In this document: positions 1 to 64,000 of the stretch, piece by piece
Position numbering within the stretch: position 1 is the first letter of the stretch
Layout of the letters: the number at the start of each line of letters is the position of its first letter
Assembly: GCA_902540265.1 (NCBI GenBank)
Contig: CACBLW010000001.1
Span: 66,687-130,686, forward strand
Length of the DNA: 64,000 bases
Reading direction: 5' to 3'
Origin: an uncultured Alphaproteobacteria bacterium
GTDB taxonomy: Bacteria > Pseudomonadota > Alphaproteobacteria > HIMB59 > GCA-002718135
The notes under the pieces: generated by a model
Told to the model about the DNA's origin: nothing
Database searches by the model: none
What the model saw: only the letters and a program-made list of their open reading frames with translations
Position numbers and translations under genes: made by a program

Positions 1-577
1 CCTTGTAGGAATGATGGCTGCTATGGCATCAAAAAGTGGAACTATTGGTTTCGTTGGTGGAATGGACATTCCTTTAATTAGAAAATTTCAGGGTGGTTAT
101 GAACAAGGTGCACAATATGTAAATCCAGATATTACTGTTTTAGCAAATATGACTGGAACTACAAACGAGGCATGGAACAACCCAACTAAAGGTGCTGAGC
201 TAACAAAGGCCCAAATAGATGGTGGCGCTGATGTTGTTTATCAAGCTGCAGGTGGAACTGGAATTGGTGTTTTACAGGCTGCTGCCGATGCTGGAATTAT
301 GGGTATTGGCGTTGACTCAAACCAAAACTGGATGCATCCAGGTACCATGCTTACTTCAATGTTGAAGAGATTAGATTTAACTATCTTCGAGCAAGCACAA
401 AATGTAGCAAAAGGTTCTTTTGAATCAGGAATTAATATCCTCGGACTTTCAGAAGGAATGCTTGGCTATGCAACTGAAGACGGAATGGTAACTTCTGAAA
501 TGGCTGCTGCTGCTGATGCAGCTGCTGCAGATATTGCGAGTGGTGCATTAGTTGTTGCTGATTGGTCACAAGAATAA
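1..577 (+). CDS. BMP/PnrA-family ABC substrate-binding protein (nucleoside-type), 5'-truncated by the window edge
   Basis: The reading frame is open from base 2 (..LVGMMAAMASKSGTIGFVGGMDIPLIRKF..). The GFVGGMDIP motif is typical of the BMP family. It is followed by the matching double-ATPase and two permeases. Confidence 0.8.
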   Translation, partial: LVGMMAAMASKSGTIGFVGGMDIPLIRKFQGGYEQGAQYVNPDITVLANMTGTTNEAWNNPTKGAELTKAQIDGGADVVYQAAGGTGIGVLQAAADAGIMGIGVDSNQNWMHPGTMLTSMLKRLDLTIFEQAQNVAKGSFESGINILGLSEGMLGYATEDGMVTSEMAAAADAAAADIASGALVVADWSQE

Positions 578-594
578 TTAAAATATAAACAATT

Positions 595-633
595 GGCGAG
601 ACCAAAGATTGATAAATAATTTATGGTCTCGCC
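595..633 (+). promoter_or_regulatory. Intercistronic hairpin covering the start codon of the ATPase gene
   Basis: GGCGAGACC (595-603) is the exact reverse complement of GGTCTCGCC (625-633), with a 21-nt loop. The ATG at 623-625 runs into the 3' arm. Confidence 0.5.
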
Positions 634-2143
634 TATCTTAGAGCTTACAAATATAAATAAATCTTTTGGCCACGTTCAGGCCAATAAAAATATTAATCTT
701 AAAATTAATAAAGGAACAATTCACGGTATAATTGGGGAAAACGGTGCTGGTAAATCTACCCTAATGAGTATAGTTTTTGGTCTTTATCAGGCGAATTCAG
801 GTTCTATTAAAATTAATGGTAAAGAAATAAACCTAAGATCACCAAGAGACTCTATAGTAAATGGTATTGGAATGGTTCATCAACATTTTATGTTGGTCGA
901 AAATTTTACAGTATTAGAAAATATTATACTTGGTTTTGAAGGTGAAACAGTTTTTGGAGAAAAACTTGCTAATGCAAAAAAAGATTTAGAAGAACTTTGT
1001 AAAACTTATAATTTCAATATTGATCTTGATGCAACAATAGCAGATCTATCAGTTGGGTTCCGACAAAGAGTAGAAATATTAAAATCTTTATACAGAGGGG
1101 CAGAAATTCTAATCTTAGATGAGCCTACTGGCGTGCTTACACCACAGGAAGTTGATGAATTATTCAAAATTCTTAGATCATTAAAAGAAGAAGGAAAAAC
1201 AATTGTATTAATTACACATAAATTAATTGAAATCATGGATCTAACCAGCGAAGTTTCAGTTATGCGTCAAGGTGAAATGGTTGGACATACAAAAACACAA
1301 GATACAAACAAAGAGCAGCTAGCTGAAATGATGGTTGGAAGAAGTGTCTTGCTGAGAGTCGACAAAAAAGAAATAAAAAAAGGAGAAGTTATTTTTAAAG
1401 TTAACAATCTTTCAGTTAAAGATGATTTAGATGTTATACGTGTTAAAAATATTAATTTGGAAATCCGTTCTGGTGAAATTTTAGGTATTGCAGGTGTAAC
1501 TGGAAATGGACAAACTGAATTATTAGAAGCACTTTCAGGAATTAGAAAAGTGGAATCAGGAAATATTCAATTATTCGGTGAAAAAATATCTGACCAAGAC
1601 AATTTTCTTAATCCAAGAATGCTAAAAGAGAAAGGCCTGGCGCATGTCCCAGAGGACAGACAAAGAATGGGCTTAATAAGTGATTTTAAAGCTCACGAAA
1701 ATTTGATTTTTGGATATCATGATCAAGAACCTTTTTCGAAATCTGCAGTTTTAAATAATAAAGAAATTACAGAATATTCAAGTAAGATAATGCAAGAATA
1801 TGATGTTAGACCAAACTCACCAAATTTAATAACATCAAATTTTTCTGGAGGTAATCAACAGAAAATTATTTTAAGTAGAGAACTAAATGAAAATCCAAAA
1901 GTTCTTTTAGTAGGTCAACCAACAAGAGGTGTAGATATTGGTGCAATTGAATTTATTCATCAAAGACTTATTGATATGCGAGACAGAGGAGCAGCAATAT
2001 TATTAGCGTCCGTTGAGTTAGATGAAATATTGTCCTTATCTGATAGGATTATTGTTATGTTTGATGGTAAAATTGTTGGAGAAAAAGAAAATAAAAATGT
2101 TACTGACCGTGAACTAGGATTACTTATGGCCGGTGTTGCGTAA
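623..2143 (+). CDS. ABC transporter ATP-binding protein with duplicated ATPase domains (nucleoside/sugar type)
   Basis: 506 aa. Two Walker A motifs (GENGAGKST, GVTGNGQTE) and two signature-like motifs (LSVGFRQR, FSGGNQQK). It sits in the BMP transporter operon. Confidence 0.9.
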   Translation: MVSPILELTNINKSFGHVQANKNINLKINKGTIHGIIGENGAGKSTLMSIVFGLYQANSGSIKINGKEINLRSPRDSIVNGIGMVHQHFMLVENFTVLENIILGFEGETVFGEKLANAKKDLEELCKTYNFNIDLDATIADLSVGFRQRVEILKSLYRGAEILILDEPTGVLTPQEVDELFKILRSLKEEGKTIVLITHKLIEIMDLTSEVSVMRQGEMVGHTKTQDTNKEQLAEMMVGRSVLLRVDKKEIKKGEVIFKVNNLSVKDDLDVIRVKNINLEIRSGEILGIAGVTGNGQTELLEALSGIRKVESGNIQLFGEKISDQDNFLNPRMLKEKGLAHVPEDRQRMGLISDFKAHENLIFGYHDQEPFSKSAVLNNKEITEYSSKIMQEYDVRPNSPNLITSNFSGGNQQKIILSRELNENPKVLLVGQPTRGVDIGAIEFIHQRLIDMRDRGAAILLASVELDEILSLSDRIIVMFDGKIVGEKENKNVTDRELGLLMAGVA

Positions 2144-3264
2144 TGAGTAACATAGTAGTTGATAAATCCAAGGTACCATGGTGGGTGTCTAACGTTATCG
2201 TACCTTTAGTAAACTTAACATTAGCATTACTAGTATCAGGTCTGTTTATTTTTATAGCAGGTGAAAATCCAATTGAAGCAGTTAAGTTAATTATTTTTGG
2301 TTCGTTCGGTTATATCCAAGGTTTTGCATATACACTTTATTATACTACAAATTTTATTTTCACTGGACTTGCATTTGCTGTAGCTTTTCATTGTAGACTT
2401 TTCAACATTGGGGGAGAAGGTCAGGCATATATAGGCGGCTTAGGTGTTTTTTTAGTAGCTATAAATTTAAGTTTTCTTCCAATTCCAATTGTCTGGCTTT
2501 TATCAATTTGTGGAGCTTTCTTGTTTGGAGCAGCTTGGGCTTACATACCAGCTTATCTTCAATCAAAAAGAGGAAGCCACGTTGTAATCACAACAATCAT
2601 GTTCAATTTTATAGCCTCTTCATTAATGATTTTTTTACTAGTAGATGTAATTAGAGATACCAATCAGATGGCCCCACATACTGTTAAACTACCTGAAGCA
2701 ATCTGGCTTCCCAGTTTTGAAGCATTTTCTGGTATCCTTGGCATAAAGATAAGATATTCTCCTCTTAATCTTACTTTTTTATTAGCTATTGCTTCTTTAT
2801 TCTTTGTTTGGTTTTTAGTATGGAAAACAAAATGGGGTTATGAGATGCGAGCTGTTGGTCACAATACTCAGGCAGCAATCTATGCAGGTATATCCCCCCA
2901 CAAAAATATAATTATAGCTATGTGCATTTCAGGAGGTCTAGCAGGGTTACTTGGTGTAAATGAAATTCTTGGAGTAAGTCACAAAATACAAGCCGGCTTT
3001 CCAGCTGGATATGGTTTTACTGGAATCGCCGTAGCTTTGATGGGTAGAAATCATCCAATTGGAATTTTACCCGCTGCATTTTTATTTGGAATTTTGTACC
3101 AAGGCGGTTCAGAAGTAACATTTGAGATGCCTAATATCACTAGATACATGTTTGTTGCTGTTCAAGGCTTGATAATTTTATTTAGCGGAGCGTTAGAAAA
3201 CTTATTCAGACCACAAATTGAAAGTTTTTTTGTAAGAAGACTTAATAAAGAGGTAAATGCATAA
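2143..3264 (+). CDS. ABC transporter permease (BMP/nucleoside system)
   Basis: 373 aa and polytopic hydrophobic. The start overlaps the upstream stop (TAATG). Confidence 0.85.
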   Translation: MSNIVVDKSKVPWWVSNVIVPLVNLTLALLVSGLFIFIAGENPIEAVKLIIFGSFGYIQGFAYTLYYTTNFIFTGLAFAVAFHCRLFNIGGEGQAYIGGLGVFLVAINLSFLPIPIVWLLSICGAFLFGAAWAYIPAYLQSKRGSHVVITTIMFNFIASSLMIFLLVDVIRDTNQMAPHTVKLPEAIWLPSFEAFSGILGIKIRYSPLNLTFLLAIASLFFVWFLVWKTKWGYEMRAVGHNTQAAIYAGISPHKNIIIAMCISGGLAGLLGVNEILGVSHKIQAGFPAGYGFTGIAVALMGRNHPIGILPAAFLFGILYQGGSEVTFEMPNITRYMFVAVQGLIILFSGALENLFRPQIESFFVRRLNKEVNA

Positions 3265-4235
3265 TGGAATTTTTGTCTGACATTGCTTCTTTAATTAATT
3301 CTACATTAAGAATATCAACCCCTTTAGTTTTTGCTGCCATGGCGGGTATATTTGCTGAACGTTCAGGTGTAATAGATTTTAGTTTAGAAGGCAAAATGCT
3401 TATGGCAGCTTTTGTTGCAGCTGTAGGTTCTTATTATTTAGGTAATCCGTGGCTCGGCTTATTATTAGCTATTATAGTATGTGTTTGTTTATCAATGTTA
3501 CATGGTTTTGCATCAGTAACACATAAAGGTGATCAAGTAGTATCATGCGTTGCTATAAATATTTTAATTATTGGTTTAACAACAGCTTTAGCAGCTGCGT
3601 GGTTTGGGCAAGCAGGTCTGACACCAACATTAAATGAAGAGCAACGTTTTCTAGAAATCAATTTACCTTTTGCAGACTCTGTAAGAGATATCCCAATTAT
3701 TGGAACACTTTATAGTGATATTTTAAGCGGCCATTATGTATTTGTTTATTTAGCTTATTTATCAGTCCCAATTGTTTTCTGGATTGTATTTAAAACTAGC
3801 TTTGGTTTACGTCTACGAGCTGTAGGTGAAAACCCAAGCGCTGTAGATACTGCTGGCATTAATGTTTTTGCTATGAGGTATAAGGCCCTTGCCGTTAATG
3901 GTGTACTAATTGCTTTTGCCGGTGCTCATTTATCAACTGCAGTTAATGCCAATTTTTTTAGAGAGATGTCTGCTGGCAGAGGTTACTTAGCATTAGCTGC
4001 AATGATTTTTGGAAAGTGGCATCCCAAAACAGCTTTGATCGCATGTTTATTATTTGGTTTCACAGATGCACTTCAAATTAGATTACAAGGTGTTGAGCTA
4101 CCAGCTATAGGAGAGATACCTGTTCAGTTAATACAAGCGATACCATACATATTGACAGTTGTATTACTTGCAGGTTTTGTTGGTAAAGCTATTGCGCCAA
4201 ACGCAATCGGCCAACCCTATATTAAAGAAAGATAA
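3264..4235 (+). CDS. ABC transporter permease (BMP/nucleoside system)
   Basis: 323 aa and polytopic. It is translationally coupled to the previous permease (TAATG overlap). Confidence 0.85.
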   Translation: MEFLSDIASLINSTLRISTPLVFAAMAGIFAERSGVIDFSLEGKMLMAAFVAAVGSYYLGNPWLGLLLAIIVCVCLSMLHGFASVTHKGDQVVSCVAINILIIGLTTALAAAWFGQAGLTPTLNEEQRFLEINLPFADSVRDIPIIGTLYSDILSGHYVFVYLAYLSVPIVFWIVFKTSFGLRLRAVGENPSAVDTAGINVFAMRYKALAVNGVLIAFAGAHLSTAVNANFFREMSAGRGYLALAAMIFGKWHPKTALIACLLFGFTDALQIRLQGVELPAIGEIPVQLIQAIPYILTVVLLAGFVGKAIAPNAIGQPYIKER

Positions 4236-4301
4236 TTATTATTTCATTTTAATAATTTTTAGTCTTTTGAAACCTATATAGTTAATAAAAAAGGAGTTAA
4301 T

Positions 4302-4595
4302 ATGTTGGTTAAATTAACACAAGATTTAAAAAATGGTTTTGGACCATGGAAAGAAATGCTTCTTGCAAATGGTCATAAACTTAAAGAACATGGAATGACT
4401 TGTATATTTGCAGCTACAGAAAAAGATAATGATAACAAGTTAACTGTTATTTTAGATTTTGCTACACCCGAGGGTATGATGGGTTTTAAAAATGATGAAG
4501 AATTAACACAAAGAAGAATTGAAGCTGGTGCTATGGTGGAAACTACAGTAATGACGCCGATGACTTCTGAAGCAGTCACGAATTTTTCAGGTTAG
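4302..4595 (+). CDS. Small hypothetical protein (97 aa)
   Basis: An AAGGAG Shine-Dalgarno sequence lies 5 nt upstream of the ATG. I cannot recognise a family by eye. Confidence 0.5.
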   Translation: MLVKLTQDLKNGFGPWKEMLLANGHKLKEHGMTCIFAATEKDNDNKLTVILDFATPEGMMGFKNDEELTQRRIEAGAMVETTVMTPMTSEAVTNFSG

Positions 4596-4613
4596 TTAAG
4601 AAAGGAAAAAGAT

Positions 4614-4934
4614 ATGAGTTTAATGGAAAGATACCAAAAAGCCATGAATGATAAAAATGAAGATGAAATGAACGATATCTTGCATGATGATTTTAAATTC
4701 ACAATGCATGCATCTGGAAATGTTTTATCAAAATCTGATGTAGTTAGTTGGGCTATGTCAGATGATATTAATTCTGATAAAGATAGAATTGTATATGAGA
4801 ATGACGAAATAGCCGTTCTTCATGCTTTTGTTACGTTTAGTGACGGCAACACACAGGCAGTAATGTCTGTTTTTAAAATTGAAAATGGTAAAATTGTTTC
4901 TTTAGAAACAGGTGCAACGAATATGCCAAAATAA
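4614..4934 (+). CDS. Small hypothetical protein, possibly NTF2/SnoaL-like fold (106 aa)
   Basis: The call rests on size and the C-terminal beta-rich pattern (AVLHAFVTFSDGNTQAVMSVFKIENGKIV). A GAAAGGA RBS lies upstream. The fold assignment is tentative. Confidence 0.4.
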   Translation: MSLMERYQKAMNDKNEDEMNDILHDDFKFTMHASGNVLSKSDVVSWAMSDDINSDKDRIVYENDEIAVLHAFVTFSDGNTQAVMSVFKIENGKIVSLETGATNMPK

Positions 4935-4939
4935 AAAAA

Positions 4940-4960
4940 AGTGGAACTTTAAGTTCCACT
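4940..4960. terminator. Bidirectional rho-independent terminator between the small-protein genes and katG
   Basis: GTGGAAC (4941-4947) pairs with GTTCCAC (4953-4959) around a 5-nt loop. An A8 run lies upstream and a T4 run downstream. Confidence 0.6.
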
Positions 4961-4982
4961 TTTAAAATAATTAAAACTAATT

Positions 4983-7118
<2,136 letters not shown>

Positions 7119-7178
7119 TTAGAACCTCCGTTTTATATTGCTAATATATAAAGAATTTAAATTAAAGAAAAGTGAAAA

Positions 7179-7583
7179 TTATAAGTCTATTCTGAATTTT
7201 TCAGGTCGCCACGTCGCAGGGGCAAGCTCAAAATCATTAAATTCGAAAGCAGGTGCGACAGTGCATCCAATTAAACTAAATGAACCAGAAGATCTCATCG
7301 CAAACCATGTGTTTGCTGTTACGGTATAAATATAATTATGATCTGACCCTAGAGAAAAAACTTCATAATTAACTCCGTCACTTGATGTGAAAACTTCTAG
7401 AGGATCTCCAGAATAAAAATGTAATATTTCATTTTTACTTAATCGATGCCAATGGGATTTCTCACCTTTTTTTAATAAGTAATAAATTTGACTAACATTA
7501 TCGTTCTTAAAATTTTCAATATAATGCCCTCCTTCAGGGTGACTAATCATATTGAGTTTTTTAATTAAATTATCTGCTTCCAC
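7179..7583 (-). CDS. Cupin-fold protein, DUF985-like
   Basis: 134 aa. The N-terminal HPEGGHYIE motif is characteristic of the DUF985/cupin_5 family. Confidence 0.7.
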   Translation of the reverse strand: MEADNLIKKLNMISHPEGGHYIENFKNDNVSQIYYLLKKGEKSHWHRLSKNEILHFYSGDPLEVFTSSDGVNYEVFSLGSDHNYIYTVTANTWFAMRSSGSFSLIGCTVAPAFEFNDFELAPATWRPEKFRIDL

Positions 7584-8174
7584 TTAGATTAAATGACCAA
7601 GTTTACTTCTCTTAGTTGAGATATATTTTTCATTATACTTATTGGTGTCTGAGAAAATAGGAACTCTTTGATTTACTTTGATACCCATATTTTCAAGCGC
7701 TTTTATTTTTTTTGGATTATTGGTCATCAAATCTAATTCTTTGATTGCCAAATATTTTACCATTCCAGCAATATTTTCATATGTTCTTTCATCATCTTTA
7801 AAACCTAGTTGATGATTAGCCTCAACAGTGTCTAGTCCCTTGTCTTGTAAACTATATGCTTTAATTTTATTTGAAAGACCAATGCCTCTTCCTTCTTGTT
7901 GAAGATAAAAAATAACCCCTCTTCCAACCTGAGCAATTTGTTTTAATGATTCAGTTAGTTGGAATCTACAATCACATCTCATACTAAAAAAAGATTCCCC
8001 TGTAATACACTGCGAATGAACTCTTGATAAAACTGGCTCATCAGTAAGCAAGTCACCCATACATATTGCTAAATGATCTTTTGATTCATTTTCATCTGTA
8101 AAGGCATGTACAGTGAACTCTCCAATATCTGTTGGAAGTTTGCTAGTTTCAATAAACTTTAATTTATCTGACAT
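7584..8174 (-). CDS. ribA: GTP cyclohydrolase II (monofunctional)
   Basis: 196 aa. It has the Zn-Cys cluster pattern SQCITGE..CDCRFQL and the QQEGRGIGL motif. Confidence 0.9.
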   Translation of the reverse strand: MSDKLKFIETSKLPTDIGEFTVHAFTDENESKDHLAICMGDLLTDEPVLSRVHSQCITGESFFSMRCDCRFQLTESLKQIAQVGRGVIFYLQQEGRGIGLSNKIKAYSLQDKGLDTVEANHQLGFKDDERTYENIAGMVKYLAIKELDLMTNNPKKIKALENMGIKVNQRVPIFSDTNKYNEKYISTKRSKLGHLI

Positions 8175-8647
8175 TATAGTTTAGTAGGATTTGGGACGCC
8201 TTTATATACTTCTTCAGGATCAAAAACTTTTTCATTCTCTTCAAATTTAAGAACAACTTTAGAACTAGTATTATCCAAAGGAATACTTCTATAAAAACAT
8301 GACCTATATCCTACATGACAGCTAGCACCACCTTTGACATCAACCCTTAACCAAACACAATCTTGATCATCATCAATTCTTATTTCTTTTATCTTCTGCG
8401 TTAATCCACTTGTTTTACCTTTGTGCCAAAGGGTATTTCTGCTTCTAGAAAAATAAACAGCTTCACCCAAACTTATAGTTTTCTTAAAGGCTTCTTCATT
8501 CATATATCCTTGCATAAGTAGTTCACCAGATGAAAAATCTGTTGTTACAACGGGTATTAGACCATTTGAATCAAATTTCGGAGCAAGTTCATTTGACTCT
8601 TCAACTTGTTCTATAGATTTTCTTTTTTCAAATTGAATGTTATTCAT
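8174..8647 (-). CDS. hisI: Phosphoribosyl-AMP cyclohydrolase (monofunctional)
   Basis: 157 aa. Motifs [15 protein letters not shown] and [11 protein letters not shown] are present. Confidence 0.9.
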
Positions 8648-9641
8648 TTTTTAATTTTTCAGCAACTTCTAATGCAAAGTAAGTCAGTATACCATTTGCC
8701 CCAGCTCTTTTAAAAGATAAAAGAGATTCCATTACAACTTTTTCATTAAGCCAACCTTTATTAATTGACTCTTTTATCATCGAATATTCACCGGATACTT
8801 GGTAGGCAAAAGTTGGAACTTTAAATTCTGATTTTATTCTAGAAATAATATCAAGATAAGGCATACCAGGTTTAACCATTACCATATCTGCACCTTCCCT
8901 TATATCTAATCCAACTTCTCTAATAGCTTCATCACTGTTTGATGGATCCATTTGATATGTTAATTTACCATCTTTACCCAAATTAGAACCAGAACCTATA
9001 GCATCTCTAAAAGGTCCATAAAAACCCGAAGCATATTTTGCAGCATAAGAGAGAATAAGGGTATCTGCTAAATTGTTTGAATCTAATACAGTTCTTATTC
9101 TTCCCACTCTTCCATCCATCATATCCGACGGGGCGATTACATCACAACCAGCATTCGCTTGGACTAGAGCCTGCTGTTCCAAAACCTCCAAAGTTTTATC
9201 ATTATCTATTTTATCATTTATAACTAAACCATCATGCCCATGGTCCGTAAAAGGATCTAACGCAACATCACATACAATACCAATATTTGGAAAATCTTTT
9301 TTGATACTTTTAATTGATCTGCATACCAAATTGTTTTCATCTACAGCTAAACTTCCCTCAGAATTTTTAAGGCCACTTTCAATTTGCGGAAAAATTGCAA
9401 TAGCAGGAATATTAAATGTAACAGCTTTTTCTACTTCACTTAAAAGTTTATCAATAGAGTATCTGCTTATACCAGGCATCGAATTAATAGGATCATCAAC
9501 CTTGTTTCCCTCGCATACAAATAGAGGCAAGATTAAATCATTAACACTAAGTGTATTTTCAGCAACTAAACGGCGAGAAAATTCTTTCATTCTATTACGT
9601 CTAAGTCTTGTACTTGGAAACTTACCTTGCATGTTATTCAT
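8640..9641 (-). CDS. hemB: Porphobilinogen synthase (delta-aminolevulinate dehydratase)
   Basis: 333 aa. The N-terminus RLRRNR, ..PSDMMDGRV.., [11 protein letters not shown] and [11 protein letters not shown] are all typical of HemB. Confidence 0.93.
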
Positions 9642-9644
9642 TTT

Positions 9645-11570
9645 TTATTCTATTGGTGATTTTGCTTCTTTAGATAAGCTAGTAACAATATCTTCTAATT
9701 TAAAGATCTTTGTTTCAGAGGATCCAATTCTTCTAACAGATACTGTTTTATCTTCAGCTTCTTTTTTTCCAACAGCAATAATTGCTGGCACTTTACTATT
9801 ACTGTGTTCACGTATTTTATAACCAATTTTTTCATTACGTGTATCTATTTCCGCCCTAATTCCTTTTGATACTAATGCTTTTTGTACCTCATAAGCATAC
9901 TCATCTGTATCAGATGTAATTGTAGCAACTACAGCTTGCAATGGTGAAAGCCAAAACGGAAGATGGCCAGCATAATGTTCAATTAGAATGCCAGTGAATC
10001 TCTCTAAGGAACCAAATAGAGCTCTATGCAACATGACTGGTATTTTTTTATTACCATCTTCTCCAATATAAGTAGCACCCAATCTTCCAGGTAAATTTAA
10101 ATCTACTTGCAGTGTACCGCATTGCCAGTCTCTGCCAATTGCATCACGTAAAACAAACTCTAATTTTGGACCGTAAAATGCACCTTCTCCTGGGTTGAGT
10201 GAATACTCAAGACCTGTTGCTTCCATGGCTTGCATTAATGCAGCCTCAGCTTTATCCCAAATAGCATCATCTCCCACACGTTTTTCAGGGCGATCAGAAA
10301 ATTTGATTCTAACATTATCGAAACCAAAGTCCTTATAGATACTAAGTATCAAATCACATACCGTTTTACTCTCTTGTGTAATTTGATCTTCTGTACAAAA
10401 TATATGTGCATCATCTTGTGTGAATGCTCTCACCCTCATTAATCCATGAAGAGCACCTGATGGTTCATAACGATGTACTTTTCCGAATTCAGATAATAGA
10501 AAAGGTAAGTCTCTATAACTTTTTAATCCTTGTTTAAAAATTTCTACAGCTCCAGGGCAATTCATTGGTTTAATAGCATAAATTTTATCGTCTTTTGCTT
10601 CAGTTCTAAACATCATGTCACTAAATTTGTCCCAGTGACCAGACGTTTCCCATAGAGACTTATCCATCATGTCTGGCGTATTAGTTTCTACGTAACCTGC
10701 TTTGTCTTGTCTGTTTCGCATATAATTTATTAACGACTGGAATAATGTCCAACCCTTAGGGTGCCAAAACACCGCTCCAGGGGCCTCTTCCTGAAAATGA
10801 AATAAATCCATTTCTCTTCCTAGTTTTCGGTGATCTCTTTTTTCTGCTTCTGCAATTTGTAAAAGGTGTTGTTCAAGATCCTTTTCTGTTGCCCAGGCCG
10901 TTCCATAAATTCTTGTTAGCATTGCATTAGATGAGTCACCTCGCCAGTAAGCACCAGCAACTTTCATTAATTTAAATGCTTTACCAATTTGTTTTGTTGA
11001 AACCATATGAGGACCTCTGCACAAGTCTAACCAATCACCTTGTTTGTAAATGCTGATTTCCTCACTATCAGGCAGATCATTAATTAATTCAACTTTATAA
11101 TCTTCACCTTTGTCTTTAAAATATTTTATTGATTCCTCTTTAGACCACACTTCTCTTATGAATTTTTTATTTCGTTGAATGATATCGTGCATCTTCTTTT
11201 CAATTTTTGGAAGATCAGCAACAGTAAAAGGTTCATCTCTTGCAAAATCATAATAGAAACCATTTTCAATTGCTGGACCAATTGTAACTTGTGTTCCAGG
11301 AAATAATTCTTGGACAGCTTCTGCCATTACATGAGCACAATCATGTCGAATTAATTCAAGTGCTTCCTCGCTATCTCTTTTTAAAATTGATACAGATGCA
11401 TCAGCATTAATAGGTAAACTAATATCTTTTATCTCATTATTAATTTTTATAGCGACTGATTCTTTGGCAAGAGATTTAGAAATTTGCGTTGCCAATTCAA
11501 GACCACTGATGCCTTTATCAACTTCTTTTTTATTTCCATCTGGAAACGTAATTATTATCTTTTCACTCAT
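9645..11570 (-). CDS. thrS: Threonine--tRNA ligase
   Basis: 641 aa with TGS, editing, class II core and anticodon domains. The motif RGPHMVST is present, and so are [11 protein letters not shown] and the rest of the catalytic core. Confidence 0.95.
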
Positions 11571-12952
11571 CTAGATTTACGCCAAATCGTTCCTTTATCA
11601 GTATCTTCTATTTCTATGCCTTTATCTTTTAATGTGTCCCTAATAGTATCTGCCAAATTAAAATTTTTACTGCGTCTAGCTTCATTACGTTCATTTATCA
11701 ACCTTTCAATTTCTTCAGCATTTTCAGTATCTTTTTGATTATAGCCTAACCAATTTCCTGGATCATCTTCAAGAATACCTAATATTTTACCGGCAGAAAG
11801 AAGATTTTTTTTGATTTCTTTTTTTCTTTCATCAGATGCAGATGAAGCATCATTTGCTTCTTCATTAAGTTTTGCAATGACTTTAGGTGTATTCAAATCA
11901 TCTAAAAATGACTCCATTATAGAATCAGAAGGTAAGTTAGAATCTATCTCAACTTCTGACAGCTCTAATAGAACTCTATAAAGTCGATCTATCATTTTGC
12001 TATTTTGTTCAATGATTTCTTCTGTCCAGTTCAATGGCTGTTTGTAGTGAGCTGACAACAATGTTAATCGCAAAACCTCTCCCTTGTATTTTTTATTGAG
12101 ATCATGAACGAGTCTAATATTGCCAATTGACTTTGACATTTTTTCTCCCTCAACATTAACAAATCCATTATGAAACCAATAAGTTGCAAAATCTTTAGGA
12201 TCTTTATTTTCAGATATAGAACAAGTTTGTGCTATTTCATTTTCATGATGCGGAAACACCAAGTCAATACCACCGCTATGGATATCAAAAGGAAGACCTA
12301 ATGATTTTTCTGACATAACGGAGCACTCTAAATGCCATCCTGGTCTTCCAAATCCCCAAGGTGAATCCCAACCAGGTAAGGGTGAGGGAGATGGTTTCCA
12401 TAAAATAAAATCTGCTGGATCTTTTTTGAACGGCGCTACTTCAACACGGCTTCCAGCTATTTGTTCATCTCTATTTCTTTTTGAAAGAATTCCATAATTA
12501 TCAAAACTTGGCACATGAAATAAAACATGACCCTCTTTTTCATAAGCTTTATTTTCATCAATTAATTTTTTTATCAACTCGATCATTTCTTTAATATGAT
12601 CAGTTGCCCTTGGTTGAATATCAGGAAGATTAACACCAAGTGCACTCATGTCATTATTGTAAATCTCTGTATATTTATTCGTGATAACACTAATGTCCTC
12701 ACCTGTTTCTTTAGAAGCTTCTATTATTTTGTCATCAATATCAGTGATATTAGATACATAGGTCACTTGTTTAAATTGTGTTTTTAATACACGGACCAAT
12801 AAATCATTTACAACTGCCATACGCGCATTACCTATGTGCGCAAAATTGTAAACAGTTGGACCGCAAGCATATATTCTTACATGATCTGGATTAACTGGTT
12901 TAAAAAATTCTTTTTTACCACTTAATGTGTTTTGTAACTGTAATGACATCAA
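11567..12952 (-). CDS. cysS: Cysteine--tRNA ligase
   Basis: 461 aa with HIGNAR (HIGH) and KMSKS motifs. Its stop overlaps the thrS start by 4 nt. Confidence 0.95.
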
Positions 12953-12960
12953 TATATTTT

Positions 12961-13383
12961 TTAATAATTAAGTTCTATTACCACGGGTTCGCCATGAACT
13001 AAAATGATTGCAGCTTTTTCAAATGATGGGGGACCTTTTGGTTGATAATTATTACTAAAGGCAAAACCTTCTTTTGGTCTCCAGAATAATCCAGTCTTTA
13101 ATTTTCCATCTGAATCTTCATCGTGATAGGCAACAATTGCTATTTTTCCTTCATGTATCTTACTCAAAGGAACTACAACCTCACCTTTTTGCACTCTTTT
13201 TCTAACGCTCTCAATTGCTAATTCTTCATCCAAAAAGCTCTCTTTTGAGTCATATATCTTAACATCAATGTAACCATCACCATGTTCTACATTTGGAAAA
13301 ATGATAGTTCCATGTGCAAAAAGACCTAAAGACCATGTGACTGTTAAGCAAAAAAAGAATATTTTAGTAAAAAAACTTTTCAT
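12961..13383 (-). CDS. Secreted DUF2141-family protein
   Basis: 140 aa with a signal peptide. The motif YHDEDSDGKL..GFAFSNN..GPPSFEKA matches the DUF2141 pattern. Confidence 0.7.
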   Translation of the reverse strand: MKSFFTKIFFFCLTVTWSLGLFAHGTIIFPNVEHGDGYIDVKIYDSKESFLDEELAIESVRKRVQKGEVVVPLSKIHEGKIAIVAYHDEDSDGKLKTGLFWRPKEGFAFSNNYQPKGPPSFEKAAIILVHGEPVVIELNY

Positions 13384-13411
13384 ATAAGTATCCTAATTAT
13401 AATAGAATCAA

Positions 13412-14617
13412 GTGCTGAACAATAAAGAATATCTAAATAGACTATATCAATCAGATAAACCTCTTATAATTTATAAAACTGATAAGGGTTATGACCTCTA
13501 TACTGATTTTTCTAGTAAAATTATTATTAATAAAAAAAATCTAAAATATTTTCTTAATATCCAATCAAAATCAAAAAAATCTAAGATTGAAGAATTGAAT
13601 TGTTATGTTGGTTTCTTTGGTTATAAACTTCTTTGTGAAAATATAGGAATAAAGTTTCCAAAACAGCAATCTAAAAATTTTCATAGTGGCGTATTTTACA
13701 AGCCACAAACTAAAATTAGTATTGGTAAAAAAATAATAATCAAAAGCATTAAAGCCAATTTTAGAAATATAAGTATAAATACAAAAAAATATTTACAGTT
13801 AAATAAAAAGTTTAATCTTAATTTATCTTTAAAGCAGTACTCTAAGATATTTAATGATTTCTCTAAAAATATTAAACAGGGAAAAACTTATCAAATTAAA
13901 ATAGCTCAAACATATTCGAAAAAAGGTAATATCAATTCTATTGATCTTTTTTGGAAGCTAATGAAAATGAATGAATCGCCTGAAAGTTTTCTTATCAGGG
14001 AAAAAGACTATAATATCGTAAGTTGTTCACCAGAGACACTCATATTAAAAAAAAATAACACAATTAGAACTAAACCTATTGCTGGAACATTAAGAAAAAC
14101 AAAGCAGTTAAATAAAAATAAAGCTCTCACATTCTTTAGAAGAAATGAAAAAGAAACTAAAGAACATAATATGATTGTTGATATGGAAAGAAATGATCTG
14201 TCTAAAATTTGTAAAACTGGATCTGTAAAAATAGATAAACTAAAAAAAGTTGAAGAATATCGAGATCTGTTTCATTACGTTACGACAATCAAGGGAGTTA
14301 TAAAAAATAAAATGAGTAACCATGATATAATTTCTTCTTTAATGCCAGGTGGTTCAGTCATTGGTTGTCCAAAAATTAGTACTATTCAACTTCTAAATAG
14401 AAAAGAAAAATTTGACAGAAATATTTATACAGGCAGTTTTGGAATTATACATTCAAATGGTAATATGCGATTTAACATAATGATTAGAACACTACTTAAC
14501 TTTAAAAATGATATTGAATTATCAGTTGCTAGTGGTGTGATCTTAGGTAGTACTGCAAAGAAAGAATATAATGAAAATTATATTAAAGCTAAATCACTTT
14601 TAGATCTTTTTAATTAA
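13412..14617 (+). CDS. pabB: Aminodeoxychorismate synthase component I (short, divergent chorismate-binding enzyme)
   Basis: 401 aa with a GTG start. Chorismate-binding motifs are present (CSPETLI, PIAGTLRK, EHNMIVDMERND, PGGSVIGCPK). It is followed by pabA and a PabC-like gene. Confidence 0.75.
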   Translation: MLNNKEYLNRLYQSDKPLIIYKTDKGYDLYTDFSSKIIINKKNLKYFLNIQSKSKKSKIEELNCYVGFFGYKLLCENIGIKFPKQQSKNFHSGVFYKPQTKISIGKKIIIKSIKANFRNISINTKKYLQLNKKFNLNLSLKQYSKIFNDFSKNIKQGKTYQIKIAQTYSKKGNINSIDLFWKLMKMNESPESFLIREKDYNIVSCSPETLILKKNNTIRTKPIAGTLRKTKQLNKNKALTFFRRNEKETKEHNMIVDMERNDLSKICKTGSVKIDKLKKVEEYRDLFHYVTTIKGVIKNKMSNHDIISSLMPGGSVIGCPKISTIQLLNRKEKFDRNIYTGSFGIIHSNGNMRFNIMIRTLLNFKNDIELSVASGVILGSTAKKEYNENYIKAKSLLDLFN

Positions 14618-15174
14618 TGATTTATCTCATAGATCACGAAGACTCATTCACATACAATTTAGCTCATCTACTAGATAGTATTGAGCCAACATTTGTTTCA
14701 AATTATTATGAAATAAATCAAACAAAACTAGAAAAATCTTCGACCATCGTTCTTTCACCAGGCCCTGGTGAACCAAAAGATTATCCATTAACAACTAAGA
14801 TTTACAATAAATATAAAGGAAAGAAAAAAATATTAGGAATATGTTTAGGTTTCCAGCAAATAGTTTTTTGTGAAGGAGCTAAAATAGTTCAACAAAAAAA
14901 TATTCTTCATGGTTATCAAAGTCATATTAAAGTTACTAACGATAAATCAATCTTTAAAAAAAATTTTAATTTTTTAGGAGGTCGATATCATTCCTTAAAA
15001 ATGGCTGAGCCATTTGTTTCTCAATCAATGATAATTACAATGCGCTGTGTAAAAACAAATGTAGCAATGGCGGTTGAAGATGATATTAATAAAGTCTATG
15101 GATTACAGTTTCACCCAGATTCATTTTTAACTCCACATGGAAAATATCTTATTAAAAAAATCCTTTCACGCTAA
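14617..15174 (+). CDS. pabA: Aminodeoxychorismate/anthranilate synthase component II (glutamine amidotransferase)
   Basis: 185 aa with a class I GATase pattern (ILGICLGFQ, QFHPDS). It is coupled to pabB by an ATGA-type overlap. Confidence 0.85.
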   Translation: MIYLIDHEDSFTYNLAHLLDSIEPTFVSNYYEINQTKLEKSSTIVLSPGPGEPKDYPLTTKIYNKYKGKKKILGICLGFQQIVFCEGAKIVQQKNILHGYQSHIKVTNDKSIFKKNFNFLGGRYHSLKMAEPFVSQSMIITMRCVKTNVAMAVEDDINKVYGLQFHPDSFLTPHGKYLIKKILSR

Positions 15175-15892
15175 GAATTTTAAATTACTTAAGTTCAATT
15201 CACTTTGGGGATACAAGGGTATCTTTACAACTATTAGACTATTTGGCAAAGAGCCAAATTTAATCTTAGTTGATCAGCATTTAAAAAAACTAAATAAAGA
15301 TTTAAGATATTTTGGCATTGATATTAAAATTTCAAAAAATCTTTTAACTAATTTTTTAAATAAATATTCTAAAATTAAAAATTACGACCACCTATTAAGA
15401 ATTGCAGTCACAAAAAAAATAATCTCATTATCTGTGCGTAAACGAAACAAAGATCATAAGTATTTTACTGCAAAGTTTTTTAGATTCCAGCGGGCTTTAC
15501 CTAATTTCAAAAACTTACAGTACAAAAAAATAATTTCTCTACAAAAAAAAATTAATTTACAAAAAGAAGAAATTCTTTTTTACTTTAACAATAAAATTTT
15601 AGAAGGTTCTACGACCAATTTAATTTTTGTAAACAGTAATAAATTATTCATTCCAAAAAATTACTATTATCATGGAATTACTCTAGAATACTTAATCAAA
15701 AATCTACCTTATAAAATTCATAGAACAGATATTAATATTTATAGTTTACATCAATTTAGTGAAATACTTTTAGTTGGCTCTGGCAAAGGTGTGGTTAGTA
15801 TTTCTTTTATTAAACAATTTAATTGGTATAGGTCTTCAATGAAAATGTATAATTTGTTATCAAAAAAATATTCAAAAATATTATTCAAATGA
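15137..15892 (+). CDS. pabC: Aminodeoxychorismate lyase-like, class IV aminotransferase fold
   Basis: 251 aa. The call rests on position between pabA and folP and on the pattern EGSTTNLIF..GITL. The sequence is very divergent and Lys/Asn-rich. Confidence 0.6.
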   Translation: MENILLKKSFHAKNFKLLKFNSLWGYKGIFTTIRLFGKEPNLILVDQHLKKLNKDLRYFGIDIKISKNLLTNFLNKYSKIKNYDHLLRIAVTKKIISLSVRKRNKDHKYFTAKFFRFQRALPNFKNLQYKKIISLQKKINLQKEEILFYFNNKILEGSTTNLIFVNSNKLFIPKNYYYHGITLEYLIKNLPYKIHRTDINIYSLHQFSEILLVGSGKGVVSISFIKQFNWYRSSMKMYNLLSKKYSKILFK

Positions 15893-16707
15893 AATTAGGA
15901 AATTATAATTTTAAACTATCTAGTCCAACGGTAATGGGAATATGTAATGTTACTCCAGACTCTTTTAGTGATGGTGGCAAGAGTTTTAAAAGTTCAGATG
16001 CACTAAAAAATATTAAAGAAATGCTAAAAAATGGAGCAAGTATTATTGATATTGGAGCAGAAAGTACAAGACCTGGCTCAGATCCATTAACACACAAAGA
16101 AGAAGTTAAAAGATTAGACCCGATATTAAAAAAATTGCCAAAAAATAAATTTATCATATCAGTTGATACTAATAAAATTGAAACACAAGAATATGCATTA
16201 AATATGGGAGCACATATTATAAATGATGTCTTCGGTGGCTCTGAAGATTTATTCTTTTTAACTAAAAAATTTAAAACGGGTTTAATTTTAATGCACACAC
16301 CTGCACCACCCAAAACTATGCAAAAGAAAATACACTCATATAATAATGTTGTACAAGATATAAAAAAAATATTTCTTCAGAAAATTAAACAATTAGAAAA
16401 AATAAAAATTCCTTCGTCCAAAGTTTGGTTTGACCCGGGTATTGGTTTTGGTAAAAATTTAAAACAAAATATAGAAATCATGCAAAAAATTAATCAGTTT
16501 AAATTTAAGGGATATGGATTGTTATTAGGATCATCTAGAAAAAGTTGGATCAACCTCATAGATAAGAGTGAAACAAATCAAAGATTGGGAGGTTCAATCG
16601 CTTCCGCATTATATTGTTATCAAAAAGGAGTTGATATATTTAGAGTTCACGACATAAAAGAAACGTCTCAATCATTAAAAATTTTTGAAAAACTATGTTT
16701 AAAGTAG
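15889..16707 (+). CDS. folP: Dihydropteroate synthase
   Basis: 272 aa. Motifs GICNVTPDSFSDGG, IIDIGAESTRPG, DPGIGFGK and GSSRKS are present. Confidence 0.9.
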   Translation: MKLGNYNFKLSSPTVMGICNVTPDSFSDGGKSFKSSDALKNIKEMLKNGASIIDIGAESTRPGSDPLTHKEEVKRLDPILKKLPKNKFIISVDTNKIETQEYALNMGAHIINDVFGGSEDLFFLTKKFKTGLILMHTPAPPKTMQKKIHSYNNVVQDIKKIFLQKIKQLEKIKIPSSKVWFDPGIGFGKNLKQNIEIMQKINQFKFKGYGLLLGSSRKSWINLIDKSETNQRLGGSIASALYCYQKGVDIFRVHDIKETSQSLKIFEKLCLK

Positions 16708-17039
16708 AAATTAAAAACTTATCCATCAGTGCAAATATAGGTATTACTGCTCAAGAGAGAAAGAAAAAACAGTTATTAAAGGTTACATTAGAATTTAGTT
16801 ATCCTGTTAAAAACTCACTAGATTTAAATAATATAAATAATGTTAAGGATTATTCATCTATTACAAAATATTTAAAAACTTTCATAAAGGAATCTCAATC
16901 ACATACTCTTGAACATTTAATTATAAAAACATCTAATGTTCTTGAAAAAGAATTTAAAATAAAAAAAGTTAAAATTACAATTAACAAAACAGCTGTAGCA
17001 AAAAAATATGGAGCTGAATCACTAAGTGTATCAAACTGA
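16695..17039 (+). CDS. folB: Dihydroneopterin aldolase
   Basis: 114 aa. The call rests on size, position between folP and folK, and the GITAQERKKKQ..V pattern. Confidence 0.7.
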   Translation: MFKVEIKNLSISANIGITAQERKKKQLLKVTLEFSYPVKNSLDLNNINNVKDYSSITKYLKTFIKESQSHTLEHLIIKTSNVLEKEFKIKKVKITINKTAVAKKYGAESLSVSN

Positions 17040-17526
17040 AACAATAATTGCACTTGGCTCAAATCAAGGTAATGCAGTATTTAATTTACGTTGTGCCGTT
17101 AGAGAGTTAGAAAATATAGGTAAAATAAAAAAATTTGCAAATATTTATATTTCTTCTCCTTATGGATATAAATCGCAAAGTAATTTTTTTAACACTGCTA
17201 TAAAACTATTAACCAATCTGCAGCCATTAGAATTAATAAATAATATTTATGAAATTGAAAAAAAATTAAAAAAAAATAAAAAGATTATCAATGGTCCAAG
17301 AAATATTGATTTAGATATTATTTTTTTTGGCAAACAAAAATTTAATAAAAAAAATTTAGTAATTCCTCACCCAAGAGCAGCTGAAAGAGACTTTGTATTA
17401 TATCCAATTCTTGACATTGATCCATTTTTCAGACATCCGATCGAAAAAAAATCAATAAAAGTATTATCGAAAGCGTTGCAAAATAAATATATTATTAAAC
17501 GATTATCCTACCGAAATTTGATTTAA
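17026..17526 (+). CDS. folK: 2-amino-4-hydroxy-6-hydroxymethyldihydropteridine pyrophosphokinase
   Basis: 166 aa with a GTG start. Motifs IALGSNQGN, GPRNIDLDIIFF, LVIPHPRA and ERDFVL are present. Confidence 0.85.
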   Translation: MYQTETIIALGSNQGNAVFNLRCAVRELENIGKIKKFANIYISSPYGYKSQSNFFNTAIKLLTNLQPLELINNIYEIEKKLKKNKKIINGPRNIDLDIIFFGKQKFNKKNLVIPHPRAAERDFVLYPILDIDPFFRHPIEKKSIKVLSKALQNKYIIKRLSYRNLI

Positions 17527-18153
17527 GAAATCTTTGAGTTTTGATTTAGAAATTAAATTTCTCTGATTTTTCAAACTTCTAGAAATATCTAATCCAAAAG
17601 GTGTTATTTGTTTTAGAATGTTGGAAACATTTTTTTTGTCTATACCACCACCAATATAAACTGGAATATTTTCACTTTTTATAAATTGTATTTGTTTAAT
17701 ACTTTTTCTCAATGAATACTTTTTAATACTCTTTTTTCTATAAACATTCATATCAAAATAAATAACATCAACAATTTTTCTAATTGATTCAATGTACTTT
17801 TTATCAAAATTTTCTGGATTAATTGCAATACCTATTTTTAATCTTCTAAATATTTTTTTTATTTTTAATAAATCTTTCTTGGGAAAATGATATGAACATG
17901 AAATTGTCTTTGGTTTTGTAAAATCTATTTGTTCTATTAGCTTGTCTAAAGATACATACCGAGTCAGAAGTACTGATTCTATCTTATAATTTTTACATTC
18001 TTTAATTAATGATTGTATTTTTTTATCACTAACTGTGTTTGGTCCATTTAAATTTTTACTTGCAAAACCCAATGATTTTATTTTATTTTTATGCGCCACT
18101 TCAACAGATTTCACATTTGTTATGCCACAAATTTTTAGAGGTATATTTTTCAT
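17503..18153 (-). CDS. Phosphoribosylanthranilate isomerase-like TIM-barrel protein
   Basis: 216 aa with an N-terminal KICGIT motif and a C-terminal GGGIDKKNV..P.GLDISRSL pattern like TrpF. It converges on folK and the 3' ends overlap by 24 nt. Confidence 0.65.
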   Translation of the reverse strand: MKNIPLKICGITNVKSVEVAHKNKIKSLGFASKNLNGPNTVSDKKIQSLIKECKNYKIESVLLTRYVSLDKLIEQIDFTKPKTISCSYHFPKKDLLKIKKIFRRLKIGIAINPENFDKKYIESIRKIVDVIYFDMNVYRKKSIKKYSLRKSIKQIQFIKSENIPVYIGGGIDKKNVSNILKQITPFGLDISRSLKNQRNLISKSKLKDFLNQISVG

Positions 18154-18205
18154 TAAATTTTATTTTTAAAAATTATAAATATATGTAAACTATTTTTTTT
18201 TATAT

Positions 18206-19642
18206 ATGTCATTAAATTTTTATAGACGAGTAGCGTTTGGCCTGTCGCCAAATGAAAAACCAGATAAAGATCCTCTTAATTGGGCAATAAATCAATTAGA
18301 TACCATACCTGATCTCTTGTGGCCTGGAAAAATTCCAACAGAAAAAGATTTAAGAAAAAAATATGGTGAATGGGTGTACGGAGATAGAGAGGTTTTAAGA
18401 AAAAAATTTAAAAATGATAAACATGCGTATAGAAAAGCAAAAGATGAATTAAGAATAAAAACTGGTGAAAGATATTTTGAATTAAATGAACATGCTATTC
18501 GTCATTTTCAAACAAAGTATTCCAAACAACCTGTTTTCGAGCGTTTCTGGCTTTTTTGGGGAAATCATTTTGCAATAAGTGAAAAAGATTTTCTAGCAGA
18601 GTTTAGTACTGGACCCTATCAACGTGAAATTATTAGACCTAACATGGTTAAAACTTTTGAAGAGATGGTTCAGTCAGTAACTACTTCATGGTGTATGATT
18701 CATCATCTTGATAATTCAGAATCTTTTGGCCCCAATTCTAAAAAAGGAATGGAGTGGGGAGAGACTATAAACGAAAATCATGCAAGAGAATTATTAGAGT
18801 TACATACAGTTTCTCCTAATGCTGGATATACTCAGGAAGATGTTATTCAGTTAGCCTATATCATGACAGGTTGGGCGCACAAATGGGATAGAAAAAATTT
18901 AGAAACCGGCGATATATGGTTTGATCAAGAAATGCATCAAAAAGGAGATAAAATAGTTTTAGGAGTTAAATATAAAAATGACGCAAAAAGAGAACTTGCT
19001 AAAGTAATTCATGATTTGGCAACACACCCAATCTGCATAAAATTTGTTTCAACAAAATTATGTAGGCATTTTATTACAGATGAACCAACAGATGAAATGA
19101 TAAAACCCGTAATAGAAGCATGGAACAAATCCAATGGAAACTTAATTGAAATTCATAAAGCAGTTATAACGCAAGCTTATAAATATAATGAGAATACACA
19201 TAAATTTCATCCACCTGAAATATGGTTAATGCAACTATCTAGAATGTTTGATTTAAATATTCCGCTTTCTTTTGAAAAAATGAATTATACTTTTAAGTCA
19301 AAGCCAAATAATAGACAAAGACAATTATCATGGATACTTAGAGAAATAGGTCATTCACCTTATCGTGCCAAACAACCTAATGGTTGGAGTGATTTGGAGG
19401 TAGATTGGGTATCACCAGAATTATTATTACGTCGCTTTTGGTTTGCTTCAGTTGAACTTCCCATGCTCGTTAAATCTGGAAACAGATCCCATGGTTTTAT
19501 TTTATCTTGTCTTAAAAATAATTTTGAAGATCATGAAAATATGGCATCACTTATTGAGAATTTTAGATTTGGCATATCAGATTATGATTTAGGCCAAAAG
19601 TATGGAGTCATTTGTAATCTACCTGGAGTATTAAAAGTATGA
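18206..19642 (+). CDS. DUF1800-family protein
   Basis: 478 aa. The pattern FWLFWGNHFA..ENHARELLELHT is typical of DUF1800. It is paired with DUF1501 downstream through an ATGA overlap. Confidence 0.7.
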   Translation: MSLNFYRRVAFGLSPNEKPDKDPLNWAINQLDTIPDLLWPGKIPTEKDLRKKYGEWVYGDREVLRKKFKNDKHAYRKAKDELRIKTGERYFELNEHAIRHFQTKYSKQPVFERFWLFWGNHFAISEKDFLAEFSTGPYQREIIRPNMVKTFEEMVQSVTTSWCMIHHLDNSESFGPNSKKGMEWGETINENHARELLELHTVSPNAGYTQEDVIQLAYIMTGWAHKWDRKNLETGDIWFDQEMHQKGDKIVLGVKYKNDAKRELAKVIHDLATHPICIKFVSTKLCRHFITDEPTDEMIKPVIEAWNKSNGNLIEIHKAVITQAYKYNENTHKFHPPEIWLMQLSRMFDLNIPLSFEKMNYTFKSKPNNRQRQLSWILREIGHSPYRAKQPNGWSDLEVDWVSPELLLRRFWFASVELPMLVKSGNRSHGFILSCLKNNFEDHENMASLIENFRFGISDYDLGQKYGVICNLPGVLKV

Positions 19643-20790
19643 ACTGCACAAGAAGAAATTTTTTAATTGGAGGATCAACAACACTATTTCTTTCAGGATA
19701 TTTTCCAAAAATTAGTTTTGCCTCAATGCAGAAAAAAAATCTAATTATCATATCACTTCGTGGAGGAATGGATGGTCTAACAGCTGTTCCTGTTATTGGA
19801 GATAAACGTCTCAAAAAATTGAGAAAAAAACTCATTCTGGAAGATGTTCTTAATCTAAACAGTGACTTTGGTCTTCACCCTAAATTAGAAATTTTTCATA
19901 AACTTTGGCAAAAAAATCAAGCGGCATTTGTTCATGCAACAAATATTCCTTACACAGGCAGATCACATTTTGATGGGCAAAATTTAATGGAAACTGGAGC
20001 ACACATTCCATACAAAGAAAAAACAGGATGGCTAGGTAGGGGATTACTAGCTTCAAATATTATAGGAAAAGGTCTAGCAATATCTTTACCAATGCCACTT
20101 TTATTAAGAGGTGTGCCACAGAATAATAATTTCTTCCCATCACCAGATTTTGTAGAAACAAAGTTAATAGATCAAATTTATAATGAATTTAAGGGTGAGC
20201 ATAACGAGCTAATTAAATCCACACTTGATACAATTAGACAAAGACCATTGTCTATGCAAATAGCTACTGACTCTGATGATAGAAAAAAACTTGCTCTTGA
20301 AGCTGCTAAACAATTAAAAGATCAAAGTGGTCCTCGAGTTGCTGTATTTGATTTAGATGGTTTTGATACCCATGCTGCTCAAGGAGGTGTTGATGGAGCG
20401 CATGCTGATGAACTAGAAGAGGTAAATAAAATTGTTACTATTTTACATGAAAATCTTGGCCAAGCATTTGATAATACACTAATTCTTACTCTCACTGAAT
20501 TTGGCCGAACTATAAAACAAAATGGAGGCTATGGAACTGAGCACGGATATGGAAGTGCAATACTAATGGCTGGAGGCTTGTTAAAAAAATCTCAAGTTTA
20601 TACAGATTGGCCTGGACTAAAAAAGAAAGAATTGTTTGAGGGAAGAGATCTAAATTCGACTGTTGATTCCAGGGCTGTATATAATTCTGCAATGTCAATT
20701 TGTTTTAACCAAGATCCAGAATTTTTACGTAAAGAAGTTTTTTGGGGAGATCAACTTCCTGATTTGTCTCAAGAATTGTTTAAGATTTAG
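19639..20790 (+). CDS. DUF1501-family protein, Tat-exported and alkaline-phosphatase/sulfatase-like
   Basis: 383 aa with a twin-arginine signal (TRRNFLIGGS). Motifs GGMDGL, GFDTHA and TEFGRT are characteristic of DUF1501. Confidence 0.75.
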   Translation: MNCTRRNFLIGGSTTLFLSGYFPKISFASMQKKNLIIISLRGGMDGLTAVPVIGDKRLKKLRKKLILEDVLNLNSDFGLHPKLEIFHKLWQKNQAAFVHATNIPYTGRSHFDGQNLMETGAHIPYKEKTGWLGRGLLASNIIGKGLAISLPMPLLLRGVPQNNNFFPSPDFVETKLIDQIYNEFKGEHNELIKSTLDTIRQRPLSMQIATDSDDRKKLALEAAKQLKDQSGPRVAVFDLDGFDTHAAQGGVDGAHADELEEVNKIVTILHENLGQAFDNTLILTLTEFGRTIKQNGGYGTEHGYGSAILMAGGLLKKSQVYTDWPGLKKKELFEGRDLNSTVDSRAVYNSAMSICFNQDPEFLRKEVFWGDQLPDLSQELFKI

Positions 20791-20816
20791 AAATAAATAA
20801 TTTTTTTAGTAATTTC

Positions 20817-21233
20817 ATGTTAAACAAGAATATGGTTTCAGAAAATTTTGATAGTTTATTCAAGGCTGCAAAAAAAGTTAGAGAGCAAGCTCATGTGCCT
20901 TATTCAAATTTTAAAGTAGGAGCAGCTTTTCTAACAGAAGATAGTAAAATTATTACTGGTTGTAATGTTGAAAATGCTGCCTATCCTCAATCCCAGTGTG
21001 CCGAAGCAACTGCAATTGGAAATATGATATCTAATGGAAACAAAAAAATTTTAGAAGTTGTGGTTATAGGTTCAGGTGAATTATTATGCTCACCCTGTGG
21101 TGGTTGTAGACAGAGGTTAAGAGAATTTGCTACTTTAGATACTAAGATTCATATGTGTAATGAAAATGGTCATATGAAAACATCTACGCTCGAAGAATTG
21201 CTTCCAGATTCTTTTGGCCCAGAGAATCTTTAA
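20817..21233 (+). CDS. cdd: Cytidine deaminase (homotetrameric type)
   Basis: 138 aa with Zn motifs CAEATAI and CSPCGGCRQ. Confidence 0.9.
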   Translation: MLNKNMVSENFDSLFKAAKKVREQAHVPYSNFKVGAAFLTEDSKIITGCNVENAAYPQSQCAEATAIGNMISNGNKKILEVVVIGSGELLCSPCGGCRQRLREFATLDTKIHMCNENGHMKTSTLEELLPDSFGPENL

Positions 21234-22063
21234 TGTTACCCTCGGCAAAAAAATTTTTAGAAATAACAAATAATACTTCACCCGATATTGCCGTAATTTT
21301 AGGAAGTGGACTAACTAATTTTTTTGAAGAAAAAGATATTCAAGAATCAATTTCATATGAACAGTTAGCTGATTTTCCACAGCCAACTGTCAAAGGTCAC
21401 GCAGGTAAATTAGTTTTAGGAAAAATAAATAATTTAAATGTTGTTTGTATGTATGGAAGATCACATATTTATGAGGGGCATAATCCTCAAAGTTTAGCTT
21501 CACCCATAAGAGTATTGAAGGACATTGGGTCTAAATTATTAGTTGTTACAAATGCAGCAGGGAGTTTAGATGAAGCTATGCCGGCTGGCAGTCTAATGGC
21601 AATTAAAGATCATATTAACTGGAGTGGTTTCAATCCACTTATTGGACCCAATGCTGAAGAGTATGGCCCTCGTTTTCATGATATGAGTGATGGGTATCAC
21701 AAGTTTTATAGAGATCAGTTAATACAAGTCGCTAAAAAAATAGATCAAAAAATTTATGAAGGTATCTATTGTATGTACTCAGGACCAAATTTTGAAACTC
21801 CTGCTGAAATCAATGCCTTAAAAGTAATAGGTGGAAATGCAGTTGGAATGTCTACAGTACCAGAAGTTTTAGTTGCTAATCATTGCGGACTTCCCGTTAT
21901 TGGTATCAGCGTAATCACCAACTTAGCTGCTGGTATGAATAAAACAAAATTAAGTCATCAGGAAACTTTAGAGAATGCAAGTTTAGCAGAGAACAATGTT
22001 TTAAATTTAATTAAACAATTTATACAAGAAGTTCAATTCGATGATACCTCAAGAGATAATTAG
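21233..22063 (+). CDS. punA: Purine nucleoside phosphorylase (PunA/inosine-guanosine type)
   Basis: 276 aa. Motifs GHAGKLVLG, GRSHIYEG, YSGPNFETPAE and AVGMSTVPE are present. Confidence 0.85.
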   Translation: MLPSAKKFLEITNNTSPDIAVILGSGLTNFFEEKDIQESISYEQLADFPQPTVKGHAGKLVLGKINNLNVVCMYGRSHIYEGHNPQSLASPIRVLKDIGSKLLVVTNAAGSLDEAMPAGSLMAIKDHINWSGFNPLIGPNAEEYGPRFHDMSDGYHKFYRDQLIQVAKKIDQKIYEGIYCMYSGPNFETPAEINALKVIGGNAVGMSTVPEVLVANHCGLPVIGISVITNLAAGMNKTKLSHQETLENASLAENNVLNLIKQFIQEVQFDDTSRDN

Positions 22064-23351
22064 AAAAAAAAGAGACAACAAAGATCTATCAAAAGAAGAT
22101 ATCAACTTTTTTGTAGACGGTTTAACAAATGGATCTTTTTCAGATGCACAAATTGCAGCAATGAGCATGGCAATATTTTCAAATGGAATGACTCCTGAAG
22201 AAACTGTTTGTTTAACTGAAGCGATGACGAACTCAGGCGATACACTAAATTGGTCTGAGATTGTAGATTCTGAGTTGGTTTGTGATAAGCACTCAACTGG
22301 TGGTGTTGGAGACAAGACGAGCGTTATTTTAGCACCAATACTCGCAGCTTGTGGACTGTATGTACCTATGATTTCAGGTAGAGGTTTGGGTCATACCGGT
22401 GGTACTCTAGATAAATTTGATTCAATACCTGGGTACAATACAAAGCCTGATTTAGAAACTTTTAAAAATGTTGTAAAAGACGTTGGTTGTGCAATTATTG
22501 GTCAAACCTCTAACTTAGCACCAGCTGATAAAAAATTATATTCTATAAGGGATATTGTAGGTACAGTAGAATCTTTACCTTTAATAACATCATCTATTCT
22601 TTCAAAAAAAATTGCAAGCGGTCTTTCATCTTTAGTACTTGATGTGAAAGTTGGTAATGGATCTTTTAATAGCACTATTGATATAGCAAGAGATTTATCC
22701 AACTCCTTAGTAAGAGTCGCTAAAGGAGCAGGTTTACATTGTGAAGCACTATTAACGGATATGAATCAGGTCCTAGGTAAAAGTGCTGGTCATACACTGG
22801 AGATATTAGAATGCATAAAATATATTAAAAATGATTTTAAAGATCATCGATTAGAGAAGATCACTAATGAATTAATATCTTCGCTATTAGTAAACATTTA
22901 TAAAATTTCAAAAGAAGAGGCTTATAATAAAATTAATACTGTTATTAATAATGGACTAGCTGCAGAAAAATTTGAAATGATGGTTGCAGCCTTGGGTGGA
23001 CCAAAAAATATTTTAACATCTTATGAAAAAGATCTAACCAATACATCTATTCAAAAAGATATATTTTCTATTGAGGGTGGGTGGATAGAAAATATTCATA
23101 CCAGAGAATTAGGCCTTATACTTATTGAACTTGGAGGCGGTAGAAAACAGGTTACCGATAAAATAAATTATGGAGTTGGATATGATAATGTTCTCAATAT
23201 AGGCGATGAAGTAAATTCCTCAACTCCTCTGTTAAGTTTATACTCAAGTAAAAATATAGATGATAATTTAATAAATAAAATAAAAGGCTGTTTCATTATT
23301 TCAGATAAAAAAACTCAAAAACTATCTGAAATATTTGAAACCATAAATTAA
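22041..23351 (+). CDS. deoA: Thymidine/pyrimidine-nucleoside phosphorylase
   Basis: 436 aa. Motifs QEIIRKKRD, DKHSTGGVGDK and GRGLGHTGGTLDK are present. Confidence 0.92.
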   Translation: MIPQEIIRKKRDNKDLSKEDINFFVDGLTNGSFSDAQIAAMSMAIFSNGMTPEETVCLTEAMTNSGDTLNWSEIVDSELVCDKHSTGGVGDKTSVILAPILAACGLYVPMISGRGLGHTGGTLDKFDSIPGYNTKPDLETFKNVVKDVGCAIIGQTSNLAPADKKLYSIRDIVGTVESLPLITSSILSKKIASGLSSLVLDVKVGNGSFNSTIDIARDLSNSLVRVAKGAGLHCEALLTDMNQVLGKSAGHTLEILECIKYIKNDFKDHRLEKITNELISSLLVNIYKISKEEAYNKINTVINNGLAAEKFEMMVAALGGPKNILTSYEKDLTNTSIQKDIFSIEGGWIENIHTRELGLILIELGGGRKQVTDKINYGVGYDNVLNIGDEVNSSTPLLSLYSSKNIDDNLINKIKGCFIISDKKTQKLSEIFETIN

Positions 23352-24007
23352 TGAGCACTCAAACTGAAATTAATGAAGCACTAGTGCAATACTTACAAAG
23401 CGTAGGTTACCGAGAAGATAAAACAATTACTGAACTAGAAAATGAAACTTTAAAACTTGGTAGTGTTTCCCAAATGCAGATTGCAAAAGAACAAGGTCAG
23501 TTTTTAGAAATGATAACTAAAATTTCTAATGCTAAAAACTGTTTAGAAATTGGAAGGTTTACAGGGATGAGCACTTTGTTTTTGGCTAGAGGTATACCTG
23601 AATCGGGGAAAATCGTAACTGTTGATAATTCAGATGAATTTTTATCCTTAGCAAAAAAATATTGGGAATTAGATAATATGAGCTCCAAAATTGAATCGAT
23701 TATTGGAGATGGTGTTGAGGTAATGCAAAGCATGATAGACCGTAAACAGTGTTATGATTTAATTTTTATAGATGCTGATAAAAATAATTACCCAAATTAT
23801 TACGAACTGTCGCTAAAACTATTAGTTTCTAATGGAATAATAATTATTGATAATATGCTTTGGCACGGTGATGTGGCAGATGAAACTAAACAAGACTCTC
23901 AAACAAAAACTATACGTGATTTAAATTTAAAAATACAAAATGACACAAGGGTGGAATTCTCTCTTCTGCCTTTATCTGATGGATTATCGTTTATAAGAAA
24001 GAAATAA
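23351..24007 (+). CDS. Class I SAM-dependent O-methyltransferase (caffeoyl-CoA OMT-like, family 3)
   Basis: 218 aa. Motifs LEIGRFTGMST and IFIDADKNNYPNYYE are present. Its start overlaps the deoA stop (TAATG). Confidence 0.8.
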   Translation: MSTQTEINEALVQYLQSVGYREDKTITELENETLKLGSVSQMQIAKEQGQFLEMITKISNAKNCLEIGRFTGMSTLFLARGIPESGKIVTVDNSDEFLSLAKKYWELDNMSSKIESIIGDGVEVMQSMIDRKQCYDLIFIDADKNNYPNYYELSLKLLVSNGIIIIDNMLWHGDVADETKQDSQTKTIRDLNLKIQNDTRVEFSLLPLSDGLSFIRKK

Positions 24008-24013
24008 CAAAGA

Positions 24014-24041
24014 CTTGAATTAAACACAATCATCCCCACAT
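24014..24041 (+). promoter_or_regulatory. RpoH (sigma32)-type heat-shock promoter for hsp20
   Basis: CTTGAA (24014-24019), a 14-nt spacer, then CCCCACAT (24034-24041). This compares with the consensus CTTGAA-N13-15-CCCCATNT. It lies about 65 nt upstream of the hsp20 ATG. Confidence 0.55.
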
Positions 24042-24104
24042 AATATTTGTCTGTATGCCATTGTGGGTGCGGGCAAAATAAACTTGCTTAATAAAGGAGT
24101 TATT

Positions 24105-24542
24105 ATGACTAGAAACCTATCCGTTTGGAATTCTCTAAGACCATTCTCTGTTGGATTTGACTCAATTTTTGATGAATTTGATAGAATGTTGGAGTCTACG
24201 GAAAGATACAATACAAATTATCCACCTTACAATATTCATAGAGTTGATGAGCATAACTATAAAATTGAAGTTGCTCTCGCCGGATATAGTAAAGAAGATA
24301 TTGAGATTGAATTAAAAGAAAACAATCTAACTGTTAGAAATAAACCTAAAGAAAAAGTGGTTAATGAAAATGGTAATGGTGTAATCCATAAAGGAATATC
24401 AACAAGACAGTTTGAAAGATCGTTCACAATTTCAGAAGACATCAAAGTTAAAGATGCTGAATTGAAGAATGGACTTTTAGCGATTGATTTGGAGAGAATT
24501 ATTCCAGAAGAAAAAAAAGCTAGACTAATTTCAATAAAGTAG
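24105..24542 (+). CDS. ibpA: Small heat-shock protein (Hsp20/IbpA family)
   Basis: The alpha-crystallin domain is present (PPYNI..Y.IEVALAGYSKEDIEI, FERSF.I). I prefer the ATG at 24105, which has an AAGGAG 5 nt upstream, over the GTG at 24063 in the ORF track. Confidence 0.9.
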   Translation: MTRNLSVWNSLRPFSVGFDSIFDEFDRMLESTERYNTNYPPYNIHRVDEHNYKIEVALAGYSKEDIEIELKENNLTVRNKPKEKVVNENGNGVIHKGISTRQFERSFTISEDIKVKDAELKNGLLAIDLERIIPEEKKARLISIK

Positions 24543-24551
24543 TTTTGGATA

Positions 24552-24578
24552 GGGGCCCAAAGTGGCCCCAACATTTTT
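24552..24578 (+). terminator. Rho-independent terminator of hsp20
   Basis: GGGGCC (24552-24557) pairs with GGCCCC (24564-24569) around a 6-nt loop. A T5 run follows at 24574-24578. Confidence 0.65.
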
Positions 24579-24699
24579 AACTTTAAATTTAGAATAAATC
24601 TAATTTTATGAATTTTAACAACACTGATATTAAAAAAAAATTCATATAGATCTATATTCGTATTCTGATAATTTTTAATAAGATTCTTAATCATAGAAC

Positions 24700-24722
24700 G
24701 TGGAGATATTTATTATCTCCAC
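24700..24722 (+). promoter_or_regulatory. 5'-leader hairpin immediately upstream of the Fe3+-binding protein gene
   Basis: GTGGAGATA (24700-24708) is the exact reverse complement of TATCTCCAC (24714-24722), with a 5-nt loop. It is followed by A10, GG and the ATG at 24739. Confidence 0.4.
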
Positions 24723-24738
24723 AAAAAAAAAAGGTTAT

Positions 24739-25752
24739 ATGAAAATTATTTTTAGATTACTACTAATACTAATTGCATCCACCATTTCACTAAACTTGTT
24801 TGCCAAAGAGGTTAATGTTTATTCATACAGGCAGCCAATTTTAATAGATCCTTTCTTTGAGGAATTTACAAAATCGACTGGTATAAAGGTAAATGTTTTA
24901 CATGCAAAAAAAGGATTACTAGAAAGAGTTCTAGCTGAAGGTGAAGATACACCTGCTGACTTGGTATTAACAGTTGATATAGCAAGGTTAAACCAATTTG
25001 TTGAAAAGGATATTTTGCAACCAATTAACTCAGATATTTTGAATATGAATATTCCAAATCATTTAAGAGACAGTAATAATAAATGGTTTGCACTTTCAAA
25101 GAGAGCTAGAATTGTTGCAATATCAAAAGAAAGATTATCTACAGACTCAATTAAAAGAATAGAAGATTTATCTGATCCAAAATGGAAAGGTAAAATTTGT
25201 ACAAGACCTGGCAGCCATGACTACAATAGATCACTTTTAGCTTCAATAATTGCTGCAAATGGAGAAGTTATTGCTGAAGAATGGGCTGCAGGCGTTGTGG
25301 CAAATTTAGCACGTAAACCTGAGGGTAATGATAGAGCTCAAGCAAAAGCAATTTATGAAGGTGTCTGTGATATTGCTGTAATGAATACATATTACTTTGG
25401 AAAAATGAAATTTAATGAAAAGAATCCAGAACAAAAAGAGTGGGCTAACTCAATAGAGTTAGTTTTTACTAATCAAAAAGACAGAGGGAATCACATTAAT
25501 GTTGCTGGCGGAGGTGTAATTAAGTACTCTAAAAATAAAGACAATGCAATTGCACTACTTGAATTTCTTACTCAGCCAAAAGCACAAGTCCTTTACAGTT
25601 CTATAAACTATGAATATCCGGTTAACCCAGATATGCAATTAACTGATGAGTTAAAATCATGGGGCGAGTTTAAAGAAGATAAACTGCCTGTTGAAAAACT
25701 TGCAGAACTTGCTCCCGTAGCCCAGAAAATCATTGATAGAGTAGGCTGGTAA
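24739..25752 (+). CDS. fbpA: Fe3+ ABC transporter periplasmic binding protein (FbpA/AfuA/SfuC-like)
   Basis: The sequence after the signal peptide (MKIIFRLLLILIAS..) looks like the FbpA family (VNVYSYRQP.., TRPGSHDYNRSL, MNTYYFG). I moved the start to the ATG at 24739, because the upstream GTG lies inside the leader hairpin. Confidence 0.85.
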   Translation: MKIIFRLLLILIASTISLNLFAKEVNVYSYRQPILIDPFFEEFTKSTGIKVNVLHAKKGLLERVLAEGEDTPADLVLTVDIARLNQFVEKDILQPINSDILNMNIPNHLRDSNNKWFALSKRARIVAISKERLSTDSIKRIEDLSDPKWKGKICTRPGSHDYNRSLLASIIAANGEVIAEEWAAGVVANLARKPEGNDRAQAKAIYEGVCDIAVMNTYYFGKMKFNEKNPEQKEWANSIELVFTNQKDRGNHINVAGGGVIKYSKNKDNAIALLEFLTQPKAQVLYSSINYEYPVNPDMQLTDELKSWGEFKEDKLPVEKLAELAPVAQKIIDRVGW

Positions 25753-25769
25753 ATTATAGGTTAACTGTT

Positions 25770-27365
25770 TTGATAAATTTTAATTTATGGTCAAATTCTG
25801 TGGCGATAATTGCTTTAGTAATTATCGCTCCTATTTTTTCAATATTTTATTACGCGATCTTAGGCGATACGTCACTATGGCCACATTTATTTTCAACTGT
25901 TTTGCCCAGATATCTGACCAATACAATAATTTTAATGTTTGGTGTTGGAGGATTAAGTTTAGTCTTTGGTTTAACTACTGCCTGGATAGTGACAAGATAT
26001 AATTTTTTTGGGAAAAAATTTTTTGAATGGATGTTATTATTACCAGCTGCTGTCCCAGCTTATATTATTGCCTATACTTATACCGACTTTTTTGAATATG
26101 CTGGTCCTCTTCAATCATTGTTAAGAGACATATTTGGTTGGACAAGCACGAAAGATTACTGGTTTCCAAATGTGCGATCAATGGGAGGTGCAATTTTAGT
26201 AATGTCCTCTGTATTGTATCCATATGTATATTTAATGACTAGAGCATCATTTATAACGACACCTATATCTTTTTTTCAAACTAGTTCTATTTACGGAAGG
26301 AATTCCTTCTTCAATGTTGCTATTCCATTTGGTCGTCCAGGTATAATTGCAGGTTTGGCCTTAGTACTAATGGAAACAATTTCTGATTTTGGGACAGTTG
26401 ATTATTTTGCAATTGAAACATTAACCCTAGGTGTATTTAATGTTTGGCTAGGAATGAATAGTCTATCTGGCGCATCACAGATTTCTAGTATTTTATTTAT
26501 GATTGTTATAGTACTTTTAACTTTAGAGTATTTGGGTAGGCGTAGCAGAAAATTTCATGAAAAGTACAGTGGTGCATCTTATACACCAACCCAAACAGTT
26601 TCTGGTATTAAAAATTCACTATTGTTTTTAATTTGTCTAATACCTTTAAGTCTTGGTTTTATAATACCTGTTTCAATTTTATTGAATTTTGTAATTAAAG
26701 GTTATTCTATAATAAATTTTATTGAAATTTTTCAAATAACACTATCAAGCATATCTTTAGCATTTATTTCTTCATCATTCATTATGTTGCTCTCCTTATT
26801 AATGATTATAGTTGGAGCATATAAATCAAATAATTTCCAAAAAATTTTAATATTTTTTGCTTCTTCTGGTTACGCTTTTCCAGGAACAATTCTTGCTGTT
26901 GGAATAGTGGTATTTGTCGGGTGGCTTAATGATTTAATTTATTTTCGTATGAGTTATGCTGTTGGTGGATTTATAATTTTATTATTTGCGTATAGTATTA
27001 GATTTTTAGCTGTTGGCAATGGAGCTATTACATCAGGTATTTCAAGAATTCATCCAAACTTATTAGACGCATCAAGAACAATGGGCGTGAGTTTTTTCAA
27101 AAGCATAAGAAAAATTATATTACCCTTGCTGTATACAAATTTATTAGTTGGAGGAATATTAGTTTTTGTAGACATCTTAAAAGAACTTCCAATAACCCTT
27201 TTATTAAGACCATTTAATTTTGAGACACTAGCAACCTATGTTTATCAATATGCCTCTGATGAAATGTTGGAGGAGTCAGCATTTGCAGCTCTAATTATTG
27301 TTATTACTGGATTAGGACCGGTAATTTTTCTTAACAGAACAATAACTAAATCAATAAAAAACTAA
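25770..27365 (+). CDS. fbpB: Fe3+ ABC transporter permease (fused two-domain FbpB type)
   Basis: 531 aa and polytopic, with a duplicated permease architecture directly downstream of fbpA. The TTG start is uncertain. Confidence 0.8.
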   Translation: MINFNLWSNSVAIIALVIIAPIFSIFYYAILGDTSLWPHLFSTVLPRYLTNTIILMFGVGGLSLVFGLTTAWIVTRYNFFGKKFFEWMLLLPAAVPAYIIAYTYTDFFEYAGPLQSLLRDIFGWTSTKDYWFPNVRSMGGAILVMSSVLYPYVYLMTRASFITTPISFFQTSSIYGRNSFFNVAIPFGRPGIIAGLALVLMETISDFGTVDYFAIETLTLGVFNVWLGMNSLSGASQISSILFMIVIVLLTLEYLGRRSRKFHEKYSGASYTPTQTVSGIKNSLLFLICLIPLSLGFIIPVSILLNFVIKGYSIINFIEIFQITLSSISLAFISSSFIMLLSLLMIIVGAYKSNNFQKILIFFASSGYAFPGTILAVGIVVFVGWLNDLIYFRMSYAVGGFIILLFAYSIRFLAVGNGAITSGISRIHPNLLDASRTMGVSFFKSIRKIILPLLYTNLLVGGILVFVDILKELPITLLLRPFNFETLATYVYQYASDEMLEESAFAALIIVITGLGPVIFLNRTITKSIKN

Positions 27366-27368
27366 AAC

Positions 27369-28415
27369 TTAATTCTTAAATATGTAAGCCTGATCATTAT
27401 CAATTTCTATCTCCACTGCAGATGATTGTTTAGGATTAAAGTCAGCAGGCATGTGGCTATGAACATGAACAACTTCATTATTATTATCTAACACAGATAA
27501 ATGGATAAAACTAAATGACCCCATTAATTTTGATGCCATAACGGTTCCCTTAATTCCATTAACTGGTGTTGGTTGTTTGTTGAGTTTTACGCCTTGAGGT
27601 CTTATGTGTACCACAACTTTTTCACCTTCTAAATTTCCAGGTGTTTTAATTTTCCCAACCGGTGTGTGAATGTGTGATTCTTTAACAACACCTTCAAATT
27701 TATTTGTTTCACCAAAAAAACCTGTAACATATGAATTTTTTGGATTGTTATAGAGATCATTTGGAGTTCCTGATTGTACAATCGAACCTGATTTATCAAA
27801 AATATTTATATGATTTGAGATAAACATTGCTTCGAAAGGATCATGAGTGACTATAATTACAGACACATTTGATTTTTGTAATAGATGCAGCGTATCATCT
27901 CTCACCTCTTCTCGAAGGCTTAAATCTAAACTTGAAAAAGGCTCATCTAATAAAAGTAAATCGGGTTGTGAAATTATAGATCGTGCAAGTGCAACTCTTT
28001 GTTGTTCACCACCACTTAACTCGTGTGGGTATTTATCTAGTGAATTAGGTAATTTTATTAGTTCAATAATTTCATTAACATTATTAGTTGAATTCTTAGC
28101 ATTAGTTGGAAATCTCAAATTTTCTTTTACTGTCAAATGTGGGAATAAAGCGTAATCTTGAAATAAAAAACCAATTTTTCTTTTTTCTGTAGGTAAGTGT
28201 TTTGCAGTACTACTTACTTCTTCACCATTAATAATAATTTTACCTGACTGTACTTTTTCAAGACCTGCTATGAGCTTTAATAAAGTAGTTTTTCCACTAC
28301 CTGACGGTCCCAAAATACAAGAGATACTATCTTTATTGAGATTAAAATTAATATTATTTAAAATTTTTTTATTATTAATCGAATGAGTAAGATCTTTAAC
28401 TTCAACAGCAATCAT
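27369..28415 (-). CDS. ABC transporter ATP-binding protein (FbpC/PotA type with C-terminal TOBE-like domain)
   Basis: 348 aa with Walker A GPSGSGKTT, signature LSGGEQQRV and Walker B LLLLDEP. It converges on fbpB, with stops 3 nt apart. Confidence 0.85.
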   Translation of the reverse strand: MIAVEVKDLTHSINNKKILNNINFNLNKDSISCILGPSGSGKTTLLKLIAGLEKVQSGKIIINGEEVSSTAKHLPTEKRKIGFLFQDYALFPHLTVKENLRFPTNAKNSTNNVNEIIELIKLPNSLDKYPHELSGGEQQRVALARSIISQPDLLLLDEPFSSLDLSLREEVRDDTLHLLQKSNVSVIIVTHDPFEAMFISNHINIFDKSGSIVQSGTPNDLYNNPKNSYVTGFFGETNKFEGVVKESHIHTPVGKIKTPGNLEGEKVVVHIRPQGVKLNKQPTPVNGIKGTVMASKLMGSFSFIHLSVLDNNNEVVHVHSHMPADFNPKQSSAVEIEIDNDQAYIFKN

Positions 28416-28436
28416 AAAATACCTATTACACTAAAA

Positions 28437-29348
28437 TTAAACTTGGGGAAATTTATCTAAAATTTCACTTTCCCATTCAAGAAACTTTTTTGATCTATTA
28501 TCAGGACTTGGATGTGATCCCATAAATTCAGGCACCCTTCCTTCTTGACCTGCCATCATTCTTTGCCATAATTTAGCAGGTTCTTTAATATTAAATCCAG
28601 CAAGATTCATAAATCCCATACCTAAATAATCAGCTTCACTTTCCATTTTTCTACTAAATGGAAGAAAAATACCATACTTAACCACTGAGTTGTAAACATT
28701 ACCACCTACGTTACCAACTCTAAAAGATTTATTTAAAAGTTCAGCGTATTTACTTCGCGATATTCCAATTGTTGCCATTTGCATCATAGATGCTTGGGTT
28801 AATTTTTCAACAGTGTGTCTAGCAAATGCATGCGCAATTTCATGGCCCATCACTGCAGCAATCCCGTCATCATTTTTGCAAACAGGAAGTATACCAGTGT
28901 AGAAAGCAATTTTTCCACCAGGCATACACCAAGCATTTTTTGTTTCAGACTCAATTAAAGCAAATTGCCAATTGAAATTTTCTACAGGATTTTTTTCACG
29001 CTTATTAAGATAAAATGTATCTAGAGAGGTATAAATTTCTTTTCCAATTTCTTCAATTTTTTTAGATTCATCTGTGTTATCTAATAAAATTTTATCTTCT
29101 TTAGCTTTTGATAAAAATTTTGAATATGTTTTCTCAACTTCTTGATTTAAAGATCTTTCATTGGGATAAATTTTTGGAGTACCAAGAACACCACCTCCCA
29201 TTAAAATTATAGGTAGATTGCTATCATATAAATTTAACTGACTTCGATTTGTTAATGGTACTTGTGTACAAGAAGGTAAAATCATCGAACCACATAAAGA
29301 GCAACTTGCGCCAAAAACAAAGCTTCTTCTGTTTATTCTTGCTTCCAT
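28437..29348 (-). CDS. M48-family Zn metallopeptidase, probable lipoprotein
   Basis: 303 aa with an HEIAHAFARH (HExxH) motif, a downstream SEADYLG motif and an N-terminal signal with Cys. Confidence 0.8.
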   Translation of the reverse strand: MEARINRRSFVFGASCSLCGSMILPSCTQVPLTNRSQLNLYDSNLPIILMGGGVLGTPKIYPNERSLNQEVEKTYSKFLSKAKEDKILLDNTDESKKIEEIGKEIYTSLDTFYLNKREKNPVENFNWQFALIESETKNAWCMPGGKIAFYTGILPVCKNDDGIAAVMGHEIAHAFARHTVEKLTQASMMQMATIGISRSKYAELLNKSFRVGNVGGNVYNSVVKYGIFLPFSRKMESEADYLGMGFMNLAGFNIKEPAKLWQRMMAGQEGRVPEFMGSHPSPDNRSKKFLEWESEILDKFPQV

Positions 29349-29377
29349 ATTATTATTATATAGGTAATTTTATTTAT

Positions 29378-30358
29378 ATGAATATTTTTAATTCAGTTAA
29401 AAAAGCAGAAATTCATGTTCATTTAGAAGCAACCATAACGCCAGATTTATGTAAGAAATTTGCCAAACGTAATAATTATGAAATACCTGAAGAAATGTTT
29501 GGCTCAAAGTATGCATACCAATGGGATGATTTTTATGATTTTATAAAAAAATATGACATCATTACTTCTGTCATACATACGCCAGAAGATTATTTTGAAT
29601 TAACGTATGAATATTTAAAAGATTGTGCAGCTAACAATGTTCTTTATGTCGAAGCGATGATTTCCTCAACTCATGCTAAAGAAAAAGGGATGACCTATCA
29701 TTCTTTTATTGAAGGAGTCTATGAAGCTTCCAAAAAAGCTGAAGAAGATTTTGGTATTGTTTCACGTTATATAATGAATGGGATCAGACATTTAGGACCA
29801 GAGTCAGTACAAGGAACTGCAGAGGAAGTTTTAAATAATCCCCATCCTTGTTTAGTTGGTTTTGGTCTGGCTGGGGATGAATTGCATTTTCCTCCAAACT
29901 TATTTGTTGAAACATTTGATATGCTAAAAAAAGAAAATTTTCCAATTACGGTTCATGCAGGTGAATGGGATGGTCCTGTAAATATAAGAAATGCTATTAA
30001 CCTTCTGCATCCAACAAGATTAGGCCATGGTGTTCGATCAATAGAGGATCCTGATTTAGTTAAAGAAATAATTGATAAAGATATTATTCTAGAAACTTGT
30101 CCAACAAGTAATATTGCAACTAAAATTTATAAAGATTATGTAGATCATCCTGTGAAAACATTATTTGATCAAGGGGTAAAAGTAACAGTGAATTCTGATG
30201 ACCCTCCTTTTTTTAATGCAACGATAAACGGTGAATACAAAGTCATGGAAAATTTAGGCTTAAATGAAAAGGAACTAACCTCCCTTACTCATAACGCAGT
30301 TAAATATTCTTTTTGTGATGAAGAAAATAAAACTAAATTATTAGCTAAATTAAACTAG
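29378..30358 (+). CDS. add: Adenosine deaminase
   Basis: KAEIHVHLEA, TVHAGE and VNSDDP motifs are present. I use the ATG at 29378, because the ORF-track extension from 29249 overlaps the M48 gene. Confidence 0.9.
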   Translation: MNIFNSVKKAEIHVHLEATITPDLCKKFAKRNNYEIPEEMFGSKYAYQWDDFYDFIKKYDIITSVIHTPEDYFELTYEYLKDCAANNVLYVEAMISSTHAKEKGMTYHSFIEGVYEASKKAEEDFGIVSRYIMNGIRHLGPESVQGTAEEVLNNPHPCLVGFGLAGDELHFPPNLFVETFDMLKKENFPITVHAGEWDGPVNIRNAINLLHPTRLGHGVRSIEDPDLVKEIIDKDIILETCPTSNIATKIYKDYVDHPVKTLFDQGVKVTVNSDDPPFFNATINGEYKVMENLGLNEKELTSLTHNAVKYSFCDEENKTKLLAKLN

Positions 30359-31319
30359 ACAATTTTACTAAAGGTCTTGCACCATAATGCGAAATAATTT
30401 CCGCAGCAGCAATTGATGCATAATTACCGCATTCATCCATTGCTTTCCCTTTAGAATAACCAAATAAAAAACCAGCTGCAAATAAATCTCCAGCTCCAGT
30501 TGTATCTACAACTTTTTCTACTTTTTTTGCAGCAACTTCAGTGATGTCATTACCAGAAACAATAACTGATCCACTACTTCCTTTGGTAATAGCAGCAATT
30601 ATATTTAATGATTTTGCATATTCTAAACCTTCTTCAAAACTTTCTGTTTGTGCCATTGCTTTGATTTCATCTTCATTAGCAAAAAGAATATCAACATTCT
30701 CAGTTATTAATTCTTTAAAAGAGTCTCTGTGTCTATCAACACAAAAAAGGTCAGATAAAGTAAATGCAATTTTTTGATTATCGGCTTTGCAAATATCCAC
30801 CATTTTTTTCATAGCTTTTTTTGCATTTTCATTGTCCCACAAGTAGCCTTCCAAATATGCAATCTTATGATTTTTAATATCATCCTCTTTTATATCTTGA
30901 GGTCCTATTAATGTTCCAGCACCAAGAAAAGTACACATTGTTCTAGTTCCATCTTCTTCAACAAAAATTGTACAACATCCAGTTGAAATATCAGGAGATG
31001 TAAATCCCAATGGAAATTTTAGTCCTTCCCGGATCATATCTTTTTGAAGGTATACTCCAATTTCATCATTTTTAATTTTTCCAATAAAACTTCCATTACC
31101 GCCAAAAGAGGTAATACCAAACATGGAGTTACCAAGGGAACCTCCACCAGCCATCTCTCTGATGGAATAACTTTCATGCAAATTATTTTTTAAATTTTCA
31201 TCAATAAGATTCATAGAATCTCTATTAATTTCATGTTTTTCAATTTCACTTTGATTGGAAGGAATTATGGCATCTACCATAGCATTTCCAATTCCAACTA
31301 CGTCTAATTTATCACTCAT
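30345..31319 (-). CDS. PfkB-family kinase, adenosine kinase-like
   Basis: 324 aa with a GGG..N anion hole and the C-terminal DTTGAGDLFAAGF motif. It lies next to add. Confidence 0.75.
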   Translation of the reverse strand: MSDKLDVVGIGNAMVDAIIPSNQSEIEKHEINRDSMNLIDENLKNNLHESYSIREMAGGGSLGNSMFGITSFGGNGSFIGKIKNDEIGVYLQKDMIREGLKFPLGFTSPDISTGCCTIFVEEDGTRTMCTFLGAGTLIGPQDIKEDDIKNHKIAYLEGYLWDNENAKKAMKKMVDICKADNQKIAFTLSDLFCVDRHRDSFKELITENVDILFANEDEIKAMAQTESFEEGLEYAKSLNIIAAITKGSSGSVIVSGNDITEVAAKKVEKVVDTTGAGDLFAAGFLFGYSKGKAMDECGNYASIAAAEIISHYGARPLVKLSSLI

Positions 31320-32200
31320 TTTTGTTTAATAATTATTGGTACTAATTGTACTATAATGACTCCAACAAATATTGCAAGGCATCCAAGTATTTTTTGTGTG
31401 TCTAAAACTTGATTTAAAAGTATCCAACCTGCTATTGCAGCAAAGACTGACTCCATTGATAAAATAATAGCAGCAGGAGCAGGATTAGCTTTATGTTGAG
31501 CAATAATTTGAAGTGTATATCCAATGCCAGCAGAAAAAATACCTGTATATAAAATTTCAAACCATTCAATTTGCATATTGGAGAGCTTTGGTTCCTCCCA
31601 CATAAAAGCTAAGATCATAGATAAAATAAAAACAATTAAGTACTGAATACTTCCAAATAAAAAAGGACTGTTAAGTTCTTTCATAAAAATATCGATACAA
31701 ATAATATGTAAGGCAAAAAATAAAGCAGCAATAAACAAGAGTGAATCTGATTGTTGAATTTCAACTGATTGATTAGAGGACAAAAGATATGATCCATACA
31801 AACAAAGTAAAATGGCAATCCAGATAATCCAGTGTACCTGTTTTTTAATTATGAATCTTGAAATTATACCAACAAAGGGAACGTAAAGAGTGCTAAGAAA
31901 AGCAGCATTTGATATTAATGATTTTTGTAAAGCGTATTGTTGAAGACCCATACCACCAAAAAGAAAAAAACCTGTAGCTAAACAAAGATAAATTTTTTTT
32001 CTATCACTTAATATTTTAACAATATTTTGTTGTTCTAGATAAATCGCAAATGGAATTACTGTTAAAAAAGCAAAAAAGAATCTTCCAAAGCTAAAAGTAA
32101 AAGGACCTATGGCTCCCATTCCAGTAGTTTGACTGACAAAAGCTGTTCCCCATATAAGTGAGGCAATTAACATGAGTATGTTAGCTCTTGTATGACTCAT
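31316..32200 (-). CDS. DMT-superfamily (EamA) transporter
   Basis: 294 aa, 10-TM-like, with a duplicated EamA pattern. Confidence 0.8.
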   Translation of the reverse strand: MSHTRANILMLIASLIWGTAFVSQTTGMGAIGPFTFSFGRFFFAFLTVIPFAIYLEQQNIVKILSDRKKIYLCLATGFFLFGGMGLQQYALQKSLISNAAFLSTLYVPFVGIISRFIIKKQVHWIIWIAILLCLYGSYLLSSNQSVEIQQSDSLLFIAALFFALHIICIDIFMKELNSPFLFGSIQYLIVFILSMILAFMWEEPKLSNMQIEWFEILYTGIFSAGIGYTLQIIAQHKANPAPAAIILSMESVFAAIAGWILLNQVLDTQKILGCLAIFVGVIIVQLVPIIIKQK

Positions 32201-32221
32201 AAAAATATTTGATTACTTATT

Positions 32222-34012
32222 TTATTGTTTATCTTTATTAATCCACCAAGACTCAATTACAATTCCGTAAAGTGGAATTTCATCTGGGTATTCAAAAAAA
32301 TCCCAATAAGCAATTCTGTCTTTGTTGCTATGATAAAGAGGAACAACATAGTGACCCCATAACAATACTCTATCAAGTGCGTGGATCGCCGTTGTCAATT
32401 CTTCTCTATTTGTTGCACTAATTAGTTTTTCAATTAATGCATCAACTGCTGGACTATTGATACCAGGATAATTTCTGCTTCCATCTTTTTGACCAACTTC
32501 TGATCCCCAATAAAATTGTTGCTCATTTCCTGGGCTTAAACTGACTCCCCAATATCTTTTAATCATATCAAAATCATAACTTAACAAACGTTCTTGATAC
32601 TGTGATGAATCAACAGTTCTTACGTCCATTGTAATGCCAAGTTTTTTTAAATTACTTTGATAGGCTAAGGCAATTTTCTCATCAGATGGACTGACAATCA
32701 AGAACTCAAACTTGAATTCTTTTCCATCTTTTACCAGTTTTCCATTTTCAACAAACCATCCCTCTTTTTCAAGTATTTCTTTTGCTTTCAATAAATTTTT
32801 ACGGTCATTACCACTGCCATCCGTAATAGGTGGAGTAAATGTTTCCGTAAATACCTCTGCTGGAATTTCATCTTTCCATACATTCAACAATTCTAACTCA
32901 TTTTTTGATGGTAAGCCTGAAGAAGCTAATGGTGAATTATCAAAATAACTATCTGTTCTCACATAAGCATTTTGATATATCGTTTTATTAATCCATTCAT
33001 GATCATAGGCATAACTTAAAGCAAGTCTTACATTTCTATTATTAAATATGTCACGTCTTGTATTCATCACAAGACCATTCATTCCAACAGGTCTATCGTT
33101 ATTCATTTCTGTCAATATTACTTCACCATTCTGGACAGCTTTGAAATCATATTCTGATAACCAACGTTTAACATTGTACTCTCTTCTAAAGTCGTATTCA
33201 CCAACCTTAAAAGCTTCAACTAAGACATTTGAGTCTTTGTAATAATCATAAATAATTGTATCAAAATTATAGAGACCTTTATTTACCGGTAAATCTTTTG
33301 CCCAATAATTTTCAACGCGTTTGTATTTTATTTGACGTCCTGGATCGAGACTATCAACTTGGTATGGACCACTGCCTAGAGGAATATCTAAAAATGTTTT
33401 TGTAACATCAAGATTTTCATAAAACTTTTTTGGAATGATCGGAAGAAAGCCTGCAATAATAAGAGGTAATTCTTTATCTTCATTATTTTCAAAAATCATT
33501 TTTATTCCATCATTTCCAATCAATTCAGTTTTAATAACTTTGCCATAAGTTTTTTTCTGATTTGGAGTACCTTTTGTTTGAAACGTTTCTAGACTAAACA
33601 ATACATCATCGCGTGTTATTGGTGAGCCATCATGAAAGGTTGCATTTGCATTTAAATAAAAAGTTATAGATGATCTATCTTCAGGCAATTCTACTTTTTC
33701 AGCTATTAAACCATAGAGAGAGAATGCTTCATCCCATACTCTTCTCATTAACGTATCATTAACATACCCAAGTCCAGCAGCTTTAGAACCTTTAAATGCT
33801 ACTCTATTAAGATTATCAAAAGAACCATATGATCCAAATTTTACCGTCCCACCTTTAGGTGCATTTGGGTTTACATAATCTAGATTTTCAAAATCACTGG
33901 CATACTTTGGTGTTCCATGCATTGCAATACCGTGAACTTTTTCACTGTACGCATGTTTGTTAAGTGCAATTATTGAAGTTAAAATGGCAAATGCGATTAG
34001 AAATTTTTTCAT
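32222..34012 (-). CDS. ABC substrate-binding protein, family 5 (peptide/YejA-like), orphan
   Basis: 596 aa with a signal peptide and family-5 SBP architecture (..FHDGSPIT.DDV..). No cognate permease lies adjacent. Confidence 0.8.
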   Translation of the reverse strand: MKKFLIAFAILTSIIALNKHAYSEKVHGIAMHGTPKYASDFENLDYVNPNAPKGGTVKFGSYGSFDNLNRVAFKGSKAAGLGYVNDTLMRRVWDEAFSLYGLIAEKVELPEDRSSITFYLNANATFHDGSPITRDDVLFSLETFQTKGTPNQKKTYGKVIKTELIGNDGIKMIFENNEDKELPLIIAGFLPIIPKKFYENLDVTKTFLDIPLGSGPYQVDSLDPGRQIKYKRVENYWAKDLPVNKGLYNFDTIIYDYYKDSNVLVEAFKVGEYDFRREYNVKRWLSEYDFKAVQNGEVILTEMNNDRPVGMNGLVMNTRRDIFNNRNVRLALSYAYDHEWINKTIYQNAYVRTDSYFDNSPLASSGLPSKNELELLNVWKDEIPAEVFTETFTPPITDGSGNDRKNLLKAKEILEKEGWFVENGKLVKDGKEFKFEFLIVSPSDEKIALAYQSNLKKLGITMDVRTVDSSQYQERLLSYDFDMIKRYWGVSLSPGNEQQFYWGSEVGQKDGSRNYPGINSPAVDALIEKLISATNREELTTAIHALDRVLLWGHYVVPLYHSNKDRIAYWDFFEYPDEIPLYGIVIESWWINKDKQ

Positions 34013-34080
34013 AGATATATCCTATCAAAAAAAAGACAGATTTGTAATGAAATATAAATTTAAAAAATTATATAAATAGA

Positions 34081-34488
34081 ATGCAAACCCTTAAATTAAT
34101 TTCGGTACTTATAACATTATGTATTGGACATAGTATTCATGCAGCAGAAGTTGATATTTTTAAAGGTATGAAACTATATGCTGAAAATTGTGCAGGGTGT
34201 CATATGGGTAATTTAGCAGGTCATGAAGAGTGGGATAAATCGTTAGATGAAGATGGTCATAGAAGAGCACCTCCTCTTAATGGCACTGGGCACACTTGGC
34301 ACCACTCTCCTGCACAATTATTTCATGTTATAAAATATGGTTTTAAAAAATCAAATCCTGATTATGAAGGTAAAATGCTTGGTAATGATGCGTTATCAGA
34401 TGAAGATGTTTGGTCTATTCTTGAATTTATCAAAAGTACATGGCCAGAAAAAATACTAAATAAATATAACTCCCATTTTAAAAGCTAA
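34081..34488 (+). CDS. Monohaem c-type cytochrome
   Basis: 135 aa with a signal peptide and a single CAGCH haem-binding motif. Confidence 0.75.
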   Translation: MQTLKLISVLITLCIGHSIHAAEVDIFKGMKLYAENCAGCHMGNLAGHEEWDKSLDEDGHRRAPPLNGTGHTWHHSPAQLFHVIKYGFKKSNPDYEGKMLGNDALSDEDVWSILEFIKSTWPEKILNKYNSHFKS

Positions 34489-34539
34489 GATTATTAAAGC
34501 AAATCTTCAATTTTAATATTTAAGATATATATTATTATT

Positions 34540-35457
34540 ATGAAAATTTTAGGATCTGAAATCACACCCTATAAGACATATTTAAATAGACGTAAGTTTA
34601 TAAAAGGATCTTTAGCTAGCGCCATGCTAGCAACGGTTACCTCATCAGCATTTGCAAACCACGATAGTGATCTTTCAATTTATACTAAAAATCTAAATGA
34701 AAACGACAAACTTAATTCTTACGAAGAAATCACAACGTACAATAATTTTTATGAATTTGGGACTCATAAAAAACATCCGCATTTAAACTCTGGAAATTTT
34801 AAACCTAGACCATGGACAATAAAAATAGATGGTCTCGTGAAAAAACCTCAAACATTTGACTTAGAAAAAATTTTATCAAATGTAACAATAGAAGATAGGG
34901 TTTATCGATTGAGATGTGTTGAAGCATGGTCCATGGTTATTCCTTGGCAAGGTTTTCAGTTATCCGAACTTATAAAAATGGCTGAACCTTTAAGTTCAGC
35001 AAAGTATGTTCAATTTGTAACTGTGTTCAGACCGGAAGAAATGCCAGGTCAGCAAAAGAGAACAATTATTTGGCCATATAGAGAAGGGCTTCGAATGGAT
35101 GAGGCAATGAATCCTCTAACAATATTAGCAACTGGATTGTATGGCCATGAAATGCCTAATCAAAATGGTGCACCCATAAGATTAGTTGTTCCATGGAAGT
35201 ATGGTTTCAAATCAATTAAATCAATTGTGGAAATTAGATTTTTAGATACTCAACCTGAAACATCCTGGGAAACTTTAGCTCCTTGGGAATATGGTTTTTA
35301 TGCCAATGTTAATCCTAAAGTAAACCATCCAAGATGGAGTCAAGGAACAGAAAGACGAATTGGAGAGTTTAAAAGAAGAGAAACACTAATGTTTAATGGC
35401 TATGAAAAAGAAGTAGCACATCTCTATAAAGATTTAGATTTGACTAAATTTTATTAA
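34540..35457 (+). CDS. msrP: Protein-methionine-sulfoxide reductase catalytic subunit (molybdopterin, YedY)
   Basis: 305 aa with a Tat signal (NRRKFIKG). Motifs YNNFYEFG, RLRCVEAWS and NGAPIRLVVPWKYGFKS are present. Confidence 0.9.
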   Translation: MKILGSEITPYKTYLNRRKFIKGSLASAMLATVTSSAFANHDSDLSIYTKNLNENDKLNSYEEITTYNNFYEFGTHKKHPHLNSGNFKPRPWTIKIDGLVKKPQTFDLEKILSNVTIEDRVYRLRCVEAWSMVIPWQGFQLSELIKMAEPLSSAKYVQFVTVFRPEEMPGQQKRTIIWPYREGLRMDEAMNPLTILATGLYGHEMPNQNGAPIRLVVPWKYGFKSIKSIVEIRFLDTQPETSWETLAPWEYGFYANVNPKVNHPRWSQGTERRIGEFKRRETLMFNGYEKEVAHLYKDLDLTKFY

Positions 35458-35460
35458 TGA

Positions 35461-36066
35461 ATGTTTTCAACAAGAAATTTTAATCGCAGTAAACCTGTTT
35501 TATTTATTTTAATTCTATTTCCTAGTCTACTCTGGGCGTACCAATTTGTTACTGGGAATCTTGGAGTAAATCCAATTGAAAAACTAATGGATGAGTTAGG
35601 TCTAATGGCACTTAGATTAATAATAATAACTCTTATGATTACTACTCTATCAAATATTAAACCTTTAAAATCGATAGTTGTATTACGAAGAATGATTGGA
35701 CTTTTTGCTTTCTTTTATGTTTGTTTGCATTTCTCCACTTATATAGTTTTAGATCATTTTTTAGATATGAAATTTATCATACAAGATATTATAAAAAGAC
35801 CATTTATAACTTTTGGTTTTATAAGTTTTCTTTTTTTAATCCCACTTGCTAGCACTTCAACAAACAATATGATTAAACGATTAGGTTTTAAATTATGGAA
35901 GAAAATTCATTATTTAATTTACCCAGTAGCCATTCTGGCTAGTATGCATTTTTATGTTTTAGTTCGTGCTGATAAAACTGAACCAGTCATTTATATGGGA
36001 ATAATTATCCTCTTATTACTTCACAGAATATTTAAAAGACTTACTCGTCCTCAGTTGGCTCAGTAA
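35461..36066 (+). CDS. msrQ: Protein-methionine-sulfoxide reductase haem-binding membrane subunit (YedZ)
   Basis: 201 aa with 5-6 TM segments and conserved His residues. It lies directly downstream of msrP. Confidence 0.85.
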   Translation: MFSTRNFNRSKPVLFILILFPSLLWAYQFVTGNLGVNPIEKLMDELGLMALRLIIITLMITTLSNIKPLKSIVVLRRMIGLFAFFYVCLHFSTYIVLDHFLDMKFIIQDIIKRPFITFGFISFLFLIPLASTSTNNMIKRLGFKLWKKIHYLIYPVAILASMHFYVLVRADKTEPVIYMGIIILLLLHRIFKRLTRPQLAQ

Positions 36067-37279
36067 CGGGGTTCATTTCCATACCGGCAGGACTAATATT
36101 TCGTGGTAAAGGATTATATTGTGATTCAAGATCTCGAGGTTTAGTTCTTTGAGTCATTCTATACAAACCAAAAAGTCCTAGTAGTCCGTGTATTAAAAAT
36201 AAATAGATATAAAAACCTACCGCTCCCAAAATTTCCATGAAAGTAGAAACAAACAAAGGTCCGATAATTGATCCAATACCAATAAGTATACCAAAGGTTG
36301 CACTTGCTGATACTATCTCATTAGGTTGTAAGAAGTCATTTGTATGAGCAACTGTAAGTGAATACATTGGTAAACATGCAACTGAAAAAAGACCAGTAAA
36401 AATCAAGAATAATGTTAGCGGCATAAAGTTTGCAAAAACAAAAAATAAACTTAAACCTGAAGCCATAAAAGAAACACCAATAAGAATAACACGTCTATCA
36501 ATTCTATCCGACAAATATCCAATAGGCCATTGAGATAGGGCACCAGCTGATGTTATAATCATCATATACAGAGAAATTTCAAATAAGCTTAAATTAATAG
36601 ATGAAGCATAAATTGCACCGTACCCAAAAACTGCACTATGCGATAAACCAGTTGCTAAGGCACCAACAAAACCTAAAGGTGAAACAGTATAAAATTCTCT
36701 TAAAGAAAAAAATTTAGGACTTTCTGTATTAGGTTGTTCTGTTGAAGATAAAAGAATAGGAAGAAGTGCGAATGATAGTAAGATTGATACTAAAATAAAT
36801 AAATCAACTTTAGCAGGATCACCTAAATTTAATAAAAATTGCCCTGCTCCAACAAACACAAAAGTAATAATCATATAAACGGAAAGTAATTGACCGCGAG
36901 TTTGATTAGTTGATTTTTCATTCAACCAGCTCTCCATAATGACATAAATTCCAGCAAGACTTAAACCAGTTAATATTCGTATAAACATCCATGAATAAGG
37001 ATGCACAAATACTGAGTGTAATAATATAGCGATAGAAGCAAGCGATGCTAAAGCGGCAAAAACTCTTATGTGACCAACACGTTGTAAAAAACTTGGAATT
37101 GTTAACGCGCCAGTTAAGTATCCAACGTAATAACCAGCTATAATAAGTCCTGATGCAAAAAAACTAAAACCCTCTAAAACAGAACGAACACCAATTAGTG
37201 TTCCTTGCAAACCGTGACCAAGACTAATTAAAGCAAAGCCAAAAAAAAGGGCCCAAGTGTTTTGTAGTACCTTAAACAT
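36041..37279 (-). CDS. MFS transporter
   Basis: 412 aa with 12 TM segments. Its 3' end overlaps msrQ convergently. Confidence 0.8.
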   Translation of the reverse strand: MFKVLQNTWALFFGFALISLGHGLQGTLIGVRSVLEGFSFFASGLIIAGYYVGYLTGALTIPSFLQRVGHIRVFAALASLASIAILLHSVFVHPYSWMFIRILTGLSLAGIYVIMESWLNEKSTNQTRGQLLSVYMIITFVFVGAGQFLLNLGDPAKVDLFILVSILLSFALLPILLSSTEQPNTESPKFFSLREFYTVSPLGFVGALATGLSHSAVFGYGAIYASSINLSLFEISLYMMIITSAGALSQWPIGYLSDRIDRRVILIGVSFMASGLSLFFVFANFMPLTLFLIFTGLFSVACLPMYSLTVAHTNDFLQPNEIVSASATFGILIGIGSIIGPLFVSTFMEILGAVGFYIYLFLIHGLLGLFGLYRMTQRTKPRDLESQYNPLPRNISPAGMEMNPVTEPTEDE

Positions 37280-37301
37280 CTTCTAAATTTTTATTGAAAT
37301 T

Positions 37302-37655
37302 TTAGTATTCTTCTTCGCCGTCGTCTTTAGGCTTAATACCTTCAGCTATTGGATCAATTTCTGTTTCGTCTTCTAATAAAACAGTATCATCCTCAAGATT
37401 GTCTTCATTGTTATCTACATCAAAACTATCAATATCAAGATCATCATCTTTTTCTTTTGGTTTTGGAGGAATTGGATTTGCGAGAGGCGCCGCATTTGTA
37501 CTTCCTGGTTTTCTACCTCTACGTGGTCTGGCTAAGGTTGTTACCTCAATTTCTTTACCACATTCAGGACAATCCATTTTATCTAAATTAAGATCATAAT
37601 ATTGTATCTTATTACACGGACACGTTCTTTTTAAACCCCAAGATTCTTTGTACAT
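37302..37655 (-). CDS. TIGR02300-type zinc-ribbon protein with acidic tail (alphaproteobacterial FYDLN family)
   Basis: WGLKRTCPCNKIQYYDLN..CPECG is followed by a basic and then a poly-acidic tail. I take the start at M16 (ATG at 37655) by comparison with the family N-terminus. Confidence 0.7.
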   Translation of the reverse strand: MYKESWGLKRTCPCNKIQYYDLNLDKMDCPECGKEIEVTTLARPRRGRKPGSTNAAPLANPIPPKPKEKDDDLDIDSFDVDNNEDNLEDDTVLLEDETEIDPIAEGIKPKDDGEEEY

Positions 37656-37657
37656 TT

Positions 37658-37819
37658 CTACTCTTCTTTTCTTATAAATATTTTGCCGCAATAACCACAA
37701 ACAATTTTGTTCTCATTATTGAAGGTATAATAAACTGCGGGATGTCCTAAACCATCTTCACCACCATCGCAAGAGATAGTTTCGGTTTTTGGATCTACTT
37801 CCACAATATCCTCAGTCAT
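37658..37819 (-). CDS. Unlisted 53-aa zinc-finger (CHCC-type) protein
   Basis: My own translation of the minus strand gives MTEDIVEVDPKTETISCDGGEDGLGHPAVYYTFNNENKIVCGYCGKIFIRKEE*. The C..HP..Y...CxYCG pattern resembles zf-CHCC / NDUFS6-like proteins. Its stop lies 2 nt before the next ATG. It falls below the ORF-track size cutoff. Confidence 0.6.
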   Translation of the reverse strand: MTEDIVEVDPKTETISCDGGEDGLGHPAVYYTFNNENKIVCGYCGKIFIRKEE

Positions 37820-37863
37820 AAAAATTATATAAAATTTTCGTGCAAAAAGTCTATATTTTTTCC

Positions 37864-38712
37864 TTATAGAATTTGAAAATAAACAACCGAAATACCACTC
37901 ACTATTAAAATAGAAGGTATTATTCGAGATTTTGCATTCTTCTCAAATAAAAAAAGCATTCCAATAATTGCAGCAAACACAATGCTTATTTCTCTAATAC
38001 TAGAGACATAAGCTATTTCTATAAATTGCATACTCCAAACAACAATTGCGTAACTACTTGTTGCAAAGACACCAGCAGCAATCCCCGATATAAAAGTGTA
38101 CGTTTCTTTTTTTCGTAAACCATCTTTTGAGATCAAACCAATAATTAGTAAAGGTATTCCATTAAGTGTGAAGAGCCAGTAAATATAGGAAAAACCATTT
38201 TCAGAAAGCCTAACCCCAACCCCGTCAACTAAAGTGTAAGCAGTAATTAGAATAGCCGTTGATATCGCGAGAGCAAAACCTCTAAAGTTAAAAGATAAAT
38301 TTTTAGCATAAGAAATTAAAAATAATCCAATACAAACAATTAATATTCCAACAAAACCAGCAACACTAATATCAGAACTTAAAAATAAAATACTAATGAT
38401 TGCTACAAACAAACATGAACTTCCTCTAGAAATTGGATATATGTAAGAGAGATCACCGTACCTATAAGAATAAATTACATTTAATCTATAAATGACATGA
38501 ATGATAACGGTTGCAATTAAAAAATACCAAACCTCTAAAGTTGGAAATGGAACAGTAAATGTTAAAGGTAAAAAAATAGTAACTTCTAAGACAGATGTTA
38601 TACCCATTAAAGATAATGGGTTCTTACTTGATTTTATTATAGCACTCCAAACTGCATGACATAGAGCAGAAACAAGAATTAAGATAAAAATAAAATTTAC
38701 TGACAATGTCAT
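37864..38712 (-). CDS. DMT/EamA-like membrane transporter
   Basis: 282 aa and polytopic. It lies 14 nt downstream of the ABC permease gene on the same strand. Confidence 0.7.
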   Translation of the reverse strand: MTLSVNFIFILILVSALCHAVWSAIIKSSKNPLSLMGITSVLEVTIFLPLTFTVPFPTLEVWYFLIATVIIHVIYRLNVIYSYRYGDLSYIYPISRGSSCLFVAIISILFLSSDISVAGFVGILIVCIGLFLISYAKNLSFNFRGFALAISTAILITAYTLVDGVGVRLSENGFSYIYWLFTLNGIPLLIIGLISKDGLRKKETYTFISGIAAGVFATSSYAIVVWSMQFIEIAYVSSIREISIVFAAIIGMLFLFEKNAKSRIIPSILIVSGISVVYFQIL

Positions 38713-38726
38713 CAGTAGATAAGAAT

Positions 38727-39620
38727 TTACTTCATGCCTGTCAAAGTAATTCCTTCAATAAATCGTTTTTGCGCGATTATAAAAGCAACAATAAGAGGAA
38801 CTGTTACTGTAACTATCGATGCCATCATTGGACCAAATTCGTCACTATCAATTCCACCTCTAAATTCTCTTATACCAAGCGGCGGAGTAAAGAGATCTCT
38901 ATTTCCTGTTATTACCATACGAGGCCAGAAATAATCATTCCAGTGTGCAACAACTGAGAATATTGCAAAAGCAAGTAATGCTGGTATTGCAGTTGGAAGC
39001 ATTACTTTCCATACGATTGCGTACTCTCCCATGCCGTCCATCCTGGCGGCATCAATTAATTCATCAGGCACAGTCATAAAAAATTGCCGCATTAAAAAAA
39101 TTCCAAACACCGATATGGTCCAGGGAAGTATCAAGGCGGAATAGGTGTCAACTAATCCTGCCTGGGCCAACATAACATACAATGGAAGCGCAATTCCATG
39201 AACTGGAATGAGCAAGCAAAATAAAACCATTGAGAAAACAAATTCTCGCCCGTAAAACCGTAACTTAGCGAGTGCATACGCGCACGGTAAGGCGACTAAA
39301 ACCTGAATAATGAAGATTGATAAAGTAACAATGACACCATTCATTAAGTATCTAGGAATAGGCGCTTTTTCAAAAGCAAACCAATAGTTGTATTGATATG
39401 GCTTCATTGTACATGTTTCTTCTGAATAACCAGTTTTAACACATACAGGAAACGTTTGAGTTTCTTGCGCACCAATAAGACCACCAGAAATTGATTGGAT
39501 TTCTTGCTGAGATTTTAATGACATTGAAACCATCATATAAAAAGGGAGCATCACTACGATAGCACCAATAATTAAGATTGCATGCTTCCAACCTTCCCCA
39601 ATATATTGTTTAGCTTCCAT
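38727..39620 (-). CDS. CUT1-family ABC permease (UgpE/MalG-like)
   Basis: 297 aa with the EAA loop DAARMDGMGEYAIVWKVMLP. Confidence 0.85.
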   Translation of the reverse strand: MEAKQYIGEGWKHAILIIGAIVVMLPFYMMVSMSLKSQQEIQSISGGLIGAQETQTFPVCVKTGYSEETCTMKPYQYNYWFAFEKAPIPRYLMNGVIVTLSIFIIQVLVALPCAYALAKLRFYGREFVFSMVLFCLLIPVHGIALPLYVMLAQAGLVDTYSALILPWTISVFGIFLMRQFFMTVPDELIDAARMDGMGEYAIVWKVMLPTAIPALLAFAIFSVVAHWNDYFWPRMVITGNRDLFTPPLGIREFRGGIDSDEFGPMMASIVTVTVPLIVAFIIAQKRFIEGITLTGMK

Positions 39621-40576
39621 TAATAATGAACCCTCTTCTCAATGACATATCTTTGGAAAAACGTTAACACAAGAATAAATCCAATAAAGACAACAGTGAT
39701 TGCTGCACCGATACTTGTTAAGTTTTGTTGAATAGCTTTTTCAAAGATTGCATACATCATGACATATGTTGTTTTTGATGGACCACCTTTAGTAAGTATT
39801 TCGATAGTATCAAATACCTGAAATGTTCTAATGGTAGTAATAGTCACAACAAACAACGTTGTTGGACCAAGCATTGGCCATGTAACAAGTTTAAATTGCT
39901 CCCATGTAGATTTAGCACCATCCATTTCTGCAGCTTGGTATAACTCTCTTGGTATACTTGTTAAGCCAGCTAAATATAAAACCATGTTAAAACCAAAAGC
40001 CTGCCAAATTCCTATGAAACATACTGTCCAAATCGCAGTATTTTTTTGCTTTAACCAATATGGAAAATCCATGTTGTTTGCACATGCTACAGCATACCAA
40101 CTTTCTTGTGAGTCTACCCATGGCAACCAATGAAAACCAAGAATGAATTCCCTAACTCCCCCACACCCATTTGCTAAAAAACTATTTACAATTCCTAATG
40201 TTGGATGAAGAGTAAATTCCCATGCAATTGCCATTGCAAGAAGAGTTGCCATAACTGGAAGAAAGAAAATTGTTTTATATATATCAGCGCCAAATCTTAG
40301 TGAATTTAAGAGCATAGCAGCACATAATCCAAGTACAACAGAAATTGGAACGACAACAATAACATACGTCGCTGTGGCCCAAATCATTTTGACATATGTT
40401 TTTCGATTGAACATTTTGTCATAATTTTCTAGTCCAACCCACTCGAATGTTTTGTTTCCTAAATTATAGTCAGTAAAAGAAATTCCTCCTGCAAGAAAAA
40501 GAGGAAAGATTAAAATAATTATCATCAGTATGATTGCTGGTGCAATAAACCATATGTGAGCTTTTGAATTATGCAT
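39620..40576 (-). CDS. CUT1-family ABC permease (UgpA/MalF-like)
   Basis: 318 aa with the EAA loop QAAEMDGAKSTWEQFKLVTWPML. Confidence 0.85.
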   Translation of the reverse strand: MHNSKAHIWFIAPAIILMIIILIFPLFLAGGISFTDYNLGNKTFEWVGLENYDKMFNRKTYVKMIWATATYVIVVVPISVVLGLCAAMLLNSLRFGADIYKTIFFLPVMATLLAMAIAWEFTLHPTLGIVNSFLANGCGGVREFILGFHWLPWVDSQESWYAVACANNMDFPYWLKQKNTAIWTVCFIGIWQAFGFNMVLYLAGLTSIPRELYQAAEMDGAKSTWEQFKLVTWPMLGPTTLFVVTITTIRTFQVFDTIEILTKGGPSKTTYVMMYAIFEKAIQQNLTSIGAAITVVFIGFILVLTFFQRYVIEKRVHY

Positions 40577-41702
40577 TAGTAAATTGAACTCTCATTCCTA
40601 CTTGATTAAATAGTAATGCTTTATCTGAAACTCTTTTAATATTCACACTAGAACCGTTTGAAATTTGGTGTGTCAATTGTGGCAAGCCCCTTACAATTAT
40701 TTTATTTGAACCGTCTTCAATATTTACATGAAAGAAAATATCTGAACCTAAATTTTCTCTATATGCAACTGTTCCACTAAATGTATTTTCATTACTTTCA
40801 TTTGTAATTTCTAAATGTTCTGGTCGAATACCAATATGTAAATCTGTATTACTTTCAGAACTTTTTCTTTTTAAATTAACGTTGAGAAAACTTACTGTCC
40901 CACTTGAGTCCGAAGTTCCTTTAAATATATTTATTTTTGGACTTCCAACAAACTGAGCCACACTTAATGAGGAAGGATTGTCATATACTTCTTGAGGTGT
41001 ATCAAGTTGTAATAAATTTCCATCAATCATAACAGCCATTCTAGAAGACATAGTTAATGCTTCTGCTTGATCATGTGTAACGTACACAAAAGTAGTTTTA
41101 AGTGAATTATGAAGTTCAGATAGTTCAGATCGCATGTGAACTCTCAAAGCAGCATCTAAATTTGAAAGAGGTTCATCCATTAAAAAGGCAACAGGCTCTC
41201 TAACCATAGCACGACCAAGAGCAACTCTTTGTCTTTGACCACCTGACAATTGTCCAGGTTTTCTATCTAATAGTTCTGAAATTTTTAGAGTTTCAGAAGT
41301 TTTATTTACTAATTGATTTATAGATTCTGTTTTCTCTTTTTTGCTTGGTGAAAAATTACCAATTAAGGGAAGTCTTTCAAATGCATTATAATCTCTAAGT
41401 CTTAATGGAGTTTCCAAATTTCTTCTTACTGTAAGATGAGGATAAAGAGCATATGACTGGAATACCATTGCCAAATCTCTTTCACTGGCTCTAACTCTAT
41501 TTACATTTTTATTATCTATTAATACATCACCTGAAGTCTGCTGTTCCAATCCTGCAATTATTCTAAGTAATGTAGATTTACCACAACCAGATGGACCAAC
41601 TAACGTTAAGAATTCTCCATCGTTTATATCAACATTCAAATTATTCAGTACTTGGGTAGACCCAAATGACTTTGAAATATTTTTAAGTGATATTGTCCCC
41701 AC
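40569..41702 (-). CDS. ABC ATPase, UgpC/MalK type with C-terminal regulatory domain
   Basis: 377 aa with GPSGCGKST, LSGGQRQRV and FLMDEPLSNLD motifs. It has a GTG start with a GGGGGA RBS. Confidence 0.9.
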   Translation of the reverse strand: MGTISLKNISKSFGSTQVLNNLNVDINDGEFLTLVGPSGCGKSTLLRIIAGLEQQTSGDVLIDNKNVNRVRASERDLAMVFQSYALYPHLTVRRNLETPLRLRDYNAFERLPLIGNFSPSKKEKTESINQLVNKTSETLKISELLDRKPGQLSGGQRQRVALGRAMVREPVAFLMDEPLSNLDAALRVHMRSELSELHNSLKTTFVYVTHDQAEALTMSSRMAVMIDGNLLQLDTPQEVYDNPSSLSVAQFVGSPKINIFKGTSDSSGTVSFLNVNLKRKSSESNTDLHIGIRPEHLEITNESNENTFSGTVAYRENLGSDIFFHVNIEDGSNKIIVRGLPQLTHQISNGSSVNIKRVSDKALLFNQVGMRVQFTNA

Positions 41703-41878
41703 TCATTCCCCCTGTATCTTAACTTTAATCTACAAAATTTTATTAAATTTGAGAATATTTTAAATCTATTTATTTCAGTTTTATTTCAATTTTATTAACA
41801 AATATTCAAATTATGATTGAGTTTAACTAGCAGATAACTATAAATTCGTATTTTTAATAATATATATTAGTTGAATTC

Positions 41879-43120
41879 GTGTCCGATAATTTAGAAATTA
41901 ATAAAAGAGAATATCCAAGCTCTTTCTCAAAAACTGCTATTGTTATATGCCTTGATGGTAGTCAAAAAGAGTATCTCGAAGAAGCATCAAAATCTAATCT
42001 TACACCAAATCTTGATAAATTAATTGCAAGTGGTGAAAACCTACTTGTTCACAGCGCTATTCCAAGTTTTACAAATCCAAATAACATTTCGATTGTAACA
42101 GGCCAACCAAGTTCTGTACACGGTATATGCGGAAACTTCTTTTATACACCTGAGACGGGTGAAGAAGTAATGATGAATGACCCAAAATATATGCGAGCAC
42201 CAACTATTTTTGAAAAATTTTACAATTCTGGTTCTAAAATTGCTCTTGTTACTGCAAAAGACAAGTTGAGAACACTTTTAGGAAACGGATTAAGTTTTGA
42301 TGATGAGAGAGCTATTTGTTTTTCTGCTGAAAAATCTGATCAAGCAACAAAAGATCTCAATGGTATAGATAATGTAAACGATTGGTTGGGGATGCCAGTT
42401 CCAGAAGTATATTCTGAAGGACTTTCTGAATTTGTAATGGCTGCAGGCGTAAAACTTCTTGAGGAGTTTAAACCAAATATTATGTATTTATCGACTACGG
42501 ATTATATTCAACACAAATATGCACCGGGAAATGAAACAGCAAATAAATTTTATGCAATGTTTGATAAATATATTGGACTTTTAAATAAGGAGAATGTTTC
42601 TATAATCATCACAGCAGATCACGGAATGAAACCAAAATCAAAAGAAGATGGTTCACCTAATGCAATATTTTTACAAGATTATTTAGATAAAAAATTTGAA
42701 CCAAACATGGCTAAAGTCATCCTACCAATTACAGATCCATATGTCGTTCATCATGGTTCACTTGGTTCTTTTGCAACAATTTATTTAGAAGACAAGAGCA
42801 GGGTAGATTCAGTTGTAAATGCTATTAAAGAAATAAAAGATATAGAAGTTGTTTTAACAAAAGATGAAGGATGCTCTACTTATAATTTACCTCCTGATAG
42901 AATGGGGGATATTATATGTATGTCTTCAGAATTTATGACTATTGGTTCATCGGAAGATAAACACAATCTTTCTGGATTAAATGAACCTTTACGTTCTCAT
43001 GGAGGACTCCATGAAAGAGAAGTTCCATTCATATCAAATTTAAAATTACAAAACTTAGATACTAGAAAACAATTATATAACTATGATGCATTTTATTATG
43101 CAATAAATGGAGCCCTATGA
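41879..43120 (+). CDS. phnA: Phosphonoacetate hydrolase
   Basis: 413 aa. The N-terminal region ([53 protein letters not shown]) closely matches my recollection of the characterised Pseudomonas fluorescens 23F PhnA. Confidence 0.9.
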
Positions 43121-44559
43121 TGCACAAAAAAATGATTAATGAAGCAATGCGTATTGCTGGAGAAAAAGTTACTTCAGATAAAACAATAAATGTTGAGTAC
43201 CCTTTTACAGGTGAAGTAATCGGAACTGTTCCTGCCGGTACTGTAGAGCATGCAAGAAAGGCTTTAGATATTGCTGCAAATTACCAACCTAAACTTACAA
43301 GATACGAGAGACAAAAAATTCTTCAAACTGCTGCAGAAGTACTTGTTAAAAGAAAAGAAGAAATTTCTGATATTATTACTTTAGAACTTGGTATTTCAAA
43401 ACAAGATTCTTTATACGAAGTAGGAAGAGCTTTTGATGTCTTTTCTTTAACGGCTCAACTTTGTATTCTTGATGATGGAGAAATATTTTCTTGTGATTTA
43501 ACTCCACATGGAAAAGCGAGAAAAATATTTACCATAAGAGAGCCCTTAACGGCAATTTCAGCAATCACTCCATTTAATCACCCTTTGAATATGGTAGCGC
43601 ATAAAATTGCTCCTTCAATTGCAACTAATAATTGTACAGTATGTAAGCAGACAGAATTAACACCTTTAACAGCAATGGTACTCGCTGATGTTTTATATGA
43701 AGCAGGTCTGCCACCAGAAATGTTTTCAGTTGTAACTGGATGGCCTCAAGACATTGGATCAGAAATGATCAAAAATCCAAATATTGATCTCATTACTTTT
43801 ACAGGTAGTGTAGGTGTAGGAAAATTAATTGCTGAACAAGCTGGATACAAAAGAACAGTTCTTGAGCTAGGTGGTAATGATCCATTAATTGTTTTAAATG
43901 ACTTAGATGCTGATGATCTTAAAAAAGCTGTTGAGCTAGCTGTTACGGGAGCAACGAAAAATTCTGGTCAACGTTGTACAGCTGTTAAAAGAATACTGGT
44001 TCAAGAATCTATTGCAGATCAATTTGTTGAAATGGCTCTTGAGCGTGCTAAGAAAATTAAATTTGGTGATCCTATGAATATGGAAACAGACTTAGGTACA
44101 GTTGTTAATGCTCAAGCTGCAGAACTTTTTGATAAAAGAGTTTCTATGGCTGAAGAAGACGGTGCAAAAATTTTATATCACCCTGGAAGAAAGGGTGCTT
44201 TGTTACCTCCAATAGTTGTAGATCATGTTGATCCTAAAAGTGAATTAGTTTTAGAAGAAACATTTGGTCCAGTTATCCCAATCATTCGTGTGCCTAATGA
44301 CGATGAAGCTGTAATGAAAATATCTAATTCAACCGCATTCGGATTATCATCTGGTGTATGTACAAATAACTTCATGCGAGCAAAAAAATATATTCAAGGT
44401 TTAAATGTTGGCACTGTAAATATTTGGGAGGTTCCAGGTTATAGAATTGAAATGTCTCCTTTTGGAGGAATTAAAGATTCAGGTCTTGGTTACAAAGAGG
44501 GTGTTATTGAAGCAATGAAAAGTTTTACTAATGTAAAAACCTTTTCGCTACCTTGGTAA
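43117..44559 (+). CDS. phnY: Aldehyde dehydrogenase, phosphonoacetaldehyde dehydrogenase-like
   Basis: 480 aa ALDH (ELGGNDP, catalytic GQRCTA, EETFGPV). It overlaps the phnA stop by 4 nt. The substrate is inferred from context. Confidence 0.8.
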
Positions 44560-44695
44560 ATAAACCAGTTTTTCTCTAATTTTTTTATTTCTGTGGAAAA
44601 ATAAGCTTATTTTTTAGTAATATTTTCGTAATAAAATTGTAACCTTTTGAGGCTACGTGTTAGATTAATTATTATATTTGAATCGGAGGGATTAA

Positions 44696-45949
44696 ATGAA
44701 AAAATTAATTACAGGATTGGCTGCCGTATTAGCTTTTGGTTTTTATGGTTCTGTTAATTCAGCTAAGTCTATTGAAATAGAAGTAGCTTATCCTTATTCA
44801 GGATTATTCGATGTAACGTTTCAAGCTATTATGCCAGAGTTTGAAAAAGCACATCCAGATATTCAAGTTAAATTTAGAGCAACTTATGAAAACTATGAGG
44901 ATGCAACTGCAACAATCTTCAGAGAGTCTACTTCAGGTAATTTACCAGATGTAACAATGCAAGGTCTTAACAGACAAGCACCTCTAGTTGACAAAGGTAT
45001 TGCTAAGTCTTTAGAGCCATTTATTGCAAAAGAAGCTGCTTTTGAAAAAGATGGTTACCATTCTGCTATGTTAAGTCTTTCAACATTCGGTGGTGAAGTT
45101 TATGGATTACCATTTTCTGTATCAACGCCAGTTGGATATTATAATATGGATTTATTAGCTGAAGCAGGTGTAAATAGTATTCCAACTAACTGGGACGAAG
45201 TTATTGCAGCATGTAATAAATTGGAAGCAGCAGGTAAAGGAACTCTATACTTTGGTTGGAACATCACAGGTAACTGGTTCCACCAAGCATTAATGCACAC
45301 TCAGAATGTTCCAATGGTTAAAGATGGAGCTGTAAATATGGGTGGTGATGCAGGACTTGCAACGTTAGAGCAAATGAAAGCAATCATGAGCGGATGTAAT
45401 ATGCCAAACTATTCAATTGCTGATGGTCAAGCTGCGTTTAACGCAGGTACTATTGGTATGATGTTCTGGTCTACTTCAAGCTTGGGTTCAGTTAATGCTG
45501 CAAAGGCAGACTTTGTTTTAAAAACTGCACCATTCCCTGGAATGGCTGGAGTTAACAATGGAACACCAGCAAGATTACCAGCAGGTGGAAACGCTGCAAT
45601 GTTAGTGTCTACATCTGATGATCCAGCAAGAGTTGATGCTGCATGGACTTTCTTAAAGTTCATTACATCAGGTATCGGTGCTGCATTAGTTGCTGAAACA
45701 ACTGGATATGTTCCACCAAACAAAGCAGCGAATGAATTATTAGGAGATTTCTATAGTAAAAACCCTAATAAACTTACTGCTGTTGAACAACTTCCACTTC
45801 TTGCAGATTGGTTTGCATATCCTGGAGAAAATGGATTAGCTGTTACACAGGTAATCTATGATTACACAGAAGAAATTGCTACAGGCGACGCTGATGATAT
45901 GGGTGATCTCCAAGAAGAAATGATGGAAGAAATAAACGATCTTATGTAA
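44696..45949 (+). CDS. Periplasmic substrate-binding protein, family 1 (UgpB/CUT1-like)
   Basis: 417 aa with a signal peptide, a GGAGGG RBS and its own strong terminator. It is the likely partner of the divergently encoded permeases and ATPase. Confidence 0.85.
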   Translation: MKKLITGLAAVLAFGFYGSVNSAKSIEIEVAYPYSGLFDVTFQAIMPEFEKAHPDIQVKFRATYENYEDATATIFRESTSGNLPDVTMQGLNRQAPLVDKGIAKSLEPFIAKEAAFEKDGYHSAMLSLSTFGGEVYGLPFSVSTPVGYYNMDLLAEAGVNSIPTNWDEVIAACNKLEAAGKGTLYFGWNITGNWFHQALMHTQNVPMVKDGAVNMGGDAGLATLEQMKAIMSGCNMPNYSIADGQAAFNAGTIGMMFWSTSSLGSVNAAKADFVLKTAPFPGMAGVNNGTPARLPAGGNAAMLVSTSDDPARVDAAWTFLKFITSGIGAALVAETTGYVPPNKAANELLGDFYSKNPNKLTAVEQLPLLADWFAYPGENGLAVTQVIYDYTEEIATGDADDMGDLQEEMMEEINDLM

Positions 45950-45980
45950 TTTGAGATTATTTATTATTAACTTTTTATTA

Positions 45981-46012
45981 CAGCGGCTTTATAAAAGCCG
46001 CTGTTTTATTTT
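45981..46012 (+). terminator. Rho-independent terminator after the binding-protein gene
   Basis: CAGCGGCTTT (45981-45990) pairs with AAAGCCGCTG (45994-46003) around a 3-nt loop, followed by TTTTATTTT. Confidence 0.75.
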
Positions 46013-46036
46013 AAATTTAAATGGGAGTAAAAATAG

Positions 46037-47116
46037 ATGCCTCTTAAAACAACTACAATAGGTGCTTATCCAAAACCGAAACAAACACCTATTCAAGATT
46101 GGTTTTTAGGGACAAAATCAGAAGAAGAGAGAAAAGCGTCAAAAGGATTATTATCAAATTGGTCACCTGGCGCATATGAAAAAGCATTAGAGTCTGCAGG
46201 TGCAGATGCTGAAAAATTATTTTTAGCAGCAATTAAAGAAGTTATAACTGATCAAGTAAATGCGGGTATTGATGTTCCAACAGATGGAGAAGTCAGACGT
46301 GAGAGTTACGTATTATATCAATGTCGATTTTTAAATGGTGTAAGTTTTAAGGAAGTTACACATAAGTCAGTAAGACAAGGCGCGTTCGAAGCTGACCTTC
46401 CAACTATTGTTGCACCAATTTCAAGTAAAGAAATACGTATGTATTTAGACTGGAAGAGTGCACAACAATTTACAAAAAACCCAGTTAAAATTACGCTACC
46501 TGGACCAATGACAATTACAGATTCAATTGCTAACAATTACTATGATGACATGAAAAAACTTGGTTTTGATTTAGCATTAGCTCTCAATAAAGAAATTAAG
46601 GCACTTGTGGATGCAGGTTGTCAGTATATTCAAATTGATGAACCAGTATTTGCTAGAAAACCCGATGAAGCTCATTCATATGGTATGGAAAATTTAGAAA
46701 GAATGATGCATGGTATTCCTAAAGAAGTGCAACGCGTTTGCCATATTTGTTGTGGTTATCCTAACTCATTAGACTCAGAAGGGTATAAAAAGGCTGATCT
46801 AGATGCTTATGATAGAATTGCATCACTGGTAGATGATTCAACTATTGATGAAGTATCTTTAGAAGATTCACATAGGCATAATGATTTAAATCTTTTAGAA
46901 AAATTTACTAAAACAAAAGTAATTTTTGGATTTATTGATATTGCAAAAAGTAGAATGGAGTCTGTTGAAGAGGTAAGAGTTCGTATCAAAGATTCACTTG
47001 AACATATTGATGAACACCGCTTAATAGCTGCACCAGATTGTGGTTTAGGTTTCTTTACACGAGAACAAGCAATTGAGAAAATGACAATTCTAACTAAAGC
47101 GGCAAAATCAATTTAA
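46037..47116 (+). CDS. Cobalamin-independent methionine-synthase-II-like Zn alkyltransferase (MetE C-terminal-domain family)
   Basis: 359 aa. TIGAYPKP, DGEVRRESY and IQIDEP motifs are present. Putative Zn ligands are CHICCGY (HxC) and APDCGLGF. Confidence 0.75.
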   Translation: MPLKTTTIGAYPKPKQTPIQDWFLGTKSEEERKASKGLLSNWSPGAYEKALESAGADAEKLFLAAIKEVITDQVNAGIDVPTDGEVRRESYVLYQCRFLNGVSFKEVTHKSVRQGAFEADLPTIVAPISSKEIRMYLDWKSAQQFTKNPVKITLPGPMTITDSIANNYYDDMKKLGFDLALALNKEIKALVDAGCQYIQIDEPVFARKPDEAHSYGMENLERMMHGIPKEVQRVCHICCGYPNSLDSEGYKKADLDAYDRIASLVDDSTIDEVSLEDSHRHNDLNLLEKFTKTKVIFGFIDIAKSRMESVEEVRVRIKDSLEHIDEHRLIAAPDCGLGFFTREQAIEKMTILTKAAKSI

Positions 47117-47120
47117 GGTA

Positions 47121-48233
47121 ATGTGGAATTATTTTAATCCTGTTGAAATTATCTTTGGAGAAAATAGATTTACAGAAGTACATGATGCTCTTAAAAATAA
47201 GAACTACATCATAATCACTCATCCAGAGGAAATTTTTAAAAAATATAGCGATGAATTAAAATCTTCTTCAAATCCACCTTTATCCATTATGACCGATGTT
47301 CAGCCTAATCCAGATTATAAGGATATTTTAGAACTACAAAATAAATTTTCTTCAATCAATGAATCGGTAGATTATATTTTAGCTATAGGTGGTGGCTCTG
47401 TTACAGACACAGCTAAAGCAATTGCTGCATTTAAAGATAAACAAGAATATCTAACAGATTTCGTTCGTAATAAGAAAAATCCAAGAGTCGAAAATCCAAT
47501 CAAGATTATTGCAATACCTACAACTTCAGGAACATCAAGTGAGCTTACGTGTTGGGCCACAATTTGGGATAAAGAAAAAAACAATAAATTATCTTTGGCG
47601 CATAAATCTCTTTATGCAGAAAAAGCAATTATCGATCCATCTATTATGGTTGATAAACCTTTAGGCTTGACCATTTCAACAGGTTTAGATGCTCTCTCTC
47701 ATTCAATGGAAAGTATTTGGAATATTAATGCAAACCCAATTTCTGCTTCTCATGCAATACAAGCATCAAAATTAGTATTAGAAAATTTACCACTTCTCGC
47801 TAAAGATTTAAGAAGCGTTGAATTACGTTCAAACATTGCACTGGCATGCGTTCATGCTGGCTTAGCGTTTTCCAATACAAAAACTGCTATTGCGCACAAT
47901 CTATCATACCCTGTGACGCTCAATTACGGCATTCAACATGGTATTGCTTGTTCATTTACTTTACCCATGATTACTAAAAGTATGGTTGGAATTGATAGTG
48001 TCGCTGAAGAAAGACTAAAGTTAATTTTTAACGATAACCTTGAAAATGCCGCAAATCATCTGAGTGAATTTATGCGTTCTTTAGAGGTTCCTCTTAACTT
48101 AAATGAAATAAAAGTTCCTGTTCAAGAATGGAATAATATAGTAGATGATGCGTTTTTAGGGGAACGAGGTAAAAACTTTATTGGCAATAAAGAAGCCTTC
48201 ATCTCTTCTGCTAAATCAATGGGACTTTATTAG
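47121..48233 (+). CDS. Iron-containing (group III) alcohol dehydrogenase; candidate phosphonoacetaldehyde reductase / 2-hydroxyethylphosphonate dehydrogenase
   Basis: 370 aa. Motifs FNPVEIIFGEN, AIGGGSVTDTAK, GLDALSHSME and AIAHNLSYP are present. The substrate is inferred from the phosphonate context only. Confidence 0.8.
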   Translation: MWNYFNPVEIIFGENRFTEVHDALKNKNYIIITHPEEIFKKYSDELKSSSNPPLSIMTDVQPNPDYKDILELQNKFSSINESVDYILAIGGGSVTDTAKAIAAFKDKQEYLTDFVRNKKNPRVENPIKIIAIPTTSGTSSELTCWATIWDKEKNNKLSLAHKSLYAEKAIIDPSIMVDKPLGLTISTGLDALSHSMESIWNINANPISASHAIQASKLVLENLPLLAKDLRSVELRSNIALACVHAGLAFSNTKTAIAHNLSYPVTLNYGIQHGIACSFTLPMITKSMVGIDSVAEERLKLIFNDNLENAANHLSEFMRSLEVPLNLNEIKVPVQEWNNIVDDAFLGERGKNFIGNKEAFISSAKSMGLY

Positions 48234-48235
48234 TA

Positions 48236-49342
48236 ATGAAAAAAAATTTCAGGTTTTATGATAACAGACAAAAATACTTATTATTTGTCACAACAACAAA
48301 TGAAAAAAATCAAATTGCTGATGCGATACGCCCTCACATAAATAAAATTAAACCTCAAAAACCTGGCATAAAAATATTTGATGCTGGTATGGGTGATGGT
48401 TCCTTACTTATGAATGTTATGCGTCAGTGCCACGAGGCTAAGCCTAACGTACCTTTATTAGTTTGCACAAAAGAAATAAGCATAGAAGATGTAAGATTAG
48501 GTTTAGAAAAATTACCCGATAGGTTTGTTGAACATAAGAATACGGTTTTTGTCATTTCAAATCTACACTACGCTGAAGCTGCAAACCTAAAATCAAAAAA
48601 TGAAGTTAAACAGAAAAAAATTAATTGGAATATTATTAAATTAAAAGGAGATACCTCTCTTGAATTTGCCCAACAATTAAGAAAACAAAATGAATTTTTA
48701 GAAAAAAAATGGAATATAGAAATTAATAAAAAGTCAGGTAACCATACTTATAAAGAGCCTTCAGTCATGGTTATCTACCGCGAAGATCAAGAATTTAATG
48801 TAAATGAATTAATACCTACCAAAAAAAAATCAGATAATAAATTTGATCTTATTATTGCTTCACAGCCTTATCGTTCAAGAATCACAGCAGAAAAGAAATC
48901 AAAATATGTCATCGAACCAATGATTAGAGCGTTAAAATCAAAAGGGAAATTATTAACTATTCATGCTTCAGGAAAAGATCCTGCTAATGAAATAATTCGT
49001 AAAATTTGGCCAAAAGAGGACCCATTTCCTTCTCTTGGAAATAGTATCATTTCTTATCTTAAGAAAAATTTAGATAAAGATTTATTAAGAAGATTATCTT
49101 TTGGAGAAAAAAGAATTATTAAATGTAAATTGAGAGCTCTACCAACAGAAATCAGCGGAGGTATAGCGACATCATTAGTTTTTTCTGCTTGGAATGCCTC
49201 CATATATGTCAATCAAATGGATGACGACAAAGTAATGAAAGTAGAAAAAACTAAAAACTATGAAAAAATTGTTCAAAACATTGTTGCTAAAAATAAAGGT
49301 CTTTATTTTAACAATGAAATATTTGTAATCGAAAAAAAATAA
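48236..49342 (+). CDS. Hypothetical protein with Rossmann methyltransferase-like motif
   Basis: 368 aa. IFDAGMGDGS resembles SAM motif I, and DLIIASQPY and GKLLTIH resemble later motifs, with a long insertion between them. I recognise no characterised homolog. Confidence 0.45.
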   Translation: MKKNFRFYDNRQKYLLFVTTTNEKNQIADAIRPHINKIKPQKPGIKIFDAGMGDGSLLMNVMRQCHEAKPNVPLLVCTKEISIEDVRLGLEKLPDRFVEHKNTVFVISNLHYAEAANLKSKNEVKQKKINWNIIKLKGDTSLEFAQQLRKQNEFLEKKWNIEINKKSGNHTYKEPSVMVIYREDQEFNVNELIPTKKKSDNKFDLIIASQPYRSRITAEKKSKYVIEPMIRALKSKGKLLTIHASGKDPANEIIRKIWPKEDPFPSLGNSIISYLKKNLDKDLLRRLSFGEKRIIKCKLRALPTEISGGIATSLVFSAWNASIYVNQMDDDKVMKVEKTKNYEKIVQNIVAKNKGLYFNNEIFVIEKK

Positions 49343-49346
49343 TTTT

Positions 49347-50135
49347 TTATTTAAACCAATTAACTTCTGTTTTTAAAAAATCCTCTGTATGAATAATTAA
49401 GGCGTCAGATCGAATTATTGCAACATTATAATTTGTATCTGTATTAGCCGTTCCTAAACGATATTCATTTGAAAAGTTAGGTATTAGAGGAGACCAAGTA
49501 CTTCTTGGGGAGGAAAAAGTAATACCACAATAAGAGCCAGAACTTGTAATGTGTTGATGACCAAAAAAAATATGTTTTATTATATTATTATTTTTAGTTA
49601 AAATTTGTTGAAACTCTTTTTTTTGTTGTAATCCTATTCCATCACTTTCCTCTTTTACTAATGCCAGTGGATTATGATGCATAAAGATGTACGTATCCGT
49701 ATTAGTCTTACTTAAAATATTATTTAACCATTCTTGCCTCTCTTCACAATAATGTCCTTGGTGAGTGTTAATCAGATTAGTATCTATAAAAATTAAACGT
49801 TTATTATCTATATCCTTAAAGTATTGAATAAATCCATTTGGATCGGTTTCAATATCAGGAAAGTTTATTTTAAATTCATCTCTGTTATCATGATTACCTA
49901 TAATTAGTTGAGGATTTAAATTCTTCGGCAGACCTGCTTCATCAATTATTTTTAAAAATAACTGATAAGAATCTTTATCACCTAAGTCTGTAATATCACC
50001 TGTGATGGCAAATAAATCTGCATCACCATGATTATTTTTTATATGAGTTAATGCTTTTTTAAATTTACTGACAGGATCTATGCCATGAATCTTATCAATA
50101 TAAATATGAGGGTCTGAAAGGTGAATAATTTTCAT
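49347..50135 (-). CDS. Calcineurin-like metallophosphoesterase / phosphodiesterase
   Basis: 262 aa. Motifs HLSDPH, GDITDLGD, GNHDNR, MHHNP and GHQH are present. Confidence 0.8.
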   Translation of the reverse strand: MKIIHLSDPHIYIDKIHGIDPVSKFKKALTHIKNNHGDADLFAITGDITDLGDKDSYQLFLKIIDEAGLPKNLNPQLIIGNHDNRDEFKINFPDIETDPNGFIQYFKDIDNKRLIFIDTNLINTHQGHYCEERQEWLNNILSKTNTDTYIFMHHNPLALVKEESDGIGLQQKKEFQQILTKNNNIIKHIFFGHQHITSSGSYCGITFSSPRSTWSPLIPNFSNEYRLGTANTDTNYNVAIIRSDALIIHTEDFLKTEVNWFK

Positions 50136-50155
50136 TATTAAATATAAATTTATAA

Positions 50156-50788
50156 TTAGATCGCAGTTTTAAAATAAATATACTTATTAAATTCCTCTTT
50201 TAAGTCGATGCTAACTCTTGCATGTACTTTACCTTGTTTTCCTTGAAACGATTGTTTTTCTGTAACTGGAAACACCCCTTCATGCCAAATATTTGGATGA
50301 ATATACAAACCTTTTGATCCGTCACAATAAAATGCTTTAAAATGTTCTGGTTCAATGTCGTCTGTAGGTAAGGCTAAAGGACAAATAAATGGTTTATTTT
50401 CTTCAGGAAAGAAAAGCTGACCTCCATCAGGATGATAATTTGCATGCCATAAAAAAATTTTTGTTGGATCTGAATATTTATCTTTTTGTAATTCTTGATC
50501 AGGATTATTGGCATAACCCAGTATATATTTTCCATCTACCTCATAATCGCTCTTATGTTGAACAGCATTATTTTGTCCATAAAGAACATCACCTTGCCAC
50601 CAGGTATCAAAAGAACCTTCGGTAGTTCCACCTTCATTACCAGTTCCCTCTTCTATGTCGCGCCATCCTTGTTTTGGCCAAGTAACAATTTCAATATCAC
50701 TATTTTCAAAACTATCGATTAAATATCCGTATCCCTTAAGATTTTCATTTGTTGCTTTAACTAATGGTATTTCAATTTCTTTTGTCAT
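50156..50788 (-). CDS. Ureidoglycolate-lyase (AllA)-like cupin-fold protein
   Basis: 210 aa. HPDGGQLFFP..KPFICPLAL..FKAFYCDGSKGLYIHPNIWHEGVF parallels the AllA-family core as I remember it. The function here is unknown. Confidence 0.55.
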   Translation of the reverse strand: MTKEIEIPLVKATNENLKGYGYLIDSFENSDIEIVTWPKQGWRDIEEGTGNEGGTTEGSFDTWWQGDVLYGQNNAVQHKSDYEVDGKYILGYANNPDQELQKDKYSDPTKIFLWHANYHPDGGQLFFPEENKPFICPLALPTDDIEPEHFKAFYCDGSKGLYIHPNIWHEGVFPVTEKQSFQGKQGKVHARVSIDLKEEFNKYIYFKTAI

Positions 50789-50795
50789 TATTTTG

Positions 50796-51893
50796 TTAGT
50801 TTAATGTTAATCCCAATTCAGTAACGACTTCTTTTACAGCTTTTATCGTATCCATCATGTCTTGTTCATCTAAATTACCAATACACCCAATTCTAAAAGT
50901 TTCTGCCACTGTTAGTTTTCCTGGATAAATTAAAAAATCTTTTTCACTAAGAGCATTATAAAATTTCTCAAAGTTAAATTTAGGATCATTAGGTTGTTTA
51001 AACGTAATAATAATTGGTGCTTGTAAATTATCAGGAAGTAGTTGCTCAAATCCCAACTCTTTCATTCCATTACAAATAATTTCACAATTTTTTTTATATC
51101 TTTTACCTCTTCCTTTTACACCGCCTTGTTCTTTATGTTCTTCAATAGCTTGGTTGAATGCAGCTAATACGTGTGTTGGAGGTGTAAATCGCCATTGTTT
51201 ATTTTTTTCCATTGCTTGCCATTGATCATACAAGTCTAGACTTAGTGAGTGACTATTGCCTTTTGCATTTTGAATAACTTCATTTTTAACAAGAATGAAA
51301 CCAACACCTGGCACACCTTCTAAGCATTTGTTTGATGAAGCGGCTACAGCATCAAAAGTAATTGTTTTAGAACTTAAGGGTAATGCACCAAAGGCACTCA
51401 TTGCATCGATGAATAACGATAAATTTTTCCCCTCAACCAATTTTGCAATGTCTTCAATAGGATTTAAAATACCCGATGTCGTTTCACAATATACAGCAAA
51501 GACGTGTGTTAAGTTGTTGCTATCAATTAAGTCTTCAATTTTATTGATGTCATGTACTTCATTTTCAGCAACTTCATATTCAATAAAATCTCTCCCTAAA
51601 TATGTGCACATTTTTTTCATTCTTTGTCCGTAAGCACCATTGATCAGAATCAGAATTTTAGAATCTTTTTGAGTAAGAGAGCTTACCATCGACTCTACGG
51701 CAAAAGTTCCACTTCCCTGCATTGGAACACATTGATATTTATCTTCACCGTCTATTAATTTAACAAGGGAATCTCTAATTGATGCATTGAGATCAATAAA
51801 TTTTGTATCTCTCGAACCCCAATCATGAAGCATAGCCTCTTTTGTTGACATCGATGTCGTGAGAGGACCAGGGGTTAATAATTTTTTATCCAT
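50796..51893 (-). CDS. phnW: 2-aminoethylphosphonate--pyruvate transaminase
   Basis: 365 aa. The N-terminus LLTPGPLTTSMSTKEAMLHDWGSRD is typical of PhnW. A class V aminotransferase core with an SNKCLEG Lys region is present. Confidence 0.9.
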   Translation of the reverse strand: MDKKLLTPGPLTTSMSTKEAMLHDWGSRDTKFIDLNASIRDSLVKLIDGEDKYQCVPMQGSGTFAVESMVSSLTQKDSKILILINGAYGQRMKKMCTYLGRDFIEYEVAENEVHDINKIEDLIDSNNLTHVFAVYCETTSGILNPIEDIAKLVEGKNLSLFIDAMSAFGALPLSSKTITFDAVAASSNKCLEGVPGVGFILVKNEVIQNAKGNSHSLSLDLYDQWQAMEKNKQWRFTPPTHVLAAFNQAIEEHKEQGGVKGRGKRYKKNCEIICNGMKELGFEQLLPDNLQAPIIITFKQPNDPKFNFEKFYNALSEKDFLIYPGKLTVAETFRIGCIGNLDEQDMMDTIKAVKEVVTELGLTLN

Positions 51894-51981
51894 TAAATAT
51901 TTACTTAATAAATATTATTATAAATTTGATCAATCTTATTAAAGTTGGAATTGAATTTATTTTCTAATAAGTTAATTATAA

Positions 51982-52557
51982 ATGAAAATGGAAGAAAATA
52001 TTGTAGACTATCTCTTACATCTTTTGAAAACAAAAGGTGCTGATATTCAATATGGTAATGAGGATGTGACACAGCTTGAGCACGCACTCCAATGCGCTGA
52101 ACTTGCTGAAAAAAATAAATTACCAGGACCAACAATTGCTGCAGCATTACTGCATGATGTTGGCCACCTTATCTATGAGGACGGCGATCCCATTCATGAA
52201 GGGAAAGATGGTCATCATGAAAATTTAGGTGCTGATTTTTTAAAAAAATATTTTGGTGAGGATGTTATTTTACCAATTAGAGCACATGTTGACTCAAAAA
52301 GATATTTATCAAGTGTTGAAGAAGGTTATTATGATAGTCTATCAGAAGCATCGAAACTTTCGTTAAAAGTTCAAGGTGGTCCTTTCACAAAAGAAGAAGC
52401 AGATGCGTTTATAAGCAAACCTTTTATGGATGAAGCAGTAGAGCTTAGAAGATTTGATGATTTAGCAAAAATTCTAGATAAAAAAACTCCCGATGTTGAA
52501 CATTTCCGTCCCTATTTAGAAGAAGCAAGAGAGTCTTTTTTAGCTAAACAAGCGTAA
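51982..52557 (+). CDS. phnZ: HD-domain phosphonate oxygenase-like protein (PhnZ family)
   Basis: 191 aa. QLEHALQCA, AALLHDVGH, HHENLGADFL and HVDSKRYL align with the diiron ligand blocks of PhnZ as I remember them. Confidence 0.75.
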   Translation: MKMEENIVDYLLHLLKTKGADIQYGNEDVTQLEHALQCAELAEKNKLPGPTIAAALLHDVGHLIYEDGDPIHEGKDGHHENLGADFLKKYFGEDVILPIRAHVDSKRYLSSVEEGYYDSLSEASKLSLKVQGGPFTKEEADAFISKPFMDEAVELRRFDDLAKILDKKTPDVEHFRPYLEEARESFLAKQA

Positions 52558-53082
52558 ATGCAATTAAGCAACTATGATTTTATTGACTCTAAGTCATTTG
52601 CAGGAAAAATTATATTAACTTCTTTCCCAGGTCTTAACTCTAATGGTTTATTTGAAGAAACAATTTTAGCAAACGAATTAGAAATATTTAAAAATAATAA
52701 TTGTAGTTCTATTACTTCTTTTGTTGAAGATAGCGAATTTGAAAAATTGTGTGATAAAACTTTGTTTGTCAAAAATATTTATGAACATAAATTACATTGG
52801 TACCATTTACCCATTTATGACATGGGAGCACCAGATAAAGATTTTAAATATAAATGGGAAACAACAAAAGTTTTATTAAAGAACGAATTGATAGATGGTA
52901 AAAATATAGTCTTACATTGTCGTGGAGGAAAAGGAAGAGCTGGCACTATAGCTGCTATTTTACTTGTTGAATTTAATTATGAAAAACAAGAAGCTATTGA
53001 TTTAGTGCGATCAAGAAGAAAAGGAGCTATTGAGTCAAAAATCCAAGAAGATTTTATTTTTTCTTATCGAGCAGTTAATTAA
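52558..53082 (+). CDS. Dual-specificity / PTP-like CX5R phosphatase
   Basis: 174 aa with the active-site loop HCRGGKGRAGT. Its start abuts the phnZ-like stop (TAAATG). Confidence 0.7.
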   Translation: MQLSNYDFIDSKSFAGKIILTSFPGLNSNGLFEETILANELEIFKNNNCSSITSFVEDSEFEKLCDKTLFVKNIYEHKLHWYHLPIYDMGAPDKDFKYKWETTKVLLKNELIDGKNIVLHCRGGKGRAGTIAAILLVEFNYEKQEAIDLVRSRRKGAIESKIQEDFIFSYRAVN

Positions 53083-54131
53083 AAAGAGACCGTTAAATTA
53101 AAAATATTTTCTAGAATAAATAAAACAATTAAAGAAATTAAAGCTGCAATTATAGGTAGCGTCATCCAACCCAAAGAAATTCTACCTGCAATTGACCATT
53201 GAACCTCTTTTCCTCCTTTTAAAAGACCAATTCCAATTACGCCGCCGACAACAGCTTGGGAACTTGATACTGGTACCAAAGGTATAGAGGGAAGATTTAT
53301 AGATTGTAAAAAAGCACTTATACCCTGGGATGCAAATAAAAATAAAACAATAGAATGCGATATAACAACAATAAATGCTGCCACTGGTGTCATTTTTAAG
53401 AGATCATTACCCACGGTAAACATAACTCTTTTCGAGTAAGTAAAAACACCAACAGCTATTGCTAAACCACCCAGCAGAAATAATTGTTCTTTTGAGGAAA
53501 AGACAAATAAATTTCCAATAGTAACATCAGTAAACGGTGATATAGGTACGAAGACACCCATTACATTGGCAATATTGTTTGCACCTAAACTATAAGCACC
53601 AAAAGCACCCGCTAAAAGTAAAGCTGTTCTTGTATAGGCATCAAGTCTGAGAATATGTAACTTTCTATTGAGTATAACTCTTTTTGTAAAAGTAAATAAA
53701 CCCATTGCAATAACTCCTGCAATGATAGGGCAGAGTATCCATGTTCCTAAAATAGTAATTAAAACTTGAAGATTAGTTGAAGATCCCGTGTATAAATTCC
53801 AACCAACAATTGCTCCAACAATCGCTTGCGTTGTTGAAACAGGCAAGCCAACTTTGGTCATTAAATAAACGGATATGCCTGCAGCCACACATGCTGCAAA
53901 GGCACCAGGTAATGCATTAATAGCACCTAACTTACCTAAAGTTTCTGTTGTTCCTGCTCCACTAATAATTGCACCTAGAATAACAAAGACACTACAAATT
54001 ATTGCTGCACTTGTGAAACTAACCATTCGTGTTCCAACTGCAGTTCCAAAAACATTTGCTGCATCATTGGCACCAAGTGACCAACCTAAAAAAAAACCAC
54101 CAAATAAAAAAATTAGAATTGTAATTTCCAT
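53079..54131 (-). CDS. pit: Inorganic phosphate transporter, PiT (PHO4) family
   Basis: 350 aa. The motif GANDAANVFGTAVG occurs at the N-terminus and GANNIANVMG in the repeat. The protein is polytopic. Confidence 0.9.
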   Translation of the reverse strand: MEITILIFLFGGFFLGWSLGANDAANVFGTAVGTRMVSFTSAAIICSVFVILGAIISGAGTTETLGKLGAINALPGAFAACVAAGISVYLMTKVGLPVSTTQAIVGAIVGWNLYTGSSTNLQVLITILGTWILCPIIAGVIAMGLFTFTKRVILNRKLHILRLDAYTRTALLLAGAFGAYSLGANNIANVMGVFVPISPFTDVTIGNLFVFSSKEQLFLLGGLAIAVGVFTYSKRVMFTVGNDLLKMTPVAAFIVVISHSIVLFLFASQGISAFLQSINLPSIPLVPVSSSQAVVGGVIGIGLLKGGKEVQWSIAGRISLGWMTLPIIAALISLIVLFILENIFNLTVSF

Positions 54132-54137
54132 TGAAAA

Positions 54138-54800
54138 TTAAACGGAACGTTTAATAGCGTAAATTTGAACCTCGTCAGCTATGTCTTCTGCTTGATCACA
54201 AATACGATCAATTTTTTCTACAAAATATCGAAGATGCATTTTTTGATCTAGAGGTAATTCAGAATCAAAAATTCTTCTTGCAAGTGAACTAAATTTTATA
54301 TCAGATTCTTTTTCATAAAAAGTTACTTTATGAGCATTATCTCTAACAGATTTAATATCTCTAAAAAATGATCGGACAGTCAAACAAAGTGACTCAACAC
54401 AATTTACAACAGTCTCTGTTAACTCAATAAGATCTTCATGAAATTCTTTTGGAAAATTAGGTTTTTGAATAGAGAAGTGATAGCAATTTCCTTGGTACAT
54501 TCCAATTAATTCGTCGATGTGTTCTAGAAGTCGTAACACATCACTTCTTGCATCTGGGATTAGTGTTTCTTCATAAAGAGTATGCTCAACATCTTTTGTA
54601 ATTTTGTCGGCCTTACTTTCCATTTCTTTAACTTTTTCAACCATTTCCTCAAATTTACCATTGGCGGAATGATTGAGATAAGTTGGAACTATCGATTTAA
54701 ATACCAAACCTACTTCAGAGACAATATCAACAAACTCATCAATTTCTCTTTCAAGCTTTTTGGTATCACCAAATAATGATGCACTTTTTAATCCAAACAT
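54138..54800 (-). CDS. DUF47 / PhoU-like Pit accessory protein (TIGR00153 type)
   Basis: 220 aa and helical. It lies upstream of pit in the canonical pairing. Confidence 0.8.
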   Translation of the reverse strand: MFGLKSASLFGDTKKLEREIDEFVDIVSEVGLVFKSIVPTYLNHSANGKFEEMVEKVKEMESKADKITKDVEHTLYEETLIPDARSDVLRLLEHIDELIGMYQGNCYHFSIQKPNFPKEFHEDLIELTETVVNCVESLCLTVRSFFRDIKSVRDNAHKVTFYEKESDIKFSSLARRIFDSELPLDQKMHLRYFVEKIDRICDQAEDIADEVQIYAIKRSV

Positions 54801-54923
54801 GGCGTGCTTATAGAACTTTTCAAAAAAAAAGAAAGAAATGTTAAATTTTTGTTACAATTTGATTAATATCTTTATCTTTAAGTAAAGTGTAATATTCGCA
54901 ATCTATAGAATTTAGGAGAAGAT

Positions 54924-55151
54924 ATGACAGATTTATCAATTAATAGAATTAAGTGGTTTAGCACCGCGTTAATTTTATCAGGAATATTATTAACCAATTT
55001 AAATGCGTATCCAATTAACATAATTATTCACGGTACAGGTGCTGTTGGTTGGTCAATTGTTGGTTATATGACAAAAGATAGAGCTCTGCTCACAAACTTT
55101 GGTTTACAACTCCCACTATTTATTTTTGGATATATTTATTTGCTAACATGA
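54924..55151 (+). CDS. Small 3-TM membrane protein (75 aa)
   Basis: A GGAGAAG RBS is present and there are three hydrophobic segments. Its stop overlaps the arsC-like start (ATGA). Confidence 0.45.
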   Translation: MTDLSINRIKWFSTALILSGILLTNLNAYPINIIIHGTGAVGWSIVGYMTKDRALLTNFGLQLPLFIFGYIYLLT

Positions 55152-55567
55152 AAAATAAAAATATTCTTTTTATGTGTGTTGCTAATTCAGCAAGAAGTCA
55201 AATGGCTGAAGGAATTGCAAAAAAATTATATCCTAATTGCATTATTCAAAGTGCAGGATCAGTGCCCAAAGAAGTTAATCCTAATGCTATCGAGGTTATG
55301 GGTGAAATCGATATTGATATATCAAAACATTATTCAAAAGATTTTGAAAGCTTAGACAACAAATTTAGAGATGAATTAAATACCGTTTTTACGCTTTGTA
55401 AAGAAGAGGTATGTCCAGTTTTAAATTCCAAAGCTCAGATATTTTCAATACCATTTGATGATCCGGCATCAGATCATTTTAGTTCAAACCAATTAGATAA
55501 ATTTAGAGAAGTAAGAGATTCAATTTTTGATAAATTGAAAGAACTAAAAAATTTATTTGAGAATTAA
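55148..55567 (+). CDS. arsC: LMW-PTP-fold arsenate reductase-like protein
   Basis: 139 aa with the P-loop CVANSARS (CX5R) and a second Cys pair, LCKEEVCP, as in thioredoxin-coupled ArsC. Assignment as ArsC rather than LMW-PTP is not certain. Confidence 0.65.
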   Translation: MKNKNILFMCVANSARSQMAEGIAKKLYPNCIIQSAGSVPKEVNPNAIEVMGEIDIDISKHYSKDFESLDNKFRDELNTVFTLCKEEVCPVLNSKAQIFSIPFDDPASDHFSSNQLDKFREVRDSIFDKLKELKNLFEN

Positions 55568-55704
55568 TGAAGTTAAAAATTAATTAAATTTATAAAAATT
55601 TAATATTCCATTAATCTATTTGTAAACAATAAAATTTAAATGTTTCTTACCACTCACAGTATTATTTCCTCCTGCTAATTACCAATAATTGTGAGTGGGA
55701 TTAA
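55508..55704 (+). repeat. Direct repeat copy A (last 20 codons of the arsC-like gene plus a downstream hairpin element)
   Basis: It aligns end to end with 58520-58715, at roughly 80-85% identity by my hand alignment. The first 20 nt are identical, and so are several 15-20-nt blocks. Confidence 0.85.
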
Positions 55705-55778
55705 TTTTTTATTTCTCCTTTTTCGAGTACTTTAACAATTGTTTAACATTATAAAATTAAGAATTTAAAGTAAATTTT

Positions 55779-56621
55779 ATGAAAATTAATAAACCAGCGC
55801 TTACCTTTTCTAACTCCGAAGTTAATCCTGTTGGAAAGATTATTATTCAATTAACCGAATTGGGAACGGGTAAAATTAAGTTACGTAAGTTGTATGAGGA
55901 TTATTTAAGAGAAAATTTACCTCCAGAGAATTTTTGGCATGATGCAATTGAAAGATTAGGTCTCCGTATTCAGACACATTATCATTCTAAAAGTAATATT
56001 CCTAAAAATGGCAAACTTGTCGTAATCGCTAACCATGCATTTGGAATAGCTGATGGTCTTACAATATGCTCTTTAATTAGTAAAATTAGACAAGATTACA
56101 AAATTATTACGCATAAAGTTTTACAAGGAGCAGATCTTATTAAGAATAAAATTATTCCTCTTGATTTTTCAAAAAATAGAAATGCTTTAATAAATAATAT
56201 CGCTGCACGTAAAGAATGCGAAGAACACTTAAGAAATAATGGGGCACTAATCATTTTTCCATCAGGATCAGTTTCAACGAAACCAAAATTAAAAAAAGGA
56301 ATCAAAGCAATAGATCGTGAATGGAAACAATTTACTTCAAAAATAATAATGAAAACTCAATCACCTGTCCTCCCAATTTTTTTTGAAGGACAAAATAGCG
56401 AACTTTTTCATGTTGCTGATAAAATTGGGCAAGTCTTTCGATATTCTTTAATGATATATGAACTTAAAAGAAGAATGGGAAAAAAAATTGATGTTCATAT
56501 TGGACAAAGAATACCCTTTGAAACCATAAAAGAAATTGGCAATCTTATTGAGATTACAAAATTTTTAAGGAATAGCACTTATAGATTAGATCCAAGTAAT
56601 AAAAACTCAATATTTAATTAA
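55779..56621 (+). CDS. PlsC-superfamily acyltransferase (aminolipid/lysolipid O-acyltransferase-like)
   Basis: 280 aa with ANHAFGIADG (acyltransferase His-Asp block) and FPSGSVS (FPEG-like block). Confidence 0.7.
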   Translation: MKINKPALTFSNSEVNPVGKIIIQLTELGTGKIKLRKLYEDYLRENLPPENFWHDAIERLGLRIQTHYHSKSNIPKNGKLVVIANHAFGIADGLTICSLISKIRQDYKIITHKVLQGADLIKNKIIPLDFSKNRNALINNIAARKECEEHLRNNGALIIFPSGSVSTKPKLKKGIKAIDREWKQFTSKIIMKTQSPVLPIFFEGQNSELFHVADKIGQVFRYSLMIYELKRRMGKKIDVHIGQRIPFETIKEIGNLIEITKFLRNSTYRLDPSNKNSIFN

Positions 56622-56699
56622 TACTTCTGTAAAAAAAAAATTTAGTTAATGTAATTGAAATAAAATTTTAACAAATTCTTTCTATTATTTATTAATAAA

Positions 56700-57506
56700 A
56701 TGAAAGATCAGCAATCAGTTTCATATTATAGAACTATATGGATATCTGATCTTCATCTTGGAACAGAAAATAGCAAGAGTGAAATGCTTCTTGAATTTTT
56801 GAGATCAACAGATTCAAAATATTTATTTTTAGTTGGCGATATTATTGATGCATGGAGAATGAAAAAAAAAATTTATTGGCATCAAACTCATAATGACATT
56901 ATCCAGAAGATTTTGCGTAAAGCAAGAAAAGGTACAAAAGTAATATTTATCCCAGGTAATCATGACGAACTTGTGAAAAGTTACACAAGTTTTTCACTAG
57001 GGAATATATCAATAAAAAATAAGTTTACACACAAATTAGCTGATGGAAGAAATGCCCTTGTTTTACATGGTGATGAATTTGATGCAGTTATATTAAACGC
57101 TAAATGGCTGGCAAGTATTGGGTCATCTCTATACGAATTTATATTAAAGTTGAATAACTATCTAAATTTTGTCAGAAGAAAACTAGGTCTATCTTATTGG
57201 TCATTATCTCAATTTCTCAAACATCAAACAAAAAGAGCCACGAATTTTATTTCTAACTTTGAGTTTGCCGTATCTGATAGTGCTAAAAGAGCAAATGCTG
57301 ATGTTGTTGTGTGCGGCCATATTCATAAGCCCATTATAAAAAAATTAAATGGAGTTTTATATTGCAATGATGGTGATTGGGTTGAGAGTTGTTCTGCGCT
57401 AGTGGAAAATAATGAGGGACAATTATCCCTTATTGACTGGTCAATTGAAAGAGAAAAAATTTTTCAACATAAACATAACAAACTAGCAGAAAGTGTATTA
57501 GTGTGA
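56700..57506 (+). CDS. plcP: LpxH-like metallophosphoesterase, PlcP-type phospholipase C candidate
   Basis: 268 aa. Motifs ISDLHLG, VGDIID, GNHD and GHIH are present. It is directly coupled to a GT4 glycosyltransferase, as in the published plcP-agt phosphate-stress lipid-remodelling pair. Confidence 0.75.
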   Translation: MKDQQSVSYYRTIWISDLHLGTENSKSEMLLEFLRSTDSKYLFLVGDIIDAWRMKKKIYWHQTHNDIIQKILRKARKGTKVIFIPGNHDELVKSYTSFSLGNISIKNKFTHKLADGRNALVLHGDEFDAVILNAKWLASIGSSLYEFILKLNNYLNFVRRKLGLSYWSLSQFLKHQTKRATNFISNFEFAVSDSAKRANADVVVCGHIHKPIIKKLNGVLYCNDGDWVESCSALVENNEGQLSLIDWSIEREKIFQHKHNKLAESVLV

Positions 57507-58498
57507 AAAAATTAGCGATCATTACCGATGCTTGGCTTCCCCAAGTTAATGGTGTGGTAAATACATACCAACATATTAATCCATTTTTAAAACAAAAGTA
57601 TCAAATTGAAGTACTCCACCCAATGATGTTTACTAATTTTAGTTATCCTTGGTATAAGGAAATAAAAATAGCAATTAATACAAAAAAAATAACAGAAAAA
57701 TTTTTTGGTGATTATGATCCAGATGTTATACATATTGCCACTGAAGGACCAGTTGGAATTGCGGGGAAAAAATTCTGTGAGAATAATAAGTTGAGATATA
57801 CAACCTCTTTTCATACGAGATTTCCAGAATATATAGAGCAAAGAATAATGATACCAAAAATAATTGGGTACTCTTTTTTAAAAAATTTTCATAAAAATGC
57901 ATGTAATGTATTGGTCCCAACAATATCTATGCGTAACGAATTAACTAAATATCAATTTCAAAATCTTAAAATTTGGTCAAGGGGAGTTAATACTGAATTA
58001 TTTAATCCTTTAAAAAGAAAAAAGGGAATGAAAAAGTATATTGTTTACATTGGTAGGGTTTCATTAGAAAAAAACATCGAAGCGTTTTTAGAAATAAGAA
58101 CTAAGATGCATAAAATTGTTGTTGGAGATGGTCCAGAAAAGCAACGATTACAAAATAAATATCCACATGTGTCTTTCGTTGGGATGAAAAAAGGTCAAGA
58201 CCTAGCAAACTATTATGCAAATGCTGAAGCATTGGTATTCCCATCCAAAACAGATACATTTGGAAATGTAATTTTAGAGTCTTTAGCCTCTGGCACACCA
58301 GTGGCTGCTTACCCAGTAACAGGTCCTAAAGATATTTTAAAAAACTCATTAATTGATAGCCTTGATAATAATATTGAAAACTCACTTAATAAAGCCTTAA
58401 AGATTGATAGAAAAGATTGTAGAAAATTTGCAATGCAATTTACTTGGGATAAATGTGCAAATCAATTTCTATCAAATGTTGTAAATGCAAAAAATTAA
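57503..58498 (+). CDS. agt: GT4 glycosyltransferase (glycosyl-diacylglycerol synthase, Agt-like)
   Basis: 331 aa. PQVNGV, GRVSLEKN and the FPS.TDTFGNV.LE (EX7E-like) motif are present. It overlaps the plcP stop by 4 nt. Confidence 0.8.
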   Translation: MKKLAIITDAWLPQVNGVVNTYQHINPFLKQKYQIEVLHPMMFTNFSYPWYKEIKIAINTKKITEKFFGDYDPDVIHIATEGPVGIAGKKFCENNKLRYTTSFHTRFPEYIEQRIMIPKIIGYSFLKNFHKNACNVLVPTISMRNELTKYQFQNLKIWSRGVNTELFNPLKRKKGMKKYIVYIGRVSLEKNIEAFLEIRTKMHKIVVGDGPEKQRLQNKYPHVSFVGMKKGQDLANYYANAEALVFPSKTDTFGNVILESLASGTPVAAYPVTGPKDILKNSLIDSLDNNIENSLNKALKIDRKDCRKFAMQFTWDKCANQFLSNVVNAKN

Positions 58499-58519
58499 TT
58501 TTAAAATTATAGTTACTAA

Positions 58520-58715
58520 GAAGTAAGAGATTCAATTTTCAAAAATTGAAGGAACTAAAAAATTTATTTGAAAACCAATAAATTAAAAAATTAGTTTAAT
58601 TTATAAAAATTTAATATTCTATTAACACGTCTGTAAAAAATAAAATTTAATTACATCTTACCACTCGCAGTATTATTTCTTCCTGCTTATGTCCAATTAT
58701 TGTGAGTGGGATTAA
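58520..58715 (+). repeat. Direct repeat copy B (decayed arsC 3'-end relic plus hairpin element)
   Basis: It has the same order and orientation as copy A. The coding-derived part reads EVRDSIFKN* and has no upstream ORF. Confidence 0.85.
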
Positions 58716-58724
58716 ATTCCATTT

Positions 58725-60824
58725 TCAAATTTTTAAATTAGACTTAGCTCTAGATTTGAGTTTTGCTGAACCCCTCCCAGACAAGCTTGGATTTTTGATA
58801 AAAAAATTGTGAGAGGAAAATTTTTTTTCTTTGCTTGATATTTCTTTTTTCTGATAATTGCCATTACTCAACATTTGCCAAGAATTTGTATTATCTGCCA
58901 TACTGGCAATTAAGATCTGATTTAATATTTGTTCATGTACAGTTTCATTTTCAATAGGGATGAATGTTTCAACCCGCCTATCTAGATTTCTTTGCATTAA
59001 ATCGGCAGAAGAAATAAACAAGATATTTTTTCTATGAGGGAATTTATGACCGTTATAAAAACAATATATTCTCGTATGTTCTAAAAAACGACCAATTATA
59101 CTTTTAACAACTATATTTTCCGATAGATTTTCTTTACCAGGTATTAGAGAGCAAATTCCTCTTATCAACAATTCAATTTTTACATTTTTTTGAGATGCTT
59201 TATAAAATTCATCAATAATTTGTTTATCAACAAGAGAATTACACTTACATACTATTCCAGATGGTTTATTTTTTCCAGCATTTGTAATTTCATTTCTAAT
59301 TAGTTCATTTAATTTGTTTCTTGCAGTTATTGGAGAATATACTATTTTTTTTATTGTGGTTGGTTCTGAATAACTAGTTAAATAATTAAACATTTTTGCA
59401 GCATCATTTGTTAATGTTTTGTCACAGGTGAAGTAAGATAAATCCATATAAACTCTTGCATTTCTTGGGTGATAATTACCTGTTCCATAATGTGCGTAAT
59501 TTACAACAGAATTCATTTGCTTCCTTGTTACAAGTGTAATTTTTGCATGAGTCTTCATATCAATATTGCCAAAAACAACTTGCGCTCCAGCTAATTCTAA
59601 TTCTTTTGCCCATTTTAAGTTACGCTCTTCATCAAAACGTGCTTGCAACTCTATAATGACAGTTACTAATTTTCCTTTTTGTGCTGCTCTAACTAAACTT
59701 GCTTCTATTGGTGAGTCATCAGTAGTTCGGTATAAAGTATGTTTTATTGATAAGACTTTTGGGTCATCTGCAGCTTGATCAATAAACTGAGTCACTACTT
59801 CAAAAGATTCAAAAGGGTGATGAATAACAATATCTTTATTTGCTATAGCTTTAAAATAATCATTTTTAAAATCTTTAATTCTTTCAGGAAATCGTACCTT
59901 AAATTTTGGAAAAAATAATTTTTTAAAATCTTTCAAAAAAATTGACTCTATACTCGAAAGATTAACGGGTATTGGCAGTTTATATGTATTTACATCCTTA
60001 TAGTTAAGTTTTTTATTTATGAATTTAATTAAGTGACTAGATATACTTTCATCAAAATCAATTCTTATTACCTCTTGTCTTCTTCTCTCAAAAATAGCTT
60101 TTTGAAATACTAAAAATAAATCTTCTCCCTCACCACCTAATTCTAATTCACTATTCCTAATTGGTCTAAAAACACCTTTATCCAAAACCCTATCACACTG
60201 GAAAATTTCTTTTAGAGAAATAAGTAGGGCTGTCTCCATAGATACAAAACGTGTTTTTTTACCAGGTAATTTAATAAATTTTTCTAATCCCTCTGGCACT
60301 CTCAGTATTCCATAAAAAGTTTTTTTATTATTTATTAAACGACATACTAAGGTTGTTTCTTTATTTGGTATAAAAGGAAATGGGTGAGATGGATCAATAA
60401 TAATTGGCGTTAAAACTCCCCAATTATTTTCTTCTAAATAATTTTTAATAAATGTTTTATCTTTTGTTTTCAGTGTTTTTTCTACATCTATATGGATTTT
60501 GTTTTCTGAAAGCTCTCTTAGTAAATCTATCCATATTGATTTTATATTTGAAATCATCTTCGATGTTTCTTTATCTATCAGCTTGAGTTGTTGTTGTGGT
60601 GTTAATCCATCAAAACTTTTATTTCGTGAAAATTTTTGAACATTCAATCCTGCTACTCTAACCATAAAAAATTCATCTAAATTAGAGAATGCTATTGATA
60701 AAAATCTAACCCTTTCTAAAAGTGGAATTTTACTATCAGATGTCTGACTTAAGACTCTTTCATTGAATTTTAGCCAAGACAATTCCCTGTTTGCATAGTT
60801 ATAAGTGGTATTTTTTTTTAACAT
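58725..60824 (-). CDS. ppk: Polyphosphate kinase 1
   Basis: 699 aa. The N-terminus is NRELSWLKFNERVL. The sequence has the PPK1 four-domain length, and HAKI and related blocks are present. Confidence 0.95.
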   Translation of the reverse strand: MLKKNTTYNYANRELSWLKFNERVLSQTSDSKIPLLERVRFLSIAFSNLDEFFMVRVAGLNVQKFSRNKSFDGLTPQQQLKLIDKETSKMISNIKSIWIDLLRELSENKIHIDVEKTLKTKDKTFIKNYLEENNWGVLTPIIIDPSHPFPFIPNKETTLVCRLINNKKTFYGILRVPEGLEKFIKLPGKKTRFVSMETALLISLKEIFQCDRVLDKGVFRPIRNSELELGGEGEDLFLVFQKAIFERRRQEVIRIDFDESISSHLIKFINKKLNYKDVNTYKLPIPVNLSSIESIFLKDFKKLFFPKFKVRFPERIKDFKNDYFKAIANKDIVIHHPFESFEVVTQFIDQAADDPKVLSIKHTLYRTTDDSPIEASLVRAAQKGKLVTVIIELQARFDEERNLKWAKELELAGAQVVFGNIDMKTHAKITLVTRKQMNSVVNYAHYGTGNYHPRNARVYMDLSYFTCDKTLTNDAAKMFNYLTSYSEPTTIKKIVYSPITARNKLNELIRNEITNAGKNKPSGIVCKCNSLVDKQIIDEFYKASQKNVKIELLIRGICSLIPGKENLSENIVVKSIIGRFLEHTRIYCFYNGHKFPHRKNILFISSADLMQRNLDRRVETFIPIENETVHEQILNQILIASMADNTNSWQMLSNGNYQKKEISSKEKKFSSHNFFIKNPSLSGRGSAKLKSRAKSNLKI

Positions 60825-60884
60825 AATTTTTTTTTATATTTTTTAGGTATAAAAAAAACATGTTCATAAAAAATTCATATTTCT

Positions 60885-61343
60885 TTAATAATTTTTATTT
60901 TTTGGTTTTAAAATTTTATCAATAGTCCAGCTATTTTTAAAGGATATTATAGCAAAAGCACAGGTTGGAAAATGTTCAATATTTGAATTACATAAAATAT
61001 TAATTGATTCTATCAAACTAGGGTTGTGTCCAATGATAAGAGTATTTTTTTTTAATTTTTTAATTTTTCTTACAAGTATATTTGGTGGGCATTCATAAAT
61101 ATCGTTATCAATTGTAAATTTTACTGAGCGATCAAATGAATTAGAAATTATATCATATGTGCTAGTTGTTCTTTTAGAAGGAGAACATATTATCTGATTA
61201 ATTTGAAATTTTCTTTTATCTAATATTTTAGAAAATTGTTTTGCGTTTCTCATACCTCTTTTATTCAGCGGCCTATCAATGTCATCAAGTTCTAAATTAT
61301 CCCAACTAGATTTGGCGTGACGTAATAAATAGACTTGTAGCAT
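60885..61343 (-). CDS. Histidine-phosphatase superfamily protein (SixA-like)
   Basis: 152 aa. Motifs LLRHAKS, RPLNKRG and GHNPS are present. Confidence 0.7.
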   Translation of the reverse strand: MLQVYLLRHAKSSWDNLELDDIDRPLNKRGMRNAKQFSKILDKRKFQINQIICSPSKRTTSTYDIISNSFDRSVKFTIDNDIYECPPNILVRKIKKLKKNTLIIGHNPSLIESINILCNSNIEHFPTCAFAIISFKNSWTIDKILKPKNKNY

Positions 61344-61375
61344 TCGAGTTTAATACTTTAGATGTATACATTTCC

Positions 61376-62281
61376 ATGGCTAAAAAGAAAAATAAAAATC
61401 CCATAACAGTTATTGATCTAGGCTCTAATACATTTAGACTAGTTATATACGCGCAAGCTATTCATCCTTTTCCAATACTTTATCAAAAAAGAGAATTCTT
61501 AAAATTAGGTGAAAGTATTAAAATAGGTAAACTCCCATCGATAAAAATAAAAGAAGCTATAAAATGCTTAGAAGAATATATTAAGATTGCAAAAGATTAT
61601 GAGTCCTCAGATATTCATATAATTGCAACGGCCGCAATTCGTGAAACAATAAATGGAAAAGAAATTATTGAACCCTTCAAGAAAAAAAAGTCAGTTAGAG
61701 TAGAAGTGCTCTCACCAAAAAATGAGGCTAAATGCGGATCCCTAGGTGTAATTAGTTCAATAAAAAATCCAATCGGTTTAGTTGCTGACTTGGGAGGTGG
61801 AAGTTTAGAACTTAGTACTATAAAAAATGAAAACATACTTGAAACTAAAAGTTTAAAAATTGGCATCTTAAGAAGTGAATCTGATATGTACAAAACTACT
61901 AAAATTAAATTTGATAATTTTTTATTTTCTAAATTTAAAAACCAATCTCTTAAATTTTCTAAAAACGTAGGAAATATTTATGTTATTGGAGGCATGTGGC
62001 GCAATCTTGCAAAACTTCATTTGCACCTAAATGGAATCAAGAAAAATAAATTACATGGGTACATGATACCATTTTCAGAGTTAGAAATATTTTATCACAA
62101 ATTATATTCTATGGAAAAAAAACAAATTCAAAAATTGAATGTTGTCCAACCCAATCGATTAGATAAATTAAAATTATCTACATATATTTTATTTAGCCTT
62201 GCTTCATTTTATAACATTAAAAATATTATTTTTGTAAGATATGGAATCCGTGAAGGCTACTTGTACAATATGTTGAACTAA
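61376..62281 (+). CDS. ppx: Ppx/GppA-family phosphatase (short, N-terminal domains only)
   Basis: 301 aa. The start VIDLGSNTFRLVIY and ADLGGGSLEL are present, and the fold is ASKHA-like. Confidence 0.8.
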   Translation: MAKKKNKNPITVIDLGSNTFRLVIYAQAIHPFPILYQKREFLKLGESIKIGKLPSIKIKEAIKCLEEYIKIAKDYESSDIHIIATAAIRETINGKEIIEPFKKKKSVRVEVLSPKNEAKCGSLGVISSIKNPIGLVADLGGGSLELSTIKNENILETKSLKIGILRSESDMYKTTKIKFDNFLFSKFKNQSLKFSKNVGNIYVIGGMWRNLAKLHLHLNGIKKNKLHGYMIPFSELEIFYHKLYSMEKKQIQKLNVVQPNRLDKLKLSTYILFSLASFYNIKNIIFVRYGIREGYLYNMLN

Positions 62282-62940
62282 TTTTTAAAAAACAATCTAA
62301 CAATAACTGTAGCAATAAGAGCACCAATAATCTGAGCTAAAATAAAACCTAGAACACTTGATGGACTTATCCCACTAAAGCTATCTGTAAACATTCTTCC
62401 TATAGTTACTGCTGGATTTGCAAAACTTGTTGATGAAGTAAACCAATATCCTGCGGTAATAAATAGAGCTACACCAATAGCTATTCTTTCCTTGTTTACC
62501 TCTTTTAATATAAAAATAGTTAATAATAATCCAACAGTTGCAATTATTTCTGAAAAGAATTTAAATACCCCAACTCTTTCATTGAGTGACCATTCAATTA
62601 TAGGATATTCAAAATACCAATTTGCAGTTAAACAACCAAATATAGCAGCAATAATCTGAGTAATAATAAAAATTATTCCGTAATTAATAGGAATATTTTT
62701 TTGGATAATATCACTTAATACAACAGCAGGATTAAAGTACGCTCCTGAGATATTAATAAACATAGAAATAATTACATATAAAATGGCACCTGTTGCGATA
62801 GTGTTTCCTAGTAATATTATACCAAGGTCATTTGACATTAACTCTCCCATAATTCCACTACCTACAACTGTTAGTACAAGAAAATATGTCCCGATAAATT
62901 CTGCTAGTATTTTTTGTCTTAAAGAAAATGTCACTATCAA
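62278..62940 (-). CDS. MIP-family channel (aquaglyceroporin, AqpS/arsenite-channel-like)
   Basis: 220 aa with two NPA boxes (YFNPAV, FTSSTSFANPAVT). Confidence 0.85.
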   Translation of the reverse strand: MIVTFSLRQKILAEFIGTYFLVLTVVGSGIMGELMSNDLGIILLGNTIATGAILYVIISMFINISGAYFNPAVVLSDIIQKNIPINYGIIFIITQIIAAIFGCLTANWYFEYPIIEWSLNERVGVFKFFSEIIATVGLLLTIFILKEVNKERIAIGVALFITAGYWFTSSTSFANPAVTIGRMFTDSFSGISPSSVLGFILAQIIGALIATVIVRLFFKN

Positions 62941-62954
62941 ATTACCCTAAATAA

Positions 62955-63956
62955 CTAAACGTTTACCATGAATTCTAAAAATTCATTCACACATTTGTCC
63001 CAAGTTAATTTAAGAGTAAAATTTCTACAATCAACTCTTTTTACTTTAAGTGCCTTCTTAACTGATTGTAACAAGTTATAATCTAAAGTGTTAATCTTTT
63101 CATCTGTTAACACATCTATGGGCCCGGTTACTGGATATGCAGCAATTGGTGTTCCACTAGCCAATGCTTCAAGTATTACATTTCCTAAAGTGTCTGTTTT
63201 AGAAGGAAAGACAAATACATCTGCGTTTGCATAATATTTCGCTAGTTCATCTCCAGTTTTTACACCGACAAAATTTACTTCAGGATATTTATTAATATAT
63301 TTTTGTAATTCGGGACCATCACCCACAACAGTTTTATTATAATTTCCTTTAAGTTTTAAAAATTCTTCAATATTTTTTTCAATTGCTACTCTACCAACAT
63401 AAGTCAGTTGTCTATCTTTACTGTTTGTGTCTCTTTTATTTGGATTAAATAATTCTGTATCAACACCTCTATTCCAAACTACTAAATTTTTAAAATCATA
63501 TTTTTTTAACTCATTTAGCATTGAAACTGATGGAACAAGAACTCTTTCTGAATCACTATGTAGTCTTCTTAATATGGAGTATGTAAATCTCTTTGGGATA
63601 AAAGCTCTTTGCTTCATGTAGTCAGGAAAACGGGTGTGAAAGGAAGAAGTGTATTGTAGTTTATTTTTAAGACAGTACTTACGACCAGCAAAACCTACTG
63701 GACCTTCAGTCATTATATGAACAATATCTGGATTAAATTCTTTAAAAAATTTTTCAGTAACTTTTTTAGTATTGTAAGAAATTTTTATTTCTTTGTACCT
63801 AGGATAACTAAAATTATTAAACATCTCAGGATGTAATATTTTAATTTCAAAACCTTTTTTTTCTAGAATAGGTATAACGCTTTGAAATGTCGTAACTACG
63901 CCATTTACCTGAGGAACCCACGCATCACTAATTAACGCGATTTTTTTAGGCTGCAT
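62955..63956 (-). CDS. GT4 glycosyltransferase, paralog of the agt-like gene at 57503
   Basis: 333 aa and collinear with the 57503-58498 product. More than half the residues are identical by eye (DAW.PQVNGVV, TSFHTRFP, VGDGPE, FPSKTDT.GNVILE.LASGTP.AAYPVTGP). Confidence 0.8.
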   Translation of the reverse strand: MQPKKIALISDAWVPQVNGVVTTFQSVIPILEKKGFEIKILHPEMFNNFSYPRYKEIKISYNTKKVTEKFFKEFNPDIVHIMTEGPVGFAGRKYCLKNKLQYTSSFHTRFPDYMKQRAFIPKRFTYSILRRLHSDSERVLVPSVSMLNELKKYDFKNLVVWNRGVDTELFNPNKRDTNSKDRQLTYVGRVAIEKNIEEFLKLKGNYNKTVVGDGPELQKYINKYPEVNFVGVKTGDELAKYYANADVFVFPSKTDTLGNVILEALASGTPIAAYPVTGPIDVLTDEKINTLDYNLLQSVKKALKVKRVDCRNFTLKLTWDKCVNEFLEFMVNV

Positions 63957-64000
63957 CCTCTTTTATTTTTCGTCTTTCTTCTAAAGAAATTAATTTTAAT

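Follow-up and report, generated by a model that had tools for sequence, protein, structure and literature searches.

Among the systems closest to this one, UgpB of Phaeobacter binds phosphate through Tyr64, Ser143, Ser266 and Tyr342, a Tyr/Ser tetrad that is absent from glucose binders (PMC12718374). The function of the PhpC class has been described, and clusters combining PhpC, PhnY and PhnA are catabolic for 2-hydroxyethylphosphonate (HEP) (PMC13576164), while GpdQ has been used as a phosphodiesterase enabling growth on dimethyl phosphate (PMC9371700). In Phaeobacter MED193, a set comprising a phosphodiesterase, a 'sugar' binding protein and an ATPase, which we liken to the present system by architecture alone, is up 3.5-5.5 log2-fold under phosphate starvation (PMC10132767, Table 1), and a phoX mutant of this strain reaches wild-type yield on phosphoethanolamine (PMC10132767).

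The locus compared here lies in the window, the whole stretch of 64,000 nucleotides analysed, which is SAR11 DNA, and its features are listed below. The genes for an ATPase, two permeases and a binding protein bracket phnA and phnY and together encode all parts of a CUT1/UgpBAEC-type importer that depends on a binding protein. The original prediction of these components was confirmed by domain and family profiles, with both phn genes above cut-off, and its proposal of a Ugp/CUT1-like importer agrees with Ugp proteins being the top family matches for all four. UgpC ranks first among the NCBIfam profiles of the ATPase (387.6 bits for a cut-off of 432), followed by MalK, with the PhnT2 profile at 305 bits; Walker A, LSGGQ and H-loop are all found. 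UgpA and UgpE are the top NCBIfam matches of the two permeases (103 bits, under the 335 cut-off, and 128 bits, under the 297 cut-off, respectively). The system is, as first stated, unlike PhnSTUV or PhnCDE, and the ORFs annotated at ~24.7-62.3 kb include no binding protein of the PhnD, PhnS or AepX type. The sole PF13343 binding protein of the annotated region, at 24700-25752, is a ferric FbpA. The EamA-type protein next to the permeases is distantly like the 'phosphonate utilisation associated' DUF6 family (TIGR03340, 142 bits, under the 288 cut-off).

Features of the importer locus and the neighbouring island (positions in the window)
Feature	Position	Strand	Evidence or remark
EamA-type membrane protein	37864-38712	-	PF00892; found in SAR11 group-A loci
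ABC permease, UgpE/MalG-like	38727-39620	-	PF00528 (BPD_transp_1); EAA-type loop DAARMDG..MLP
ABC permease, UgpA/MalF-like	39620-40576	-	PF00528 (BPD_transp_1); EAA-type loop AAEMDGA..WP
ABC ATPase, UgpC/MalK type, C-terminal TOBE/OB regulatory domain	40569-41702	-	ABC_tran + TOBE_2/OB_MalK
AT-rich divergent intergenic region	41703-41878	.	Common to transporter operon and phnA
phnA, phosphonoacetate hydrolase	41879-43120	+	TIGR02335 467.5 bits (cut-off 407.6)
phnY, phosphonoacetaldehyde dehydrogenase	43117-44559	+	TIGR03250 798 bits (cut-off 635.7)
CUT1-family periplasmic binding protein of the UgpB clade	44696-45949	+	PF13416/PF01547 (SBP_bac_8/SBP_bac_1); Sec signal peptide
Intrinsic-terminator-like hairpin	45980-46004	+	Just past binding-protein stop; 11-bp stem, 6 GC pairs, then T-run TTTATTTT
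Short MetE-like (Meth_synt_2) zinc enzyme	46037-47116	+	PF01717; best PDB match 3rpd, 5e-44
PhpC-type iron-family alcohol dehydrogenase	47121-48233	+	Fe-ADH + ADH_Fe_C; TIGR03405 364 bits, under 423.7 cut-off
368-aa protein, putative function only	48236-49342	+	Weak Methyltransf_31 match, 9e-4; motif FDAGMGDG
GpdQ-like binuclear metallophosphodiesterase	49347-50135	-	PF00149; best NCBIfam SpdA 175 bits, under 400 cut-off
210-aa protein, weakly ureidoglycolate-lyase-like	50156-50788	-	PF04115 39.9 bits, residues 119-182 only
phnW, 2-aminoethylphosphonate-pyruvate transaminase	50796-51893	-	NF010006 511.5 bits (cut-off 296); TIGR02326 459.6 (cut-off 400.8)
PhnZ-like HD-domain phosphonate oxygenase	51982-52557	+	TIGR03276 201.8 bits, just under 214.6 cut-off
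Dual-specificity/PTP-like phosphatase domain protein	52558-53082	+	PF22784 48.7 bits; DSPc 29.9 bits; directly 3' of PhnZ-like gene
Pit-like permease	53079-54131	-	NF053884 (named sulfate permease) 80 bits, below cut-off
DUF47/TIGR00153-family protein	54138-54800	-	TIGR00153 73 bits, below cut-off

A comparison of the binding protein with UgpB had been proposed, and UgpB turned out to be its best PDB match (9lff, first in the profile search, 9.6e-27). With an AF2 model (pLDDT 82.8), Foldseek placed UgpBs and the U3G binder on top (TM 0.78-0.80). By sequence and structure together, the protein matches UgpBs and the dinucleotide binder of T. thermophilus best, and it has the fold of UgpB. The four phosphate-binding residues of UgpB align, in the order given above, with the invariant Y67, S143, S259 and Y338, the pocket being read from a sequence alignment at ~20-25% identity and not from coordinates. 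As this tetrad of the UgpB clade is kept, the ligand likely contains phosphorus. In contrast to UgpB, the glycerol binders Glu88 and Arg393 are replaced by the invariant G90 and T384, the former within the family signature Q89-G90-L91-N92-R93. In the alignment, N92 and G90 correspond to N81 and F79 of the U3G binder, which were mutated (N81A, F79A) in its structures. The Glu-to-Gly and Arg-to-Thr changes suggest a pocket roomier, not smaller, than that of the G3P binder. Because this Glu and Arg are missing, a glycerol-linked head group held in the manner of UgpB, one of the ligands first considered, is unsupported. Public annotation names the protein 'multiple sugar transport system substrate-binding protein' and its Pfam domains are typical of sugar binders, so that an ordinary CUT1 importer of sugars or polyols with no phosphorus connection had to be weighed. 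We regard this as extremely improbable: the closest relatives all bind phosphoryl ligands, the tetrad kept here is the one that glucose binders lack (PMC12718374), the family is steadily linked to phosphodiesterases and phosphonate enzymes, and domain and family profile annotation revealed no sugar kinase, isomerase or glycosidase in the cluster.

The importer is embedded in a phosphorus-stress island. Assignment to a phosphonate branch with phnA and phnY stands, but the original prediction overlooked this island together with phnW (5 kb downstream), the PhpC-type dehydrogenase, the MetE-like gene and the PhnZ-like oxygenase. The window further holds an OlsF-like gene, ppk1, ppx and a metallophosphoesterase adjoining a glycosyltransferase; the Pit-like permease and the DUF47 protein we take to be a phosphate transporter and its accessory protein. 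The PhpC-type gene, starting 4 bp past the MetE-like gene, encodes a candidate HEP dehydrogenase, which would convert HEP to phosphonoacetaldehyde. In the MetE-like protein, we read the HxC, SLED and PDCG motifs as standing at the Zn-ligand positions of the MetE family. The metallophosphodiesterase has GpdQ as best PDB match (2zo9/2dxl/3d03, 6e-13), with D-x-H, GD, GNHD, HH and GHxH motifs aligned, and is a candidate cytoplasmic de-esterifying enzyme. For the 368-aa protein, no PDB sequence match was found, an AF2 model (pLDDT 63) gave only weak methyltransferase matches in Foldseek (E of at least 4e-3), and the close homologs among those listed are nameless or hypothetical proteins of Pelagibacter/Alphaproteobacteria; it possibly has a divergent class-I SAM methyltransferase fold. 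Subclade B has a 33% homolog of it, located upstream of the permease genes.

The transporter operon and phnA diverge from one intergenic region, in which direct repeats TTTATTTCA are found at 41769-41799 with a spacing of 11 bp. The repeat has no other exact match anywhere in the window, and its core is partially conserved between SAR11 subclades; only by inference do we assign it a regulatory role. The binding-protein gene has its own GGAGGG RBS and is followed by a strong hairpin and T-run, as was first noted. It had also been placed in the phnA-phnY transcript; given the 136-bp gap after phnY, with a promoter-like site at 44647-44675, co-transcription with these genes is no more than possible.

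We compared 80 SAR11 loci, counting only those with a long enough flank, and the layout is kept in every checkable one. The binding protein is accompanied by phnY (78/78), phnA (75/75), ATPase and permease (74/74 each), and is always followed by the MetE-like (77/77) and PhpC-type (76/76) genes. In each of the 74-78 loci its gene is inserted with phnY on one side and PhpC on the other, across subclades that are 77-100% identical, a synteny which secures the predicted tie between importer and phnA-phnY. The GpdQ-like esterase and phnW are present in 54/56 and 49/53 loci of subclade A, but within 10 kb in none of 17 loci of subclade B; most SAR11 genomes also have a PhnZ-like oxygenase joined to the cassette. 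The invariant SAR11 core of transporter, PhnA, PhnY, MetE-like and PhpC proteins is a HEP route, not a 2-aminoethylphosphonate (AEP) route.

Subclade B, which keeps the transporter and the HEP route but has neither esterase nor phnW within 10 kb, is more readily explained by free HEP than by an ester. The importer might then take up free HEP, AEP or both, perhaps phosphoethanolamine, with no de-esterification, the esterase serving another substrate. The annotated ORFs of the window include no other phosphonate binding protein, the phosphate tetrad would suit a free phosphonate equally, and a second phosphoethanolamine route exists in Phaeobacter MED193, since its phoX mutant reaches wild-type yield. 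This main rival is possible, though we are doubtful of it, as the roomier pocket and the cassettes found outside SAR11 speak against it.

In SAR11 the cassette is split around phnA-phnY, whereas elsewhere it is contiguous: a LysR gene, ATPase, two permeases and binding protein, then a GpdQ-type phosphodiesterase, an arrangement predicted to be LysR-controlled. The original statement that no LysR or other regulator is present therefore holds for the ORFs annotated at ~24.7-62.3 kb, but not for orthologous cassettes beyond SAR11. Permeases of these cassettes share 65-72% identity with the UgpE-like one here. In 44/64 non-SAR11 metagenome loci (about 70%) a GpdQ-like gene is directly 3' of the orthologous binding protein, and a phosphodiesterase also comes after the binding protein in Phaeobacter, Tistrella, Agrobacterium and Delftia plasmids and in several metagenome contigs. 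Predicted ligand residues do not differ between the SAR11 binding proteins and those of phosphodiesterase cassettes. The UgpQ-like role first proposed for the metallophosphoesterase gains strong comparative support from these loci and from its kinship with GpdQ, its best solved relative.

Phosphonate enzymes of four kinds adjoin the transporter family in unrelated lineages (GC 42-59%). In locus L165 the esterase stands between the binding protein and genes for a PhyH dioxygenase (PhnY*-like) and a PhnZ-like protein, in that order, which speaks against uptake of free phosphonates. PhnZ-like genes are nearby in L149, L162 and L167, a PhpC-type dehydrogenase is divergent from the transporter in L161, and a PbfG-like dehydrogenase is next to the cassette in L097 and L169. 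The MetE-like gene adjoins the binding protein in L097 and L133, and is nearby in L144 and L132.

Most non-SAR11 esterase cassettes, however, have no phosphonate gene nearby, only transporter and esterase, and ordinary phosphodiesters explain them equally well. The system could be a GpdQ-type counterpart of Ugp/UgpQ scavenging phosphodiesters such as glycerophosphoethanolamine or dialkyl phosphates, in line with the published use of GpdQ on dimethyl phosphate. Its adjacency to phn genes would then reflect only a phosphorus-stress island, to which Pit and the other phosphorus genes of the window also belong, with no feeding of the pathway. Such a role seems to us rather unlikely in view of the divergent promoter region common to the transporter operon and phnA, the constant insertion of the binding-protein gene between phnY and PhpC, and the four kinds of phosphonate enzyme. 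Nevertheless, co-location in the island could partly stem from common regulation and not from a common pathway.

On balance, we give about even credence to an importer of organophosph(on)ates, most likely phosphonate monoesters, which would be de-esterified in the cell and converted to phosphonoacetaldehyde for PhnY and PhnA. In the periplasm, the binding protein would capture its ligand, a small organophosph(on)ate anion and most likely HEP or AEP esterified on phosphorus, for import through the permeases and ATPase. The GpdQ-like enzyme would remove the ester group, and the MetE-like enzyme may do likewise by alkyl transfer. Phosphonoacetaldehyde would arise from HEP via the PhpC-type dehydrogenase and from AEP via PhnW, be oxidised to phosphonoacetate by PhnY, and be cleaved as such by PhnA into acetate and phosphate, surplus phosphate possibly leaving through the neighbouring Pit system. 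Besides subclade B, other observations count against import of esters: in 12/64 non-SAR11 loci a GABA-transaminase-like gene, with no C-P enzyme near, replaces the esterase after the binding protein, as free phosphonates would allow; and the SAR11 esterase, 3.4 kb away on the strand opposite to the binding-protein gene, is 33-36% identical over its full length to the cassette phosphodiesterases.

The importer represents a distinct CUT1/Ugp-like subfamily, widespread among marine bacteria. Since it is paired with a phosphodiesterase in most of the related loci outside SAR11, the phosphonates that SAR11 imports through this Ugp-like system are probably esterified or of the hydroxyethyl/aminoethyl kind. 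This transporter class would be new to phosphonates, as we know of no earlier link between the two.

The importer around phnA and phnY is complete, binding-protein-dependent and divided over two divergent units. The original prediction had described it correctly, since the window holds the full importer together with phnA and phnY and the following signals: ATPase motifs, EAA-type loops, the signal peptide of the binding protein, its GGAGGG ribosome-binding site and the terminator (11-bp stem) behind its gene. The 136-bp gap between phnY and the binding-protein gene also contains a promoter-like site. The system has the hallmarks of the CUT1 family (TC 3.A.1.1), namely a binding protein of PF01547/PF13416, a pair of permeases of MalFG type that carry EAA loops, and an ATPase of MalK type whose C-terminal domain is TOBE/OB. 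PhnA, PhnY and PhnW all score above curated equivalog cut-offs, which corresponds to the hydrolytic pathway of 2-aminoethylphosphonate (AEP) via phosphonoacetate. Many SAR11 single-cell genomes encode a protein 100% identical to the binding protein; among the records listed for these identical proteins, two are titled Pelagibacteraceae or Pelagibacterales and the others 'uncultured Alphaproteobacteria'.

In the promoter region from which the ATPase gene and phnA diverge lie three direct repeats spaced by 11 bp (TTTATTTCAgt / TTTATTTCAat / TTTATTaacaa), and in other SAR11 subclades TGTTA-type repeats of equal spacing occupy the aligned positions. They could be a response-regulator (PhoB-like) site. 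A search for Pho boxes in this promoter returned these repeats, with no convincing recurrence elsewhere in the window.

Features of the importer and its surroundings (positions in the window; scores in bits against the model cut-off)
Feature	Position	Strand	Remarks
Permease, UgpE-like	38727-39620	-	EAA-type loop
EamA membrane protein	after UgpE-like permease	-	
Permease, UgpA-like	39620-40576	-	EAA-type loop
ATPase, UgpC/MalK-type	40569-41702	-	motifs present
AT-rich intergenic region	between minus-strand ATPase unit and phnA		176 bp
Direct repeats	41769-41799		11-bp spacing
phnA	41879-43120	+	467.5 vs 407.6
phnY	43117-44559	+	798 vs 635.7
Binding protein, family-1	44696-45949	+	signal peptide
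Terminator	45980-46004		
MetE-like zinc enzyme, short (Meth_synt_2)	46037-47116		HxC, SLED, PDCG motifs at expected Zn-ligand positions
PhpC-type iron-family alcohol dehydrogenase	47121-48233		TIGR03405, 364, below cut-off 423.7
368-aa protein	48236-49342		no family match beyond a marginal methyltransferase; motif FDAGMGDG
Metallophosphoesterase (GpdQ-like)	49347-50135	opposite to PhpC-type gene	
210-aa protein	50156-50788	opposite to PhpC-type gene	weak, partial ureidoglycolate-lyase-like match; adjoins phnW
phnW	50796-51893	opposite to PhpC-type gene	511.5 vs 296
PhnZ-like HD oxygenase, directly followed by PTP/dual-specificity-phosphatase-like protein	51982-53082		
Pit-like permease and DUF47 partner	from 53079		after PTP-like gene
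OlsF/GlsA-like aminolipid acyltransferase	55779-56621		
Metallophosphoesterase and GT4 glycosyltransferase pair	56700-58498		presumably PlcP-Agt-like lipid-remodelling operon
ppk1	58725-60824		
ppx	61376-62281		

Ugp models are the best match of all four components, with scores below every equivalog cut-off (UgpB 65/411, UgpA 103/335, UgpE 128/297 and UgpC 388/432 bits), so that the system falls outside the canonical sn-glycerol-3-phosphate importer UgpBAEC. A profile search built on 28 sequences ranked the UgpB of Phaeobacter sp. MED193 (9lff) first, followed by E. coli UgpB, the Thermus thermophilus U3G binder and Mycobacterium tuberculosis UgpB. The AlphaFold model of the binding protein (pLDDT 82.8) gave the same ranking in Foldseek, with UgpBs on top at a TM of about 0.8. 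In 9lff, Tyr64, Ser143, Ser266 and Tyr342 contact the phosphate, Glu88, Arg393 and Gly303 bind the hydroxyls of the glycerol moiety, and Trp188 and Trp191 form a clamp; the Tyr/Ser tetrad is 'strictly conserved' in G3P, GPC and U3G binders and missing from glucose binders (PMC12718374). By alignment, with a chain offset of +20 and not from coordinates, the tetrad maps to Y67, S143, S259 and Y338 of our protein, all invariant, Gly303 to G298 and Trp188 to W188. On the other side, Glu88 and Arg393 are replaced by G90 and T384, and the position of Trp191 falls in an insertion, with W194 as closest tryptophan. An invariant Q-G-L-N-R motif of the family occupies the Glu88-equivalent site, where N92 and G90 align with N81 and F79 of the U3G binder, both mutated in deposited structures. 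The model and these alignments place the importer in the UgpB clade; in the alignments its phosphoryl site is conserved and its tail site altered. Its ligand would thus bear a phosph(on)oryl group, the remainder being held otherwise than glycerol in UgpB. That it is a sugar importer seems to us very unlikely.

In a comparison with UgpBAEC and its esterase UgpQ, the four-component organisation and the fold are alike, and so, as predicted here, is import followed by cytoplasmic ester cleavage; in contrast, the window esterase is a metallophosphoesterase where UgpQ has the GDPD fold, and the neighbours of our importer are phosphonate enzymes. M. tuberculosis UgpB (a glycerophosphocholine binder, 6r1b) and the T. 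thermophilus U3G binder (7c0f series) share clade and fold at 19-22% identity and bind phosphodiesters through the same Tyr/Ser tetrad. However, M. tuberculosis UgpB retains the Asp/Arg glycerol binders that the window family lacks, and neither protein is linked to phosphonate genes.

Genetic linkage to phosphonate catabolic genes is shared with PhnCDE, PhnSTUV, AepXVW/AepSTU and AepP. AepX-type systems accompany phnW/phnA/phnY in marine Alphaproteobacteria, and the receptors belong to PF12974 (PhnD) or to the FbpA-like PF13343 (PhnS/AepX/AepS) (PMC8316502). The window system differs from both types by its PF13416/PF01547 binding protein, which has no PF13343 match, and by permeases and an ATPase C-terminal domain of MalFGK/Ugp type; the ATPase scores 305 bits against PhnT2, under the cut-off of 457.7. 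No PhnD (PF12974/TIGR03431) was found among the window ORFs examined. As for a second phosphonate importer, a PF13343 protein at 24700-25752 weakly matched PhnS models and was ruled out as a ferric FbpA (1q35, 3e-86). It belongs to a ferric-iron ABC system (24700-28415) with FbpA-type binding protein, fused double permease and convergent ATPase, whose best NCBIfam matches, misleading and with low scores, are '2-aminoethylphosphonate' transporter models. Elsewhere in the window, of about 31% GC overall, GC falls to about 25% over the 4 kb of 14001-18000, against about 31-35% in the remainder.

Beyond the terminator lie three tightly packed genes that the original prediction had overlooked, coding for a MetE-like enzyme, a PhpC-type enzyme and a 368-aa protein. 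The second is a candidate dehydrogenase converting 2-hydroxyethylphosphonate (HEP) to phosphonoacetaldehyde. Its TIGR03405 score stays below the cut-off; it is located with phnY-phnA in 76/76 SAR11 loci, and it is 46% identical to a borderline-scoring homolog beside PhnD in locus L099. The gene of the 368-aa protein is translationally coupled to that of the PhpC-type enzyme; its close homologs among those listed are unnamed or hypothetical proteins of Pelagibacter/Alphaproteobacteria, the model is poor (pLDDT 63) and matches to methyltransferases are weak. Further on, the neighbouring phnW, PhnZ-like, Pit/DUF47, OlsF-like, ppk1 and ppx genes identify a phosphorus-stress island with a predicted mixed set for AEP and HEP catabolism, phnW being 2.6 kb beyond phpC. 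For the PhnZ-like oxygenase, no PhnY*/PhyH hydroxylase partner is recognisable in the window. The run of phosphorus-stress genes at 53079-62281 also includes an ArsC-like reductase.

A route of HEP catabolism that combines PhpC-type enzymes with PhnY-PhnA was published in September 2026 (Piazza et al. 2026, PMC13576164). As far as the accessible part of that paper goes, its clusters combine PhpC or PbfG with PhnY-PhnA or PhnX; the window shares a PhpC-type gene beside phnY-phnA, and its subclade has phnW and a PhnZ-like gene in addition. In the same part, transporters appear only as unnamed grey genes, and neither a MetE-like gene nor a Ugp-like importer is among the cluster genes named.

This organisation is strongly conserved in SAR11. 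The species-level GTDB collection has at least 80 SAR11 genome entries with the importer, and scans of two collections yielded 370-477 relatives. Window proteins were compared by tblastn with 80 SAR11 loci of the species-level collection, counting only those with enough flank. The ATPase and permease (74/74 each), phnA (75/75), phnY (78/78), the PhpC-type gene (76/76) and the MetE-like gene (77/77) were present in every case, as was the 368-aa protein or a 33% homolog (70/70). The SAR11 importer is thus obligately syntenic with the genes of PhnA, PhnY, the PhpC-type enzyme and the MetE-like enzyme. In the subclade of the window, the esterase is found in 54/56 loci and phnW in 49/53; in a second subclade, with a binding protein 87% identical to that of the window, both are absent within 10 kb (0/17). 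The invariant core therefore consists of the transporter and the predicted HEP route, with the AEP branch and the esterase as accessories. Within these 10 kb the second subclade, having a PhpC-type gene and phnY-phnA without phnW or pbfD, corresponds to the 'HEP-dedicated' clusters, as these are defined in the accessible part of PMC13576164. It is also one of the two observations favouring the main rival reading, in which the ligand is free HEP or AEP.

Two side observations concern these loci. The 33% homolog of the 368-aa protein lies in the second subclade on the opposite side of the transporter (locus L071, 1368-2480). In ten loci (L002, L003, L006, L007, L012, L021, L032, L036, L044 and L079), the esterase is only 62-70% identical to that of the window amid flanking genes of 97-100%, which suggests allele replacement or a hypervariable gene in a conserved island.

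Beyond SAR11, marine Rhodobacterales and other Proteobacteria are rich in homologs (57-69% identity), whose predicted ligand residues are those of SAR11 save at position 144. The genes follow the order LysR regulator, ATPase, two permeases, binding protein and metallophosphodiesterase. Such cassettes are carried by Phaeobacter inhibens plasmids, with unrelated mobile genes on either side, by Tistrella and Agrobacterium plasmids, by a Delftia IncP plasmid, between IS elements, and by metagenome contigs. A scan seeded with non-SAR11 sequences gave 80 further loci, of which 64 with at least 1 kb downstream could be scored for the next gene. This was a GpdQ-like phosphodiesterase in 44, a GABA-transaminase-like gene in 12, a Zn-ADH in five, a MetE-like gene in one, and another gene or none in two. 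In at least three of the five loci with a Zn-ADH, an esterase and a CoA-transferase come next, joined in two of them by an MBL hydrolase. The phosphodiesterase is thus the usual partner of the family outside SAR11. The transaminase-type cassettes are the other point in favour of free HEP or AEP as ligand, a reading we consider possible and somewhat unlikely.

The window esterase itself has GpdQ of Enterobacter aerogenes (2dxl/2zo9/3d03) as best solved relative. The match is distant (E = 6e-13) and the sizes are close (262 and 274 aa); the D-x-H, GD, GNHD, HH and GHxH motifs align, and the protein has the PF00149 calcineurin-like fold and the seven residues (D, H, D, N, H, H, H) that ligate the binuclear metal centre in GpdQ-type class-III phosphodiesterases, to which Rv0805 and SpdA are related. 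GpdQ also hydrolyses phosphonate monoesters. Growth on phosphate diesters with GpdQ as the phosphodiesterase is documented (PMC9371700). The window protein is 33-36% identical over full length to the cassette esterases. Both the GpdQ relationship and the esterases downstream of the binding protein elsewhere argue for the UgpQ-like role that had been postulated for this putative phosphodiesterase. In SAR11 the esterase gene stands apart from the transporter operon and, in one subclade, is missing from its vicinity. Our literature search returned no open paper on the gene context of gpdQ, which we assume, without using this as evidence, to neighbour Ugp-like transport genes.

In Phaeobacter sp. 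MED193, phosphate starvation raises MED193_11288 ('predicted phosphodiesterase'), MED193_11293 ('sugar ABC transporter' binding protein) and MED193_11308 (ATPase) by 3.5-5.5 log2-fold; in the phoB mutant, the esterase and the ATPase are undetected and the binding protein, at very low abundance, is still induced (3.27) (PMC10132767, Table 1). The gene order matches the cassette and makes them, by order alone, candidate orthologs; MED193_11293 is not among the cluster members listed for the binding-protein family. EtoX, the Phaeobacter ethanolamine receptor, was ruled out as an ortholog, being a TRAP protein.

Variant cassettes also occur 3′ of the same binding protein (L082/L083, 11348-14559; L085, 11341-17506; L095, 9042-16524). 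One type carries a GABA-transaminase-like gene, a class-III-like Zn-ADH and a hydroxypyruvate-isomerase-like gene; the other a CoA-transferase, an MBL hydrolase, an SSADH-like ALDH, a Zn-ADH, a Na/Pi cotransporter and a HAD phosphatase. Both types give the impression of a phosphate-ester counterpart to the phosphonate route. The Zn-ADHs of L082 and L085 were rejected as PbfG, being class-III-like with just 122-150 bits for TIGR03366, and the ALDH is SSADH-like, not PhnY.

In lineages of 42-59% GC, the transporter family adjoins other phosphonate enzymes. Locus L165 has the order ATPase, permease, permease, binding protein, esterase, PhyH-family dioxygenase and PhnZ-like oxygenase, and PhnZ-like genes are also found in L149 (221.7 bits, above cut-off), L162 and L167. 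In L161, assigned to the lineage of L165 because of its near-identical layout and GC, a PhpC-type dehydrogenase gene is divergent from the ATPase gene, with PsiE and EamA genes alongside. Two loci only, L097 and L169, carry PbfG-like enzymes; their Zn-ADH scores 300 bits for the 'phosphonate catabolism associated' family (cut-off 328), with threonine dehydrogenase second, as described for PbfG. The meeting of one family with PhnA/PhnY, PhpC-type, PbfG-like and PhnY*/PhnZ-like enzymes in different genomes would be hard to explain unless the ligand were often a phosphonate or a derivative. A generic phosphodiester scavenger, merely co-located with these genes, strikes us as quite improbable. The MetE-like gene is also encountered outside SAR11: it adjoins the binding protein in L097 (10001-11080) and L133 (1656-2732), lies near it in L144 (11367-12443) and L132, and in L099 (10001-11080) stands 5.5 kb from a PhpC-type gene, itself beside PhnCDE. 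Plasmid homologs are all 'methionine synthases' at most 33% identical, in uninformative context. The enzyme may mark an undescribed step, for instance alkyl transfer from an ester to a thiol.

Altogether, we infer that the importer takes up an organophosph(on)ate feeding the sequence phosphonoacetaldehyde, PhnY, PhnA. Phosphonate mono-esters are to us the most likely class of ligand, a choice held with about even confidence; they would be de-esterified by the GpdQ-like enzyme and possibly also by the MetE-like one. As a more tentative and rather doubtful extension, the binding proteins would form a fourth, unrecognised class of marine phosphonate receptors specialised for such mono-esters, low-molecular-weight fragments of the pool of HEP, methylphosphonate and AEP esters in marine dissolved organic matter, which SAR11 would cleave via GpdQ-like hydrolysis or MetE-like transfer of the ester alkyl to a thiol. 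If true, this transfer would add a new reaction to phosphonate catabolism. For experiments on the system as a whole, the compact cluster of the non-SAR11 lineage of 53% GC (L165, 3043-6700; L161, 1926-9215) would be a good model; there, EamA, PsiE and PhpC-type genes diverge from a run of genes for the ATPase, two permeases, binding protein, GpdQ-like esterase, PhyH dioxygenase and PhnZ-like oxygenase.

SAR11 is the most abundant bacterial group of the surface ocean, phosphonates make up a large share of marine dissolved organic phosphorus, and their uptake is now tracked with the markers phnD, phnS and aepX, none of which is among the island genes examined. Public annotation labels the Ugp-like system of the island a sugar transporter. 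In surveys of marine phn clusters, PhnCDE, PhnSTUV and PalCDE are the only transporters listed (PMC9381506), our literature search found no paper tying a Ugp/CUT1 system to phnA/phnY, and the accessible part of a study of Ca. P. ubique binding proteins (PMC11485210) nowhere mentions phosphonates. The types of transporter and esterase are known ones; what appears undescribed is that a phosphonate island has recruited them, and likewise the MetE-like partner. If the ligand is HEP, AEP or their esters, current surveys of phosphonate uptake miss a major route, and HEP catabolism, described only in 2026, would gain a transporter and an environmental host. Which phosphonate species SAR11 consumes would then become testable with one recombinant protein.

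Follow-up and report, generated by a model that had tools for sequence, protein, structure and literature searches.

The occurrence of a methionine-synthase-like (MetE-like) gene, an alcohol dehydrogenase (ADH) gene and a gene for a methyltransferase-like protein, one after the other inside the phosphonate island of an uncultured alphaproteobacterium, raises the question of what these proteins contribute to the island and whether they act as a unit. They were analysed in a 64-kb stretch of DNA (64,000 nucleotides, hereafter the window), in which all three genes are single-copy. According to the list of open reading frames, they lie on the forward strand, at 46037..47116, 47121..48233 and 48236..49342, and encode 359, 370 and 368 residues. 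The sequence-only reading of this locus had described them as tightly spaced and preceded by a terminator, and both claims were borne out: the coordinates leave spacers of 4 and 2 nt, and an 11-bp hairpin (45980..46004, forward strand; 11 pairs, 6 of them G-C, then a T-run, TTTATTTT), probably a terminator or attenuator, is found directly 3' of the upstream binding-protein gene. An Rfam search of the region from 37 to 56 kb found no family. The members of the triad are genuine genes rather than chance reading frames, as each has homologues in the thousands (5157 for the 368-residue protein, denoted here as X368; 4641 for the MetE-like protein, counted at E<=1e-20).

The phosphorus island and the modular triad

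The setting is a SAR11-type phosphorus-stress, scavenging and phosphonate island. The genes of the hydrolytic PhnW-PhnY-PhnA route for 2-aminoethylphosphonate (AEP) are all present, adjacent and above trusted cut-offs: phnA (phosphonoacetate hydrolase; 41879..43120, forward strand; TIGR02335, 467.5 bits versus 407.55), phnY (phosphonoacetaldehyde dehydrogenase; 43117..44559, forward; TIGR03250, 798 versus 636) and phnW (AEP:pyruvate transaminase; 50796..51893, reverse; NF010006, 511 versus 296). Between the triad and phnW, on the reverse strand, lie genes for a GpdQ/Rv0805-like metallophosphoesterase (49347..50135; Metallophos; PDB 2zo9/2dxl and Rv0805), likely a phospho- or phosphono-diesterase, and for a ureidoglycolate-lyase-like cupin that always adjoins phnW (50156..50788; PF04115, 4e-10). 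Beyond phnW, a PhnZ/TmpB-like HD-domain phosphonate oxygenase is encoded at 51982..52557 on the forward strand (TIGR03276, 201.8 bits versus a cut-off of 214.6; TmpB, 155.7; PhnZ1, 154), and the cupin is paired with such an oxygenase both in the window and in locus L120. The island also holds lipid-remodelling genes, encoding a PlcP-like esterase and a glycosyltransferase.

The notion of a fixed, phosphonate-specific three-gene unit did not survive the comparison of related islands, where each gene is individually missing in some cases. Thus, L001, L011 and L016 possess the ADH but lack the MetE-like gene, L011, L015, L016 and L018 possess X368 but likewise lack it, and the islands of L107 and L121 carry the MetE-like gene and the ADH but no X368, which indicates that a strict relay of methyl groups is no requirement. 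The triad is therefore made of three separable accessory modules, in a modular rather than an obligate association. Occurrence away from phosphonate genes, which the sequence-only reading had regarded as evidence against its proposal, was found for X368 and, in part, for the MetE-like gene, whose cassette (see below) is frequently located away from phn genes and yet recurs beside PhnY, PhnA and PhnW.

The MetE-like protein and its importer

The first protein of the triad is a core (single-barrel) zinc enzyme of the MetE family, predicted to be a homocysteine S-methyltransferase. Pfam detected Meth_synt_2 (3e-35) in residues 53-357 of 359, and neither Meth_synt_1 nor a second barrel. The zinc-ligand motifs pointed out previously are indeed present in the translation (HICCGY at 236-241, PDCGLG at 333-338), together with TTTIGAYP, DGE (Glu85), IDEP (Asp201) and SLE. 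In an alignment with the MesD structure 3RPD, the best solved match (5e-44, 154 bits), the ligands H236-I-C238, SLE (E276) and PDC335G fall on HICY, SLE and NCG, and they are invariant across the subfamily. Glu85 and Asp201, the likely counterparts of Glu484 and Asp599 in the homocysteine site of E. coli MetE, are conserved. When the TTTIG(A/S)YP segment was matched to MetE by eye, the position of E. coli Ser433 was occupied by Ala in the window and by Ser in some orthologues. The zinc site is kept and the homocysteine site probably so, and these motifs predict homocysteine binding.

Like MesD of the MesD/MesX core methionine synthase, to which it comes closest, the MetE-like protein has a single Meth_synt_2 barrel without the folate-binding N-terminal domain, the same zinc ligands and the Glu/Asp pair holding the homocysteine amino group, and both are found in aerobic bacteria. 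However, the genes annotated between 36 and 61 kb include none for DUF1852 (MesX), scores with the NCBIfam models of core synthases, PRK09121 and PRK04326, reached only 194-197 bits versus cut-offs of 392-406 (196 versus 392 for the MesD-type models), and it is an ABC importer that recurs as the neighbour, rather than MesX or a corrinoid protein. Assignment to characterised MesD calls for an identity of at least about 55% (Price et al. 2021, PMC7857596). The absent DUF1852 and the low scores, including the 154 bits to 3RPD, speak against the protein being a MesD that acts with MesX. The subfamily is further distinguished by an HxCC motif and by an N-terminal insert of its own, which is invariant.

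A second comparison concerns the BHMT/MmuM/Bmt enzymes (PF02574), with which the MetE-like protein would share its chemistry, that is, the direct capture of the methyl group of an onium donor by a zinc-activated homocysteine thiolate, although PF02574 and PF01717 are unrelated fold families. Pfam found no PF02574 match among the window proteins; the only one observed belongs to the sister genome L001, in which a BHMT/HMT-family gene occupies the equivalent place of the island instead of the MetE-like gene. According to a published report (PMC12478193), MetE, MetH and split MetH are absent from SAR11 bacteria, which are thought to depend on Bhmt for methionine. The kept zinc site and probable homocysteine site, the L001 substitute and the recurrence of phn and quaternary-amine methyltransfer genes as neighbours make the analogy with betaine-homocysteine methyl transfer reasonable, so the earlier reading of this protein stands in outline, while for the methyl donor there are candidates only.

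The MetE-like gene closes a cassette for a Ugp-like ABC importer, in a gene order conserved in at least 13 distinct contigs: orthologues 50-73% identical to it, in many marine bacteria, directly follow ATPase, permease, permease and binding-protein genes (L083, L091-L099, L102, L106, L121). In SAR11-type islands the co-variation is perfect, the MetE-like gene being found only where the binding-protein gene and the upstream ABC genes occur, and the binding-protein gene is gained or lost jointly with it. In the window, the importer is made up of two permeases (38727-39620 and 39620-40576, reverse strand; identified as reading frames, with L002 orthologues assigned to BPD_transp_1), which are 60-73% identical to those preceding the MetE-like genes of L083 and L091-L098, a UgpC/MalK-like ATPase with a TOBE domain (40569..41702, reverse; ABC_tran and TOBE_2; NCBIfam UgpC subfamily, 388 bits) and a periplasmic binding protein of the CUT1/UgpB type (44696..45949, forward; SBP_bac_1/8), whose best solved relatives bind G3P or sugars. 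AepX belongs to pfam13343 (PMC8316502); AepX, PhnD and PhnS were all rejected as identities of the window protein, which is SBP_bac_1/8 and neither pfam13343 nor Phosphonate-bd. The importer recalls UgpB and UgpC in its binding protein and ATPase, and GpdQ is the best solved relative of the metallophosphoesterase, but all scores fall far below the equivalog cut-offs; to our knowledge, classical ugp and gpdQ loci have no MetE-like gene, unlike this cassette.

In unrelated lineages, the MetE-like gene has PhnY, PhnA, PhnW, TmpB-like oxygenase, quaternary-amine methyltransfer genes and ADHs of the type acting on 2-hydroxyethylphosphonate (HEP) as neighbours. The cassette adjoins bona fide PhnY (793 bits) and PhnA (521 bits) in L094, PhnA (480 bits) in L105, PhnW (506 bits) in L132, a BCCT transporter and an MtgC-like corrinoid fusion in L083, and an MttB-family gene, a TmpB-like HD oxygenase (199 bits) and a cupin in L120. 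Aldehyde dehydrogenases related to betaine-aldehyde dehydrogenase lie beside it in L094 and L098, and it adjoins ADHs from three families unrelated to one another (Fe-ADH, TIGR03366-like Zn-ADH and NAD_binding_2). L099 and L102 have an equivalent of the window diesterase between the binding-protein and MetE-like genes, and L083 has one next to the cassette. Several orthologues (L085, L089) have neither importer nor phn genes nearby.

The alcohol dehydrogenase and X368

The second gene, located near phnY and phnA, encodes a member of the Fe-ADH family (Fe-ADH, 5e-36, and ADH_Fe_C, 3e-32, in Pfam) that had been likened to PhpC-type enzymes, a proposal upheld by the positional conservation of both the metal site and the phosphonate clamp. 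Residues D190, H194, H259 and H273 correspond to PhpC D191, H195, H260 and H274, and, when matched by residue number to the P. fungorum enzyme, K156, T255, Y263 and R349 correspond to Lys157, Thr256, Tyr264 and Arg349; the four clamp residues are also conserved in four homologues. The diagnostic Tyr264 of PhpC is replaced by Phe in sulfoacetaldehyde reductases. The protein therefore shares with PhpC-type HEP dehydrogenases the PF00465 fold, the Asp/His/His/His site and the Lys/Arg/Thr/Tyr clamp, whereas its TIGR03405 score (364.4 bits; next-best model, 158) is below the trusted cut-off of 423.7. The idea that the ADH feeds HEP into phosphonoacetaldehyde has since gained ground, as PhpC-type homologues from degradative clusters were shown to catalyze precisely this oxidation (Piazza et al. 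2026, PMC13576164). This part of the triad is thus already known, having been characterised in 2026, and its residues and context identify the window protein as a probable member, that is, a HEP dehydrogenase.

As for X368, in which a SAM-like motif had been noticed (FDAGMGDGS, residues 48-56, in the translation), the protein has no Pfam or NCBIfam membership, showing only a sub-threshold match to Methyltransf_31, and a sequence-level search of the PDB yielded no match even with a profile. An AlphaFold2 model (pLDDT 91.9) extended the earlier picture of a protein without recognised relatives: it still belongs to no Pfam or NCBIfam family, but the modelled fold is histamine N-methyltransferase-like. 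The top Foldseek matches are all SAM methyltransferases, the best being histamine N-methyltransferase (1jqd, 2aow; 2e-10) at 12-14% identity. X368 shares the Rossmann-type core, the substrate-binding insert and the N-terminal lid of that enzyme and other small-molecule class I enzymes, as well as two marks of class I methyltransferases, a glycine-rich motif I and, after strand 2, an acidic residue for ribose binding (DAGMGDG, E80 and N109 are conserved), although it is some 80 residues longer. The fold is confidently modelled, and the predicted activity is that of a SAM-dependent small-molecule methyltransferase.

In all 18 loci of the island clade, a set collected through X368 itself, X368 lies inside the island, with phnY or the ADH on one side and the diesterase gene on the other, and no second copy is listed for these genomes. 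This position is not inherited synteny, because no flank is shared with the sister clade. The family as a whole is found mostly outside phosphonate clusters, in methionine, SAM or C1 contexts, in methyl-cycle operons or beside core-MetE genes: a divergent MTHFR-like gene comes after it in 23 of 40 loci, and then metK, pfkB, ahcY and fhs. In Steroidobacteraceae it comes directly after core-MetE genes, and intradiol ring-cleavage dioxygenases are encoded next to the core-MetE paralogues and X368. The importer/MetE-like cassette has X368 homologues at its flank in L093, L095 and L115, and one metagenomic protein is fused to a PEMT domain.

A proposed methyl harvest and its alternatives

These observations could be integrated in a model of separable modules, to which we give a probability of roughly 40%: the harvest, by way of homocysteine, of methyl groups from a methylated organophosphorus compound taken up by the cell, the oxidation of HEP, and the use of SAM by X368. 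In this model, the MetE-like enzyme would methylate homocysteine at the expense of the imported compound or of one of its products, yielding methionine in an organism otherwise devoid of MetE and MetH. The most likely donors would be onium compounds, namely N,N,N-trimethyl-2-aminoethylphosphonate (TMAEP) or the glycine betaine freed from it by a TmpB-type oxygenase. Glycine betaine, which would be the product of TmpB, is a methyl donor. The PhpC-type ADH would oxidise HEP to phosphonoacetaldehyde for PhnY and PhnA, and X368 might consume SAM made from the new methionine, regenerating homocysteine and passing the methyl group onward. A TmpA/TmpB pathway for 2-(trimethylammonio)ethylphosphonate has been named (PMC9296572), also in the TmpB model of NCBIfam. 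The window has an HD-domain oxygenase of the PhnZ/TmpB type 2.6 kb downstream, and the one in L120 is closer to TmpB, but the window protein scores below all trusted cut-offs, and no TauD/BBOX-type hydroxylase (TmpA or PhnY*) was found among the annotated genes near it. The lack of a TmpA-type gene, the sub-cut-off ADH score and the orthologues of L085 and L089 count against the model, as do the ATP cost of a SAM-consuming sink and the fact that N-demethylation leaves the adjacency of the MetE-like gene to ADHs unexplained.

This adjacency would be accounted for if the MetE-like enzyme stripped the methyl group from an O-methylated phosphonate, such as a HEP methyl ether or ester, and passed it to homocysteine, the freed HEP being oxidised by the ADH next door. 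Two of the three ADH families concerned are phosphonate-associated, and the Steroidobacteraceae arrangement near intradiol dioxygenases would suit the demethylation of aryl methyl ethers. Yet a thiolate would attack an unactivated methyl ether directly only with difficulty, the ADH does without the MetE-like gene in three loci, and we know of no natural O-methylated HEP. This explanation is decidedly unlikely. A very improbable alternative retains the onium donor and replaces the phosphonate: the importer would bring in glycerophosphocholine and the diesterase would cleave it as a source of phosphate, choline would be oxidised to glycine betaine by an ADH and an aldehyde dehydrogenase, and the MetE-like protein would be a non-homologous betaine-homocysteine methyltransferase. 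The resemblance to UgpB, UgpC and GpdQ, the BCCT and MtgC-like genes of L083, the betaine-aldehyde dehydrogenase relatives of L094 and L098 and the PF02574 gene of L001 are in line with it; against it, the ADH keeps the phosphonate clamp of PhpC and scores 123 bits with the choline dehydrogenase model versus 364 with TIGR03405, and the sole aldehyde dehydrogenase of the window island is bona fide PhnY.

It is unlikely, if less so, that a MesD-like methionine synthase with an endogenous donor and a general methyl-cycle methyltransferase simply landed in a hypervariable phosphorus island, without any organophosphorus role. The distribution of X368, overwhelmingly outside phosphonate clusters, the stand-alone MetE-like orthologues and the dispensability of each triad gene would fit such an origin, which is opposed by the missing MesX and the low scores with MesD-type models, by the strict co-variation with the importer and the recurrent phosphonate neighbours in unrelated lineages, and by the constant place of X368 in the island despite the absence of shared flanks. 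A remote prospect is that X368 makes a methylated product needed at low phosphorus (an N-methylated aminophosphonate, a lipid head group or an osmolyte), the MetE-like enzyme only supplying methionine and SAM. Clustering with metK, ahcY, pfkB, the MTHFR-like gene and fhs is typical of high-flux methylation pathways, and the lipid-remodelling genes and the PEMT fusion agree with this prospect, but the fusion is a single protein, the neighbours (PhnW, PhnY, PhnA, importer and esterase) are catabolic, and neither pepM nor any other biosynthetic gene was found among the annotated island genes.

We favor the model of separable modules, and the triad hints at an undescribed methyl-harvesting step in the use of organophosphorus compounds in the sea. 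A bolder formulation, which we consider doubtful, would make the MetE-like protein a fifth core methionine synthase family, partnered by an ABC importer and catalysing a homocysteine-dependent demethylation, not described so far, of a methylated organophosphonate (trimethyl-AEP or an O-methylated HEP derivative), while X368 would represent a novel family of SAM methyltransferases, completing the homocysteine cycle and delivering the methyl group to C1 metabolism. If true, SAR11-type cells, said to lack MetE or MetH, would gain a source of methionine and energy linked to phosphate stress.

Gene order around the MetE-like gene

The sequence-only reading of this DNA had proposed three tightly spaced genes following a strong terminator, and both elements were recovered. 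The ORF listing gave, all on the + strand, a MetE-like gene (46037-47116, 359 aa), an Fe-dependent alcohol dehydrogenase (ADH) gene (47121-48233, 370 aa) and a gene for a 368-aa protein, denoted here as X368 (48236-49342), with spacers of 4 nt and 2 nt, and their translations contained the expected HICCGY and PDCGLG (MetE-like) and FDAGMGDGS (X368) motifs. At 45980-46004 the terminator forms a hairpin of 11 bp, six of them G-C, with a T-run, just 3' of the binding-protein gene (44696-45949) of a Ugp-like ABC importer whose ATPase and two permeases are encoded at 38727-41702 on the - strand. The binding protein was ruled out as AepX, PhnD or PhnS, as it belongs to another Pfam family. Likewise, a SAM or other riboswitch upstream of the MetE-like gene or X368 was discarded, since no Rfam element matched between 37 and 56 kb of the window at E<=1. 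Among seven X368 loci, none contained a riboswitch at the Rfam gathering score, the sole match being an IMES-2 RNA motif (163 bits) at 1497-1637 of the Pelagibacteraceae locus L019, ~8 kb away from X368.

The remaining genes around the triad are phnA, phnY, a GpdQ-like metallophosphoesterase gene, a ureidoglycolate-lyase-like cupin gene, phnW and a PhnZ/TmpB-like HD oxygenase gene, with PhnA, PhnY and PhnW passing their trusted cut-offs. Downstream (53079-60824) are found PHO4, PhoU_div, an LMW phosphatase/ArsC-like gene, an acyltransferase, polyphosphate kinase and a PlcP-like metallophosphoesterase/esterase with a GT4 glycosyltransferase, which places the triad within a broad phosphorus-stress island. 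The window is AT-rich (~31% G+C), and we infer that it is SAR11-type from the titles of its closest relatives, which are single-cell genomes recorded as uncultured Alphaproteobacteria or as Pelagibacteraceae. Between 14001 and 18000, G+C falls to ~0.25, versus ~0.31-0.35 in the rest, and this segment may be hypervariable or horizontally acquired.

The cupin gene (50156-50788, -) neighbours phnW in every such island, and it is paired with the HD oxygenase gene both in the window (51982-52557, +) and in an unrelated contig (L120, 4192-5451). Because the surroundings of the HD oxygenase lack a TauD-type hydroxylase (PhnY* or TmpA), the cupin may be its missing partner. The cupin family is very abundant (5353 proteins), and the AlphaFold2 model of the cupin was unusably poor (pLDDT 44.5).

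Characterization of the three proteins

Sequence methods were nearly silent on X368, and a PDB sequence search with either the single sequence or a profile yielded no matches. An AlphaFold2 model built with 24 diverse homologues was of high confidence (pLDDT 91.9, pTM 0.90), and its strong Foldseek matches were all SAM-dependent small-molecule methyltransferases, with histamine N-methyltransferase at the top (2e-10). Motif I (DAGMGDG), E80 and N109 are compatible with SAM binding, and the charged residues D9, R11, E23, K24, R182 and D184 are invariant or nearly so, suggesting a polar or zwitterionic substrate. The family comprises 774 representatives at 50% identity and extends to at least 567 GTDB species. 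The N-terminal extensions of some homologues contained no Pfam domain. Three proteins were considered as X368/MTHFR-like fusions: P0154 contained both parts, together with Arg/Ala-rich junk typical of frameshifts, and was discarded as evidence, and P0200 and P0133 gave no real match. A single metagenomic protein, P0211, carries a PEMT/ICMT-type membrane methyltransferase domain fused to an X368-like N-terminal half; the join may be genuine or may have arisen in assembly.

The ADH is a two-domain member of the Fe-ADH family whose best model by far was TIGR03405, for phosphonate-associated Fe-ADHs (364 bits, under the cut-off of 423.7; the runner-up scored 158). PhpC-type homologues of degradative clusters were shown in 2026 to oxidize 2-hydroxyethylphosphonate (HEP) to phosphonoacetaldehyde, and PhpC binds its metal through Asp191, His195, His260 and His274 and clamps the substrate with Lys157, Arg349, Thr256 and the diagnostic Tyr264 (PMC13576164). 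The equivalents in the window, matched by residue number rather than through an alignment with the P. fungorum protein, are D190, H194, H259 and H273 for the metal and K156, R349, T255 and Y263 for the clamp, and all are kept in the homologues of this ADH, in keeping with the likeness to PhpC-type enzymes anticipated earlier. Since this activity is published, and since phpC was already noted in 2-aminoethylphosphonate (AEP) catabolic operons of marine genomes by Lockwood et al. 2022, the ADH is, as judged from its residues, a further example of a known enzyme class, with no novelty beyond that.

The MetE-like protein consists of the catalytic Meth_synt_2 barrel alone, and it scored far under all NCBIfam methionine-synthase cut-offs. 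Its zinc ligands are conserved, as the intact motifs had indicated, and so are Glu85 and Asp201, the counterparts of the Glu and Asp that bind the amino group of homocysteine. The best solved relative is 3RPD (5e-44), identified as MesD by Price et al. (PMC7857596); membership in MesD/MesX was ruled out because of the low scores and because the DUF1852 (MesX) gene is absent nearby. The orthologues are tightly conserved (73% mean column identity) and have in common an HxCC motif and an N-terminal insert, invariant among them, that abounds in aromatic and acidic residues (DWF, W43, YE).

Neighbourhoods in other genomes

Many marine bacteria carry orthologues of the MetE-like protein (50-73% identity). 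The gene lies directly 3' of the same importer (ATPase, two permeases and binding protein, ~60-70% identical to those of the window) in at least 13 distinct contigs (L083, L091-L099, L102, L106 and L121), forming an importer/MetE-like cassette; the loci surveyed were the best 80 per scan, many of them phylogenetically related, with gene calls for high-G+C loci taken from a simple ORF finder. Near the cassette were found a GpdQ-like esterase (L083, L099, L102), bona fide PhnY and PhnA (L094), PhnA (L105) or PhnW (L132), and X368 homologues (L093, L095, L115). Alcohol dehydrogenases of three unrelated families recur around it: PhpC-type Fe-ADH (the window, L087, L121), TIGR03366-like Zn-ADH (L091, L098, L105) and NAD_binding_2 dehydrogenase (L093-L095). 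The orthologues in L085 and L089 have none of these neighbours.

Two loci hold genes for quaternary-amine methyl transfer. At 1436-4108 of L120, the gene immediately after the MetE-like one encodes an MttB-family (PF06253) methyltransferase, which suggests a methyl route from a quaternary amine to homocysteine; a TmpB-like HD oxygenase and the cupin lie alongside. The stretch 6067-16925 of L083 contains a 72%-identical MetE-like gene. Beside it are a BCCT transporter, the Ugp-like importer accompanied by a metallophosphoesterase, an MtgC-like fusion of URO-D and corrinoid domains, and an MTHFR gene that carries DUF5981.

Within SAR11-type islands, X368 lies between phnY (or the ADH gene) and the esterase gene in all 18 related loci, which were retrieved with X368 as the query. 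The MetE-like, binding-protein and upstream ABC genes are jointly missing from five islands (L001, L011, L015, L016, L018) and the ADH from two (L015, L018), and L107 and L121, found via the MetE-like gene, keep it and the ADH and lack X368. As genes are individually missing in both directions, the earlier notion of one operon unit gives way to that of three modules. In L001 a PF02574 homocysteine-methyltransferase-family gene lies directly 3' of X368. In L001 (13221-19248) and L011, a second, different ABC importer and a 479-aa GDPD glycerophosphodiesterase, encoded between esterase and cupin, stand in for the importer/MetE-like cassette.

The island copies of X368 form one clade, whose sister comprises Pelagibacteraceae copies. 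The two clades have no flanking genes in common, which rules out inherited synteny as the origin of the island position, and no second X368 copy was found in the island genomes among the matches listed. The 23 Pelagibacteraceae loci are devoid of phn genes, and there X368 neighbours formate-tetrahydrofolate ligase, or a MetY-type sulfhydrylase and a hydrolase, with a GcvT-family gene and a divergent MTHFR-like gene within a few kb. In 23 of 40 loci from other Proteobacteria and one Rhodothermales genome, X368 is followed by the divergent MTHFR-like gene, after which metK, a PfkB kinase gene, ahcY and fhs often come. A core-MetE gene (single barrel, without the N-terminal domain) lies within 10 kb of X368 in 17 of these 40, and in Steroidobacteraceae X368 is directly 3' of one or two such genes, near intradiol dioxygenase, TonB receptor, IclR regulator and CoA-transferase genes. 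Thus, rather than being phosphonate-specific, X368 goes with the methionine/SAM/C1 cycle and with core-MetE genes.

In soil and freshwater Proteobacteria (L045, 10001-17890; also L047, L048, L050 and L059), X368 heads an apparent operon in the order X368, divergent MTHFR-like gene, metK, PfkB kinase, ahcY and formate-tetrahydrofolate ligase, whose MTHFR-like protein weakly matches canonical MetF models (~1e-8). The Steroidobacteraceae cluster L053 (6182-16526; also L046, L054, L060, L062 and L065) encodes a core-MetE, a glyoxalase-fold protein, a second divergent core-MetE and X368 beside CoA-transferase III and a citryl-CoA-lyase-like gene, and may serve aromatic methyl-ether catabolism.

A possible route for methyl groups

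The observed gene identities, folds, conserved catalytic residues and conserved neighbourhoods could be integrated in a tentative explanation, to which we assign a probability of about 0.4: that the MetE-like enzyme would take a methyl group from the imported substance, or from a derivative, and place it on homocysteine, and that X368 would then most plausibly consume the resulting SAM, giving back homocysteine. Onium compounds would fit best as donors, candidates being trimethyl-AEP, or the glycine betaine that a TmpB-type oxygenase would free from it. Such donors would accord with the HD oxygenase, with the neighbours of MttB, BCCT and corrinoid type and with the PF02574 substitution. They would also suit SAR11, which is described as having neither MetE nor MetH, nor split MetH, and as reliant on reduced sulfur compounds together with methyl donors, glycine betaine among them (PMC12478193). 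What N-demethylation leaves unexplained is the repeated adjacency of alcohol dehydrogenases, which leaves room for two alternatives: O-demethylation by the MetE-like enzyme, yielding HEP, which we consider unlikely, and a glycerophosphocholine/choline route, which appears less probable still.

In the literature, the coverage of which was incomplete, no paper was found on a MetE-family, methyltransferase or X368-type component of phosphonate clusters. The repeated mutual association of the importer/core-MetE cassette and the X368 family is new, the ADH being already known, and, since both are uncharacterised and abundant, with thousands of metagenomic members each, one enzymology experiment could annotate many genes. 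SAR11-type bacteria are dominant in the surface ocean, and an importer-wired core-MetE in their phosphorus-stress island would couple the supply of methionine and the oxidation of methyl groups to the scavenging of phosphonates or phosphodiesters. The hydrolytic phosphonate pathways, in which PbfA-G and PhpC are the accessory enzymes known so far, would also gain an ancillary step.

What the first reader, a model, noticed from the sequence alone, without database searches (positions are those of the whole stretch)
49347..51893. phnW co-operonic with an AllA-like cupin and a metallophosphoesterase
On the minus strand phnW, the 210-aa ureidoglycolate-lyase-like protein and the calcineurin-type phosphoesterase are separated by 7 and 20 nt. 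The usual PhnW partner PhnX is absent. AllA-type enzymes cleave a C-N bond next to a hydroxylated carbon, and phosphoesterases cleave P-O esters. Together they could liberate or trim conjugated AEP (phosphonolipid or glycan head groups, or N-substituted or hydroxylated AEP) before transamination. I know of no description of this combination.
Basis: inference. Interest (0 to 1): 0.55.

Follow-up and report, generated by a model that had tools for sequence, protein, structure and literature searches.

The report
Unknown cupin partner of phosphonate breakdown genes
In an abundant ocean bacterium, the gene that starts breakdown of the natural phosphonate 2-aminoethylphosphonate is always followed by an uncharacterised metal-barrel protein that also sits in phosphonate gene clusters of unrelated bacteria, so it is probably a missing helper enzyme of marine phosphorus recycling.

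Summary
phnW (50796-51893), a 210-aa AllA-fold cupin (50156-50788) and a metallophosphoesterase (49347-50135) lie head to tail on the minus strand, 7 and 20 nt apart.

They are part of a larger SAR11-type phosphonate island. It also encodes PhnA, PhnY (the dehydrogenase), a PhnZ-like oxygenase, a PhpC-type alcohol dehydrogenase and a Ugp-like ABC importer. PhnW therefore does not lack a downstream route.

The cupin is not the cell's ureidoglycolate lyase. A canonical AllA sits in a purine operon on another contig.

The cupin belongs to a distinct, sparse subfamily.
- In the window's own GTDB family it lies directly downstream of phnW in 93 of 95 genomes that have phnW.
- In 17 of 44 distant loci it sits beside aminoethylphosphonate-type genes. 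These include eight tmpA-tmpB-cupin operons, and loci with PhnW, PbfA, PhnS2 or TIGR03364.

The esterase link is narrower: 72 of 100 genomes in that family have it adjacent, and 0 of 44 loci elsewhere. It resembles GpdQ.

I read the cupin as an uncharacterised ancillary metalloenzyme of aminophosphonate catabolism, with unknown chemistry. I read the esterase as a phosphonate-ester hydrolase. I found no description in print.

The parts
50796..51893 (-). phnW, 2-aminoethylphosphonate--pyruvate transaminase; first gene of the operon
   Evidence: NF010006 511.5 bits (cut-off 296) and TIGR02326 459.6 (cut-off 400.8). ORF.
50156..50788 (-). 210-aa AllA-fold metallocupin of a distinct subfamily; function unknown. 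Proposed ancillary enzyme of aminophosphonate catabolism.
   Evidence: PF04115 matches residues 119-182 only. AlphaFold model pLDDT 93.2. AllA 1yqc_A Z 16.0, rmsd 2.3 A over 140 residues. Invariant H119, G160, W168, H169 and near-invariant D121, Q124, Q185, H189, E199, R43. Synteny.
49347..50135 (-). 262-aa cytoplasmic class-III-type metallophosphoesterase (GpdQ/Rv0805-like). Proposed phosphodiester or phosphonate-monoester hydrolase.
   Evidence: PF00149 62.5 bits. SpdA model 175.1 bits, below its cut-off of 400. PDB 2zo9/2dxl/3d03 and Rv0805 at E 6e-13. Motifs DxH, GD, GNH, H and GHxH read in the translation.
51894..51981 (.). 88-nt divergent intergenic region between phnW and the phnZ-like gene; presumed shared control region (inferred)
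   Evidence: Sequence. The promoter-like hits here are not above the shuffled expectation.
51982..52557 (+). PhnZ-like HD-domain phosphonate oxygenase with no PhnY*-type hydroxylase gene beside it
   Evidence: TIGR03276 201.8 bits, just under its cut-off of 214.6. None of the 5 PhyH and 2 TauD matches of the genome lies on contig C1.
52558..53082 (+). Cys-based dual-specificity-phosphatase-like protein, immediately following phnZ
   Evidence: PF22784 48.7 bits. A CX5R motif is present in the translation. It accompanies PhnZ in the SAR11-type loci.
41879..44559 (+). phnA (41879-43120) and phnY dehydrogenase (43117-44559): the route that consumes the PhnW product
   Evidence: TIGR02335 467.5 bits (cut-off 407.55). 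TIGR03250 798.2 bits (cut-off 635.65).
44696..49342 (+). Operon of a solute-binding protein, a MetE-like protein, a PhpC-type Fe-alcohol dehydrogenase and an unknown 368-aa protein; convergent with the esterase gene (4 nt apart)
   Evidence: SBP_bac_1/8; PF01717 122.4 bits; TIGR03405 364.4 bits (cut-off 423.7); no family for the 368-aa protein. PhpC-type enzymes are HEP dehydrogenases according to PMC13576164 (abstract and passages).
37864..41702 (-). EamA/phn_DUF6 membrane protein plus UgpE-, UgpA- and UgpC-like ABC importer components

Best explanation
What it is. Window 49347-51893 (minus strand) is a three-gene operon, phnW-cupin-metallophosphoesterase. It lies inside a roughly 17-kb phosphonate and phosphorus-scavenging island of a SAR11-type genome.

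Shown:
- PhnW is genuine. Its product, phosphonoacetaldehyde, has a complete downstream route in the island (PhnY dehydrogenase, then PhnA).
- The cupin has the AllA fold but is a separate subfamily. The genome keeps a canonical AllA in its purine operon.
- The cupin subfamily is recurrently embedded in clusters for 2-aminoethylphosphonate-type compounds in several unrelated lineages.

Inferred, cupin. It is a divalent-metal enzyme that acts as an ancillary 'phosphonate breakdown factor'. It would convert an AEP-related natural compound, most likely one hydroxylated at the carbon next to phosphorus and/or substituted on nitrogen, into something that PhnW, PhnZ/TmpB or PbfA can take.

Mechanism I commit to. 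The cupin performs a metal-assisted cleavage at a hydroxylated carbon, as in its two characterised relatives: AllA (Ni-dependent elimination) and DsyD (oxidative decarboxylation of a 2-hydroxy acid). I give about 0.3 to a redox-neutral elimination and about 0.2 to an O2-dependent reaction, which is listed separately as a rival.

Inferred, esterase. It is a cytoplasmic GpdQ-like phosphodiesterase or phosphonate-monoester hydrolase. It would free the phosphonate from esters, such as deacylated phosphonolipid or glycan head groups, brought in by the Ugp-like ABC importer.
For: Operon. Gaps of 7 and 20 nt and no internal terminator-like site.

Pathway genes score above their curated cut-offs.

The cupin is not AllA.
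- Own-genome AllA: 125.3 bits, full length, next to allantoicase, puuE, uraD, hiuH and xdhABC. The cupin scores 38.8 bits over model positions 76-139.
- Profile comparison aligns only 64 columns at 22% identity.

Fold. AllA 1yqc Z 16.0; DUF4867 9gyy Z 10.4; all others 8.2 or below.

Conserved candidate metal site. H119 and H169 align with AllA histidines. AllA is Ni-dependent (PMC3793230, passages). DUF4867 binds Fe/Zn through 2His-2Glu (PMC11968277, passages).

Synteny in the window's own GTDB family of 116 genomes.
- PhnW in 95 and the cupin in 100.
- The cupin lies directly downstream of PhnW in 93 of the 95 with both. The other 2 are split over contigs.
- No genome has PhnW without the cupin.

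The 36 SAR11-type loci L004-L039. PhnW is upstream in all 32 that hold enough upstream DNA.

The 44 distant loci L040-L083. 17 carry aminophosphonate genes beside the cupin.
- 10 with TmpB (335 bits, cut-off 300), of which 8 also have TmpA (585 bits, cut-off 400).
- 5 with PhnW, of which 2 also have PbfA (672 bits, cut-off 525).
- 1 with PhnS2 (508 bits, cut-off 393).
- 1 with a PhnX-like protein plus TIGR03364 (465 bits, cut-off 285).

On a quick tree the phosphonate-linked cupins fall in several separate places.

Sample of 251 genomes from the family of G516. 12 of the 13 genomes with the cupin have TmpB, against 24 of the 238 without it.

Esterase.
- Motifs intact and closest solved relatives as above.
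- Adjacent in 72 of 100 cupin genomes of the own family. In 14 more it lies 3.2 or 6.2 kb downstream, the same spacings at which seven SAR11-type loci carry an inserted Ugp-like ABC cassette.

RNA libraries. Contigs from 4 of 4 seawater metatranscriptomes of 4 studies bridge both gene junctions. This is weak evidence.
Against: - No substrate, product or metal has been tested, so the chemistry is inference from family precedent only.
- 27 of the 44 distant loci show no phosphonate gene in the DNA held. Three of these contigs are under 7 kb.
- In the 251-genome sample 24 of 36 TmpB genomes lack the cupin. Only 4 of the 12 genomes with both have them adjacent. Other copies lie by purL, glutaredoxin, ptsP or cyanophycin synthetase genes. 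The cupin is therefore dispensable for TmpAB and may have a more general role.
- A five-locus clade (four Sneathiella and one relative) places it with a carbamoylase-type M20 amidase (690 bits, cut-off 452). One locus each adds a dihydropyrimidinase (602 bits, cut-off 393) or a CN-hydrolase. That is a ureide-like context.
- Every known step of the PhnW-PhnY-PhnA, PhnZ and TmpAB routes already has an enzyme, so no obligatory gap calls for the cupin.
- The esterase scores below the SpdA and CpdA equivalog cut-offs. It could be a cyclic-nucleotide or ordinary glycerophosphodiester esterase of the phosphate-starvation response.
- RNA-library contigs also bridge the divergent phnW/phnZ gap and the convergent 368-aa/esterase junction, so they do not show one transcript.
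- Related genomes are not independent observations.
Confidence: 0.5

Rival explanations
1. The cupin is an O2-dependent non-haem-iron oxygenase. It either hydroxylates an AEP-type phosphonate at C1, supplying the PhnZ/TmpB-type HD oxygenase in place of the missing PhnY*/TmpA-type hydroxylase, or itself cleaves a 1-hydroxyphosphonate oxidatively. The latter would be the phosphonate counterpart of the DsyD reaction on a 2-hydroxy acid.
For: - The family has a near-invariant Asp two residues after the first metal His (H119-P-D121), where the AllA sequences seen here have Leu or Tyr. With H169 this gives an HxD...H pattern.
- The PF04115 domain DsyD carries out decarboxylation of dimethylsulfoniohydroxybutyrate to DMSP with no added cofactor (PMC11306096, passages).
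- HD oxygenase genes lack a neighbouring hydroxylase wherever the cupin is their neighbour in the SAR11-type loci, in L044, L061 and L080.
- No PhyH or TauD match lies on the island contig.
- At genome level the cupin co-occurs with TmpB in 12 of 13 genomes.
Against: - TmpA is present in 8 of the 10 TmpB-cupin loci, so no hydroxylase is missing there.
- The cupin also accompanies PhnW without any HD oxygenase in L040, L060, L075 and L079.
- No Pfam oxygenase family matches it.
- The strongest structural relative is a lyase.
- The genome has 5 PhyH and 2 TauD genes elsewhere that could serve PhnZ.
Confidence: 0.2
2. The cupin acts on carboxylate compounds, for example beta-alanine or isoserine-type or other small hydroxy acids, or has a general housekeeping role. 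It would travel with aminophosphonate genes only because those substrates are structural analogues or share regulation.
For: - AEP is the phosphonate analogue of beta-alanine (established chemistry).
- The Sneathiella-type loci pair the cupin with an M20 carbamoylase-type amidase; one locus adds a dihydropyrimidinase.
- Many copies sit by housekeeping genes.
- Both characterised relatives act on 2-hydroxy carboxylates (PMC3793230 and PMC11306096, passages).
Against: - Adjacency to phnW in 93 of 95 genomes, and no phnW without the cupin, in the own family.
- Repeated independent placement in PhnW, TmpAB, PbfA, PhnS2 and TIGR03364 clusters.
- The Sneathiella context is a single clade.
Confidence: 0.1
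3. The cupin is a second, divergent ureidoglycolate or ureide lyase used for nitrogen scavenging, and its position next to phnW has no phosphonate meaning.
For: - Pfam PF04115 match above the gathering score.
- AllA fold at Z 16.
- Carbamoylase and hydantoinase neighbours in the Sneathiella clade.
- SAR11 uses purine and allantoin catabolism (bioRxiv 10.1101/2024.02.09.579562, passages).
Against: - A canonical AllA already sits in the purine operon of the same genome.
- All eight AllA equivalog models score 21.7-33 bits against cut-offs of 160-315.
- Only 64 columns align.
- The N-terminal about 110 residues and the C-terminal conserved Q185, H189 and E199 have no AllA counterpart in the alignments.
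- Synteny with phosphonate genes across phyla.
Confidence: 0.07
4. The cupin is not an enzyme of the pathway. It would be a small-molecule- or metal-binding accessory protein, such as a sensor, a chaperone for the iron enzymes, or a storage or buffering protein.
For: - The related DUF4867 proteins sit in sulfoglycolysis clusters in which no enzymatic step is missing, and no activity could be found for them (PMC11968277, passages).
- Likewise no step is obviously missing here.
Against: - Strict conservation of a candidate catalytic metal site plus several polar residues.
- Association with PhnW-only clusters that contain no iron enzyme.
- No DNA-binding or signalling domain.
Confidence: 0.08

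Closest known systems
AllA, Ni-dependent ureidoglycolate lyase (PF04115; PDB 1yqc, 1xsq, 1xsr, 2bdr)
   Same: Same barrel fold: Z 16.0, rmsd 2.3 A over 140 of 160 residues; Foldseek E 4e-9 to 2e-7. The H-P-x-x-x-Q and W-H motifs are shared.
   Different: - 14-19% identity in the structure-based alignments.
- Only 64 profile columns align.
- About 50 residues longer, with a family-specific N-terminal part and conserved C-terminal Q185, H189 and E199.
- Asp at +2 of the first His, and Asn where the AllA sequences seen here have Glu at -2.
- Phosphonate rather than purine gene context, and the same genome has a true AllA.
DsyD domain of DsyGD (dimethylsulfoniohydroxybutyrate decarboxylase; PMC11306096)
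   Same: A PF04115-type domain with a function other than ureide cleavage, acting on a 2-hydroxy compound that carries an onium group. That is formally similar to hydroxy-trimethyl-AEP.
   Different: DsyD is fused to a methyltransferase and works in DMSP synthesis. I could not compare sequences because no DsyGD sequence was in hand. Single-domain relatives tested in that paper were inactive.
DUF4867 proteins SftX/SqvB of sulfoglycolysis clusters (PDB 9gyy; PMC11968277)
   Same: Second-best structural match (Z 10.4). A metal-binding cupin that recurs in catabolic clusters for an organo-heteroatom compound where no step is missing.
   Different: Different family (10-13% identity), 2His-2Glu metal site, sulfosugar context, function also unknown.
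Ancillary 'phosphonate breakdown factors' PbfA, PbfB/C/D, PbfF and PbfG (Peracchi group: PMC8154272 cited only; PMC10590968, PMC12366243 and PMC13576164 searched for terms)
   Same: The same genomic logic: non-essential genes that recur in subsets of AEP clusters and widen the substrate range. PbfA and a TIGR03364 oxidoreductase are direct neighbours of the cupin in some loci.
   Different: Unrelated folds (PLP, FAD, NAD and Zn enzymes). None of the three papers searched contains 'cupin', 'ureidoglycolate' or 'phosphoesterase'.
tmpA-tmpB operon for trimethyl-AEP (Leisingera caerulea)
   Same: Eight loci, including two Leisingera and three Ruegeria, have TmpA and TmpB above the equivalog cut-offs, followed on the same strand by the cupin.
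   Different: The review PMC10574752 (passage) describes a two-gene operon, and a third gene is not mentioned. In my sample 24 of 36 TmpB genomes lack the cupin.
GpdQ (Enterobacter aerogenes glycerophosphodiesterase) and Rv0805, class III metallophosphodiesterases
   Same: Best solved relatives of the 262-aa protein at E 6e-13 over residues 2-212; all metal-binding motifs present. That the 2zo9/2dxl/3d03 entries are GpdQ, that GpdQ is encoded with a Ugp-like uptake system and that it hydrolyses phosphonate monoesters are all recalled, not from a call.
   Different: Low similarity (about 52 bits). Below the NCBIfam SpdA and CpdA equivalog cut-offs. Substrate untested.

Membership tests
Ureidoglycolate lyase AllA (PF04115 / NCBIfam PRK03606 and PRK13395 models) | Full-length match above the curated equivalog or subfamily cut-off | tested here: not met
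   Eight NCBIfam models give 21.7-33 bits against cut-offs of 160-315. Pfam matches 64 of 162 positions at 39.9 bits, above the Pfam gathering score of 23.
Ureidoglycolate lyase AllA | AllA barrel fold | tested here: met
   1yqc_A Z 16.0, rmsd 2.3 A, 140 residues aligned. Foldseek probability 1.00.
Ureidoglycolate lyase AllA | Purine or allantoin catabolic gene context | tested here: not met
   The window context is phosphonate genes. The canonical AllA with allantoicase, puuE, uraD, hiuH and xdhABC is on contig C13. Caveat: the Sneathiella clade has carbamoylase and hydantoinase neighbours.
Ureidoglycolate lyase AllA | Ni-dependent release of urea from (S)-ureidoglycolate | not testable with these tools
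   Needs an enzyme assay (conditions in PMC3793230).
PhnW (2-aminoethylphosphonate--pyruvate transaminase) | Equivalog-level HMM score | tested here: met
   NF010006 511.5 bits (cut-off 296), TIGR03301 465.7 (cut-off 360.8), TIGR02326 459.6 (cut-off 400.8).
PhnW-PhnY-PhnA hydrolytic AEP pathway | All three enzymes encoded | tested here: met
   PhnY TIGR03250 798.2 bits (cut-off 635.65) and PhnA TIGR02335 467.5 bits (cut-off 407.55), within 10 kb of phnW.
PhnW-PhnX phosphonatase pathway | PhnX present | tested here: not met
   Best TIGR01422 match in the 77.67%-complete genome is 30.7 bits against a cut-off of 220.
PhnY*/PhnZ oxidative AEP pathway | HD oxygenase above cut-off together with a 2-oxoglutarate hydroxylase gene | tested here: inconclusive
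   PhnZ-like protein scores 201.8 bits against a cut-off of 214.6. No PhyH or TauD gene on contig C1; 5 PhyH and 2 TauD matches on other contigs.
Class III metallophosphodiesterase (GpdQ / CpdA / Rv0805 / SpdA) | Metallophosphoesterase motifs and Pfam membership | tested here: met
   PF00149 62.5 bits (cut-off 21.5). DxH, GD, GNH, H and GHxH read in the translation. PDB relatives at E 6e-13.
Class III metallophosphodiesterase, named equivalogs SpdA and CpdA | Equivalog cut-off | tested here: not met
   SpdA 175.1 bits against 400; CpdA 63.5 bits against 225.
Fe(II)/2-oxoglutarate or other cupin oxygenases | 2-His-1-carboxylate site and a match to an oxygenase family | tested here: inconclusive
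   An HxD...H pattern is conserved, but no oxygenase Pfam family matches and structural matches to oxygenases are Z 7.2 or below. Coordinates of the model were not available to check the geometry.

The most novel reading that the evidence does not exclude
The cupin is a new kind of carbon-phosphorus-pathway metalloenzyme used by the most abundant marine heterotrophs. It would be either an AllA-fold oxygenase that replaces the PhnY*/TmpA hydroxylases, or that itself cleaves 1-hydroxyphosphonates oxidatively. Alternatively it would be a lyase that expels the group attached to a hydroxylated carbon next to phosphorus. If so, a large share of oceanic aminophosphonate turnover passes through an enzyme class not yet described, and the 'two-gene' tmpAB system has a functional third component.
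Probability: 0.2. Interest if true: 0.85.

Novelty: new variant of a known kind. Interest (0 to 1): 0.62.

Why it matters
- 2-Aminoethylphosphonate mineralisation is described as a major oceanic phosphorus flux, and Pelagibacterales carry a large share of marine phnA/W/Y/Z genes (PMC8316502 and PMC9381506, passages).
- In the window's SAR11 family no genome searched has phnW without this cupin. The cupin family is abundant in marine data: 4152 proteins at E <= 0.001, with clusters of up to 1509 members.
- An unassigned, strictly conserved gene inside the best-studied phosphonate pathways means one of two things. Either a substrate class is being overlooked, such as esterified, hydroxylated or N-methylated AEP relatives, or a catalytic step is misassigned.
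- It is directly testable. The protein is small and soluble-looking, roseobacter hosts with tmpA-tmpB-cupin are genetically tractable, and the candidate substrates have been synthesised by the groups that defined PbfA to PbfG.
- It also warns against counting this gene as 'ureidoglycolate lyase' in purine or nitrogen budgets of SAR11.

Tried and rejected
- Fused forms as Rosetta-stone hints. The 'longer' search gave only 7 proteins. A further fused form (P0235) came. The partners are GNAT (one cluster of 148 members), AHSA1/SRPBCC, glyoxalase, MFS, DNA ligase, a peptidase, and two with an unannotated C-terminal half. No phosphonate enzyme is among them, so this was not informative.
- ESM Atlas: only 'putative ureidoglycolate hydrolase' clusters, one mostly eukaryotic. 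No functional lead.
- Promoter and terminator scan. 23 promoter-like sites against 19.7 +/- 5.1 expected, and 1 terminator-like site against 1.2 expected, lying outside the operon. No support for or against internal signals.
- Metatranscriptome contigs. They bridge the operon junctions, but also the divergent and convergent junctions, and DNA may be present in such libraries. I do not count this as proof of co-transcription or of expression level.
- Cupin copies not adjacent to tmpB in the 251-genome sample. The neighbours I could name by Pfam are housekeeping genes or, once, DAO-EamA-PbfA-PhnW. No common theme emerged. ORF calling in these high-GC loci was noisy, and I scanned 32 of the 64 candidate ORFs.
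- 'The cupin is the isofunctional replacement of PbfA': rejected, because PbfA is its neighbour in L075, L079 and L127.
- 'The cupin is required for TmpAB': rejected, because 24 of 36 TmpB genomes lack it.
- The careful tree search did not finish in 300 s, so only the quick tree is reported.

Full report
**1. Observation.**

Searches give three consecutive minus-strand ORFs at the stated coordinates:
- 50796..51893, 365 aa.
- 50156..50788, 210 aa.
- 49347..50135, 262 aa.

They are separated by 7 nt (50789-50795) and 20 nt (50136-50155); the sequence was read. No terminator-like site lies inside the unit. The single one in 48900-52700 lies at 49044-49022, beyond the end of the operon. Promoter-like sites are not above the shuffled expectation.

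The downstream end is convergent with a plus-strand gene that stops at 49342, 4 nt away. Upstream, an 88-nt gap (51894-51981) separates phnW from a divergent phnZ-like gene.

**2. What the three proteins are.**

- The first is PhnW: NF010006 511.5 bits against a cut-off of 296.
- The third is a calcineurin-type metallophosphoesterase (PF00149, 62.5 bits).
  - The DxH, GD, GNH, H and GHxH motifs are all visible in the translation, and there is no signal peptide.
  - Its best solved relatives are entries 2zo9/2dxl/3d03 ('phosphohydrolase') and Rv0805, at E 6e-13. That those entries are GpdQ is my recollection.
  - It stays below the SpdA (175 against 400) and CpdA (63.5 against 225) equivalog cut-offs.
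- The middle protein touches PF04115 only over residues 119-182. It scores 21.7-33 bits on eight ureidoglycolate-lyase models with cut-offs of 160-315.

**3. The surroundings change the picture.**

From 37864 to about 54800 the window carries:
- An EamA/phn_DUF6 membrane protein.
- UgpE-, UgpA- and UgpC-like ABC components.
- PhnA (467.5 bits, cut-off 407.55).
- PhnY dehydrogenase (798.2 bits, cut-off 635.65).
- A solute-binding protein.
- A MetE-like protein.
- A PhpC-type iron alcohol dehydrogenase (TIGR03405, 364.4 bits, cut-off 423.7).
- An unknown 368-aa protein.
- The operon in question.
- A PhnZ-like HD oxygenase (201.8 bits, cut-off 214.6).
- A Cys-based phosphatase-like protein.
- PitA and a PhoU-like protein.

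Further on lie lipid-remodelling-type genes and ppk1.

PhnX is indeed not found: the best match is 30.7 bits against 220 in a 77.67%-complete genome. PbfA is not found either: best 218.8 bits against 525. But PhnW feeds PhnY and PhnA, so the pathway is complete.

PhpC-type enzymes oxidise 2-hydroxyethylphosphonate to phosphonoacetaldehyde (PMC13576164, abstract and passages). The island therefore converges several phosphonates on one aldehyde.

**4. The cupin is not the cell's AllA.**

- The same genome has a canonical AllA of 164 aa (PF04115, 125.3 bits over model positions 5-157). It lies on contig C13, directly after allantoicase and beside puuE, uraD, hiuH and xdhABC.
- A profile of the cupin family aligns with that AllA over only 64 columns at 22% identity.

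**5. Fold and conserved residues.**

An AlphaFold model built on 33 family members is confident (pLDDT 93.2, pTM 0.89).

| Structural match | Score |
|---|---|
| AllA 1yqc_A | Z 16.0, rmsd 2.3 A, 140 of 160 residues, 19% identity |
| AllA entries (Foldseek) | E 4e-9 to 2e-7 |
| DUF4867 9gyy | Z 10.4 |
| All others | Z 8.2 or below |

Across relatives of 30-87% identity:
- Invariant: H119, G160, W168, H169.
- Conserved at 90% or more: R43, D121, Q124, Q185, H189, E199 and others.

H119 and H169 align with histidines of AllA. The Asp at +2 of H119 is family-specific, and the AllA sequences seen have Leu or Tyr there.

Precedents from the literature:
- AllA needs Ni2+ (PMC3793230, passages).
- The DUF4867 structure binds Fe/Zn through 2His-2Glu, and its function is unknown (PMC11968277, passages).
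- The PF04115-type DsyD domain converts dimethylsulfoniohydroxybutyrate to DMSP (PMC11306096, passages).

A metal-dependent reaction at a hydroxylated carbon is thus the family precedent. Which reaction occurs here is inference.

**6. Size and spread of the family.**

- 4152 of 4179 candidates at E <= 0.001. The best 120 are 68-88% identical, mostly 209-213 aa and from marine metagenomes.
- 713 representatives at 50% clustering with E <= 0.001, of which 391 are at 1e-10 or better.
- at least 585 loci in species genomes. Only the best 80 were returned.
- The family is sparse overall. In an even sample of the window's phylum, 2 of 400 other genomes have a full-length match, and 3 more have weak partial ones.

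**7. Synteny close to home.**

| Feature | Count |
|---|---|
| Own GTDB family, genomes searched | 116 |
| PhnW present | 95 |
| Cupin present | 100 |
| Both present | 95 |
| Cupin match directly downstream of PhnW, same strand (spacing -18 to +29 nt) | 93 of 95 |
| Pair split over contigs | 2 of 95 |
| PhnW without the cupin | 0 |
| Cupin without a PhnW match (3 begin within 301 nt of a contig start) | 5 |
| Neither | 16 |

Among the 36 SAR11-type loci L004-L039, PhnW is upstream in all 32 that hold enough upstream DNA. PhnZ is divergent-adjacent in 28.

The esterase is less constant. Of the 100 cupin genomes:
- 72 have it adjacent.
- 14 have it 3.2 or 6.2 kb downstream on the same strand.
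- 1 has only a 38%-identical paralog elsewhere.
- 13 have none found.

At the same 3.2 and 6.2 kb spacings, seven SAR11-type loci carry an opposite-strand Ugp-like ABC cassette between the cupin and the esterase, and there the esterase is only 61-68% identical.

**8. Synteny far from home (loci L040-L083, 44 loci, 51-58% identity).**

The esterase was found in 0 of 44. The cupin lies beside aminophosphonate genes in 17 of 44.

| Context | Loci | Scores |
|---|---|---|
| TmpB directly upstream, same strand | 10 | 335 bits, cut-off 300 |
| Of these, TmpA in front as well | 8 (L041, L048, L052, L056, L066, L074, L081, L083) | 585 bits, cut-off 400 |
| PhnW within 3.6 kb | 5 (L040, L044, L060, L075, L079) | |
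| PbfA beside PhnW | 2 (L075, L079) | 672 bits, cut-off 525 |
| PhnS2-type AEP transporter | 1 (L045) | 508 bits, cut-off 393 |
| PhnX-like protein plus TIGR03364 oxidoreductase | 1 (L054) | 465 bits, cut-off 285 |

L044 repeats the SAR11 gene set (EamA, PhnZ, PhnY, PhnA, PhnW, cupin) in a betaproteobacterium, again without a hydroxylase gene next to PhnZ.

On a quick tree the phosphonate-linked cupins fall in several separate places. The PhnW label needs at least 3 changes and the TmpB label at least 3. The careful search did not finish.

The other 27 loci show no recognised phosphonate gene in the DNA held.

A five-locus clade, four Sneathiella and one relative, pairs the cupin with an M20 carbamoylase-type amidase (690 bits, cut-off 452). 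One locus each adds a dihydropyrimidinase (602 bits, cut-off 393) or a CN-hydrolase.

**9. The reverse question in roseobacters.**

In 251 genomes of the family of G516:
- TmpB was found in 36, with 33 above the cut-off.
- The cupin was found in 13.
- 12 of those 13 have TmpB. Among the 238 genomes without the cupin, 24 have it.

The two genes are adjacent in 4 genomes, far apart on one contig in 3, and on different contigs in 5. Non-adjacent copies lie by purL, glutaredoxin, ptsP, aspartokinase or cyanophycin synthetase genes. One lies near DAO-EamA-PbfA-PhnW.

The cupin is therefore an optional companion of TmpAB, not a required part. Related genomes are not independent, so I give counts and no test.

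**10. RNA.**

Fourteen metatranscriptome runs hold 41-53% of the sampled words of 49347-52557. In four runs from four studies, contigs bridge both operon junctions, for example one of 1460 nt over 49387-50846.

Contigs also bridge the divergent phnW/phnZ gap and the convergent junction at 49342/49347. Such libraries may contain DNA. I take this only as compatible with expression in seawater.

**11. Interpretation.**

Shown: the operon, its conservation, the identity of PhnW and the downstream route, the AllA fold with a distinct subfamily signature, and the recurrent phosphonate context.

Inferred:
- (a) The cupin is a metal-dependent ancillary enzyme for an AEP-related compound.
  - Nearly every linked cluster contains an enzyme that consumes a 1-hydroxy-2-amino(alkyl)ethylphosphonate (PhnZ, TmpB or PbfA) or one that handles N-methylated AEP (TmpA/B, TIGR03364, DMGDH-like proteins in L040, L075 and L079).
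  - I therefore place its substrate among hydroxylated and/or N-substituted AEP relatives.
  - Overall confidence is 0.5. Within it I lean slightly to a redox-neutral AllA-type cleavage over an O2-dependent one.
- (b) The esterase frees phosphonates from imported esters. It travels with Ugp-like importers and resembles GpdQ.

Rivals are listed with their odds.

**12. Literature.**

I found no paper that links a ureidoglycolate-lyase-like or cupin gene, or a metallophosphoesterase, to phnW or tmpAB.

Full-text searches:
- 'ureidoglycolate lyase' + phosphonate.
- ureidoglycolate + phnW.
- ureidoglycolate + Pelagibacter + phosphate.
- 'ureidoglycolate lyase' + cupin.
- SAR11 + phnW + phnZ + phnA.
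- TmpB + TmpA + phosphonate.

Term look-ups inside PMC13576164, PMC12366243, PMC10590968, PMC10574752, PMC8316502 and PMC9381506 gave no hit for cupin, ureidoglycolate or phosphoesterase.

I read passages only, not whole texts, and opened no supplements. The cluster tables in the supplements of the Pbf papers may list the gene. Subscription-journal papers, including the original TmpAB report, were not available.

Noticed in passing
L041, L048, L052, L056, L066, L074, L081, L083 (cupin at about 10001-10573 in most): The tmpA-tmpB system for trimethyl-AEP, described in a review as a two-gene operon, is followed on the same strand by this cupin in eight loci, including Leisingera and Ruegeria. 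In L081 a type I phosphodiesterase/NPP-family gene comes next.
   Followed up: partly
window 51982-53082: The PhnZ-like oxygenase has no hydroxylase gene beside it. It is immediately followed (stop 52557, start 52558) by a Cys-based dual-specificity-phosphatase-like protein with a CX5R motif. The pair is conserved in the SAR11-type loci.
   Followed up: partly
window 44696-49342: A plus-strand operon encodes a solute-binding protein, a MetE-like Zn methyltransferase-fold protein, a PhpC-type Fe-alcohol dehydrogenase and a 368-aa protein with no family (weak methyltransferase-like hit at E 9e-4). It travels with the cupin operon in most SAR11-type loci. Its role in phosphonate use is unexplained.
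   Followed up: no
L016, L020, L021, L024, L025, L027, L036 (between the cupin and the esterase): The spacer between the cupin and the esterase is a hot spot. Opposite-strand Ugp-like ABC importer cassettes of about 3.2 or 6.2 kb are inserted there, and the esterase then is a 61-68% identical variant divergent from the cassette.
   Followed up: partly
window 55779-58498 and 58725-60824: An OlsF-like acyltransferase, a second metallophosphoesterase and a GT4 glycosyltransferase, which from recollection resemble the PlcP-Agt lipid-remodelling pair of phosphate-starved marine bacteria, followed by ppk1. The whole region looks like a phosphate-stress island.
   Followed up: no
G000 contig C13, L003 542-13405: A complete purine catabolism operon: tadA-like, xdhC, xdhB, xdhA, hiuH, puuE, uraD, allantoicase and allA, followed by an ABC transporter.
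   Followed up: yes
L062, L068, L071, L076, L077: In Sneathiella and a relative the cupin lies with an M20 carbamoylase or allantoate-amidohydrolase-type enzyme. Single loci add an NMT1-type ABC importer, a dihydropyrimidinase or a CN-hydrolase. This hints at a ureide or beta-amino-acid-related role in that clade.
   Followed up: partly
P0274 (392 aa), row 3: A cupin-GNAT fusion is represented by a cluster of 148 sequences. A related 204-aa 'ureidoglycolate lyase family' Atlas cluster is 63% eukaryotic, with Nematoda the commonest phylum.
   Followed up: no
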